Assembly (NCBI RefSeq): GCF_000619845.1
Contig: NZ_KK211037.1
Location: 60,001-92,000, forward strand
DNA length: 32,000 nt
Direction: 5' to 3'
From: Alkanindiges illinoisensis DSM 15370
GTDB taxonomy: Bacteria > Pseudomonadota > Gammaproteobacteria > Pseudomonadales > Moraxellaceae
Below, piece after piece: positions 1 through 32,000 of the stretch. The translations under genes and the position numbers were made by a program. Numbering within the stretch: position 1 is the stretch's first letter; every line of letters begins with the position of its first letter. The notes beneath the pieces were generated by a model, which was given only the letters and a program-made list of their open reading frames with translations, had not been told where the DNA came from and ran no database searches.

Positions 1-1791
1 AATCATGATCTCCTGTTTAGCCTGACCGTTACTGTCAGTAATGGCCTGCTTATACCAGTCAATTTCCAGCAATTGCTGTAAGCTGCTGGCGGCATTGTTC
101 AGGTCTTTTAAGGTTTCAAACAACGGCACCACGCGCAAGGGCCTTGGCATTTCAGCTTCTTTTTGCAGCAGCATTACTGCCAGTACATCACTGGGATATT
201 CCGCCATTGAAATTACGTAAGCCCCCAGTGAGTGATGCGGCTGACGGGCCAGCATGTCAAAGGTGGCCAGTACTTCCTGTACGTTATCCGACCAGCCACT
301 ATGCGATTGATCCACATGCAAACCATGCGGCAACAGCGGGCGCGGATTATTCAGTTCCTGCAACAAAAACTGCTGGCGTTTCGCTTCATCCCAGTCCAGA
401 TACGAGCCGAGTTTTAAATATTCGGTAATGGCATTGAGCGCTTCACGATGGCGGCCGGATTCCTGCCGCACATCCAGCTTAAGCAATTCAATGCCAAAGC
501 AGGCCACCCGGCGGATCAAATCCAGCAGCTCGCCATTGGCGACATCCTGCATGTTGCAATCCACCAGCGACTGGTAGCACAGCAGCAGCGGCTGCATCAG
601 TTCATCGGTATTATGGTAAACCGCGCTGCGATCAATGGCTGAGCTATTGCTGGACGGATCAGAAAAACTACTGTTTGTACCCTGATCTACACGCTGATCT
701 GCACCGCGAATCTGGGCATGCAGCCAGTTGCGGGTATGTTCCAGCCGGGTGCGAACTGTGCGCAAAATATCACGGTAGGGTTCACGGGAACGTTCACCCA
801 CCACCTCACGTAAGGCTGCATTGCAGTCTTCCATTGATAAATCCCAGCGCAGGGCATCGACATCGCGCCAGTACAAATCAGCGGCCTGCCAACGTGCCAG
901 TAGCAGGACTTCCTGCGTCACCTGATGGGTCACATTGGGGTTGCCATCGCGGTCACCACCCATCCATGAAGCAAACCGCACTGGGGCATGAGTGAGCGGC
1001 AAATGCCTGCCCGTGTGTTGCAATACCACTGCATCCAGTTCACGCATAAACTGCGGAATGCTAAACCACAGGGTTTGTTCAATCGCAGTAAAGCCCCATT
1101 TGGCTTCATCCACGGGGGTGGGTTTGTGACTGCGGATTTCATCAGTGTGCCACGCTGCAATAATCTGGCGCTTAAGCCGATCTAGCACCGCCTGTTTTTC
1201 CTGCACGGTTAACTGTTGCTGATCCAGAATTTGCAGGCATTCGGCAATCTCATCATATTTTTGAATCAGGGTACGGCGGCTGATTTCAGTGGGATGCGCG
1301 GTCAGCACCAGTTCAATATCCAGTTCCAGCACGGTTTGCCATAGCTGGTCGGGCGTACAATTGGCCGCCAGCAAACGTGGAATCAGCTCTTGTAGTGACC
1401 CGGCCTGCGGTGGTGTGCCTTCACGGCTTTGCCAGTCACGGCGGCGGCGCACCCGGTGATACTGCTCGGCAATGTTGGCAAAGTTTAAAAACTGGGTAAA
1501 TGCCCGCGCCACTGGCAACAGTTCCTGTTCAGTTAAATTGGACAGCACGGCATCAAGCTGGTTTTTGGCTTGTTCATCACCATCGCGGGTTTGCTTGGCC
1601 AGATGCCGGATTTGTTCGACTTTTTCAAATAATGCCTGCCCAACCTGCTGCTTGAGGGTATCACCCAGCAAATTACCCAGCAGGCGCACATCATCACGCA
1701 GGGGCGCGTGCGGATCGGTTTGCTCACCAGATTGTGGGTTGGCGCTGATTTGACTAGCGTGGAAATCAGCAGGGTCATTGGCGTTAAACAT
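1..1791 (-). CDS. ppc: Phosphoenolpyruvate carboxylase, N-terminal ~597 codons. The 3' end lies beyond the left edge of the window.
   Basis: Hand translation of the minus strand from the ATG at 1791-1789 gives MFNANDPADFHASQ...LRDDVRLLGNLLGDTLKQQVG...ELLPVARAFTQFLNFANIAEQYHRVRRRR...LVLTAHPTEISRRTL. This stays open to position 1. These are hallmark Ppc N-terminal motifs. The gene is not in the ORF track because its stop codon is off-window, and the small ORFs listed at 144-1805 are shadows of it. Confidence 0.93.
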   Translation of the reverse strand, partial: MFNANDPADFHASQISANPQSGEQTDPHAPLRDDVRLLGNLLGDTLKQQVGQALFEKVEQIRHLAKQTRDGDEQAKNQLDAVLSNLTEQELLPVARAFTQFLNFANIAEQYHRVRRRRDWQSREGTPPQAGSLQELIPRLLAANCTPDQLWQTVLELDIELVLTAHPTEISRRTLIQKYDEIAECLQILDQQQLTVQEKQAVLDRLKRQIIAAWHTDEIRSHKPTPVDEAKWGFTAIEQTLWFSIPQFMRELDAVVLQHTGRHLPLTHAPVRFASWMGGDRDGNPNVTHQVTQEVLLLARWQAADLYWRDVDALRWDLSMEDCNAALREVVGERSREPYRDILRTVRTRLEHTRNWLHAQIRGADQRVDQGTNSSFSDPSSNSSAIDRSAVYHNTDELMQPLLLCYQSLVDCNMQDVANGELLDLIRRVACFGIELLKLDVRQESGRHREALNAITEYLKLGSYLDWDEAKRQQFLLQELNNPRPLLPHGLHVDQSHSGWSDNVQEVLATFDMLARQPHHSLGAYVISMAEYPSDVLAVMLLQKEAEMPRPLRVVPLFETLKDLNNAASSLQQLLEIDWYKQAITDSNGQAKQEIMI

Positions 1792-1813
1792 AAGCACTCC
1801 GGCAATCAGAACT

Positions 1814-1843
1814 TTCAAACCACTTTGACGCATCTGGTTTGAA
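1814..1843. promoter_or_regulatory. 9-bp perfect inverted repeat (TTCAAACCA-N12-TGGTTTGAA) just upstream of the ppc start codon
   Basis: Read directly from the sequence. It sits 23-52 nt upstream of the ppc ATG on the minus strand, so it could be a 5'-UTR hairpin or an operator. Its function is unknown. Confidence 0.3.
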
Positions 1844-1984
1844 TATATGCCAGTTTTAGGCCAGCTTAAGTTTTTAATTGCAAATTATTTTTACCAGCAC
1901 GGCCACCTGTCACTATCCGGCATGATCAGTAGCCAGTTTTCCAACAGGCTTGTTTTTTAAAGCCCATAAGCCAAATTTAATTTT

Positions 1985-2047
1985 TAGAGTAATTACTCTA
2001 GATTTTAAGCATGAATTGGATTATTTTAAATTAGAGCAATTACTCTA
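1985..2047. promoter_or_regulatory. Two copies of a 16-bp palindrome (TAGAGTAATTACTCTA at 1985-2000; TAGAGCAATTACTCTA at 2032-2047). Candidate tandem operators.
   Basis: The first copy is a perfect self-complementary 16-mer. The second differs at one base. The start positions are 47 bp apart, and copy 2 ends 19 nt before the GTG at 2066. Confidence 0.5.
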
Positions 2048-2065
2048 ATTAATGGATGACACATC

Positions 2066-2848
2066 GTGAATAACAACAAAGAAACTACCATGCACAATGC
2101 TGCGCCACTGGGCAGCTACTTATGGACAAGATCCAGCAATGGTCGCTTAAGCTTAAAGGAAAAACAGGCATTAATTCGTCGTGCCTTGCTCCCCAGCATG
2201 ACGCATTTTTTAACAACAATGCTGCATCTGGATCAGCCCAAAGTTGACCTGACCCTACAAAACATTGAGGTGCCAGATAACCGTTTTATCAGGGAAGCCA
2301 TCCGTGAGCTGGAAGGTTGTGCCACGCCCGCACTTATTGGTCATTCATGGCGTACTTATTATTGGGGTGCGGCGCTGGGCCAGATTGAACAGCTTGGCTT
2401 TGATCCTGAAAGCCTGCTGATTGGCTGCCTATTCCATGACTTGGGCCTGACTGATGCGCATGCCGGGCAAAACTGTGGTTGTTTTACTCTCGCCAGTGCG
2501 CAAGCTGCAAAAACATGGAGCCAGAACGTCAATTATCCGGCAGAAAAAGCTGATGCAGTGGCAGACATGATTTGCCTGCACATGAATGCACATCTGGATG
2601 AACATGACAGTGTAGAAAGCCGCTTACTGCAACAGGGTGCCGCTTGTGATGTGATTGGTGCGCGGTTTTATCAATTGAACAAAACGTATCGGCAAGATGT
2701 ATTGAGCCACTATCCCCGGCAGGGCTTTAACCAGCAATTTAGCCAACTGATTGCACAGGAAGCAGCACGCAATCCGCATTCCCGTGCAGCATTGCTCAAG
2801 CAATTGGGCTTACCAGTGATGATCCGGCTTAATCCATTTAATGAATAA
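2066..2848 (+). CDS. HD-domain (metal-dependent phosphohydrolase superfamily) protein
   Basis: 260-aa ORF with H...HD signature residues (IGHSW ... LFHDLGLTD ... CLHMNAH). The GTG start is uncertain, and an in-frame ATG at 2090 is an alternative. Confidence 0.75.
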   Translation: MNNNKETTMHNAAPLGSYLWTRSSNGRLSLKEKQALIRRALLPSMTHFLTTMLHLDQPKVDLTLQNIEVPDNRFIREAIRELEGCATPALIGHSWRTYYWGAALGQIEQLGFDPESLLIGCLFHDLGLTDAHAGQNCGCFTLASAQAAKTWSQNVNYPAEKADAVADMICLHMNAHLDEHDSVESRLLQQGAACDVIGARFYQLNKTYRQDVLSHYPRQGFNQQFSQLIAQEAARNPHSRAALLKQLGLPVMIRLNPFNE

Positions 2849-2875
2849 ACGCTTAACAACTACAATAAGTGATGG

Positions 2876-3514
2876 CTAGCAACGATAAGCCCGCACAAAA
2901 AAGGCAATATTGTCCTGTGCCAGTCGTTGCTGCTGCTGTTCACTAGGTGCAGCTTCAATATCAAACAGCACACGCATGTGACGATGCCCACAAAACAGGC
3001 TTAAAAAATGCTCGGCGGCTTGCAGACTGTTGGCAATGCTTAGCTTGCGCTGCGCATGGGCCTGTTCCAGCAAGCGGGTCATGTGGCTGAGCACCCGCGT
3101 TGGCCCGGCGGCAAAAAACTTGTGCACCAGCTTGGGGTTATGCTGGGTCATGCTACACATCAGGCGATGCAGTTCCAGCCCTTCCTTGCTGTAAATAATG
3201 GACTGGAAACGCAGGGCAATGCGCTTGAGTGCTATTTCAATCGCCATGTCGGGTTTTAAATCAAAATCCAGTGCGGGCAACTGGTTTTCACAGTGATTTT
3301 CCACCGCAGCAATAAACAGGGTTTCCTTGTCATTAAAGTGGTTATACACCGTGAGCTTGGATACTCCGGCTGCCAAGGCAATGCTATCCATGCTGCTGCC
3401 TTCATAGCCCAGTTCCAGAAACAGGCATTTGGCAGCATCCAGAATGGATTGCCGTTTGGCCATATCCTTTGGCCGGCCCGGCGTGGCCGTGTGACGTAAA
3501 TCGCTCATGCGCAA
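2876..3514 (-). CDS. TetR/AcrR-family transcriptional regulator
   Basis: N-terminal TetR HTH (RQSILDAAKCLFLELGYEGSSMDSIALAAGVSKLTVYNHFNDKETLF). It is divergent from the efflux operon. The shared intergenic region carries a direct repeat, TGTACCTGATT (3548-3558) and TGTACTGATT (3575-3584), which may be its operator (weak evidence). Confidence 0.9.
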   Translation of the reverse strand: MRMSDLRHTATPGRPKDMAKRQSILDAAKCLFLELGYEGSSMDSIALAAGVSKLTVYNHFNDKETLFIAAVENHCENQLPALDFDLKPDMAIEIALKRIALRFQSIIYSKEGLELHRLMCSMTQHNPKLVHKFFAAGPTRVLSHMTRLLEQAHAQRKLSIANSLQAAEHFLSLFCGHRHMRVLFDIEAAPSEQQQQRLAQDNIAFFVRAYRC

Positions 3515-3629
3515 CAGCTTGTCTAACCTGACGTAGATTGAATCAATTGTACCTGATTTATGCCCTAAAATTACTGTACTGATTGGTTTACTTTATTTTA
3601 TAAACTCATTAGTATAAAAATTAGCAAAA

Positions 3630-4853
3630 TTGACAAAAGAATACGAAAACATGAGTGACCACATCAAATTTGGGGCGATGAATCACACTGGGGAACGGCC
3701 GGTGCGCCGTTTGGGAGCACATCTGCTGATCATGTTGGCAATGGCTTTGGCTGCCGGGCTTAGTGCTTGCCAGAAAGCCGATCCACCACCAGCACCCTTA
3801 CGTGCCGTGATGGTGGCGCAACCGTTGAGCAGCAATAGTAGCCAAAGCAGCTATTCCGGTGAAGTCCGGGCGCGGCAGGAAGCAGACTTGTCATTCCGTG
3901 TGGCTGGCAAGGTCACCCAGCGGCTGGTGGAAGTGGGTGACCGGGTGCGCAGCGGGCAGGCACTGGCCGTGCTCGACCCGACTGATGCCAACCTGCAACT
4001 GGGTGCGGCACGCGCGCAACTGGACAGCGCGTTATCTGTTGAGCGTACGGCCAAGGGCGAACTGGAACGCTATCGCCAGTTGCTGCCTGCCAATGCCATT
4101 AGCCGCTCGCAGTTTGACCAGATTGAAAACCAGTATAAAACCGCGCGCAGCAATGTGCAGCAGGCGCAGGCCAATTTAAATGTGGTGAGCAATCAGGCCA
4201 GTTATTCCACTTTATATGCCAATAAAAGCGGTGTGGTGGTGAGCCGCAGCATTGAAACTGGACAGGTGGTAAGTGCCGGGCAACCCGTCTACCGTCTGGC
4301 GCTGGATGGCGAACGTGAAGTACTGATTGGCGTGCCGGAACAAATGATTGAGCAGTTTAAGCCACGCCAGCCGGTGCAGGTGTCGTTATGGTCAAATCCA
4401 CAGCAATTGCTCTCCGCCTATGTGCGTGAAATTTCCCCCGCTGCCGATGCCTCGCGTACCTTTGCGGTACGGGTGGCGTTTGCCAACGCAGGCGCACCCG
4501 TCAAAATTGGCCAGAGCGCACGCGTTTTTGTGACTACCAGCAGCAGTAGCCCGGCCTTGGCTGTACCACTGGCAGCAGTCACGGCCGAGCAGCAGCAAAG
4601 CTATGTGTTGGTGGTCAATCCCGCCAATTCGACCCTGATGAAAAAACCAGTACGCATTGATGCTTATGGCCGTGACAGTGTGCCGGTGCTGGCTGGTTTA
4701 AGCCCACAGGATTGGTTGGTAATTGGCGGCGTGCATTTGTTACAGCCGGGCCAGAAAGTTCGTGCCGTGAATCGCGACAACCAACCTGTGTTTCAACAAA
4801 ATGCTCAGTCAATGCCTCAGACTGCATCATCAATTACGGCCAAAAAGGACTAG
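3630..4853 (+). CDS. RND efflux periplasmic adaptor (membrane fusion protein), lipoprotein
   Basis: 407-aa ORF with a lipobox (LAAGLSAC) and the coiled-coil and beta-barrel pattern typical of the HlyD/AcrA family (SFRVAGKVTQRLVEVGDRVRSGQALAVLDP). The TTG at 3630 is doubtful, and the ATG at 3651 is more likely. The stop lies 3 nt before the pump gene. Confidence 0.9.
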   Translation: MTKEYENMSDHIKFGAMNHTGERPVRRLGAHLLIMLAMALAAGLSACQKADPPPAPLRAVMVAQPLSSNSSQSSYSGEVRARQEADLSFRVAGKVTQRLVEVGDRVRSGQALAVLDPTDANLQLGAARAQLDSALSVERTAKGELERYRQLLPANAISRSQFDQIENQYKTARSNVQQAQANLNVVSNQASYSTLYANKSGVVVSRSIETGQVVSAGQPVYRLALDGEREVLIGVPEQMIEQFKPRQPVQVSLWSNPQQLLSAYVREISPAADASRTFAVRVAFANAGAPVKIGQSARVFVTTSSSSPALAVPLAAVTAEQQQSYVLVVNPANSTLMKKPVRIDAYGRDSVPVLAGLSPQDWLVIGGVHLLQPGQKVRAVNRDNQPVFQQNAQSMPQTASSITAKKD

Positions 4854-4856
4854 ATC

Positions 4857-7800
4857 ATGCGTTTTAATCTGTCCGAATGGGCCTTAAACAACCGGGCCTT
4901 AGTGCTGTTTTTTATGATCCTGCTGGCCCTAATTGGTTTTGCGTCGTACAGCAAGCTGGGGCAAAGTGAAGACCCGCCCTTTACCTTTAAGGTAATGGTG
5001 ATCCAAACCTACTGGCCGGGTGCCACAGCCGAGCAAGTGTCCTTGCAGGTCACTGACCGCATTGAAAAAAAGCTGATGGAAACCGGTGAATACGACAAGA
5101 TTATTGCCTATTCACGCCCCGGCGAGTCCATGATTACCTTTATGGCGCGTGATTCCATGCGCTCCAGGGACATTCCTGACCTGTGGTATAACGTGCGCAA
5201 AAAGGTGGGTGACATCAAGCAAACCCTGCCGGTGGGCGTGCAGGGGCCATTCTTTAACGATGAATTTGGCGATACCTTTGGCAATATTTATGTGCTCACC
5301 GGTAAGGATTTTGACTATGCCGTGCTTAAGGAATATGCCGACCGCGTGCAATTGCAACTGCAACGCGTTAAGGATGTCGGCAAGGTTGACCTGATTGGTT
5401 TGCAGGATGAAAAAATCTGGATTGAGCTGTCCAACACCAAGGCCGTCAGTCTGGGCTTGCCCTTAAGTGCGGTGCAGCAGGCACTGGAAGCCCAAAACGC
5501 AATTGTGCCCGCCGGGTATTTTGAAACGCCAACTGATCGAATTCAACTGCGGGTAAGTGGCCAGTTCAAGTCGCTCGATGACATTAAAAACATGCCAATT
5601 TATGTGGCAGGTCGCACTATTCGTCTGATTGACGTGGCCGATGTGTACCGCGGTTTTAGCGAACCGGCACAGCCACGCATGCGCTTTATGGGCGACAATG
5701 GTATTGGTATTGCAGTGGCCATGAAAAAGGGTGGCGATATTCTGGCACTGGGCCAAAATCTGGAAACTGAGTTTGCCCGCTTGCAGGACACCTTGCCGGC
5801 TGGCATGACCTTAAGCAAGGTATCCGACCAGCCTGCCGCGGTAAAGGAAAGCGTGGGCGAATTTGTGCGGGTGCTGGCCGAAGCAGTGATTATCGTTCTG
5901 ATTGTCAGCTTTTTTTCCCTGGGATTTCGCACCGGACTGGTGGTGGCATTTTCCATTCCGCTGGTACTGGCCATGACCTTTGCCGTCATGAATTATTTTG
6001 ATGTGGGCCTGCACAAGATCTCCCTGGGCGCGCTGGTACTGGCGCTGGGCCTGCTGGTAGATGATGCCATTATTGCAGTGGAAATGATGGCGATTAAAAT
6101 GGAGCAGGGCTTTAGCCGTCTTAAGGCTGCCGGGTTTATGTGGCAAAGCACGGCGTTTCCCATGCTGACCGGAACGCTGATTACTGCGGCGGGTTTCCTG
6201 CCCATTGCAACGGCACAGTCTGGCACCGGAGAATATACCCGTTCGATTTTTGAAGTGGTAACCATTGCCTTGCTGGTCTCGTGGGTGGCTGCCGTGATGT
6301 TTGTGCCCTATTTAGGTGACAAGCTGCTGCCTGATTTGAGTCAAATGCAGCATCAGGCGCCGTGGTATCAGCGCTTATGGTTAAGGTTTAAACACAAAAA
6401 GCAGTCTTCTGTGTCTACCTCAATCCCAGCAGACCAAGTGATTAATCAATCGGCCACTGCGATAGAGCACGACCCGCATGACCCCTACGCTACCCGTTTT
6501 TACCAGCAGTTCCGCCGTCTGGTGCAATGGTGCGTGCGTTACCGTAAAACCGTCATTGGCATTACCGTAGCGGCCTTTATCGGCTCAATCATGCTGTTTG
6601 GGCTGGTGCAGCAGCAGTTTTTCCCGCCCTCCAACCGGCTGGAAATCATGGTGGATTTAAAGCTGGCCGAAGGGGCGTCTTTAAAAGCTACAGAAGCACA
6701 GGTGGCGCGTCTTGAAAAAATGCTCAAAAGCCATCCGGGTATTGAAAATTATGTGGCGTATGTCGGCACCGGTTCACCACGCTTTTATTTGCCGCTAGAC
6801 CAGCAGTTGCCACAGGCCAGCTTTGCCCAGTTTGTGGTGCTGGCCAAAACCATTGAAGACCGCGATGCCTTGCGCCAGTGGCTGATCAAAACCTTAAATG
6901 AACAGTTCCCTGAAGTGCGCAATCGGGTGTCTTTGCTGGAAAATGGCCCACCTGTCGGCTATCCGGTACAGTTCCGCGTGTCCGGTGAAGACATGCAGCA
7001 GGTACGCCAGATTGCACGTCAGGTGGCGGCCAAAATTGGTGAAAATCCTAATGTTACTAATGTGCATCTGGACTGGCAGGAACCCAGCAAGATCATTTAT
7101 TTGGACATTGATCAGGATCGCGCGCGGGCACTGGGCGTGGATAGCAGTACGCTGGCGCAGTTTTTACAAAGTTCCATTAGCGGCATGGACATTAGCCAAT
7201 ACCGCGAAAAACGCGAGCTAATTCAAATCCGCATCCGTGGTGCCGAAAGTGAGCGGGCGCAAGTGGAATCACTGGCCAGTCTGGCTGTGCCTAGTAGCAA
7301 TGGCGGCAGCGTGCCACTGGCGCAAATTGCTAACCTGCGCTATGGCTTTGAGGAAGGCATTATCTGGCATCGCAACCGTTTGCCCACCGTGACCGTGCGT
7401 GCGGATATTCGCACCAATGAACAACCCGTGACACTGGTCAACCAGATTTCACCCACGCTGAATAGCATTCGCCAAAACTTGCCCAGTGGCTACCTGTTGG
7501 ATGTTGGTGGAACGGTTGAAGACTCTGCACGTGGCCAGGCTTCAGTGAATGCTGGCATGCCATTATTTTTGGTGGTGGTGATGACCTTGCTGATGCTGCA
7601 ATTGCGCAGTATGTCGCGCACGCTGATTGTGATGCTTACTGCGCCGCTGGGCCTGATTGGCGTGGTGCTGTTTTTGCTGTTACTGAACAAGCCGTTTGGC
7701 TTCGTGGCCATGCTGGGCACCATTGCACTGTCCGGCATGATCATGCGCAACTCGCTTATCCTGATTGATCAGATTGAGCAGGACATCAGCAGTGGTCTGA

Positions 7801-8027
7801 GTCCGTGGAAGGCCATTACCGAAGCAACCGTGCGCCGTTTTCGGCCCATTGTGCTCACGGCACTGGCAGCGGTGCTGGCCATGATTCCACTATCACGCAG
7901 CATTTTTTTTGGGCCAATGGCAGTGGCCATTATGGGCGGATTAATTGTCGCCACCGCATTAACCCTGTTGTTTTTACCTGCACTTTATGCCGCGTGGTTT
8001 AAGGTCAAACCGCCTCAAGTCAGCTGA
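4857..8027 (+). CDS. RND efflux transporter permease (AcrB/AcrD/AcrF family)
   Basis: 1056-aa ORF with 12-TM RND architecture and two large periplasmic loops. The N-terminus (MRFNLSEWALNNRALVLFFMILLALIGFASYSKLGQSEDPPFTFK) is typical of the family. Confidence 0.95.
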   Translation: MRFNLSEWALNNRALVLFFMILLALIGFASYSKLGQSEDPPFTFKVMVIQTYWPGATAEQVSLQVTDRIEKKLMETGEYDKIIAYSRPGESMITFMARDSMRSRDIPDLWYNVRKKVGDIKQTLPVGVQGPFFNDEFGDTFGNIYVLTGKDFDYAVLKEYADRVQLQLQRVKDVGKVDLIGLQDEKIWIELSNTKAVSLGLPLSAVQQALEAQNAIVPAGYFETPTDRIQLRVSGQFKSLDDIKNMPIYVAGRTIRLIDVADVYRGFSEPAQPRMRFMGDNGIGIAVAMKKGGDILALGQNLETEFARLQDTLPAGMTLSKVSDQPAAVKESVGEFVRVLAEAVIIVLIVSFFSLGFRTGLVVAFSIPLVLAMTFAVMNYFDVGLHKISLGALVLALGLLVDDAIIAVEMMAIKMEQGFSRLKAAGFMWQSTAFPMLTGTLITAAGFLPIATAQSGTGEYTRSIFEVVTIALLVSWVAAVMFVPYLGDKLLPDLSQMQHQAPWYQRLWLRFKHKKQSSVSTSIPADQVINQSATAIEHDPHDPYATRFYQQFRRLVQWCVRYRKTVIGITVAAFIGSIMLFGLVQQQFFPPSNRLEIMVDLKLAEGASLKATEAQVARLEKMLKSHPGIENYVAYVGTGSPRFYLPLDQQLPQASFAQFVVLAKTIEDRDALRQWLIKTLNEQFPEVRNRVSLLENGPPVGYPVQFRVSGEDMQQVRQIARQVAAKIGENPNVTNVHLDWQEPSKIIYLDIDQDRARALGVDSSTLAQFLQSSISGMDISQYREKRELIQIRIRGAESERAQVESLASLAVPSSNGGSVPLAQIANLRYGFEEGIIWHRNRLPTVTVRADIRTNEQPVTLVNQISPTLNSIRQNLPSGYLLDVGGTVEDSARGQASVNAGMPLFLVVVMTLLMLQLRSMSRTLIVMLTAPLGLIGVVLFLLLLNKPFGFVAMLGTIALSGMIMRNSLILIDQIEQDISSGLSPWKAITEATVRRFRPIVLTALAAVLAMIPLSRSIFFGPMAVAIMGGLIVATALTLLFLPALYAAWFKVKPPQVS

Positions 8028-8132
8028 TCTGGCCACAGGATGAAGATCAGGCAATGGCCATAAACCAGTTGAAATAGAGGGCAAGCTTATGGCAAAACAC
8101 CTGATCATACAGCACAGTGTAGGAAAAAACTG

Positions 8133-8549
8133 ATGACAGACTCATTGAACCGGTTTGTGGAAGCGCAGGATGCCAGCTATGAAACGGCCCTGCGTGAAAT
8201 CCAAAATGGGCGCAAGCAATCGCACTGGATGTGGTTTATCTTTCCGCAATTACGCGGCCTTGGCCACAGCCCCACGTCGGTTCACTTTGGCATTCGTGAC
8301 CGCGCCGAGGCACAGGACTATCTTAACCACCCTGTACTCGGCCCCCGCTTGCAACAAATCACTAACGTCGTGCTTGATTCAGACCAGTCGGTACTTTCCC
8401 TGTTTGGCAGTATTGATGCATTAAAGTTTTCATCCTGTATGACCTTGTTTGCCGCCATCACAGATGAAAACTCAGTATTTGCCAAGGCACTGTCACGCAT
8501 CACCCCCACCGATCAAAAAACCTTGAAAATGCTTAACCTTACAGACTAA
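8133..8549 (+). CDS. DUF1810-family protein
   Basis: 138 aa. FVEAQDASYETALREIQNGRKQSHWMWFIFPQLRGLGHSPTS matches my memory of the conserved DUF1810 core. Confidence 0.8.
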   Translation: MTDSLNRFVEAQDASYETALREIQNGRKQSHWMWFIFPQLRGLGHSPTSVHFGIRDRAEAQDYLNHPVLGPRLQQITNVVLDSDQSVLSLFGSIDALKFSSCMTLFAAITDENSVFAKALSRITPTDQKTLKMLNLTD

Positions 8550-8767
8550 TTAAAGACAAGCCAAAGCACCGCAGGTTTATTTTTAAATGCCACCTGATGC
8601 AATAAGTAGTTTTGTTATACTCAGCTGCTGACATGGCCTACACATGGCTATCAGGGAAAAGTACGAAATAGCCAGTAGATAATTTTGCCCAGTTTACTAT
8701 CTGGATTTTACGTTTTTTGTAATAATCAGATGTTGGGCTAAAAATACCGGGGTGGAAAAGGAACAGC

Positions 8768-9139
8768 ATGGCAGCGCGACCAGCATTTTCACAGCAGCAG
8801 TGGGTAGGGATCAATTATGGCCTGATGTTACTGTCGCTACTTTTAGGGGTTGGCGTACTGATTGCGCTATGGAGCAGTCATCACTTTTTAAACCAGAGTC
8901 AGGATGTCTGGTTGCGCTCCCATCATTTGTGGATCATGCGCAGTTGTGTGGGCCTACTGGGTTTATTGCTCATCAATAGCCTGTTTTTTATTCCCTTGTT
9001 TTGGCTGCCCGTGACGCAGGGCATTGGCTATTATTGTTGGCTGGCTGGGGTAGGGTTTGCTGCCTTAATCTGGCTATGGTTTTTGTATCGTAGCGTTAAA
9101 GGATTACAGGCATTTATAAAAGCTAAATCGGTGTATTGA
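8768..9139 (+). CDS. Small integral membrane protein, function unknown
   Basis: 123 aa with 3-4 hydrophobic segments. A GGAAAAGGAA purine tract lies upstream of the ATG. I do not recognise the family. Confidence 0.55.
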   Translation: MAARPAFSQQQWVGINYGLMLLSLLLGVGVLIALWSSHHFLNQSQDVWLRSHHLWIMRSCVGLLGLLLINSLFFIPLFWLPVTQGIGYYCWLAGVGFAALIWLWFLYRSVKGLQAFIKAKSVY

Positions 9140-9250
9140 TGGTGGAGCAAAGATGGGATTGAAATTTCAGTAAAATATTTGGATTTAGTTTGTACCACTG
9201 AATATTATAACTCCAATAAACTAATTCTTAAGAGTTTTTAGGGAAGTGTA

Positions 9251-9967
9251 ATGAGTATAGAAAAATTTCAATTTCCATCACGAGGTTTTCACATAGTTGC
9301 GACGAAAGTTGGTGAAGCAGATTACTTTCTTGAAAAATTAAAAGAGGTACAAGGTCATTACGATGAATTTTCTTATATTTTGAGCGCTTTTGTTTCAGCC
9401 TCAAGAAGTATCACTTTTGCACTTCAATCTGTTATGACTAAATATCCTGAATTTGATGAGTGGTATATCACTCATCAAGAAAAACTCAAAGCCAATGGCC
9501 TTGCAAAGTATTTTGTAAGCCTTCGTAATTATATGCAAAAGGTTGGTCAAGTCCCAGTGGGTCATACTGGAACAATAAGAAATGGTAAGATTGAATATTT
9601 TTCCTTTTTTATAGATATAGATGACTTAAAAAATGCCCCAAATGGAGAGGTGATCAATCTAGCTGAAGATTATTTTGTTGAAGTTTTGAGAGTTGTCGAA
9701 AGTTGCTATAGGGATTTTTGGGTATATACTGATCCACGTGCGATCTTTACTGAGGACGGCCTAAAATTGCTTGGCTGGGTTATAGAGGATATTGAGGAGG
9801 CCGTTGGCCTCCCTAGAGGATATACTGATATTCCTTATGATAATGAAGACAAGAATTTACAAAGATTACGGCTTTTGGCTCGTGAGTTTCAAGGTGACGA
9901 GATGATGGAGCAGTACTTTATGAAATATGAATTACAGTTGAATCTTAATAAAAATTATAATTCCTAA
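9251..9967 (+). CDS. Hypothetical cytoplasmic protein (orphan) in an AT-rich islet
   Basis: 238-aa uninterrupted ORF with an AGGGAAG Shine-Dalgarno 5 nt upstream. Local GC is about 33-36% by eye, against about 50% in the flanking DNA. It has no signal peptide, no TM segment and no motif I recognise. Confidence 0.6.
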   Translation: MSIEKFQFPSRGFHIVATKVGEADYFLEKLKEVQGHYDEFSYILSAFVSASRSITFALQSVMTKYPEFDEWYITHQEKLKANGLAKYFVSLRNYMQKVGQVPVGHTGTIRNGKIEYFSFFIDIDDLKNAPNGEVINLAEDYFVEVLRVVESCYRDFWVYTDPRAIFTEDGLKLLGWVIEDIEEAVGLPRGYTDIPYDNEDKNLQRLRLLAREFQGDEMMEQYFMKYELQLNLNKNYNS

Positions 9968-10043
9968 TTTAAATATACTTATATGTTTGTTGGTAAATAT
10001 GATGACAAGCTATCTAAAATTTGGGAGTAGTTAAGAAACCAGT

Positions 10044-10081
10044 GAGTCAGGCCAAAGCTAATTTCAACTCCAGCCTGACTC
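10044..10081. terminator. Inverted repeat GAGTCAGGC-N20-GCCTGACTC between convergent genes
   Basis: Perfect 9-bp arms, read directly from the sequence. It lies between the 3' ends of the 9251-9967 ORF (+) and the dehydrogenase (-). The loop is long and there is no clear U-tract, so terminator function is tentative. Confidence 0.35.
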
Positions 10082-10111
10082 AATACCATCAAAAAACTAT
10101 AATGATGTTGT

Positions 10112-11446
10112 TTACCTTGGCGACACGCGCCACACCACATCACCCACATCATCGGCTACTAGGATCGCGCCCGCCTTGTCTACCGTAACGCCAACCGGAC
10201 GACCCAGCGCATCACCGTTTTCATTGACAAAGCCACTAAGCACATCTTGCGGTTTACCCGCTGGTTGACCATTTTGAAATGGCACAAAAATCACCTTGTA
10301 GCCACTGCGCGGTTTGCGATTCCACGAGCCATGCTGGCCAATCAATACGCCATTTTTATATTGAGGCATTAAATCAGCCTTATAAAAGCTTAAGCCCAAG
10401 GATGCGGTATGGTTGCCCAGTGCATAATCCGGTTTAAGGGCCTTGGCAACCAGATCCGGATTTTGCGGTTTTACCCGGGCATCCACATGCTGGCCATAGT
10501 AGCTATAGGGCCAGCCATAAAACGCCCCATCCTTAACCGAGGTCATATAGTCCGGTACCAGATCGCTGCCAATTTCGTCACGTTCATTCACTGCAGTCCA
10601 GAGTGCCCCGGTTTGCGGTTGCCAGTCCATGCCATTGGGATTGCGCAATCCGGTGGCAAAAGGACGTACCTTGCCACTGGCAATATCAAATTCCGGAATG
10701 CGCGCGCGATCCTGTTCCTTGTCCAGCCCGTTTTCAGCGGCATTGCTGTTGGAACCCACCGTAATGTAGAGCTTGCTGCCATCGGCACTGGCAATCACAT
10801 TTTTGGTCCAGTGATGGTTAATTGGCCCGGCCGGTAAATTCAGTACTTTGGTGCCCGCGGTCTGAATACTGGTTGCACCCGGGGTATAATCAAAGCGCAT
10901 CAGGCTATCAGTATTGGCGATATAGAGTGCGTTACCGACCAGTGTCATGCCAAAGGGCGAGTTCAGGTTTTTCAAAAATACGGTGTGCTGGTCGGCAACT
11001 CCATCGCCATTGGTATCACGCAGCAGGCTAATCTGGTTGGCACTGGGATGGGATGAACCCGCGCGTTTCATCACCAGTGTCATGATTTTGCCTTTAATGC
11101 CCTTGCTGTCTTCCGGCTTGGGCGGTGCATCGGTTTCAGCCACCAGCACGTCACCATTAGGCAGTACATACAGCCAGCGCGGATGAATCAGGCCACCCGC
11201 AAATTTTTGTACTTTTAATCCACTGGCTGCAACGGGCATGGTATTGGCAGGCCAACCCTTGGCTGGTGCAATATGTACTGTGGGGAGCAGGCTTTTCTGC
11301 GGCGCGGGCAGTACCGGATTAGCGCCATAGCTGGCATCAATCGGTAGGTTGGCTTTGTGGCCGCAGCCGGTCAGGCACAGTAGCCCTGCACTGGCCAGTA
11401 TGGAAAATTTCACGGAAATAGACATTGGGTGAACTCCAGTCAGCAT
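10112..11446 (-). CDS. PQQ-dependent sugar (glucose/sorbosone-type) dehydrogenase family lipoprotein
   Basis: Motifs typical of the beta-propeller GSDH family: GLRNPNGMDWQPQTGALWTAVNERDEIGSDLVPDYMT...GAFYGWPYSYYG. Lipobox LCLTGC. The likely true start is the ATG at 11425 (MSISVKF...). Confidence 0.8.
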   Translation of the reverse strand: MLTGVHPMSISVKFSILASAGLLCLTGCGHKANLPIDASYGANPVLPAPQKSLLPTVHIAPAKGWPANTMPVAASGLKVQKFAGGLIHPRWLYVLPNGDVLVAETDAPPKPEDSKGIKGKIMTLVMKRAGSSHPSANQISLLRDTNGDGVADQHTVFLKNLNSPFGMTLVGNALYIANTDSLMRFDYTPGATSIQTAGTKVLNLPAGPINHHWTKNVIASADGSKLYITVGSNSNAAENGLDKEQDRARIPEFDIASGKVRPFATGLRNPNGMDWQPQTGALWTAVNERDEIGSDLVPDYMTSVKDGAFYGWPYSYYGQHVDARVKPQNPDLVAKALKPDYALGNHTASLGLSFYKADLMPQYKNGVLIGQHGSWNRKPRSGYKVIFVPFQNGQPAGKPQDVLSGFVNENGDALGRPVGVTVDKAGAILVADDVGDVVWRVSPR

Positions 11447-11708
11447 CGGTTAAAAGGCCTAAGCGGCATGGTTTAAAACCTGTCAGCTTAAAAAACGGGT
11501 TTAGCCTGTCCAGGGCAGCAACATCCGTGGCCTGATGGTTTATTATGGATTTACTGTAGGCCAATGGACAAAAATCACTGTCATTGTCCTGTTGAAACAA
11601 GTTGCTGATTGGTTACAGCAAGCGCTTCATTTCACATTGGTTTTTATTTATGGGGTGGCAATTTTTTAGCCGGGAACGCATTCGCCGCATTTTTTGTGAA
11701 AAATAGTG

Positions 11709-11737
11709 CTTGCAAAAACACCACATTGCCCCAAGAT
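11709..11737 (+). promoter_or_regulatory. Sigma-32 (heat-shock) type promoter for dnaJ
   Basis: CTTGCAA (11709-11715), a 13-nt spacer, then CCCCAAGAT (11729-11737). The E. coli sigma-32 consensus is CTTGAAA-N13-15-CCCCATNT. It lies about 40 nt upstream of dnaJ. Confidence 0.5.
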
Positions 11738-11773
11738 TAGCCGCAATTGTTTAATTGATTTTGGTTAGGAGTT

Positions 11774-12892
11774 ATGCCAGCCATGGCAAAGAGAGACTAC
11801 TACGAGGTTTTAGGGTTATCCAAAGGTGCAGGCGAGGACGAAATTAAAAAGGCCTATCGCAAGCTGGCCATGAAATATCATCCGGACCGTAATCCTGATA
11901 ACAAGGAAGCTGAGGAAAAATTCAAGGAAGCTTCAGAAGCCTATGAAGTCTTGTCCGATAGCGACAAGCGTTCTGCCTATGACCGCATGGGACACAGTGC
12001 CTTTGAAGGCATGGGTGGCTTTGGCGGTGGCGGCGGCTTTAACGCGCAGGATATCTTTAGCCAGTTTGGTGATATTTTTGGCGATATGTTTGGTGGCCGT
12101 GCGGGCGGTGGCCAACGTCAGCGCCGTGGGGCAGACCTGCGTTATGTGCTGGAATTGACCCTGGAAGAAGCAGTTAAGGGCGTGAAAAAAACCATCAGCT
12201 TTACGGCACCAGCGGCCTGTGAAGCCTGTAATGGCAAAGGTTCCAAAAATCCGGAAGATGTCACTACCTGCCAGACCTGTCATGGTTCGGGTCAGGTGCG
12301 CATGCAGCAGGGTTTCTTTTCAGTTCAGCAAACCTGTCATACCTGTCAGGGCCGTGGCAAGATTGTCAAAAATCCGTGTAATGTCTGCCATGGCGCGGGT
12401 GTGGCTGAACGCAAGCGCACACTGGAAGTCAGTATTCCAGCCGGGGTGGATAACGGTGACCGCGTTCGCCTGACCGGTGAAGGCGAAGCGGGTGGTGCTG
12501 GTGTTCAGCCTGGCGATTTGTATGTAGAAGTGGTGGTGCGCGAGCATGCCGTATTCCAGCGTGATGGTGCCGATTTGTACATGGATGTGCCCATTAGCTT
12601 TACCGATGCAGCACTGGGCAAGGAAGTGGAAATTCCAACGCTTGATGGTCGTGTGAGCCTGAAAATTCCTGAAGGCACCCAGACTGGCAAGCTGTTCCGT
12701 CTGCGCGGCAAGGGTGTAAAACCGGTACGTACCAGTATGGTGGGTGATTTACTGTGCCGTGTGGTGGTGGAAACTCCGGTGAATCTAACCAGCCGCCAGA
12801 AAGAACTGTTACAGGAACTGCAAGCCACACTGGATGGTGATGACAAGCAATCGCCCAAGAAAAAGTCATTTTTTGAGCGCCTGTTTGACTGA
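11774..12892 (+). CDS. dnaJ: Molecular chaperone DnaJ (Hsp40)
   Basis: J domain ([34 protein letters not shown]), G/F-rich linker, four CxxCxGxG zinc-finger repeats and a C-terminal substrate-binding domain. The likely start is the ATG at 11783 (MAKRDYYE). Confidence 0.97.
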
Positions 12893-12946
12893 CCAAGCCA
12901 TGAAGCGATAGTCCTTATCGCGATTATTGTGACGTGTATAAATGCG

Positions 12947-12975
12947 AAAAGCCCATCTTACTAGATGGGCTTTTT
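12947..12975 (+). terminator. Rho-independent terminator of dnaJ
   Basis: Stem GCCCATCT (12951-12958), loop TACT, stem AGATGGGC (12963-12970), followed by TTTTT and preceded by AAAA. Confidence 0.75.
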
Positions 12976-13089
12976 GATATGTGGTCGGTTCAGGCAACAA
13001 ATAACCTGAGCATGACTAATCTGGGGGCAGATTGAATCGTCAGACAATAAAAATTATGATAGGCCAAATAAAATTGATTTTATAAGAAT

Positions 13090-14193
13090 ATGTCACCACA
13101 CATTCGCCTGAACATGATTGTCAAAAATGAAGCTGCGGTGATCCTGCGCTGTCTTGCTTCGGTCAAGCCGTGGATTAATTCCTGGGTTATTGTCGATACG
13201 GGTTCCAGTGATGGCACACAGGACATGATTCGGCAGTATATGCAGGATCTGCCGGGACAATTGTTTGAACGTTCCTGGAAAAATTTTGGCCATAACCGCA
13301 GCGAAGCCCTAGAACTGGCGCTCACTGATGAGTTGCCCCCTGCGGATTATTTATTGTTTATTGATGCAGACGAAACCCTGCTGGTGGCTGAGCAGTTTCG
13401 CTATCCTGAACTGGACGGCACAGCTTACTATTTTGAATGCCTGTACGATCACATATGCTATCAGCGCAATGCGCTGGTTTCTACGCGGCTGCCTTGGCGC
13501 TGGAAAGGAGTATTGCACGAATATCTGGATTCGCCCATGCCGCATCAGTGGCAAACGCTGGAAGGGCTCCGTATTTTTGTACAGCACGACAGCGCCCGTG
13601 GCAAGGACGCAACCACTTACCTTAAAGATATTGCCTTGCTACAGCAGGGAATTCAGGATGAGCCGGACAATTTGCGCTACCAGTTTTATCTGGCACAAAG
13701 CTATCAGGATGCGGGGATGCTGGACGCGGCCTTGCAGGCTTATCAGCAGCGTGCCAGTGCCGCTGGCTGGGAAGAGGAACGCTGGATGGCCCAGTTTCGT
13801 GCGGCCCAGTTAACCGAGCGCTTAAACTATCCCATTGAACAAGTGTATCTGGCTTATTTGCAGGCATGGATCAGTCGGCAGCAACGTGCTGAGCCTTTGT
13901 ATGAACTGGCACGTTTTTATCGTGAACGGCAATTGTATGACACTGCCTGCTATTTTGCTCAGCAAGCGGTTAATATTACCCAGCCGGATGACCTGTTATT
14001 TGTCGACCATAGCGTGTATGCATGGCGGGCACTTGATGAACTCAGTGTATCGGCCACCTACTGCGCGCCTTATAAGCAAGCAGGCCAAGTTGCCATGTCA
14101 CAACTCATTCAGCAACAAAAATTTCCTCCTAGTGAAAAAGCGAGAATTGAAGCCAATAGGATGTTCTATGATTTGGACGCGCATCTGGTTTAA
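13090..14193 (+). CDS. Family-2 glycosyltransferase with a C-terminal helical-repeat (TPR-like) domain
   Basis: The N-terminal GT-A fold signature is LNMIVKNEAAVILRCLASVKPWINSWVIVDTGSSDGT...FGHNRSEALELA...LLFIDADE (DxD motif). The C-terminal half is a helical repeat (YQFYLAQSYQDAGMLDAALQAYQQR...LYELARFYRERQLYDTACYFAQQA). Confidence 0.8.
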   Translation: MSPHIRLNMIVKNEAAVILRCLASVKPWINSWVIVDTGSSDGTQDMIRQYMQDLPGQLFERSWKNFGHNRSEALELALTDELPPADYLLFIDADETLLVAEQFRYPELDGTAYYFECLYDHICYQRNALVSTRLPWRWKGVLHEYLDSPMPHQWQTLEGLRIFVQHDSARGKDATTYLKDIALLQQGIQDEPDNLRYQFYLAQSYQDAGMLDAALQAYQQRASAAGWEEERWMAQFRAAQLTERLNYPIEQVYLAYLQAWISRQQRAEPLYELARFYRERQLYDTACYFAQQAVNITQPDDLLFVDHSVYAWRALDELSVSATYCAPYKQAGQVAMSQLIQQQKFPPSEKARIEANRMFYDLDAHLV

Positions 14194-14229
14194 GTTGAAT
14201 GATTAATAGAATAGAGAATGATCCCAATA

Positions 14230-14258
14230 AACAACCTGATTTTTAACATCAGGCTGTT
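14230..14258. terminator. Hairpin between the convergent glycosyltransferase and tail-collar genes (possible bidirectional terminator)
   Basis: AACAACCTGAT / loop TTTTAAC / ATCAGGCTGTT gives an 11-bp stem with one mismatch. There are T-rich runs on both strands. Confidence 0.55.
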
Positions 14259-14278
14259 TGCATGGATGAGGCAGTAGA

Positions 14279-14875
14279 TTAAGGACGTGATGGATAGATA
14301 CCATTAATACAAATAATATAATTGAGTGCCAGATAGGGATTGCTGGCATCAAACGGCTGACTGCCGCCCACAATGCCTGTTGTACCTGAATTTAACTGCG
14401 CCGCAATATTGGCTTGTATCGGTTTCATGTTGGCAAGCTGGGTGGTATCTGGCGTGTAGCTATTTAAGGTATTGATGCCATCATTAACATTGGCCCATAC
14501 CGCATTCGTGGGATCAGTGGTTGTACCGTTGCCCGAGCTACCTTGCGGCTGTATGGTGGCAGTCGCGGTAACTTGCTGTGCATCCAGTGAATGCGCGTGA
14601 GCAGGCAAATTGGCAAGCGTTAAACTAATATTTCGGCTACCGCCCTGACCACCCAGGGGAAACTGATTGTTGTCAACACCCACAATGGCGCGGCCATTTA
14701 AGTTGGGCAGGGCAAAGGTGGTTTGTCCATTGCCCCCATAAGTGGTGCCTAACAGTGAAAACAACGCGGTATATTGTGAAATGGAGAGGAGTTGTCCGTT
14801 GCATGACATCCATCCCTGTGGGGCGAAGTCAAAGGCCACCACGCTGATTTCTCCAACAAATGATTCCAGAGCCAT
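14279..14875 (-). CDS. Phage tail collar domain protein (MdpB / 'microcystin-dependent protein' family)
   Basis: 198 aa. FVGEISVVAFDFAPQGWMSCNGQLLSISQYTALFSLLGTTYGGNGQTTFALPNLNGR plus the C-terminal NPYLALNYIICINGIYPSR are the canonical conserved blocks of this family. There is no signal peptide. Confidence 0.9.
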   Translation of the reverse strand: MALESFVGEISVVAFDFAPQGWMSCNGQLLSISQYTALFSLLGTTYGGNGQTTFALPNLNGRAIVGVDNNQFPLGGQGGSRNISLTLANLPAHAHSLDAQQVTATATIQPQGSSGNGTTTDPTNAVWANVNDGINTLNSYTPDTTQLANMKPIQANIAAQLNSGTTGIVGGSQPFDASNPYLALNYIICINGIYPSRP

Positions 14876-14945
14876 ATTATTTTTCCCTAATAGATTTGAT
14901 TAAAATTAGAGTGGTATTTTGATCCACAGTCGAATTAAAGCGATT

Positions 14946-15287
14946 CTAGACAGGGTCGGCTATACCTAAAACATCGTATTTTTTGTGCAGTAGATTGAGC
15001 TTTTTATGAATGGTTTTGCGATGACTGTACACGGTTGCAATGCTGATATTCAATTGAAAGGCAATCTGTTGACTCCCTTGTCCTTCAGTCATCAGCAGCA
15101 CAATGCTTTTTTCACGTTCGGTTAAACTGGCCAAAAATTCAGGGTAGTATGAGGCGTATTTCAGCAGGCAGGCTTTATGGTGGATATTGAGCTTTTTATA
15201 AATATTTTCTTGATGGGTAGTGACAGTTCGTTCGCTGATATATAGTTTTTCGGCAATTTGTTTGATTAAAAAACCATCAGCGCGCAT
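14946..15287 (-). CDS. Small protein made of two tandem LuxR/GerE-type HTH domains. The first domain is N-terminally incomplete as annotated.
   Basis: Domain 2 is complete: LTEREKSIVLLMTEGQGSQQIAFQLNISIATVYSHRKTIHKKLNL. Domain 1 (ADGFLIKQIAEKLYISERTVTTHQENIYKKLNI) lacks its first helix. The gene is AT-rich, about 38% GC by eye. Confidence 0.75.
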   Translation of the reverse strand: MRADGFLIKQIAEKLYISERTVTTHQENIYKKLNIHHKACLLKYASYYPEFLASLTEREKSIVLLMTEGQGSQQIAFQLNISIATVYSHRKTIHKKLNLLHKKYDVLGIADPV

Positions 15288-15336
15288 TTAAAAAAATTTT
15301 TCGCTCACGTCGGGTTAACGTTGCTAGTATTGTCAT
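15277..15336 (-). pseudogene. 19-codon fragment encoding the missing first helix of LuxR HTH domain 1, out of frame with the CDS at 14946-15287
   Basis: Minus-strand ATG at 15336 gives MTILATLTRRERKIFLNAR*. LTRRERKIFL is the canonical start of a GerE domain (compare LTEREKSIVLL in domain 2). Removing one A from the minus-strand AAATG (plus-strand TTT at 15287-15289) fuses the two frames to LTRRERKIFLMRADGFLIKQIAEKL, which aligns without gaps to domain 2. Confidence 0.55.
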
Positions 15337-15356
15337 GGCATTGTTCTCAACCTGAT

Positions 15357-15387
15357 CAGTCCGCAGGCTGTAAAAGCCGGCGGACTG
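15357..15387 (-). terminator. GC-rich hairpin between the collagen-like gene and the HTH gene
   Basis: CAGTCCGCAGGC / loop TGTAAAA / GCCGGCGGACTG gives a 12-bp stem with one mismatch. No U-tract follows on the minus strand, so it may be a partial terminator or an RNA-stabilising element rather than a full terminator. Confidence 0.45.
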
Positions 15388-15419
15388 AGGCTTAACGGAT
15401 GAATTAAACCGGCTGATCC

Positions 15420-18080
15420 TTATTTGATGCGGGTGATGGACAGATGGGTCGTGCCGTTGGTTGAGGTAAAGGCCGCAGTTGTGTTACTCCATGACTGTGC
15501 TCTGAAACGCACGGTATTACCGTTGTCCAGATACATCATACAGTTAATCTTGGTGCTATTTCTGAGGCCTGCATTTGCGCCATTGGTATATTGATCATAG
15601 GTGCTAATACAGATCGGCGTACCGGCCTGATTAACATCCAGATAATGCGCAATGCCGATAATGGTTTCTCCGCCGGTATTGGTAACACCCATCACTTGCG
15701 TAGAAAACTGATACCAGCCTGCACCTGTACCACCTACGGTAAAGGTCGTGCCATTCCAGCTATTGCCACCAGTCAGACTGGCGCGGATGTTATTTGAGCC
15801 ACTAAAAAACAAGGTATCAAAATTTGCTGTGCCACTTAAGCTGCTGATCTGCTGACTGCTGTTGTTGGCAATGTTCAACTCTACATTGGGATAAGCACTA
15901 ACGGCACTGCTGATGTTAACGCCGCTGCCCCAGCTCCCATTGGATTTGGTATAGATCAAGCCGGAACCCGTCTGGATATAAAGGTCACCATTACTACCGG
16001 TAGCGTTGGATGGTGCCGTTGATCCCGAAAATACGACTGTGCCACTGTTACCAGTTGCCCCGGTGGCGCCCGTTACACCTGTTGCGCCTGTAGCTCCGGT
16101 AACGCCTTGCGCACCTGTGGCTCCGGTTGCACCAGTAACACCTTGAGAACCTGTAGCGCCAGTTGCACCCGTTGCGCCGGTAACACCTTGTGCGCCCGTA
16201 GCTCCAGTTGCCCCTGTCAGCGCAATAGAAATAGACCAGCCTGCTGCAGACTTTGGTCCATACAGTCGGGCATTGGTGGTGTCAATATAAAAATCACCCA
16301 CCGCGCCAACAGCCAGTGAAGGGGCGCCACTGCCATTTAAGATAGTATTACCATTGCTGCCAGCCGCCCCAGTGGCACCTGTAACACCTTGCGCCCCTGT
16401 AGCTCCGGTAACACCTTGTGCACCCGTTGCCCCTGTGATACCGCTAGCACCTTGCGCACCGGTAGCACCCGTAATGCCTGTGGCTCCGGTAGCACCCGTT
16501 GCACCATTAGCGCCAGCTGCGCCTTGTAAAGATACCCCTATGCTTGGCCAGCCTGTAACAGTTTTTGGCCCATAAAAGACTGAATTCACAGTATCGATAT
16601 AAAAATCACCAACATTGCCCTGAGTGGTGGGTGCTCCGTTACCATTGAGAATAATATTACCATTGCTGCCGGCCAACCCGGTTGCCCCAGTGGCTCCCGT
16701 TGCACCCGTAACGCCTTGAGCACCCGTTGTCCCTGTCGCCCCAGTTATGCCAGTGGCTCCAGTTGCACCTTGTGACCCTGTGGCACCTGCCGCCCCTTGA
16801 GAACCTACCAGTGAAATGCCAAGGCTTGGCCATACCCCATTGGCTTTAGGGCCATAAAAACGGCTGGTTGTGGTATCAATATAAAAATCACCATCCAGTC
16901 CCAGAGTTGCGGCTGGAGCGCCTGAGCCATTAAGTACGGCATTACCACGCATACCCTGCTGGCCTGTAGCACCCGTCGCCCCTGTGGCGCCCGGTTGACC
17001 AGTTGCTCCGGTTGCACCCACCAGAGAAGTTGATGCGCCCCAGCCGTTGATGGTCTTGGCGGCATATAGTCGTCCGTTACTTATATCAATATAGGTATCG
17101 CCAACATTACCAAGGGTTGAGGAAGGTGCGCCTGACCCGCTAATGATAGAAAACCCTATAATACCTTGCTGGCCTGTTGCCCCGGTGGCGCCCGTTACAC
17201 CCGTTGCGCCTGTCACTCCGGTTGCCCCTTGCGCACCTGTAGCTCCCGTTGCACCGGTAACGCCTTGAGAACCTGTAGCGCCTTGTGCGCCCGTGGCACC
17301 AGTCGCACCGGTAATGCCTTGAGAACCCGTTGCTCCTGTAGCTCCAGTTACACCGATTGCCCCAGTCGCACCCGTAACGCCTTGTGCGCCAGTGGCTCCG
17401 GTTACGCCTTGCGCACCAGTTGCACCCGTAATACCTGTGGCTCCGGTTGCACCAGTTACACCCTGTGCACCGGTTGCGCCAGTCGTACCGTTGGCGCCAG
17501 TTGCCCCAGCCGCGCCGCTAGCGCCTTGTTGGCCTGTAGCACCCGTTGCTCCTGTAGCGCCTTGTGCACCGGTAGCACCCGTTGCCCCTGTAGCACCGTG
17601 CTGGCCTGTGGCGCCTGCCGGGCCAATCAGTGAAATACCCGTATTTGGCCAACCTGCTGCTGTTTTTGGGCCATAAAGGACTACATTACTCACATCAATA
17701 TAAAAATCGCCAGGCTTTCCAGCAGTTGCCAGCGGTGCGCCAGAACCATTGATTACACTATAGCCATCGCTGCCATTCAGGCCAGCTGTTCCCACCAGTG
17801 AAACCCCTATGGCAGGCCAGGTACGATTCTTTTTAGGGCCATATAAAACATAGGCATTGGTATCAATATAAAAGCTACCGTCTATACCATTTTGTGCAGT
17901 AGGCATGCCTGCCCCGCTGCTGACTGAGTTAACGAGCGTAGTGGTTACAATCGTTTCTGTGGTTTTATCCGATCCGCCACATGCTGACAATGCCAGCATT
18001 GTGCCCAGAATGACGACACTTAGAGTGTTTTTTTGCAGTTTTTTAGAGGATGTATACATCGCGGGATGGATCATATTCAT
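15420..18080 (-). CDS. Collagen-like triple-helix-repeat lipoprotein with seven interspersed 'YID' modules and a C1q/BclA-like C-terminal globular domain
   Basis: 886 aa with a GGAAG Shine-Dalgarno before the ATG. The lipoprotein signal is MLALSAC, with Cys34. By hand count there are six G-X-Y runs totalling about 115-120 triplets, dominated by GAT, GAQ and GVT. Seven copies of G[DS]xYI[DQ]-x5-[LF]Y-x-[PA]K-x4-W separate the runs. The last ~155 aa ([18 protein letters not shown]...[16 protein letters not shown]...HLSITRIK) show the pattern of a C1q/TNF-like jelly roll. Confidence 0.9.
16041..17624 (-). repeat. Coding tandem repeats with 9-nt periodicity (G-X-Y triplets) in five blocks. The largest block is about 17157-17624.
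   Basis: GGY-GCN-ACN type units repeat with many near-identical 9-, 18- and 27-nt copies. The same periodicity creates long spurious ORFs on the opposite strand. Confidence 0.9.
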
Positions 18081-18146
18081 TTTTTACTTCCAGCGTTATT
18101 TTTTAAAAATTTTAGCTATTTATTTAATACGAGGGATTCATAATTG

Positions 18147-18162
18147 TATACAGTTCTGTATA
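18147..18162. promoter_or_regulatory. 7-2-7 dyad TATACAG-TT-CTGTATA in the AT-rich region upstream of the collagen-like gene
   Basis: Perfect 7-bp inverted arms with a 2-bp spacer, about 70 nt upstream of the ATG at 18080. The dyad lies in a 275-bp AT-rich intergenic region shared with divergent dapB. Confidence 0.35.
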
Positions 18163-18355
18163 TATAGTTACATATTTTTATATTTTGCATTACTGCTGTT
18201 ACATTATTTGCTACAGTTCAGGCAATCGGCACCCGATAGAATAAGCAGTTATTGCGTAACCTGCTACGTTAAGCACATTGCAGGGTAAAAGGGTCTGATA
18301 GTCAGTGGACTGGCTTGGTTTTGGATTAATTAACGCTAAATATTGAGGAGCAGGC

Positions 18356-19168
18356 ATGGCAACTTCACCACGCATTGGGATTTTGGGCGCAGGTGGCCGC
18401 ATGGGCCGCATGTTGATTCAGGCAGTGCATCAGGCAGGCTATCCGCTTGCTGCGGCAGTCGAGCGCCCCGGCAGTTCACTGATTGGCACCGATGCGGGTG
18501 AACTGGCAGGCGTAGGCAAGCTGGACGTACAGGTGGCCGCCAGTCTGCAAGATATAATTAACCAGTGTGATGTGGTGATTGATTTTTCCACGCCACAAGC
18601 CACTGAAACCCACTTGCAGATTTGCCGTGATGCAAAGGTTGCTATTGTCATTGGCACCACGGGCTTATCTGAGGCACAAAAGCAGCTGGTCAGCGACACG
18701 GCACAGCATATTCCGGTGGTGTATTCCGGCAACTACTCGGTGGGCGTGAATGTCTCGCTTAAAATGCTGGAACTGGCGGCCAAAGCCTTTGGTGAAACGG
18801 TGGATATTGAAATCATTGAAGCCCATCACCGCCATAAAGTGGATGCACCATCCGGCACCGCCTACATGATGGGTGAAACCGTGGCTAATGCGCTGGGCCG
18901 TAACCTCAAAGACGTTGCGGTTTATGGACGTGAAGGTCATACTGGGCCGCGCGAGCGCCAGACCATTGGTTTTGAAACCATTCGGGGTGGCGATATTGTG
19001 GGTGAACACACGGTGATGTTTATTGGTGAAGGCGAGCGGGTTGAGGTCAAGCATCTGGCCACCAACCGCATGAACTTTGCCAGTGGTGCAGTGCGTGCCG
19101 CGGCATGGGTGATCCAGCAGCCAGTAGCCCGTTATGACATGCAGGATGTATTGTCATTAAAAAATTAA
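18356..19168 (+). CDS. dapB: 4-hydroxy-tetrahydrodipicolinate reductase
   Basis: [17 protein letters not shown] (NAD(P)H-binding motif) and [15 protein letters not shown] (the conserved DapB catalytic motif). 270 aa. Confidence 0.97.
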
Positions 19169-19223
19169 TGGTAGAACAACTAAAATCTCAGCCGTATACG
19201 CTGATCAGGCAGGATATTAAGTC

Positions 19224-19922
19224 ATGAACAACACCGTCAACCGGTTCTCTGCGCGCAAGCTGTGTTATGCCATTGGCTTAAGCCTGCTAACCTTAAGTAC
19301 CGCCCATGCTGCTGCTGATCTGTCACGCGCCAAGCTGGCGATCAATAAACAGGGCATCAAGGTGTGGACGTATCAGCTACCGGATAATCCCGCCTTTAAT
19401 TACCGTGCCACCACGGTACTCAATAGCAGTGTTACCAGTGTGGCTGCAGTGATTCTGGACACCGATGATCTGGTTCAGTGGGTGCCGTATGTCAGTGCTG
19501 TGAATGTGATTGAGCGTAATGATGCCACTGGCAGCTTTATCATTCGCATGCAACTGGATTTTCCGTTTCCCTTGCAGGATCGTGATGTGGTTATTCAGGG
19601 CAAAATCAGTCAGGCCAGCGACGGCACTGTGACCATTAAAAACAGGGCAGTTAGCGATAGCCGGGTTCCGGTACGCCATAATGTGGTACGCCTAACCCAC
19701 TATGAAGGCGACTGGACCCTGAAGCCACTGGGGCCTGCCAAAACAGAAGTGTCCACCACAGGTTATGGTGATCCGGGTGGCGTGATTCCGCTGACCGTAG
19801 CCAATATGTTTGTGCAGCAGCAGCCGTACCAGATGCTGGGCCGCATGAAGGACTATGTAAAAAACAGCCGTTACCAGAATGCACAGCTCAGTATGATTAA
19901 AGACCCGTACGCCAAAAAATAA
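19224..19922 (+). CDS. Secreted START/Bet v1-like (SRPBCC) lipid-binding-domain protein
   Basis: Signal peptide (LSLLTLSTAHAAA). Overall START-like pattern (KVWTYQ...FNYRATTVLNSSVTSVAAVILDTDDLVQWVPYV...RDVVIQGK...GDWTLKPLGPAKTEV). Assigned by pattern recognition only. Confidence 0.65.
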   Translation: MNNTVNRFSARKLCYAIGLSLLTLSTAHAAADLSRAKLAINKQGIKVWTYQLPDNPAFNYRATTVLNSSVTSVAAVILDTDDLVQWVPYVSAVNVIERNDATGSFIIRMQLDFPFPLQDRDVVIQGKISQASDGTVTIKNRAVSDSRVPVRHNVVRLTHYEGDWTLKPLGPAKTEVSTTGYGDPGGVIPLTVANMFVQQQPYQMLGRMKDYVKNSRYQNAQLSMIKDPYAKK

Positions 19923-19930
19923 CAAATCAT

Positions 19931-19956
19931 CTACCCGGTATTAAAACTCCGGGTAG
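19931..19956 (+). terminator. Hairpin CTACCCGG-N10-CCGGGTAG downstream of the START-like gene
   Basis: 8-bp perfect stem with no U-tract. Tentative call. Confidence 0.3.
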
Positions 19957-19968
19957 AGCTTGTCTTGA

Positions 19969-21105
19969 TTGAGAGAAATTTTCAGGCCCATAATGCGTTG
20001 TCTTATGGTGCAGGCAGGCATTCCCTTGAAAAAACTTAATCCTTACTGGTCTGGCATTATCGCCAGCGTGTTTTTCAGCTTGCCTATGCCAGTACAGGCC
20101 AATACAGCCTTCAATACCGTGGCAACAGAAACCCAAAATACCATTATTGCCAAGCCGACTGTGGTCAATGGAACAACGGCCAGCAGTACACAAATGCCGT
20201 GGCAGGTTGCCCTGTTTGCGCAAAACGCTAGTGGACAGGCTGCCTATATTTGTTCCGGTACCCTGATTAATGCGCAGTGGGTAGTCACAGCTGCGCATTG
20301 CTTTAATCCGCAGAAGCTTGAGCAGCAGCCGATTACCGATCATTACGTGGTGGCAGGGACAGTAGACCTTGATCAGATTAACAGCCCGGCCACTCAGGTA
20401 ATTCGGGTAAGTCGCCAGATTATTCATCCCGGTTATGACGCCGGGGTTAATCTGGACAATGACATTGCCCTGCTCAAGCTGTCAGAACCCGTTGATTTAA
20501 AGGCCTGTGGTCTGCGTTGTGACACAATTGACTGGTTAAAGCCCGCACAGGCCAGTCAGTATACGGCGCTGGGCAGCTTGGCTCAGGTGGCAGGCTGGGG
20601 TGAGACTGTGGTAACAGCCAGTAATGGCACACAGGAAACCCTGTATCCCTCGCGCTTACAGGTGGGGCAGCTTAAGATTGTCAACTGTGGTAGCAGTCGC
20701 TACCTTTACAATAACAAGAGCTGGCCAATCAGTGCCAATATGATGTGCGCCAGCGGGGTAGACCAGCAAAATCCTGCTGATACCTGCGTGGGTGACAGTG
20801 GCTCAGGCTTGGTGGTGAATATCCGTTCAGGTCAGCCTTTGCTGACGGGTATTACCAGCTGGGGTGAAGACACGCCTTGCGGTGAGCGCACCTTGCCCGG
20901 CGTGTATACCCGGGTTGCCAATTATGCCAGCTGGATTTTAAGTTATGTTGATCCGCTAGCGTATCAGCAGCAACAGGAACAGCAGCAGGCGCAACAGTCA
21001 GCCAGTACCTCAGGTTCAGGCGGCGGTGGCAGTGTTTCGGTGGGAATGTTGCTGGGCTTGGGTAGCTTAGTGTTGATTCGGCGCAAATGGCTTGCCAGAA
21101 AATAA
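19969..21105 (+). CDS. Trypsin-like (S1) serine protease with a GlyGly-CTERM sorting tail (VesB-like)
   Basis: The catalytic triad contexts are WVVTAAHC, NDIALLKL and CVGDSGSGLV. The C-terminus, SGSGGGGSVSVGMLLGLGSLVLIRRKWLARK, is a Gly-rich motif followed by a TM helix and a basic tail. The TTG start is doubtful, and the ATGs at 19993 or 20005 are more likely. The signal peptide ends ...LPMPVQA. Confidence 0.9.
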   Translation: MREIFRPIMRCLMVQAGIPLKKLNPYWSGIIASVFFSLPMPVQANTAFNTVATETQNTIIAKPTVVNGTTASSTQMPWQVALFAQNASGQAAYICSGTLINAQWVVTAAHCFNPQKLEQQPITDHYVVAGTVDLDQINSPATQVIRVSRQIIHPGYDAGVNLDNDIALLKLSEPVDLKACGLRCDTIDWLKPAQASQYTALGSLAQVAGWGETVVTASNGTQETLYPSRLQVGQLKIVNCGSSRYLYNNKSWPISANMMCASGVDQQNPADTCVGDSGSGLVVNIRSGQPLLTGITSWGEDTPCGERTLPGVYTRVANYASWILSYVDPLAYQQQQEQQQAQQSASTSGSGGGGSVSVGMLLGLGSLVLIRRKWLARK

Positions 21106-21209
21106 TAGGGCTTTAAGCGGAAACACAAATTAACCCAGACAAACCCGGGACATGAAAATCTGTATAAGCTCTAGAGTGTGAATAGTGATAAAGCGTCGAT
21201 ATTGACAGC

Positions 21210-21250
21210 AATGGCCTGCCTGAATGGATTTACAACTCAGGCAGGCCATT
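21210..21250. terminator. Bidirectional terminator hairpin between the protease and alcohol dehydrogenase genes
   Basis: Perfect 14-bp stem AATGGCCTGCCTGA / 13-nt loop / TCAGGCAGGCCATT, flanked by T-rich sequence. Confidence 0.75.
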
Positions 21251-21278
21251 TCGTTTACTAAAGTTATAAATAAAAGAT

Positions 21279-22298
21279 TTAGGCAAAATCCGCTTTAAGC
21301 ACTACCCGGTAGCGGGCCTTGCCATCACGCAAATGCTGGATAGCCTCATTGATTTGTGACATCGGAAATACTTCAACCGTGGGTTCAACCTGCGTGCGGG
21401 CCGCAAAGCGCAGCAACTGACGGAGCGCGAGTGGTGAACCCGTCGGCGAACCAGTCACTACCTTGGCCCCCCCAATTAACACACCAGCAGGCACGGCTAA
21501 AGGCTCAAGTACCACGCCAACGGTATGAAACTTGCCTTCAGGTGCCAGTGCCGCAAAGTAAGGCATCCAGTCCAGACTGACATTGATGGTGTTGATAATC
21601 AGGTCAAACTGGCCACGCAGGGCTTTCAGCTGGTCTTTATCACGGCTATTGATCACCTGATGCGCACCCATGTCCAGAATTTCCTGGGTTTTATCCGGGC
21701 TGGAACTAAAGGCCGTCACTTCACAGCCCCATGCCTTGGCCAGCTTGATGGCAATATGTCCCAAGCCACCAATGCCAATCACCCCAACCTTATGCACACC
21801 CTGAATATTGTGGCGCAGCAAGGGATCAAACACGGTAATGCCGCCGCATAATAGCGGGCCAGCCACTTCCGGATTTAAGTCATCCGGCACCGGAATCACC
21901 CATTGCCAGCCTGCGCGTACGGTTTCGGCAAAGCCCCCGGCATGACCTACAATGGTGGCTGTGGTGCCATTCTGGCACAGCACCTGTTTGCCGCCAATAC
22001 AGCAATCGCAATGCTGGCAGCTATCGGCAGTCCAGCCAATGCCAACACGCTGGCCGACCTGCAGGCCACGGGCTTCACTGCCAAGCTGGGTGATCGTACC
22101 AATCACTTCATGCCCGGCAATCAGCGGATATTTGGCACCGCCCCATTCATTGTCAATCATGGATAAATCCGAATGGCATACCCCGCAATATTCTACCTTG
22201 ACTTCAACTTCGTGGGCTTTGAGTTCGCCGGCATCGTAGTCATAAGGTTGTAGGGGCTGGCCCGGTTCGAGAGCGGCATAGCTACGGATAATACTCAT
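21279..22298 (-). CDS. Zinc-dependent alcohol dehydrogenase (cinnamyl-alcohol/YahK-like, probably NADP-dependent)
   Basis: Catalytic zinc motifs GVCHSDL and GHEVIG. Structural zinc Cys cluster [15 protein letters not shown]. Rossmann motif [10 protein letters not shown]. Confidence 0.92.
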
Positions 22299-22324
22299 GC
22301 TGTGTTCCTTGCGTGAATAAAAAA

Positions 22325-22942
22325 TTAATGGGTAGCCAGCAAACGGCTACTGCATCCGGCGTCATGGTCATTCACCAAACCTGCAGCCTGCATAAAGGCA
22401 TAGCAGGTGGTTGACCCGACAAACTTGAAACCGGCTTTTTTGAGTGCTTTTGACATTGCCAGACTGGCCGCGATTTGAACAGGGTTTTGTGTGTAATTCT
22501 GAAGAGCCTGTGGTTGTAGTTTTGCATTGACAAATGACCACAGCCATTCAACCATATCAATGCCATTCTGCTCCATTGCCAGCCACGCCTGCGCATTCGC
22601 CACAATGGCATTGAGCTTGCCGGCATGGCGGATCAGACCGGGGTTTTGCAGATACTGATTAATCTCAGCCTCACTGAGCTGTGCCACTTTTTCAGGCAAA
22701 AAATCAAAAAAGCACTGCCGATAACAGTCCCGTTTTTTAAGCACGGTAATCCATGACAAGCCCGCCTGCTGGCCTTCCAGACACAGCATTTCAAACAACT
22801 GCTGGCGGTCATGGCTGGGCTTGCCCCATTCATGGTCATGGTAGTGCTGGTAGAGCGGGTCATTGCTGCACCAGCTACAGCGCTGAATGGCTGATTCGCT
22901 GGCTTGAGTAGCTGTTGTGGTCATGGTGTTGTATTCATCCAC
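22325..22942 (-). CDS. tag: DNA-3-methyladenine glycosylase I
   Basis: [22 protein letters not shown] and downstream conserved blocks ([19 protein letters not shown]). An alternative start exists at the internal Met 7. Confidence 0.93.
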
Positions 22943-22959
22943 TTATTAATCATTCAAAA

Positions 22960-24093
22960 TCAGGTTTTCTTTTTCTTGCGTTTTTTAAACGGATACACCA
23001 ATTGGTCGACAAAGCCTTCCGGTACTTTGGTGCTGGGCGTGGTGCCATAACGCTGTGGCAAATGGGAAGGCATGTGAGCAGTTTTAAAAATCACATCATA
23101 AATCGGCAAAAAGGCCGCAAAATTCTTGTCCAGTGCTTCATCTTCTGAAGAGTGATGCCAATGATGAAACTCGGGTGTAGCAATCATCCAGCGCAGGTAT
23201 GGAAAGCGAAAGCGTACATTGGCATGGATAAAAATGGCATGAAAGGAAATAAAAATCAGGTAGGCATAGGTGGCTGCCGGGGAAAATCCTAAAAATAGCA
23301 AAGGAATATAACCCACAAAACGATTCATGATCAGTTCAGCCACGTGCACGCGACTGGACGCCAGCCAGTCCATTTGCAGTGAAGAGTGGTGTACGGCATG
23401 AATGCGCCAAAGCCGTGGCACCTTATGCATGCTGCGATGAATCCAGTAACTGAAAAAATCCACCACCAGCAGGATTTCAAGGAACTGCAATGCCAGTGGC
23501 TGACTGCTGACCAGTTGATGCAGGCGCGGATTGATCCACTGGTTAAACAGCACCTGTGCCGGGATAATGGTAAAAAATGCCAGCAGTTGAATCCCCAGAT
23601 GGCTAAACATAAAATACTTGAGGTCAGTCACCCAGCCTTTACGTAGGATTTTTTGCTGCTGATACTTGGCAAACATGCGTTCCATGGGAATAAACACCAG
23701 TGCCAGCACCAGCAGGGTTAAAATGAAATAATCCAGCCCGGCATACACATTGCGTGCTTCATAAGGACTTCCTTCAATTTGCCCGCTGGCCAATAAGGCC
23801 GCACAGGTATTTAAGAAAATGCCGCTCAGGCCCCACAGGCGATTAGGATTGCGAAATACCGAACACAGCCCTGCGATAAAGCCCACCCCGATGCCGCTAA
23901 ACAGCAAAATCTTGATGAGCAACGGGTCATAAACGGAACGTAATTCCGGCATGGTCAGCAGTTTGGGAAATAAAAAACAAAATGCAGTCAGGCAAGCCAG
24001 CAGCCCAAAACTAATGGCAATAAAAGCCGAGATTTTGCCATGGCCATAATTGAGTGGCTGGTCTTCCAGATGTTTGCGCAGCAGGTTGGTCAT
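22960..24093 (-). CDS. Fatty acid hydroxylase / sterol desaturase superfamily membrane protein
   Basis: Three His boxes (HRSMH, HAVHH, HHWHH) and multiple TM segments, including an N-terminal extension. Confidence 0.85.
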   Translation of the reverse strand: MTNLLRKHLEDQPLNYGHGKISAFIAISFGLLACLTAFCFLFPKLLTMPELRSVYDPLLIKILLFSGIGVGFIAGLCSVFRNPNRLWGLSGIFLNTCAALLASGQIEGSPYEARNVYAGLDYFILTLLVLALVFIPMERMFAKYQQQKILRKGWVTDLKYFMFSHLGIQLLAFFTIIPAQVLFNQWINPRLHQLVSSQPLALQFLEILLVVDFFSYWIHRSMHKVPRLWRIHAVHHSSLQMDWLASSRVHVAELIMNRFVGYIPLLFLGFSPAATYAYLIFISFHAIFIHANVRFRFPYLRWMIATPEFHHWHHSSEDEALDKNFAAFLPIYDVIFKTAHMPSHLPQRYGTTPSTKVPEGFVDQLVYPFKKRKKKKT

Positions 24094-24236
24094 TATTATT
24101 CCAACTATTGGGTTTCTTGTATCGCCGTTATTCTATAAGGCTATTGGGTTGGTGCAATTTAAAGTTTAGGTAGAGATTGTGGGGTAATAACTTAATTTAT
24201 AAGTGAAAACAGGCTATAAATCCAGCGAAAACCAGC

Positions 24237-24833
24237 CTAATCGCGGGTCAGATAAGGGTAAGGATTAATAGCACCTTCACCATTACGATAAATGCCGTAA
24301 TGTAGGTGTGGCGGCGTGGTGCGGGCATTGCCGCTATTGCCCACATAACCAACCACATCACCTACCTTGATCCAGTCCCCCTGACTAAACTGGCCATAGG
24401 ATTCAAGATGCGCATAATAATGGCGGCTCATGTCCGGCCCCAGCACCCAGACTACATTACCACCCAGCGTATTGATCCCAACGGACAGGATCAGGCCTTC
24501 TGTAGTACTCAGTACTGGCGTACCACGTTTGGCAAAAATATCCACACCTTCGTGACGACGACCTTGACTGCGGGCTGCCCCCCAGGTATCAACAATTTGC
24601 TGCGGCTTAACCCCTTGTACCGGTACTGGCAACTGCGCTGGCAGCGGTGTTTGCATCAGGTGCAGATATTCCATCGGCAACTGGAACAGACCCGGTTGCT
24701 GGCCTGATTCCGGACGCTGGCATCCGGCAAGGCTGGCTATCAATAGAATAATAATGAACCGGGCAGCCCTATTAGCCTGAGGCCTGGCATAACGCTGCCA
24801 TACAGAAAACTGCATTAATCCGGCATCACCCAA
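24237..24833 (-). CDS. M23-family metallopeptidase lipoprotein (paralog A)
   Basis: HEGVDIFA ... HLHYGIY zinc-ligand motifs and lipobox LIASLAGC. The likely true start is the ATG at 24815-24813 (MQFSVW...). It overlaps the upstream gene's TAA by 1 nt (TAATG). The track's start at 24833 is a TTG. Confidence 0.9.
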   Translation of the reverse strand: MGDAGLMQFSVWQRYARPQANRAARFIIILLIASLAGCQRPESGQQPGLFQLPMEYLHLMQTPLPAQLPVPVQGVKPQQIVDTWGAARSQGRRHEGVDIFAKRGTPVLSTTEGLILSVGINTLGGNVVWVLGPDMSRHYYAHLESYGQFSQGDWIKVGDVVGYVGNSGNARTTPPHLHYGIYRNGEGAINPYPYLTRD

Positions 24834-25069
24834 GTCATCCAGTACTGTTCCCGGATATCCCAGAACTCAAGGCGGCTTAGATCAATCTCATCAAAATTTA
24901 TCCAGTTATCCTGTCCGGATTTTTCATTAAAACCTGTGCTAATCAGCAAGGCATCTTCATTAATTTCCATAATCCAGCCTTGCAGCATTTGGCCGTTTTT
25001 AAGAATAATGCGCTGCTGGTTACCGCATTCGGCAAAATTTGCCATGTGTTCTGCCAGTTGAATGGACAT
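24815..25069 (-). CDS. Small cytoplasmic protein of unknown function, between the two M23 genes
   Basis: 84 aa with no signal peptide and a beta-rich pattern (RIILKNGQMLQGWIMEINEDALLISTG). An AGGG Shine-Dalgarno lies upstream. It is translationally coupled to the downstream M23 gene. Confidence 0.55.
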   Translation of the reverse strand: MSIQLAEHMANFAECGNQQRIILKNGQMLQGWIMEINEDALLISTGFNEKSGQDNWINFDEIDLSRLEFWDIREQYWMTWVMPD

Positions 25070-25110
25070 GCTAAACCCTAATATGAAGTGTTTTAAAACC
25101 AGAACCTGTT

Positions 25111-25716
25111 TCAGGACCTGAATAAATACAAAAACGGATTAACCGCACCACGACCCTTGCCACTCAGGTAAATTCCGTAATGCAAATGCGGTGAGCCCCC
25201 GCGCGCATTGCCGGTATTGCCGACATAGCCAATCACCTGGCCCTTCTTGACCCGGTCACCAACATTCAGGCCACGCTTGTGCTTGTCGAGATGCGCATAA
25301 TAATGATAGCTACCTGCCGGGCCTGCGATCCAGATCACTTTTCCACCTAAATTGTTATTGCGCATGTCCACCACAATTCCAGTGGTGGCACTCAACACCT
25401 TGGTGCCGCGCTCCGCCATGATATCAATGCCTTCATGGCGACGTCCCTGACTGCGGGCTGCGCCCCAGGTATCCTTCAACTGATAGGCTTTGATGCCTTT
25501 AACAGGGATGGGCAAACGCTCGGGCAACGGAATGGTACGCAGCTCATTAATTTGTGCTTGCGCAGCAGGTGGCAAGGGTTTTTTCTTGGGAGTAGAGGCA
25601 CAGCCTGCCAGTATGATCAGTCCAGCAATCATCAACCAGCGTGATAAGGTGGTTAGAAAACTTGCCTTAGTAAAACTATAAATAGCAGGAGTAGCGGTTA
25701 AAACATGATCCTTCAT
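25111..25716 (-). CDS. M23-family metallopeptidase lipoprotein (paralog B)
   Basis: HEGIDIMA ... HLHYGIY motifs and lipobox IILAGC. It is clearly paralogous to 24237-24833 (shared DTWGAARSQGRRHEG, YYAHL, GYVGN[ST]GNAR). Confidence 0.9.
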   Translation of the reverse strand: MKDHVLTATPAIYSFTKASFLTTLSRWLMIAGLIILAGCASTPKKKPLPPAAQAQINELRTIPLPERLPIPVKGIKAYQLKDTWGAARSQGRRHEGIDIMAERGTKVLSATTGIVVDMRNNNLGGKVIWIAGPAGSYHYYAHLDKHKRGLNVGDRVKKGQVIGYVGNTGNARGGSPHLHYGIYLSGKGRGAVNPFLYLFRS

Positions 25717-25814
25717 TGATCACTAAATTCCATGCAGCAAATTCATGTAAAGATCATAACGTGCTGCACTACGGAATCCCACTTAAAAAGCTAGTCGGCA
25801 GGCTAAATAGTCAA

Positions 25815-26888
25815 TCATTCCTGTTGTTCCAGTACTTTCAGCATGGCTTTTGGAATTCCCTTATCCACTGCTTGTTGTTTATCCAGCCATTGGTTCTGTC
25901 CACAAAAATCTTGTATAGCAGTACATTGATCTAATGGAACACTGAACTTTTTGACATTTAAAAACCATGTAAAATGAGTAAAAGAATGTTTAATGATTAG
26001 ATTACTCTGCTGAGTTTCTTCAAGCGCAAAATACTGAGTGATTCTTGATAGTTGATTTTGGCTTTCAAGAATAGGCAGGCAATACAGACCACCCCACAAG
26101 CCTTCATTTGGACGCTGTTGCCACAACCATTGCCCTGTTTCTCTATTTTCCAGAATAATCACAAACGCCTGTTTTTCTGGTGTAGCTTTGGCCGCCTTTT
26201 TTTGCGGAAAATCCAGTACCCGGTTTTGCTGATAAGCCTTGCAATCCTCACGCACCGGGCAATACAGGCACAAGGGTTTTTTACTGGTGCAAATGGTCGC
26301 ACCCAGATCCATAATCGCTTGCGTATAATCAGCATTACGCTGTTGGGGGGTAAGCTGTGTGGCCAGTTGCCAAAGCTGTGCTATAACAGGTGTAGACATA
26401 CTGTCGCCTGCAATCGCCTGATGCCGACTCAGCACCCGCTTGACATTGCCATCCATAATTACGCCATATTGCTGTAAGCCCAAAGACATCAGCGCCCCTG
26501 CGGTAGAGCGGCCAATACCCGATAGCGCCATCCAGCCATCTAATGTCGTTGGAAAGCCGCCTTGAGCCACCACCTGTTGAGCCGCCTTGTGCAGGTTACG
26601 CGCCCGTGCATAATAGCCAAGTCCTGCCCAATACGGCGCAACGTCGTCCCAACTGGCCTGTGCCAGTGCTTCAACGGTGGGGAAACGCTGCATGAAGCGG
26701 TCAAAGTAATTCAGCACCGTTTTGACCTGAGTTTGTTGCAGCATGATTTCCGACACCCAGACCTTGTAGGGATGTTTGTATGGATAATCGCGAACCTGCC
26801 ATGGCAAATCGTGGCGACCATGCTGGTCAAACCAGTCCAGCAGGCGTGTGGCAAAATCAGCAGATTGTTCGGTCAGAGTCGGGTTCAA
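25815..26888 (-). CDS. mutY: A/G-specific adenine DNA glycosylase
   Basis: LPWQ...YKVWVSEIMLQQTQVKTV (HhH-GPD domain), Fe-S cluster cysteines CTSKKPLCLYCPVREDC, and a C-terminal NUDIX-like domain. Confidence 0.95.
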   Translation of the reverse strand: MNPTLTEQSADFATRLLDWFDQHGRHDLPWQVRDYPYKHPYKVWVSEIMLQQTQVKTVLNYFDRFMQRFPTVEALAQASWDDVAPYWAGLGYYARARNLHKAAQQVVAQGGFPTTLDGWMALSGIGRSTAGALMSLGLQQYGVIMDGNVKRVLSRHQAIAGDSMSTPVIAQLWQLATQLTPQQRNADYTQAIMDLGATICTSKKPLCLYCPVREDCKAYQQNRVLDFPQKKAAKATPEKQAFVIILENRETGQWLWQQRPNEGLWGGLYCLPILESQNQLSRITQYFALEETQQSNLIIKHSFTHFTWFLNVKKFSVPLDQCTAIQDFCGQNQWLDKQQAVDKGIPKAMLKVLEQQE

Positions 26889-26989
26889 GCGGGTAGTACC
26901 TGTTTTAAACTTAATTATAAAATGCAGGCTATTAATGGGGGCGAACCAGAAACCCTCAAGGACAATTACCAGATAATAAGATAGCTATT

Positions 26990-27472
26990 ATGAATATGCT
27001 TTTAACCAATTTAAGCACGAGTCCCCAGCACTTTAAAAAGCCTTATGATACTGATTATAGAGAGCTTTTAATGGATATTTGTGATCAATTAGCAGAAACA
27101 GCACAATTTAAATTATGTGTTTGTGATGATATAGCGTGGAATGTTGATGTAAGAACTGACTTGGCCGTTTTTCTGGAGCACGTCCCAAGTGCTATTAATT
27201 CTTTAAAATTAGGTGAAAAAACGATCATCAGTCTTTATGAACAAGGGGTAGAAACGAATATTATCCTTATTCCCCATCATAAAAATTGCTATATCACCTG
27301 TGAGCCTTTAATTGAGTGGGCCAGAACGCAGTGGGTTCCAAAATTTTGTGAAATTGAAGACTTGGAACACCTCATCTTAAAATTAGAAGTTTTTTTAAAG
27401 CAGTTTTTAGCGCTTTCACCATTCTTACTGGAATATAAGGAAATTAATGAGTGGTTGCAGGCTAAGCTTTAA
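26990..27472 (+). CDS. Hypothetical cytoplasmic protein (orphan) in an AT-rich islet
   Basis: 160-aa ORF at about 35% GC by eye. No signal peptide, no TM segment and no recognised motifs. Confidence 0.5.
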   Translation: MNMLLTNLSTSPQHFKKPYDTDYRELLMDICDQLAETAQFKLCVCDDIAWNVDVRTDLAVFLEHVPSAINSLKLGEKTIISLYEQGVETNIILIPHHKNCYITCEPLIEWARTQWVPKFCEIEDLEHLILKLEVFLKQFLALSPFLLEYKEINEWLQAKL

Positions 27473-27617
27473 GTGACGCATTACTAGAGAAGATTAGAGT
27501 TTGATTTATTTAAATTTAATATAAATGGAGAAGATGATTGCATTAAAAGTGACCCTGATATTGCCCAGAGTCACGGTCTTTGCATCAATGGCTTAGATAG
27601 GTTACACCCACACTGGA

Positions 27618-28361
27618 TTATTTAAAAATTCGCTCAAAAAATGCCAGCATGGCCTGACCGGATTTCTCGGCAGCCTGCGCGTTAAAGCCCAGATCAATGC
27701 CATTCAGACGCGCACGGTCATCAGCCACCGGATTGGTAAAGCCATGCTTGGCACCCGGATACACATCCACATGATAGCGCACTTGTGCTGCATCCATTTC
27801 CTGCCTGAACTGCTCCAGACTTTCCATGGAAACCATGCTGTCTTCTGCGCCATGTTCAATTAACAACTCGGCTTTTACCTGACCGACTTTGGCAGGTAAT
27901 TTAGGGCTTAAGTTGCCATGAAAGCTCACCACGCCCTTTAAGTCATAACCTTCGCGTGCCATGTCCAGGGCAATCTTGCCGCCAAAGCAAAAGCCAATGG
28001 CTGCCATGCGGCTTTCATCCACTTCAGCTTGTGCCGCCAGAAAATCAAGGCCTGCCTTGGCGCGTTGCATCAGCAAGTCCTGATTGGCCAGCAGGTCACT
28101 CATCCATTCATTGGCCTGACTGGCCTGATCGGTCACCTTGCCATCGCCGTACACATCAATAGCCAGTGCCGCGTAACCCTGTGCTGCCAGTTCCTCAGCA
28201 CGTTGCTTGGGATATGCGGTCAGTCCCCACCATTCCGGGCAAACAATAATGCCGGGAACAGCGCCGTTGGTTTCTTTCGGTAGCGCTAGATGTCCAACCA
28301 GCGTCGTCCCTTCAGGGGATGTATAACGGATTTCACGTGATTCAATTGCAGGCTGTGCCAT
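27618..28361 (-). CDS. Dienelactone hydrolase family protein
   Basis: Alpha/beta-hydrolase with the DLH-type nucleophile motif IGFCFGG and a C-terminal GAKHGF. 247 aa. Confidence 0.9.
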   Translation of the reverse strand: MAQPAIESREIRYTSPEGTTLVGHLALPKETNGAVPGIIVCPEWWGLTAYPKQRAEELAAQGYAALAIDVYGDGKVTDQASQANEWMSDLLANQDLLMQRAKAGLDFLAAQAEVDESRMAAIGFCFGGKIALDMAREGYDLKGVVSFHGNLSPKLPAKVGQVKAELLIEHGAEDSMVSMESLEQFRQEMDAAQVRYHVDVYPGAKHGFTNPVADDRARLNGIDLGFNAQAAEKSGQAMLAFFERIFK

Positions 28362-28495
28362 GGATCATTCTCCAGTAAGCTGTTTTTATTAAATAAAACG
28401 CCCAACAGTCTACCCAAAAACCTGTGCCTGCAAGTACAGTTTGCACGGCCTTTTTGAGTTGAAAATGTTACCTTTACATGATAAGTGCCGTCTGG

Positions 28496-29998
28496 TTAGC
28501 CTTCAGCCACTTCACCGGCATGTTGATCCAGCAGGTATTCATTTAAGTTAAAATGGCTAAGCTGCTGGCGCATTTTAAAGGTTGTCCATGGCCATACGGT
28601 GCTGTTACGGCCATTACGGTCAATAAAATAGCTGCTGCATCCACCACTGTTCCAGACGGTATTTTTTAAGGCGTCCTGCACGCGACTGTTAAAAGCAGCA
28701 ATACGTTCCGGGTCTGGCTCAATACTACGAATGTCATGCTGGCGGGCCTGCCGGATCGCATCCATGATATAGGCCAGTTGCGCTTCAATAATAATAAATG
28801 CTGAGGAACTCACGGCAATATTGGGGCCAAACATCAAAAAGCCGTTAGGACAGTCAGCCACCATGGTACCCATGTAACCTTGCGGACTGCCTTGCCAGAC
28901 ATCAGCCATGTTTTGCCCGTGCCGGTTATAAATACGCTGGGCAATCGGTGGCTCGGCAATTTCAAAGCCGGTTCCCAGAATAATTACATCTGCTTCAGTA
29001 CTGCTGCCATCTGCTGCAATCAGGGTATTACCGCGGATTTCCTGCAAGCCACTGGCAATGACCTCAACATTGGGCTGTGCCAGTGCCGGATACCAGTCAT
29101 TGGATTGCAGCACGCGCTTGCAGCCAATCACATAATTGGGCGTTAGCTTGCGGCGCAAGGTTGGGTCTTTAATGGCATAGTGAAGGTTAAAACGAGCCAG
29201 ACGCTGGAACTGTCGCATGGCAGCGGGGCTTTGCATGCCGCCGTTTAGGCTTTCAAAAATCGCATAGACCGTGCTGCGCATGGCTTGCTGGGTTAAGGGC
29301 AGGAAGCGGAATAACTGCTGTACGGGTTTGGGCAGGCTGCTGTCCATCTTGGGCAATACCCAGTGTGGCGTGCGCTGAAAAACGCTGAGCTGTTTTACCC
29401 TGGGCTGGATCTGTGGCACAAACTGAATGGCCGACGCCCCAGTGCCAATGACTGCCACCCGCTTGCCACTTAAGTCAATGTCATGGCGCCAGCGTGAGGA
29501 GTGAAAAATCTCGCCACCAAAGCTGTCAATGCCTTTTACCTTGGGAAACACTGGCTCATGCATGGGGCCACAGGCCATGATCACAAAGCGCGCACAAAAT
29601 TCACCCTGATTGGTAGCAACCGTCCAGCAATCTGTGGTATCCGACCAGTGTGCCGACAGCACTTCATGGCCAAAGCGCACATGCGGCATGACCGCGTAGT
29701 GCTCGGCAGTATCTTGCAGGTATTGCTTGATTTCTGCCTGCCCGGCAAATACCCGGCTCCAGTGCGGATTAGGTGCAAAGGAATAGGAATACAGGCTGGA
29801 GGGCACATCACAGGCACAGCCCGGATAGGTGTTTTCACGCCATACACCGCCCAGTTCAGCGGCTTTTTCCAGCAAAATAAAATTTTTAATTCCGGCCTGC
29901 TTAAGCTGAATGGCTGCGCCAAGCCCGGCAAAACCGCCGCCCATCACAATGACTTCATAGCAGGGACTGGCCGACAATTTAGTAAAATTATTCATCAT
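28496..29998 (-). CDS. Flavin-dependent (Baeyer-Villiger/FMO-type) monooxygenase
   Basis: FAD Rossmann motif GGGFAGLG, second Rossmann motif GTGASAIQ, and the BVMO-like fingerprint FGGEIFHSSRW (FxGxxxHxxxW). Confidence 0.9.
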   Translation of the reverse strand: MMNNFTKLSASPCYEVIVMGGGFAGLGAAIQLKQAGIKNFILLEKAAELGGVWRENTYPGCACDVPSSLYSYSFAPNPHWSRVFAGQAEIKQYLQDTAEHYAVMPHVRFGHEVLSAHWSDTTDCWTVATNQGEFCARFVIMACGPMHEPVFPKVKGIDSFGGEIFHSSRWRHDIDLSGKRVAVIGTGASAIQFVPQIQPRVKQLSVFQRTPHWVLPKMDSSLPKPVQQLFRFLPLTQQAMRSTVYAIFESLNGGMQSPAAMRQFQRLARFNLHYAIKDPTLRRKLTPNYVIGCKRVLQSNDWYPALAQPNVEVIASGLQEIRGNTLIAADGSSTEADVIILGTGFEIAEPPIAQRIYNRHGQNMADVWQGSPQGYMGTMVADCPNGFLMFGPNIAVSSSAFIIIEAQLAYIMDAIRQARQHDIRSIEPDPERIAAFNSRVQDALKNTVWNSGGCSSYFIDRNGRNSTVWPWTTFKMRQQLSHFNLNEYLLDQHAGEVAEG

Positions 29999-30270
29999 GT
30001 CTCTCAGGATTTATTATTCAGGTTCAGTGCAACAGATATTAAAACCCCAGCAGCAAAAAATATAGTGACATGGCTGCTGGTAATATTCAAAATCCGGAAG
30101 CATCGTTTTTAGGCCATAGGCGGCATTCTTTGCCAATTACATGCAGTATTATTGATAAATGCGTCTTTTAGCTGCAAAGTTTCAATATAGGAATTTAATA
30201 ATAAAAATAACCGCACTTAGATTCGATGTTAGAAAATGAGAAAAAGAGGCGCTTAAAAAGTACAAATAGC

Positions 30271-30292
30271 AAAAAAGCGACCTAGGCCGCTT
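30271..30292 (-). terminator. Rho-independent terminator of the DUF1328 gene
   Basis: The minus strand reads AAGCGGCCTAGGTCGCTTTTTTGC. The stem AGCGGCC/GGTCGCT has one mismatch and is followed by T6. Confidence 0.55.
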
Positions 30293-30363
30293 CTTTGTCT
30301 GGTTCACTTGATCATGTAAGACATAATCACAAAAACCTTTTGTTTTTACAGGGAATCTGCGGG

Positions 30364-30525
30364 TTAAGGCATTCTGCCACGGCTAACAAAGGCCACCACA
30401 GCCAGAATAATAGCCACAACCAGGAAGATGATAGCAAAGTCTTGAGACAGACCGGCTACACCACCGAAACCTAACAAGCTTGCAATTAAGGCGATAACTG
30501 CAAAAATGATTGCCCAACGAAACAT
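30364..30525 (-). CDS. UPF0391/DUF1328 small membrane protein (YtjA-like)
   Basis: Hand translation gives [53 protein letters not shown] (53 aa), which matches the conserved MFRWA...LLGFGG signature. It falls below the ORF track's length cut-off. Confidence 0.8.
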
Positions 30526-30827
30526 GATGAATTCTCCATTTATAAAATTTGTTTTTTTAATATAAGCGCTTAAAAAAATTGGGCTGTTTATTTTGTGTTC
30601 GGTTTTACACGCTTATGTTGCGCTTTGAAATAAACAGAAACATCCTGAATTTCTAAATAATTATTTTTATTATCAATGAATTAATTAAAATAATGGTTGA
30701 GCTAACCGTGAAACAAAGCTTACAGGAGGTGAACACTTTGGGACAGCCGTTTGCACAGCTTAACCCAACTAAAATAGTCCACCCACTGATATACTGCTGA
30801 GCTTATCAGTTTTGTATCTAAATATGA

Positions 30828-31472
30828 CTAATTCTTTGCGTTAGGCTTATGGTTTGGCCAGTACTGGCGCAGCATTTCCAGCACCGCAGGCAACATGCTA
30901 ATGCCAATAATGGCAAAAATGACGTAGGTAAAGTTATCCTTGATTACCGGCAAATTGCCAAAAAAGTAACCCAGCCACACAAATGACAGAATCCATGCAG
31001 CACCGCCAATCACGTTAAACATTAAAAAACGTGAATACTGCATGTGGCTAACCCCGGCAATAAAAGGGGCAAAGGTGCGGATAATTGGCAGGAAGCGGGC
31101 AAAAATAATGGTCTTGCCGCCATGTTTTTCAAAAAATGACTGGGTTTTTAGCAAATGGTCGCGCTTGATAAAACGCAGGTTCATGCTAAACACACGCGGG
31201 CCAATGTAGCGGCCAATCTGGTAATTAAGAGAGTCCCCCATCACCGCAGCAACAAATAACAGGATGCTGAGCAGTACCGGGTCCATTGCACCAGTAGCAG
31301 CAATTGCACCAGCTGCAAACAGCAGGCTGTCACCGGGAAGAAGTGGCATAACCACCAGGCCGGTTTCCACAAAAATAATCAAAAACAGGATGGCATACAC
31401 CCAGGTGCCGTAATCACGAACAAATTCAAGCAGGTGCTGGTCAACATGCAGGATAAAATCAATCAGTTCCAT
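30828..31472 (-). CDS. DedA-family inner membrane protein
   Basis: LPGDSLLFAAG ... GDSLNYQIGRYIG ... IIFARFLPIIRTFAPFIAG are DedA/SNARE-associated family motifs. 214 aa. Confidence 0.92.
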   Translation of the reverse strand: MELIDFILHVDQHLLEFVRDYGTWVYAILFLIIFVETGLVVMPLLPGDSLLFAAGAIAATGAMDPVLLSILLFVAAVMGDSLNYQIGRYIGPRVFSMNLRFIKRDHLLKTQSFFEKHGGKTIIFARFLPIIRTFAPFIAGVSHMQYSRFLMFNVIGGAAWILSFVWLGYFFGNLPVIKDNFTYVIFAIIGISMLPAVLEMLRQYWPNHKPNAKN

Positions 31473-31672
31473 TCAGGCGGCATCAGGTAAAATTTGCATC
31501 AGATGCTAGCAATAGTCTGCCGGACTGTCATTAACTTGTCTGGGGGAATACAAAATAAATAAGACTGGCTTAATCCTGAGCACAGTTAAGATTTAAGCCG
31601 GACAGGAAAATCAGTGATTAGTAAATGTTTTAAGAGTCTGATTATTGAGTAAAGATAAATCGAATCAACTAG

Positions 31673-32000
31673 CTATAAATCACGATTGGCCATGTGGCGT
31701 GAACCGGCAATGATCATGTGAATCATGTCCACGGTCTGGGTCAGGATGCGGTTCTGGCTGTCGCTATCTTGTTCCATGGCATTGGCACCCATGGCAAACA
31801 CCAGCCGGGTAATGGCCTTGGCCACCAGCTCGGGCGCATACAACTGGTTGCCATGCAATTGTTCCAGCCGTACCAAATCTTCTTTAAGCTCAGTTTCAAA
31901 AAAGCAGAGCTGCTGTTCCACGGCCTGCTTGAAGGCTGCCGAGCCAACTTTTCCCTCACGCAATAACAGCGGCAGGTTGCCTTGTTCTAGCCGCAACTGT
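31673..32000 (-). CDS. Hypothetical protein, C-terminal part only (the ORF is open to the right edge). Possibly the ligand-binding half of a TetR-like regulator.
   Basis: The track's 'start' is a TTG 4 nt from the window edge, so the gene almost certainly continues off-window. The content is all-helical. The family assignment is a guess. Confidence 0.4.
   Translation of the reverse strand, partial: QLRLEQGNLPLLLREGKVGSAAFKQAVEQQLCFFETELKEDLVRLEQLHGNQLYAPELVAKAITRLVFAMGANAMEQDSDSQNRILTQTVDMIHMIIAGSRHMANRDL

Follow-up and report, generated by a model that had tools for sequence, protein, structure and literature searches.

In this Alkanindiges strain the junction between dnaJ and dapB holds a four-gene island that codes for a GT2 glycosyltransferase, a tail-collar protein, a tandem GerE/LuxR protein and a collagen-like lipoprotein. 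Most probably they code for a trimeric surface fibre, threonine-rich and collagen-like, and for the enzyme that adds sugar to it. All the open reading frames given in a preliminary description of the window (the whole stretch of 32,000 nucleotides that was analysed) were reproduced at the same positions, from dnaJ through dapB (Table 1).

Table 1 Features of the island and its flanks (positions counted from the first nucleotide of the window)
Feature	Position	Strand	Evidence or remarks
dnaJ (left flank)	11774-12892	+	Pfam DnaJ, DnaJ_C, DnaJ_CXXCXGXG; NCBIfam PRK10767 2.9e-172
dnaJ intrinsic terminator hairpin	12945-12976	+	A-tract, 14-bp stem, U-tract
10-bp direct repeat GTTCAGGCAA, left copy	12988-12997	+	perfect repeat, brackets island
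GT2 (GT-A) glycosyltransferase, TPR-like C-terminal half	13090-14193	+	Pfam Glycos_transf_2 4.7e-11
Hairpin between convergent GT2 and Collar genes	14229-14259	.	RNA fold
Free-standing tail-collar protein, 198 aa, MdpB/COG4675 type	14279-14875	-	Pfam Collar 8.7e-28, residues 8-64
Tandem GerE/LuxR HTH protein, main ORF, 113 aa	14946-15287	-	Pfam GerE 1.8e-27, two stretches
Short ORF MTILATLTRRERKIFLNAR* encoding missing helix 1 of first GerE domain	15277-15336	-	upstream of main ORF
Strong hairpin without U-tract	15349-15392	-	between collagen-like gene's stop and short ORF
Collagen-like lipoprotein, 886 aa	15420-18080	-	Pfam Collagen 7.8e-51, 7 stretches
C-terminal head domain, aa 726-886	15423-15905	-	predicted TNF/C1q-like jelly roll, PTL_trimer (PF26696)
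Collagen-like region, aa 153-682	16035-17624	-	GXY blocks of 53, 9, 17, 20 and 20 triplets, knot modules between
10-bp direct repeat GTTCAGGCAA, right copy	18216-18225	+	perfect repeat, brackets island
dapB (right flank)	18356-19168	+	Pfam DapB_N and DapB_C; TIGR00036 1.2e-92

The island at the dnaJ-dapB junction

The dnaJ protein was 99% identical to its counterpart in Alkanindiges illinoisensis, and the terminator proposed behind the gene does fold stably (-22.7 kcal/mol, z = -6.2, with 0 of 200 shuffled sequences equally stable). We compared the site with 80 related Moraxellaceae loci belonging to Alkanindiges, Acinetobacter and Aquirhabdus. A dnaJ match was found in 75 of the 80 and lay directly upstream of dapB in 74 of 75. 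One fragment, L040, had enough room upstream but lacked a match to dnaJ. No block gene was present in any of the 80. Where the window has positions 12889-18345, A. illinoisensis (~91% nucleotide identity) has 237 bp, and homology to the relatives with an empty site picks up again at 18343-18346. Alignment of this interval across relatives thus upholds the earlier proposal of an insertion in a conserved junction, since both the adjacency and the empty sites were found. In Alkanindiges sp. WGS2144 (L006) the empty site carries one GTTCAGGCCA directly 3' of the dnaJ terminator. The 10-bp repeat that brackets the island is only suggestive, because its chance expectation is ~0.03-0.06 by our own calculation.

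All four genes also adjoin dnaJ in two more divergent lineages, L081 and L084, so the island is old and variably retained, neither strain-specific nor a recent insertion. The block genes had dN/dS values of 0.05-0.16 (0.055-0.099 for the glycosyltransferase and 0.08-0.14 for Collar), with dS similar to that of the flanking genes. Such values are those of genes under strong purifying selection and show that they are functional; moreover, all four have been kept at one site across lineages with dS ~1.

This conservation bears on the phage-remnant possibility named in the preliminary description, in which the island would be a decayed tail-fibre module of a prophage (collagen-like and collar fibres, a phage glycosyltransferase and a regulator) with no working cellular system. 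Collar domains, collagen repeats and C1q-like heads are indeed typical of phage fibres, and the head fold resembles the fibre heads of phages and giant viruses. Collar also matches many PHROG tail families, the glycosyltransferase matches phrog_13126 at 8e-31, and in the jumbo phage Tunturi_5 a GT2 homologue and a tail-fibre gene coding for GPT repeats lie 3.7 kb apart. However, the best phage identity was 34% (Collar, INPHARED) or 37% (IMG/VR), against 44-55% for cellular homologues, the head domain was without any phage match, and the fibre protein bears a bacterial lipoprotein signal. As previously reported, the block is accompanied by neither tRNA (none in the window) nor integrase or phage structural genes (none among the neighbours scanned). 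The low phage identity, the absence of nearby phage genes and the dN/dS values together argue against a phage remnant, an origin that we regard as highly improbable.

The four gene products

The collagen-like lipoprotein and the MdpB-family tail-collar gene that had been described were both recovered with strong Pfam matches (Table 1). The signal peptide of the former has a lipobox L-S-A-C with Cys34, visible in the translation. The rest of the chain has five main blocks of GXY triplets, seven "knot" modules (G..GDFYID.....YGPK...GW) and, at its end, a globular head. Its 123 triplets have Ala at X in 76 cases and Thr at Y in 77, with almost no Pro. The NCBIfam models Lcl, SclA and SclB match the repeat region far below their cut-offs. 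A TNF/C1q-like jelly roll was predicted for the head from an AF2 model (pLDDT 74, pTM 0.73), as the preliminary description had supposed. Foldseek against PDB retrieved 4-1BBL, EDA, LIGHT and C1QL1/3, and also a domain of the short tail fibre of cyanophage A-1(L), with probability 1.0 and TM ~0.7, while the matches in BFVD were viral collagen/C1q proteins. Homologues carry PF26696, and Pfam C1q gave no match to the head. Nothing in the window accounts for transport of the lipoprotein to the cell surface.

The glycosyltransferase (367 aa) has a DXD motif within FIDADE. It has no signal peptide and would act in the cytoplasm. Of the GT2 enzyme with a TPR-like tail described previously, the GT2 part was confirmed; the TPR assignment is weak, consisting of matches to TPR_12, TPR_2 and TPR_17 at residues 172-220, below Pfam cut-offs, and of the name given by NCBI to homologues of 67-68% identity ("tetratricopeptide repeat-containing glycosyltransferase"). 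Among solved structures, GmaR, SunS and the ThuS-like entry 7msk come closest in sequence (6.5e-7 to 1.2e-2), with a low similarity confined to the N-terminal 100-200 residues. GmaR is the flagellin glycosyltransferase of Listeria, NCBIfam names SunS as a peptide S-glycosyltransferase and, like GmaR, SunS and ThuS are GT-A and TPR enzymes of cytoplasmic protein or peptide glycosylation; the substrates of GmaR and of the SunS/ThuS glycocin S-glycosyltransferases differ from the one proposed here. Membership of the SunS family was rejected (29 bits against a cut-off of 350).

The Collar gene is present in a single copy in the island. Its product has a conserved C-terminal motif, NYIICxxGIYPSRP (alignments A1 and A4), no signal peptide and a sequence match to the long tail fibre of cyanophage A-1(L) (8kec, 6.9e-7). 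At 70 nt upstream on the same strand lies the main ORF of the tandem GerE protein, without receiver or ligand-binding domain. This order, GerE and then Collar, is conserved in six lineages (that of the window, L081, L084, L086, L088 and L099). The tandem-LuxR-HTH protein of the preliminary description is correct as to its two GerE stretches, but the ORF as then read lacks part of its 5' end: helix 1 of the first HTH is missing from its frame and is encoded upstream in the short ORF, to which the main ORF stands in the +1 frame. The frames meet at ATTTTTTTAAATG (15285-15297). Across 6 lineages the ATTTTTTTAA junction does not differ by a single nucleotide, while the codons on either side of it show synonymous changes. 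In the four lineages that diverge most, a purine-rich stretch resembling a Shine-Dalgarno sequence lies before the short ORF and not before the main ATG, most plainly in L086 and L088. In-frame homologues of the regulator also exist, for example P0273 (LTDRQRTIFFELLKG). The ATTTTTTTAA junction is a candidate programmed recoding site.

Where the GT2 and Collar genes converge, the hairpin was more stable on the minus strand (-18.8 kcal/mol, z = -5.05, followed by UUGUUUAUU) than on the plus strand (-11.1 kcal/mol, z = -2.8) and is probably the terminator of the minus-strand unit. A second one (-26.3 kcal/mol, z = -4.7) lies between the collagen-like gene and the GerE-Collar unit and makes their co-transcription uncertain. 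By eye, L081 and L084 have hairpin-forming sequence of other composition at the counterpart of 15349-15392.

Recurrence of the gene set

The preliminary description had asked whether these families occur together elsewhere, and they were found to recur in L081, L084, L086, L102, L182, L185 and L186. A collagen-like neighbour, recognized by its GXY run, was present in 12 of 16 contexts of GT2 homologues (the window lineage, L086, L094, L096, L098, L102, L181, L182, L183, L185, L186 and L187) and missing from the other four, and no ORF with a run of at least six GXY triplets was found in the 80 control loci (1.5 Mb in total). In 10 of these 12 partners the Y position was most often Thr. The partners follow different export routes, as lipoproteins (window, L182), a trimeric autotransporter with ESPR (L086), RTX adhesins (L094, L096) or Sec-secreted proteins (L098, L102), and the only compartment common to all of them is the cytoplasm. 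In addition, a GT2 homologue of 32% identity adjoins a classical autotransporter on enterobacterial plasmids.

This tie to Thr-rich GXY proteins, spanning four export routes and 12 lineages, makes it quite unlikely that the acceptor of the GT2-TPR enzyme is a glycan or lipid (LOS, capsule or exopolysaccharide) and that the adjacency reflects only a shared role in the envelope. GT2 is mostly a polysaccharide-synthesizing family, the annotations of phage homologues read "beta-1,4-glycosyltransferase" or "LOS glucosyltransferase", and the sub-threshold TPR matches would also agree with a glycan acceptor. Against it, the nearest solved relatives are the protein and peptide enzymes named above, and the block lacks other sugar-pathway genes and is not in a polysaccharide cluster.

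All four families are together at a different chromosomal site in L086, and L102 and L186 have three of them, the collagen-like protein, Collar and GT2-TPR. The gene kit recurs across many Gram-negative bacteria, its parts lying together or being fused time and again in unrelated hosts. One may still ask whether the island consists of two unrelated modules side by side, glycosyltransferase with lipoprotein and, separately, tandem LuxR with Collar, the latter being a unit like RhiR-RhiB or MrpB that serves some purpose of its own, inside the cell or at least unrelated to the fibre. The counterpart of RhiB in Microcystis is MrpB, and the SPINDLY family carries TPR repeats. In Rhizobium leguminosarum the rhiABC operon, which includes the Collar-domain protein RhiB, is flanked by the LuxR-family gene rhiR (PMC13133039), and in Microcystis MrpC, the neighbour of MrpB, is a surface glycoprotein, presumed target of a SPINDLY-family O-glycosyltransferase (PMC2442094). 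A regulator, a collar protein, a surface glycoprotein and a TPR glycosyltransferase come together there much as in the island. However, RhiA and RhiC homologues are absent here, the regulator is a tandem HTH without autoinducer-binding domain, the putative glycoprotein is collagen-like, and the glycosyltransferase is GT2 and not GT41.

Separate modules would fit with the strong hairpin between the two units, with the missing signal peptide of Collar and with the Acinetobacter loci that have GT2 and adhesin genes and neither Collar nor tandem GerE. Furthermore, most MdpB-type Collar genes are found in tandem triplets or beside giant surface proteins without collagen repeats. Nevertheless, Collar adjoins a collagen-like gene in six divergent lineages (window, L086, L088, L102, L148 and L186), and a collagen-repeat surface protein adjoins GerE-Collar in all three lineages with enough flanking DNA (window, L086 and L088). 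In Cupriavidus L182 and L185, Collar and collagen are even fused in one exported lipoprotein directly beside a gene of the island's own glycosyltransferase family (L182, Pfam Collagen 1.7e-19 and Collar 1.6e-14; L185, a tblastn Collar-domain match within the collagen-like ORF). Hence two independent modules appear unlikely to us, and a single glycosylated fibre system remains the preferred reading.

A putative glycosylated fibre and its known relatives

In the system that we propose, the 886-aa protein would be exported by Sec, lipidated at Cys34 and trimerized through its TNF/C1q-like head and the seven small knot modules, giving a segmented G-A-T triple helix of ~100 nm, anchored by the lipid N-terminus and with the head pointing outward at the cell surface. 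Before export, GT2-TPR would put an O-linked sugar on Thr (or Ser) of G-x-T triplets in the cytoplasm. The tandem LuxR-type HTH protein, as a local transcription factor, and a free tail-collar trimer would form a second, regulatory and accessory unit. Recoding or translational coupling at the ATTTTTTTAA junction may gate production of the HTH protein, and the collar protein could accompany the fibre as an accessory subunit or as an alternative to its head.

A cytoplasmic enzyme adjoining the gene of an exported adhesin is a logic shared with AIDA-I/Aah, TibA/TibC and HMW1/HMW1C, in which a soluble cytoplasmic glycosyltransferase coded beside the adhesin modifies it before export. The enzymes of those pairs are heptosyltransferases or HMW1C and not GT2-TPR, and the acceptor motifs differ too. 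BclA of Bacillus anthracis is a collagen-like exosporium filament with a glycosylated collagen region and a TNF/C1q-like C-terminal domain. The lipoprotein would share with it the Thr-rich stalk and the trimerizing head (predicted here), but it has no exosporium-targeting N-terminus (nor a spore to be targeted to), its anchor is a lipid, and its head belongs to PTL_trimer. Collagen triple-helix repeats are found also in the surface proteins Scl1/Scl2 of Streptococcus and Lcl of Legionella, with different anchors and heads and with model scores here of 141 against a cut-off of 500 (Lcl) and 129 against 325 (SclB); for none of these do we know of a dedicated adjacent glycosyltransferase.

The closest known analogue is SgtA-BclA3 of Clostridium (Clostridioides) difficile. 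SgtA, with 358 aa, a GT-A domain and four TPRs, is coded immediately upstream of bclA3 and puts beta-O-GlcNAc on Thr within the BclA3 collagen repeats (PMC7157674). By comparison with this published description, the enzyme of the island is similar in size and in architecture (N-terminal GT-A, C-terminal TPR region), its gene adjoins a collagen-like gene, G-x-T triplets would supply Thr acceptors, and the product would likewise be a hair-like surface projection. In contrast, the host is Gram-negative and non-spore-forming, the N-terminus carries a lipoprotein signal instead of exosporium targeting, the triplets are G-A-T, almost without proline, and not G-P-T, the helix is split by the seven knot modules, and the island adds a free-standing Collar protein and a tandem LuxR regulator. 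The term "undescribed" used at first was thus overstated, because the pairing of a GT-A and TPR glycosyltransferase with a collagen-like surface protein is of a known kind (PMC7157674); what is new is its occurrence in Gram-negative bacteria, with interchangeable anchors, a free Collar partner and an odd regulator. The gene kit as such seems not to have been described before, and by analogy the block may be read as a Gram-negative variant of the SgtA-BclA3 type of system.

The island at the dnaJ-dapB junction

The six ORFs of the preliminary description were confirmed at exactly the same positions, and Pfam and NCBIfam back each assignment. The terminator attributed there to dnaJ was recovered as a hairpin at 12945-12976 that folds with z = -6.2; it was overlooked by the consensus terminator scan and detected by RNA folding. 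No tRNA was found in the window and the other genes examined were housekeeping ones (among them an RND efflux pump, alcohol dehydrogenase, MutY, an M23 peptidase and dienelactone hydrolase), in agreement with a block free of tRNA and phage genes.

Coding regions of the dnaJ-dapB interval and its flanks
Feature	Position	Strand	Assignment
dnaJ	11774-12892	+	Left flank; clear DnaJ equivalog (Pfam, NCBIfam)
GT2 protein, 367 aa	13090-14193	+	Pfam Glycos_transf_2 4.7e-11
Collar protein, 198 aa	14279-14875	-	Pfam Collar 8.7e-28
Tandem GerE protein, 113 aa	14946-15287	-	Pfam GerE 1.8e-27, two stretches
Upstream short ORF	15277-15336	-	Encodes MTILATLTRRERKIFLNAR followed by a stop, the helix 1 missing from the tandem GerE protein; main ORF in the +1 frame relative to it
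Collagen-like protein, 886 aa	15420-18080	-	Pfam Collagen 7.8e-51, seven stretches
dapB	18356-19168	+	Right flank; clear DapB equivalog (Pfam, NCBIfam)

The junction was surveyed in 80 Moraxellaceae loci obtained from a DapB scan. A dnaJ match was present in 75 and lay directly upstream of dapB in 74 of these, so the adjacency put forward earlier holds among these Moraxellaceae; one short fragment (L040) had room upstream and no dnaJ match. The gap between both genes was 120-270 bp in most loci and ~0.5-1.9 kb in about 20. Homologues of any of the four block genes were found in none of the 80 loci. The closest of them, from Alkanindiges illinoisensis (DapB 98% and DnaJ 99% identical), is syntenic with the window on both sides at ~91% nucleotide identity and has 237 bp in place of window positions 12889-18345. 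This short counterpart, together with the absence of block genes from the surveyed loci, indicates that empty sites exist and that the block forms an island within a conserved junction.

Two more divergent lineages do carry the island, with Collar homologues (81% identical in L081 and 70% in L084) in the same four-gene order directly beside dnaJ. Colinearity of the window with L081 extends from 11709 to 16217, at ~80% nucleotide identity. The dS values of the block genes were 0.7-1.3 in most comparisons, about the same as those of the flanking dnaJ and GSDH (1.1), the Collar and GerE values of L084 being higher and probably saturated, while dN/dS was 0.05-0.16 across all four block genes. The flank-like dS, the low dN/dS and the shared site indicate that the island has been resident for long and is under selection. 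Thus the proposed insertion into a conserved junction stands, amended to an old and variably retained island. Its absence from A. illinoisensis, nearer to the window than L081, implies either repeated loss or recombinational spread.

The island lies between the two copies of a perfect 10-bp direct repeat, GTTCAGGCAA (12988-12997 and 18216-18225), and the empty site of Alkanindiges sp. WGS2144 (L006, about 9900) has one similar copy, GTTCAGGCCA, just after the dnaJ terminator. The repeat may be an insertion footprint or an excision substrate; with a chance expectation of about 0.03-0.06 it is statistically marginal and only suggestive. Apart from it, the four upstream regions had no convincing operator-like motif in common. 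A second strain-specific segment was found at 9034-10117, where A. illinoisensis has 705 bp filling the site; its GC falls to about 35% and its 238-aa ORF (9251-9967) had no Pfam, PHROG or PADLOC match.

In fold and design the parts of the block clearly belong with those of phage and giant-virus fibres, and a decaying prophage tail-fibre module was considered as its origin. Against this stand the lack of phage structural, lysis or integration genes in the 32 kb, the low identity of the Collar protein to phage sequences (at best 34% in INPHARED and 37% in IMG/VR, versus 44-55% for cellular homologues), the purifying selection and the bacterial lipoprotein signal of the collagen-like protein. 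No phage sequence match was found for the C-terminal head domain of that protein, and PADLOC gave no defence-system match, only generic HTH matches. The view that the block is not a phage remnant is therefore maintained.

A collagen-like lipoprotein and its putative glycosyltransferase

The collagen-like protein begins with a signal peptide (residues 1-34) with the lipobox L-S-A-C (Cys34) and is presumably displayed at the cell surface. Seven "knot" modules of ~43 aa each, with the pattern G..GDFYID.....YGPK...GW, alternate with GXY blocks of 53, 9, 17, 20 and 20 triplets. Of the 123 triplets in total, 76 have Ala at X and 77 have Thr at Y, and proline is essentially absent; the predicted triple helix would measure ~105 nm at the standard rise of 0.286 nm per residue. 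A collagen helix without hydroxyproline can be stabilised by glycosylated threonine in position Y, as in Riftia cuticle collagen, so that Thr glycosylation would make sense in a stalk with almost no proline.

An AF2 model of the head (last 160 residues), built from a shallow alignment, had pLDDT 74 and pTM 0.73. Foldseek matched this model to TNF-family ligands (4-1BBL, EDA, LIGHT), to gC1q domains and also to a short tail-fibre domain of cyanophage A-1(L), all with probability 1.0 and TM about 0.7, and in BFVD the matches included viral entries named "collagen-like protein with C1q domain". The C1q-like head that had been proposed is thus retained as a predicted TNF/C1q-like fold, with no match to Pfam C1q. 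The few sequence homologues of the head (40-47% identical) carry the precomputed Pfam assignment PF26696 "PTL_trimer", which the Pfam copy used does not report even for P0124, one of these precomputed members. In Bacteroidota, PF26696 head homologues form tandem triplets of secreted ~250-320-aa proteins adjoining two-component systems (L179 8114-10870; L180 10001-12732), an arrangement that mirrors the tandem triplets of Collar genes.

The lipoprotein resembles BclA in its Thr-rich GXY region and, by predicted fold, in the C-terminal TNF/C1q-like trimerisation domain. It differs in having the LSAC lipoprotein signal and a Moraxellaceae host, whereas BclA has an exosporium-targeting N-terminus and belongs to a spore former. 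Against the NCBIfam equivalogs of the Lcl/Scl adhesins it scored below the cut-offs (Lcl 140.8 bits vs 500, SclB 129.2 vs 325, SclA 120.6 vs 400).

The adjacent enzyme has an N-terminal GT-A/GT2 catalytic domain (also Pfam Glyco_tranf_2_4, 1.9e-7), in which the DXD motif IDADE aligns with that of GmaR. Residues 172-220 gave matches to TPR_12, TPR_2 and TPR_17 (E = 5e-4 to 8e-3), none of which reached its Pfam cut-off, and homologues 67-68% identical are named "tetratricopeptide repeat-containing glycosyltransferase" by NCBI. Among solved structures, GmaR, SunS and a ThuS-like protein come nearest to the enzyme in sequence, and the best NCBIfam match was the SunS peptide S-glycosyltransferase, far below its cut-off. 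All three solved relatives couple a GT-A domain to TPRs and attach sugar to proteins or peptides in the cytoplasm. No signal peptide was found in the enzyme of the window.

The closest known analogue is SgtA of C. difficile, with 358 aa, a GT-A domain and four TPRs, encoded immediately upstream of bclA3, which puts beta-O-GlcNAc on Thr of the BclA3 collagen repeats (PMC7157674). Judged by this description, the window enzyme is alike in its GT-A/GT2 domain with a DXD motif and in the proximity of its gene to a collagen-like gene with G-x-T repeats. By analogy, the GT2-TPR enzyme and the collagen-like protein would be a Gram-negative variant of the SgtA-BclA3 type, for which we infer glycosylation.

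We examined 16 genomic contexts of GT2-TPR homologues, taking as partner any neighbouring protein with runs of GXY triplets. Such a neighbour was found in 12 (the window and 11 others), and in 10 of these 12 collagen-like partners Thr occupied the Y position most often. As a control, ORFs with at least six consecutive GXY triplets were sought in the 80 dnaJ-dapB loci (1.5 Mb) and none was found.

Partner proteins beside GT2-TPR homologues
Locus	Identity of homologue to the window enzyme	Neighbouring protein
Window, L081, L084	78-93% (homologues)	Lipoprotein
L086 (other chromosomal site)	67%	889-aa trimeric autotransporter: ESPR, YadA stalk, repeats
Acinetobacter indicus L094	66%	Giant RTX adhesin, GAT runs
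L096	69%	Giant RTX adhesin, 17 short GXY runs
Delftia L098	55%	361-aa secreted protein, about 36 triplets
Metagenome contig L102	37%	CBM96 + Collagen protein
Jumbo phage Tunturi_5, L181	38%	GPT-repeat tail fibre, 3.7 kb away
Cupriavidus L182, L183, L185	41-56%	Collagen-like lipoproteins
Methylobacterium L186	39%	805-aa Collagen + Hint_2 protein
Mesorhizobium L187	33%	DUF4347 + Collagen protein

The partners use four export routes (lipoprotein, trimeric autotransporter, RTX and Sec). The one compartment common to all of them is the cytoplasm, the place in which an enzyme without a signal would act. The four contexts with no GXY-run neighbour were a Bacillus replicon (35%) and three homologues at 32% identity or less, one of which adjoins a classical autotransporter.

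Several of these contexts had features of their own. On the Citrobacter plasmid pRHBSTW-01013_3 (L188 2909-7185) a 32%-identical homologue is encoded directly downstream of a classical autotransporter, and the same homologue was found on Enterobacter and E. coli plasmids, conjugative and with IS26 and an ars operon; enterobacterial plasmids may thus carry an adhesin and glycosyltransferase pair. The Methylobacterium partner (L186 3186-5603) ends in Hint_2, an intein or hedgehog-like autoprocessing domain, and the Mesorhizobium homologue (L187 2682-5483) is fused into a 933-aa protein annotated as GT25. At L086 (4798-8178) the Collar gene is separated from that of the collagen-repeat autotransporter by three additional genes, for a 319-aa protein without matches, a secreted tyrosinase (Pfam Tyrosinase) and a 286-aa cupin-like protein, a hint that the fibre may be oxidatively cross-linked or modified. 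In the Tunturiibacter phage Tunturi_5 (L181 5998-13014) four paralogous ~285-aa genes separate the GT2-TPR homologue from the tail-fibre gene, a gene order that suggests that phages may glycosylate their own collagen-like fibres with this enzyme family.

The Collar protein as a putative fibre partner

The Collar protein belongs to the MdpB/COG4675 family (RhiB, MrpB type), which gave more than 8000 matches. It has the Pfam Collar domain at the extreme N-terminus (residues 8-64) and the conserved C-terminal motif ...IIxxxGIYPSRP, with Y181, I188, G192, P195 and R197 invariant or near-invariant in two alignments of the family (A1 and A4). A metagenome scan with a Collar alignment, used as a neighbourhood survey, gave relatives 37-49% identical among the matches listed. 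Tandem pairs or triplets predominate among 80 metagenome loci of the family, three tandem paralogues being usual, whereas the gene is single-copy in the window and in L081, L084, L086, L088, L099 and L102. In six lineages (all of the former except L102) a small tandem GerE gene immediately precedes it. In the three of these with enough flanking DNA, a collagen-repeat surface protein stands beside the GerE-Collar pair: the lipoprotein in the window, the trimeric autotransporter in L086 and, in L088, a divergently transcribed autotransporter entering a GDKGDKGDKGDVGAT run at the contig end. A Collar gene also follows a collagen-like gene in L102, L148 and L186; in L102 the collagen-like gene is succeeded on the same strand by those for Collar, a GNAT acetyltransferase and GT2-TPR, in that order.

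The Cupriavidus loci L182 and L185 each have, divergent from the glycosyltransferase gene, a gene for one lipoprotein with 44-46 GXY triplets (GATGATG...) and a C-terminal Collar domain. The L182 fusion matched both Pfam Collagen (1.7e-19) and Collar (1.6e-14), with 48% identity over 40 aa to the window Collar protein by BLASTP and the C-terminal motif; in L185 the Collar domain was detected as a tblastn match within the collagen-like ORF. This fusion is the strongest evidence that Collar domains would work with these stalks outside the cytoplasm. Two facts count against a physical link of the free protein to the fibre, namely that it has no signal peptide and that other single Collar genes adjoin giant adhesins without collagen repeats. 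The AF2 monomer was poor (pTM 0.37; best Foldseek match E = 0.09, nothing usable), as is expected for an intertwined trimer.

MdpB-type Collar genes lie beside genes for very large proteins (~1,200 to >2,600 aa) in Shewanella, Burkholderia, Hymenobacter and Deinococcus (L092, L192, L193 and L194), single in the first three and as a tandem triplet in Deinococcus. Several of these neighbours are evident surface proteins (cadherin/Ig-like, DUF4347), two from Hymenobacter and Deinococcus are annotated only as hypothetical, and none has collagen repeats. Pairing of Collar proteins with giant adhesins may be a general rule.

The nearest described precedents are RhiB, whose operon rhiABC has the LuxR-type gene rhiR at its flank (PMC13133039), and the Mrp proteins of Microcystis, where the surface glycoprotein MrpC is the proposed target of a SPINDLY-family O-glycosyltransferase (PMC2442094).

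The split regulator and the overall reading

The regulator has 113 aa (about 129 aa if recoded) and consists of two HTH domains only; neither a receiver nor an autoinducer-binding domain was found in it. Its HTHs are of the four-helix GerE type, and the first lacks helix 1 (the "LTxRE" helix) in the annotated frame and is complete only when joined to the upstream short ORF. The same split was found in six lineages (window, L081, L084, L086, L088 and L099) with proteins only 38-88% identical. In the four most divergent ones a Shine-Dalgarno-like purine-rich stretch precedes the short ORF and not the main ATG, most clearly in L086 and L088. The junction ATTTTTTTA(ATT)AATG (15285-15297; also written ATTTTTTTAA..ATG) is invariant at the nucleotide level in all six, while the codons flanking it vary synonymously (CGA, CGT, AGA; GAG, GAA). 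L086 has a 3-nt insertion at the junction that keeps the frame relationship. Conservation was 88-92% in the junction stretch versus 76-86% in the surrounding coding sequence. Tandem GerE homologues in a single frame exist, such as P0273 with LTDRQRTIFFELLKG, and their spacing fits a product ...IFL followed by MRADG....

Transcriptional slippage on the T7 run was rejected as the frame joiner by sequence reasoning, since TAA directly follows the run in the +1 frame; a -1 shift on U UUU UUA leads into a dead-end frame. With both ruled out, two candidates are left, a +1 shift or hop after the UUA codon of this LuxR-family regulator, or termination followed by reinitiation, which would give two polypeptides. 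By tblastn the tandem GerE protein had no match to plasmids, and no description of a frameshifted LuxR regulator turned up in the literature library searched.

A hairpin with a U-rich tail (14229-14259) separates the convergent GT2 and Collar genes. Another, strong one (15349-15392, -26.3 kcal/mol) lies between the collagen-like gene and the short ORF and has no U-tract, so the stretch from 18080 to 14279 may, but need not, be co-transcribed. A consensus promoter scan gave no useful information, with 8 sites against 9.9 expected.

Comparative genomics has largely borne out the earlier interpretation. The families do co-occur elsewhere, as seen in the GXY-run neighbours of the glycosyltransferase, the Collar-collagen adjacency and the Cupriavidus fusion. 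The claim of an undescribed system is kept in part: searches of the literature library found no cellular system that combines a collagen-like protein with a Collar protein, alone or together with a GT2-TPR enzyme, but the pairing of glycosyltransferase and collagen-like protein is of the known SgtA-BclA3 type. What is amended is this Gram-negative variant of a known pair, the age and variable retention of the island and the split first domain of the regulator.

One joint reading, which we hold to be possible and on balance doubtful, is that a class of surface fibres is widespread in Proteobacteria and has gone unrecognised, with Thr-rich collagen triple helices that would need O-glycosylation in the cytoplasm by a GT2-TPR enzyme dedicated to them. 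Both the anchors (lipoprotein, trimeric autotransporter, RTX, Sec) and the heads (TNF/C1q-like, Collar, Hint, CBM96) would be interchangeable. In one sub-class a free phage-type collar trimer would be the fibre partner, with expression gated by a LuxR-type regulator whose first HTH would be completed only via conserved programmed +1 recoding at ATTTTTTTAA-ATG.

To our knowledge, the only glycosylated collagen-like filaments to have been studied well are those of Firmicute spores (BclA, and BclA3 with SgtA). Our comparisons suggest that the same logic, an adjacent GT-A+TPR enzyme and a G-x-T collagen stalk, is common in Gram-negative bacteria, where it would be grafted onto lipoproteins, trimeric autotransporters and giant RTX adhesins. 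If this is true, the recoding candidate would be added in a transcription factor, and the large, functionally blank MdpB "tail collar" family would gain its first testable partner. Thr glycosylation would be predicted to stabilise proline-poor bacterial collagens, and the GT2-TPR gene would be a simple genomic marker for a family of adhesins or matrix fibres, some of whose members would be found in Acinetobacter, Cupriavidus and Delftia.

Follow-up and report, generated by a model that had tools for sequence, protein, structure and literature searches.

How bacterial collagens fold and gain stability without hydroxyproline is an open question. In C. difficile, the 358-aa glycosyltransferase SgtA, which combines an N-terminal GT-A domain with C-terminal TPRs and is encoded beside bclA3, adds beta-O-GlcNAc to Thr residues of the BclA3 collagen repeats (PMC7157674). 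Ac-(Gly-Pro-Thr)10 folds solely with galactosylated Thr, and the cuticle collagen of a vent worm is dominated by glycosyl-Thr (both summarised in PMC11923368). The same survey finds T-G-A triplets to be anomalously frequent in bacteria, and states that it is unknown whether Thr is glycosylated before the chains fold or in the finished helix (PMC11923368). In B. pseudomallei, Bucl8 contains a Pro-free, uncharged (GAS)n repeat that gives a marginally stable triple helix by CD; its (GAS)19 forms a triple helix unglycosylated, and hence glycosylation need not be required for folding (PMC7682875). Collagen spacers and a C-terminal receptor-binding head are also found in phage tail fibres such as SAMYPH_28 of Streptomyces phage Samy and EPclA of an E. 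coli prophage, the latter shown experimentally to be a trimeric dumbbell (PMC3368898).

The locus described here lies in a 32-kb stretch (the window) of the genome of Alkanindiges illinoisensis DSM 15370, a bacterium of soil or water, and resembles the SgtA/BclA3 pair in that a G-X-Thr collagen-like gene adjoins a gene for an enzyme of about 360 aa with GT-A and TPR parts, the enzymes being compared by size and layout. In contrast to BclA3, which is assembled in the mother cell, the protein has a lipoprotein signal peptide and a Gram-negative host, and it has G-A-T, G-V-T and G-A-Q triplets in place of G-P-T, in a rod interrupted by seven copies of a beta-rich unit, here called the YID module. 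With BclA of B. anthracis (3tyj), BxpB and ExsFA it shares a C1q/TNF-like jelly-roll head, trimeric in that group, at the end of a collagen-like stalk, and with BclA also Thr at the Y position, which is glycosylated in BclA; it differs from the group in its lipobox in place of an exosporium-targeting N-terminus, its Pro-free triplets and the modules in its stalk. A BclA-type exosporium glycoprotein was rejected, as the N-terminus is a lipoprotein signal peptide and the host belongs to the Moraxellaceae and is not a spore-forming Firmicute. Bucl8 likewise belongs to a Gram-negative envelope and contains a collagen-like repeat devoid of Pro and charge, in its case anchored by a trimeric domain, but it serves as an outer-membrane efflux channel, its Y position is Ser, and it has no modules, C1q-like head or reported glycosyltransferase partner. 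Phage tail fibres share the YID module itself, whereas the protein described here is set apart from them by a chromosomal, non-prophage setting, a lipoprotein anchor, a dedicated GT2-TPR partner and, compared with its viral relatives, a far lower content of Pro and charged residues.

Anatomy of the fibre gene and its neighbourhood

The features of the locus are as follows:

15420..18080, minus strand: collagen-like lipoprotein precursor, 886 aa (ATG start, stop codon 15420-15422; ORF list and translation)
17979..18080, minus strand: signal peptide and lipobox L-S-A-C with lipidated Cys34, aa 1-34 (direct reading of the sequence)
17781..17927, minus strand: YID module 1, aa 52-100 (hmmsearch i-Evalue 1.2e-24; alignment; AF2 block pLDDT 91-96)
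Between YID modules 1 and 2, minus strand: short collagen run of 4 G-X-Y triplets (regex)
17613..17759, minus strand: YID module 2, aa 108-156 (profile, alignment, AF2 block)
17148..17624, minus strand: collagen run 2, 53 uninterrupted triplets, aa 153-311 (regex; Pfam Collagen)
17007..17150, minus strand: YID module 3, aa 311-358 (profile and alignment)
16938..17018, minus strand: collagen run 3, 9 triplets, aa 355-381 (regex)
16794..16940, minus strand: YID module 4, aa 381-429 (profile and alignment)
16653..16805, minus strand: collagen run 4, 17 triplets, aa 426-476 (regex)
16512..16655, minus strand: YID module 5, aa 476-523 (profile and alignment)
16344..16523, minus strand: collagen run 5, 20 triplets, aa 520-579 (regex)
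16203..16346, minus strand: YID module 6, aa 579-626 (profile and alignment)
16035..16214, minus strand: collagen run 6, 20 triplets, aa 623-682 (regex; best Pfam Collagen stretch 623-680)
15897..16037, minus strand: YID module 7, divergent, leading into the head, aa 682-728 (hmmsearch i-Evalue 5.7e-19)
15423..15896, minus strand: head domain, predicted C1q/TNF-like jelly roll, aa 729-886 (AF2, Foldseek)
14946..15287, minus strand: LuxR-type protein of 113 aa, containing two GerE helix-turn-helix units and located downstream of the fibre gene (Pfam GerE, 2 stretches)
14279..14875, minus strand: 198-aa phage-tail-collar protein (PF07484) without signal peptide (Pfam Collar 8.7e-28)
13090..14193, plus strand: 367-aa cytoplasmic GT2 (GT-A) and TPR glycosyltransferase, convergent with the fibre operon (Pfam Glycos_transf_2 and TPR)

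Inspected by eye, the N-terminus has the positively charged n-region (KKLQK...), the hydrophobic h-region and the lipobox ([LVI][ASTVI][GAS]C) of a bacterial lipoprotein; Cys34 and the alternation of modules and collagen runs are as the sequence-only reading had described them. The identical 886-aa protein is present on a Logan contig. The orthologue of Alkanindiges hydrocarboniclasticus H1 (895 aa, 65% identity) has the lipobox L-S-G-C (LIIGTMAVLSGC), all seven modules and the same composition.

By regular expression, the six G-X-Y runs comprise 4, 53, 9, 17, 20 and 20 triplets, 123 in sum. The earlier hand counts of 3, 52, 8, 16, 19 and 19 had the pattern right and fell one short in each run, the difference being the triplets at the borders, where the runs merge with the modules. 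Position X is occupied by Ala (76), Val (14), Ser (8) and Ile (6), and position Y, described from the outset as mostly Thr or Gln, by Thr (77), Gln (20) and Ala (8). The 2 Pro, 1 His and 1 Arg noted previously were found again, but not the complete lack of acidic residues, as a single Asp occurs in a GSD triplet of the short first run. That a charge-free G-A-T collagen would be exceptional was overstated, given the frequent T-G-A triplets of bacteria (PMC11923368) and the (GAS)19 helix (PMC7682875). Pfam Collagen (PF01391) matches eight stretches with 170.1 bits against a cut-off of 27.2 bits. The NCBIfam models for the named adhesins Lcl, Scl1 and Scl2 have equivalog cut-offs of 500, 325 and 400 bits, respectively; the protein falls far short of these with 140.8, 129.2 and 120.6 bits and matches confined to the G-X-Y runs, and these assignments were therefore rejected.

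The Gly periodicity is unbroken over the 53 triplets of run 2 and over all 123. In the orthologue, runs of 4/52/4/16/36/14 triplets (126) differ in length and are also free of Gly breaks. The 55 occurrences of G-A-T are encoded by 27 different 9-mers, and DNA matches between repeats reach only 65-85% in TRF, which rules out a recent slippage array or VNTR and indicates that the repeat is kept at the protein level. Taken together, the unbroken Gly, the conserved composition and module number and the diversified codons point to a packing constraint of the triple-helix type rather than to a disordered linker.

The fibre gene is followed by the genes for the LuxR-type and Collar proteins, the latter similar to the long tail fibre in PDB 8kec (6.9e-7). 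The LuxR-type protein (66% identity, same place), the Collar protein (72%) and the GT2-TPR (75.5%) are all found in the H1 cassette, which is conserved with 65-76% identity but occupies another chromosomal site. At three further loci (L021, L022 and L031), GT2-TPR again has Collar genes or a head of the Collar type next to it. The glycosyltransferase gene is convergent and not co-transcribed with the fibre operon, which counts against glycosylation of the fibre. A consensus scan for promoters and terminators gave sites no more frequent than in shuffled sequences. A prophage context was rejected, as capsid, tail, baseplate, terminase and integrase genes were not found in the 32-kb window, which has dnaJ and dapB as flanks.

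The YID module and the head domain

A profile recovers the seven modules of about 48 aa with domain E-values of 1e-19 to 1e-26. The seventh, already singled out as divergent in the sequence-only reading, is indeed the most distant, with 30% identity to the reference copy. In the AF2 monomer model the module block is a compact beta unit (pLDDT 91-96). The profile search that had been proposed, run exhaustively over 1.84 billion proteins, retrieved 10,240 representatives at E<=1e-3, in which a single protein has as many as 33 copies, and no curated family model covers them. Among the 150 best of these proteins, 124 also contain at least 10 G-X-Y triplets; the linkers between modules are short in 444 cases, collagen in 361 and of other kinds in 168, and collagen is thus an optional spacer between module copies. 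The module is present in the tail fibre of phage Samy, the minor tail protein of Phosso and the tail fibre of vB_BgluM-SURPRISE13. Module-bearing fibres occur in phages of Streptomyces, Burkholderia and Sinorhizobium, IMG/VR viral contigs contribute 133 stretches, and the best PHROG matches are tail-fibre families. Hence, the YID module is a very large tandem-repeat family common to bacteria and phage tail fibres. Its earlier description as unassigned stands in that the isolated module matches no Pfam or NCBIfam family model, though it is by no means peculiar to this protein.

Weak matches to DnaJ_C, PT26-6P and DUF models were dismissed as chance similarities of a short hairpin motif. Searches of PDB sequences with two module profiles returned chance-level matches only (designed propeller blades and teneurin YD repeats), and a PDB fold search with the module model gave nothing significant. 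The only collagen-associated fold among the structural neighbours of the model is the multiplexin trimerisation domain of collagen XV/XVIII (PDB 3n3f, 3hon), a match that is not significant (TM (target) 0.55-0.62, rmsd 2.8-4.0 Å, E 2.8-4.2, probability 0.2-0.4). Like the module, this domain is small (~55 aa), rich in beta structure and situated next to a collagen helix, but it is a single C-terminal nucleation domain without sequence similarity to the YID module, which is a tandem repeat. Kinship with PTL_trimer (PF26696), found ahead of the same head domain in Bacteroidota, was rejected (hhalign probability 0.5%, 8 aligned columns). The literature yielded nothing relevant on the module motif, PTL_trimer or Gly-Ala-Thr collagen.

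For the head, AF2 predicts an all-beta jelly roll of ten strands (pLDDT 78.4, pTM 0.78). Foldseek matches it with probability 1.0 to 4-1BBL, EDA, C1QL, BclA (3tyj), BxpB (8d02) and ExsFA (7r5i), with TM (target) up to 0.75 against C1QL, EDA, 4-1BBL and BclA; the tail-fibre domain of cyanophage A-1(L) (8ke9) is also among the PDB hits. Collagen and C1q proteins of phages and giant viruses in BFVD, likewise with probability 1.0, reach a TM (query) of up to 0.74. On these models, the head would belong to the C1q/TNF-like jelly-roll superfamily, in agreement with the pattern recognised in the initial reading. At the sequence level, neither the isolated domain nor the whole protein matches Pfam C1q (PF00386) or TNF at E<=10, and the head has no match in NCBIfam; P0145, another YID-module protein, does match PF00386. 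The sequence family of the head consists of P0121-P0129 and L002-L012. The C1q/TNF fold family is obligately trimeric, and the head sits where collagen nucleation domains are located.

The GT2-TPR enzyme and Thr-rich collagen-like proteins

The GT2-TPR has no signal peptide. Its nearest PDB sequences are GmaR (6.5e-7) and SunS (7.4e-7), weak matches of about 32 bits that mainly cover the generic GT-A core, and it matches the NCBIfam SunS family with 4.4e-7. Of eight other genomic contexts, five (Acidovorax, Delftia, Cupriavidus, L021 and Acinetobacter ihumii) have a (G-X-T)n protein immediately next to the enzyme. Adjacency of glycosyltransferase and collagen-like genes extends to at least six genera and occurs in upstream co-oriented, divergent and convergent orders. 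Across 80 metagenomic loci, the density of collagen-like ORFs is 2.02 per 10 kb at distances of up to 600 bp from the glycosyltransferase gene versus 0.13-0.28 farther away, an enrichment of about tenfold. Such a neighbour is present at 19 of the 63 metagenomic loci with usable flank and absent from the other 44, suggesting that the wider glycosyltransferase family has other or unrecognised substrates.

The collagen-like proteins adjacent to the enzyme (n=22) have a median of 64% Thr at Y and 1.0% charged residues, compared with 18% and 13% in the representatives of the YID-module family and 48% and 7.2% in the viral ones. The differences between GT-adjacent and other proteins have Mann-Whitney p-values of 2e-5 to 9e-10, which are optimistic because the compared sequences are not phylogenetically independent. 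What the adjacent proteins have in common is Thr at Y and low charge, not the head or the module; true module matches among them were recovered by hmmsearch with --max, as the composition-bias filter of HMMER hides them. The Acinetobacter partners are giant T1SS-type adhesins with (GGTGET)n stretches. Sec or lipoprotein signals are present on partner proteins of genera other than Alkanindiges. This suggests that the GT2-TPR family is tied to Thr-rich, charge-free collagen-like proteins as a general rule and not as a curiosity. The proposal that the neighbouring glycosyltransferase may act on the Thr-rich helix gains strong comparative support from the adjacency and the roughly tenfold enrichment, and we infer, with good support from gene neighbourhoods, that the Thr residues of the fibre are glycosylated by its GT2-TPR neighbour.

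A proposed glycosylated fibril and alternative readings

We consider it probable that the gene encodes a lipid-anchored, homotrimeric surface fibril, most plausibly an adhesin, which ends in a C1q/TNF-like trimeric head and is stabilised in its helix by glycosylation of the Y-position Thr residues, most likely by the GT2-TPR. The enzyme would O-glycosylate these residues in the cytoplasm, on the unfolded chain and prior to export; as it lacks a signal peptide and the substrate is an exported lipoprotein, any such glycosylation would need to take place before the chain folds. Once signal peptidase II has cut the precursor and Cys34 has been acylated, the chain would form a rod in which beta-structured YID domains (~48 aa) alternate with triple-helical spacers that consist nearly entirely of G-A-T, G-V-T and G-A-Q, the 123 triplets alone spanning about 105 nm, with the head as the likely ligand-binding tip. 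Glycosyl-Thr would replace the hydration and stabilising role that Pro or charge pairs have in other bacterial collagens and give the rod a sugar coat. The head and the modules may keep the three chains in register, so that every weak, imino-acid-free helix segment would be clamped at both ends.

A lipoprotein with Gly at +2 is expected in the inner leaflet of the outer membrane, which counts against a surface fibre, as does the observation that a route to the surface is not evident for a rod of more than 100 nm.

Instead of a triple helix, the G-A-T runs might form a mucin-like spacer, flexible and with heavy O-glycosylation, comparable to that of serine-rich repeat adhesins. It would hold the folded modules and the head at a distance from the cell, in a chain that may be monomeric. 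The near absence of Pro and charge pairs, from which low intrinsic helix stability is predicted, the high-confidence prediction of the YID module as an autonomous monomer fold, and the glycosyltransferase association, which would suit a mucin-like coat equally well, are consistent with this. However, a disordered linker would not need strict Gly periodicity, which is nevertheless unbroken over 123 triplets here and 126 in the orthologue despite the changes in run length, and the head, placed like a collagen nucleation domain, belongs to an obligately trimeric fold family. In addition, neither Pro nor charge is needed for the helix of (GAS)19 (PMC7682875). We therefore regard a mucin-like spacer as unlikely, even though the GGX triplets of the Acinetobacter (GGTGET)n partners are considered unfavourable for triple helices (PMC11923368). 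It seems similarly improbable that the enzyme is unrelated to the fibre, building a surface polysaccharide or modifying some other protein, and that the fibre is an ordinary collagen-like adhesin that stays unglycosylated and owes its stability to the trimeric domains at its flanks. GT2 is a huge family that mostly builds polysaccharides, the gene is convergent with the fibre operon, and 44 of the 63 metagenomic loci have no collagen-like neighbour; yet the adjacency holds in at least six genera and several gene orders, with about tenfold enrichment within 600 bp, the adjacent proteins resemble one another in Thr at Y and in the lack of charge but not in head or module, and the nearest solved relatives of the enzyme glycosylate proteins or peptides. 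That (GAS)n folds unmodified (PMC7682875) also speaks for an unglycosylated fibre.

The PHROG tail-fibre matches, the occurrence of the YID module in Streptomyces, Burkholderia and Sinorhizobium phage fibres and the 133 IMG/VR stretches raise the question of whether this is, or once was, a tail-fibre gene of a phage or tailocin, with its true setting in a virion or contractile particle instead of the bacterial surface and the Collar protein as a second fibre component. The similarity of the head to the short tail-fibre domain of cyanophage A-1(L) and of the Collar protein to the long tail fibre 8kec, together with the different loci of the cassette in the two genomes, would agree with such an origin. 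We nonetheless judge it very unlikely, as the lipoprotein signal peptide is kept in both orthologues, the window with its dnaJ and dapB flanks has no phage structural or integrase genes, a GT2-TPR partner occurs at none of 80 viral loci, and partners in other genera have Sec or lipoprotein signals.

The locus represents a compact, testable pair of enzyme and candidate substrate. With more than 10,000 representatives and neither a curated model nor a solved structure, the YID module is a worthwhile subject for structural work and useful for annotating phage receptor-binding proteins, and collagen rods that lack Pro, can be glycosylated and bring their own putative registration domains are attractive for the design of biomaterials. 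The association of glycosyltransferase and collagen-like genes covers Alkanindiges, Acinetobacter, Comamonadaceae, Cupriavidus and metagenomes. We tentatively speculate that a widespread, as yet undescribed proteobacterial system with a dedicated cytoplasmic GT2-TPR may O-glycosylate the Y-position Thr of exported, charge-free (G-X-T)n fibres before secretion, that glycosyl-Thr could be a general bacterial substitute for hydroxyproline or salt bridges, and that the YID module may be a new trimer-forming domain exchanged by bacteria and phages, with C1q-like and Collar heads swapped on one stalk.

Composition of the fibre protein and its cassette

The fibre protein is encoded by a single open reading frame on the minus strand (15420..18080, 886 aa), matching the coordinates of the sequence-only reading. 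Its N-terminus runs from basic residues through a hydrophobic core to L-S-A-C, which bears out the proposed lipobox with Cys at residue 34. A regular-expression count finds six Gly-X-Y runs of 4, 53, 9, 17, 20 and 20 triplets (123 in all), so that the run lengths claimed earlier are each off by no more than a single boundary triplet. Position X is mostly Ala (76) and Val (14) and position Y mostly Thr (77) and Gln (20), and the 123 triplets hold just two Pro, one His, one Arg and one Asp; this Asp, where acidic residues had been said to be absent, is the sole correction to the earlier counts. The repeats match one another by just 65–85% at the DNA level, all four codons each of Gly, Ala and Thr are in use, and the 55 occurrences of G-A-T are spelled by 27 different 9-mers, so the repeat is old and has been kept at the protein level. 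Two long plus-strand open reading frames opposite the collagen runs, 17166-17633 (Cys/Arg/Ser-rich) and 17392-17676 (Pro/Val/Ala-rich), are antisense artefacts that the G-X-Y repeat creates and do not merit annotation. Profile and run scans of the rest of the window found no other YID modules (the ~48-aa repeat of the fibre protein) or collagen runs.

Charge-free collagen of the G-A-T type is less unusual than the sequence-only reading assumed. In bacterial collagen-like proteins as a whole, Thr stands at Y more often than any other residue (31.6%) and just 19% of X positions are Pro (PMC8968730). T-G-A and T-G-P triplets have been reported to occur anomalously often in bacteria, archaea and viruses (PMC11923368), and the wholly Pro-free and uncharged (GAS)19 of Bucl8, produced in E. 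coli, gives a triple-helical CD signal (PMC7682875). The composition of the fibre protein is still at the extreme: less than 3% Pro together with less than 3% charged residues occurs in none of 98 module-family representatives and none of 56 viral relatives with enough triplets.

The exact protein is found on two assemblies in the collection, one of them a 24.9-kb Logan contig (run SRR3313971). The nearest genome match is an 895-aa orthologue (64.8% identical) in another member of the Moraxellaceae, Alkanindiges hydrocarboniclasticus H1. It keeps the lipobox, all seven modules and the composition, with three Pro, one Arg and one Asp in 126 triplets; its run lengths, 4/52/4/16/36/14, differ from those of the window fibre. 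Both genomes keep a four-gene cassette, at 12893-18355 in the window and at 5820-10864 in the H1 locus L002:

15420..18080 (minus strand): fibre protein
14946-15287 (minus strand): LuxR-type protein of 113 aa with two GerE HTH units, directly downstream of the fibre gene; 66% identical in H1
14279-14875 (minus strand): free-standing phage-tail-collar (Collar, PF07484) protein of 198 aa; 72% identical in H1
13090..14193 (plus strand): glycosyltransferase GT2-TPR; 75.5% identical in H1

The LuxR-type protein has neither a receiver nor a ligand-binding domain. The GT2-TPR gene runs convergently to the fibre operon in both genomes, and in the window it is not co-transcribed with it. The cassette is flanked by dnaJ and dapB in the window and by aceF, an SMR-family gene and guaB in H1; since the four genes are kept together while the flanks differ, they behave as a unit. 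Neither site shows an integrase, an IS element or a tRNA. Just past dapB in the window lie genes for a START/polyketide-cyclase-like protein (19224-19922, plus strand) and a trypsin-family serine protease (19969-21105, plus strand). Elsewhere, a low-GC islet at 8768-9967 (plus strand; GC 0.353 in 9001-10000) holds two small genes beside an RND efflux operon and may be a small foreign insertion; the product of 9251-9967 is assigned to PF26900 (Phage_lambda_Ea47) in precomputed annotation and has no match in the local Pfam copy.

The YID module and the C-terminal head

The seven copies of the module align with invariant G5, P9, G14, G17, Y20, I21, Y29, K32 and W37, and a profile built from them recovers all seven in the fibre protein at domain E-values of 1e-19 to 1e-26. 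In keeping with the earlier failure to assign it to a named family, no Pfam model, whether in the local copy or in newer precomputed annotation including PF26xxx-PF27xxx, and no NCBIfam model covers the module, and a relationship to PTL_trimer (PF26696) was rejected on comparison. The module is no oddity of this protein: against 1.84 billion representative proteins the seven-copy profile matches 10,240 at E<=1e-3, 4,020 at E<=1e-10 and 519 at E<=1e-30, with up to 33 copies per protein, under source names such as 'tail fiber domain-containing', 'collagen-like', 'beta strand repeat-containing' and 'hypothetical'. Annotated phage proteins with the module include the tail fibre of Streptomyces phage Samy, a minor tail protein of Sinorhizobium phage Phosso, the tail fibre of Burkholderia phage vB_BgluM-SURPRISE13 and a hypothetical protein of Burkholderia phage BCSR5, and a search with 8-mers of one copy found it in 133 IMG/VR stretches. 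At least ten G-X-Y triplets are present in 124 of the 150 best module proteins. In 152 proteins with 1,125 modules between them, successive modules are joined by short linkers (at most 8 aa) in 444 cases, by collagen in 361 and by other sequence in 168; on this tally the module serves generally as a tandem repeat of ~48 aa in fibres, with collagen as an optional spacer that extends from its G-x-x-G junctions. The default composition-bias filter of HMMER hid a genuine 65-bit module match in a G/A/T-rich protein, and --max or --nobias is needed when looking for domains within collagen-like proteins. Automated annotation therefore probably under-reports the module.

AlphaFold2 predicts each module to be a compact beta unit (block pLDDT 91-96) with strands in the N-terminal I-L-x segment, F-Y-I-D, L-Y and the S-L segment. 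Neither sequence profiles nor Foldseek gave a significant PDB match, and the sole collagen-related fold neighbours are the trimerisation domains of collagen XV/XVIII (target-normalised TM 0.55-0.62 at a non-significant E of ~3). Since modules sit at both ends of every helix segment, three of them might pack round the fibre axis as a registration knot.

The C-terminal head (aa 729-886) had been described as C1q/TNF-like, which is supported for the fold and not for a sequence family. It has no sequence match in Pfam, NCBIfam or the PDB, and just nine sequence relatives were found, mostly Bacteroidota-type with the head after a PTL_trimer region, besides eleven genomic loci. An AlphaFold2 model built on these relatives (pLDDT 78.4, pTM 0.78) has ten beta strands and gives 184 Foldseek matches in the PDB at E<=1e-3, led by 4-1BBL, EDA, C1q-like proteins, a short tail-fibre domain of cyanophage A-1(L), ExsFA, BxpB and BclA; among viral models it matches 'collagen + C1q' proteins of phages and giant viruses (TM up to 0.74). 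At the Spirosoma locus L013 (2114-4870), three tandem genes encode an N-terminal PTL_trimer, and the third joins this stalk to a head of the fibre protein's family, which indicates that the head is swapped between stalk types.

GT2-TPR and the collagen-like proteins beside it

The GT-A fold of GT2-TPR (367 aa) begins at about residue 7, which marks the enzyme as cytoplasmic. The closest solved sequences are GmaR, the flagellin O-GlcNAc transferase of Listeria, and the peptide S-glycosyltransferase SunS; the top NCBIfam match is the SunS family, at a score far under the cut-off. The family is large: of the candidates scored, 6,425 reach E<=1e-10. In architecture and size GT2-TPR resembles SgtA of C. 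difficile, a 358-aa protein with a GT-A domain and four TPRs, whose gene lies immediately upstream of bclA3 and which puts beta-O-GlcNAc on Thr of the BclA3 collagen repeats (PMC7157674).

Eight contexts outside Alkanindiges were sampled, of which three were uninformative or partly visible; in the other five a collagen-like protein is encoded directly beside the glycosyltransferase gene:

Acidovorax: secreted, 400 aa, 50 triplets, Thr at 82% of Y positions
Delftia: 361 aa, 36 triplets
Cupriavidus: 487-aa lipoprotein, 63 triplets, zero charged residues
Locus L021: 692 aa, 110 triplets, one YID module; two Collar genes precede
Acinetobacter ihumii: giant adhesin, 107 (GGT/GET) triplets, Thr at 100% of Y positions

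A metagenome scan added 80 loci, and an open reading frame with at least 12 triplets is present in 19 of the 63 with a usable flank; such frames occur at 2.02 per 10 kb up to 600 bp from the glycosyltransferase gene versus 0.13-0.28 further out. Five of these metagenomic neighbours carry YID modules, and at locus L031 a protein with a Collar-type head ends 7 bp before the glycosyltransferase gene. Median Thr at Y is 64% and median charge content 1.0% in the 22 adjacent collagen-like proteins, compared with 18% and 13% in 98 module-family representatives and 48% and 7.2% in 56 viral module proteins (Mann-Whitney p 2e-5 to 9e-10, without phylogenetic correction); Pro content does not differ between these sets (p=0.26). 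None of 80 viral loci contains GT2-TPR. The pattern is consistent: GT2-TPR goes along with Thr-rich, charge-free G-X-Y repeats, whatever the head, module or secretion signal.

Thr at every Y of the A. ihumii adhesin suggests that non-canonical G-x-T repeats, too, are served by this enzyme family. Directly downstream of giant RTX/T1SS-like adhesins (1,854 to >2,400 aa), GT2-TPR homologues are encoded at the Acinetobacter-type loci L020 (336-5900), L019 (1-5908) and L015 (1-5900). Acidovorax and Delftia (L016 3966-7077; L017 4038-7110) share a gene order downstream of an ABC/FtsX (MacB-like) pair: first an IPTL-CTERM sorting-signal protein, then the (GAT)n collagen-like protein, then GT2-TPR. 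Free-standing Collar proteins recur by GT2-TPR or head-domain genes (window 14279-14875, minus strand; L021 2506-3728; L005 5207-5419), and at L031 (4814-6991) a module-bearing collagen-like protein has a fused Collar-type domain for its C-terminal head. As Collar is the head domain of this related fibre, the separate Collar protein may provide an alternative tip or an accessory one.

Proposed assembly of the fibril

The observation made in the sequence-only reading is thus confirmed and its interpretation partly supported. The fibre protein most likely forms a homotrimeric fibril anchored by lipid, for which we infer trimerisation, glycosylation and adhesion. GT2-TPR would most likely glycosylate Y-position Thr on the unfolded chain ahead of Sec export; cytoplasmic glycosylation of exported adhesins has precedents in HMW1C/HMW1 and the autotransporter heptosyltransferases. 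The C1q-like head and the modules would gather three chains and hold their register, and the G-A-T/G-V-T/G-A-Q segments would become triple helices clamped at both ends. In model peptides, glycosyl-Thr is able to bring about folding into a triple helix (summarised in PMC11923368). Assuming a triple helix with the standard rise of 0.286 nm per residue, the helices alone would be ~105 nm long. For a lipoprotein rod of more than 100 nm, no path to the cell surface is evident.

As a combination, a collagen-like stalk, a C1q-like head and a Thr glycosyltransferase encoded alongside are of a known kind, shared with BclA and BclA3/SgtA. For the pairing of GT2-TPR with (G-X-T)n proteins nothing was found in the accessible literature. 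Three points appear to be new: that this architecture takes the form of a Gram-negative lipoprotein, that the YID module is recognised as a huge, uncurated and structurally unsolved fibre repeat which phages share, and that the pairing of GT2-TPR with charge-free (G-X-T)n proteins is conserved across Proteobacteria.
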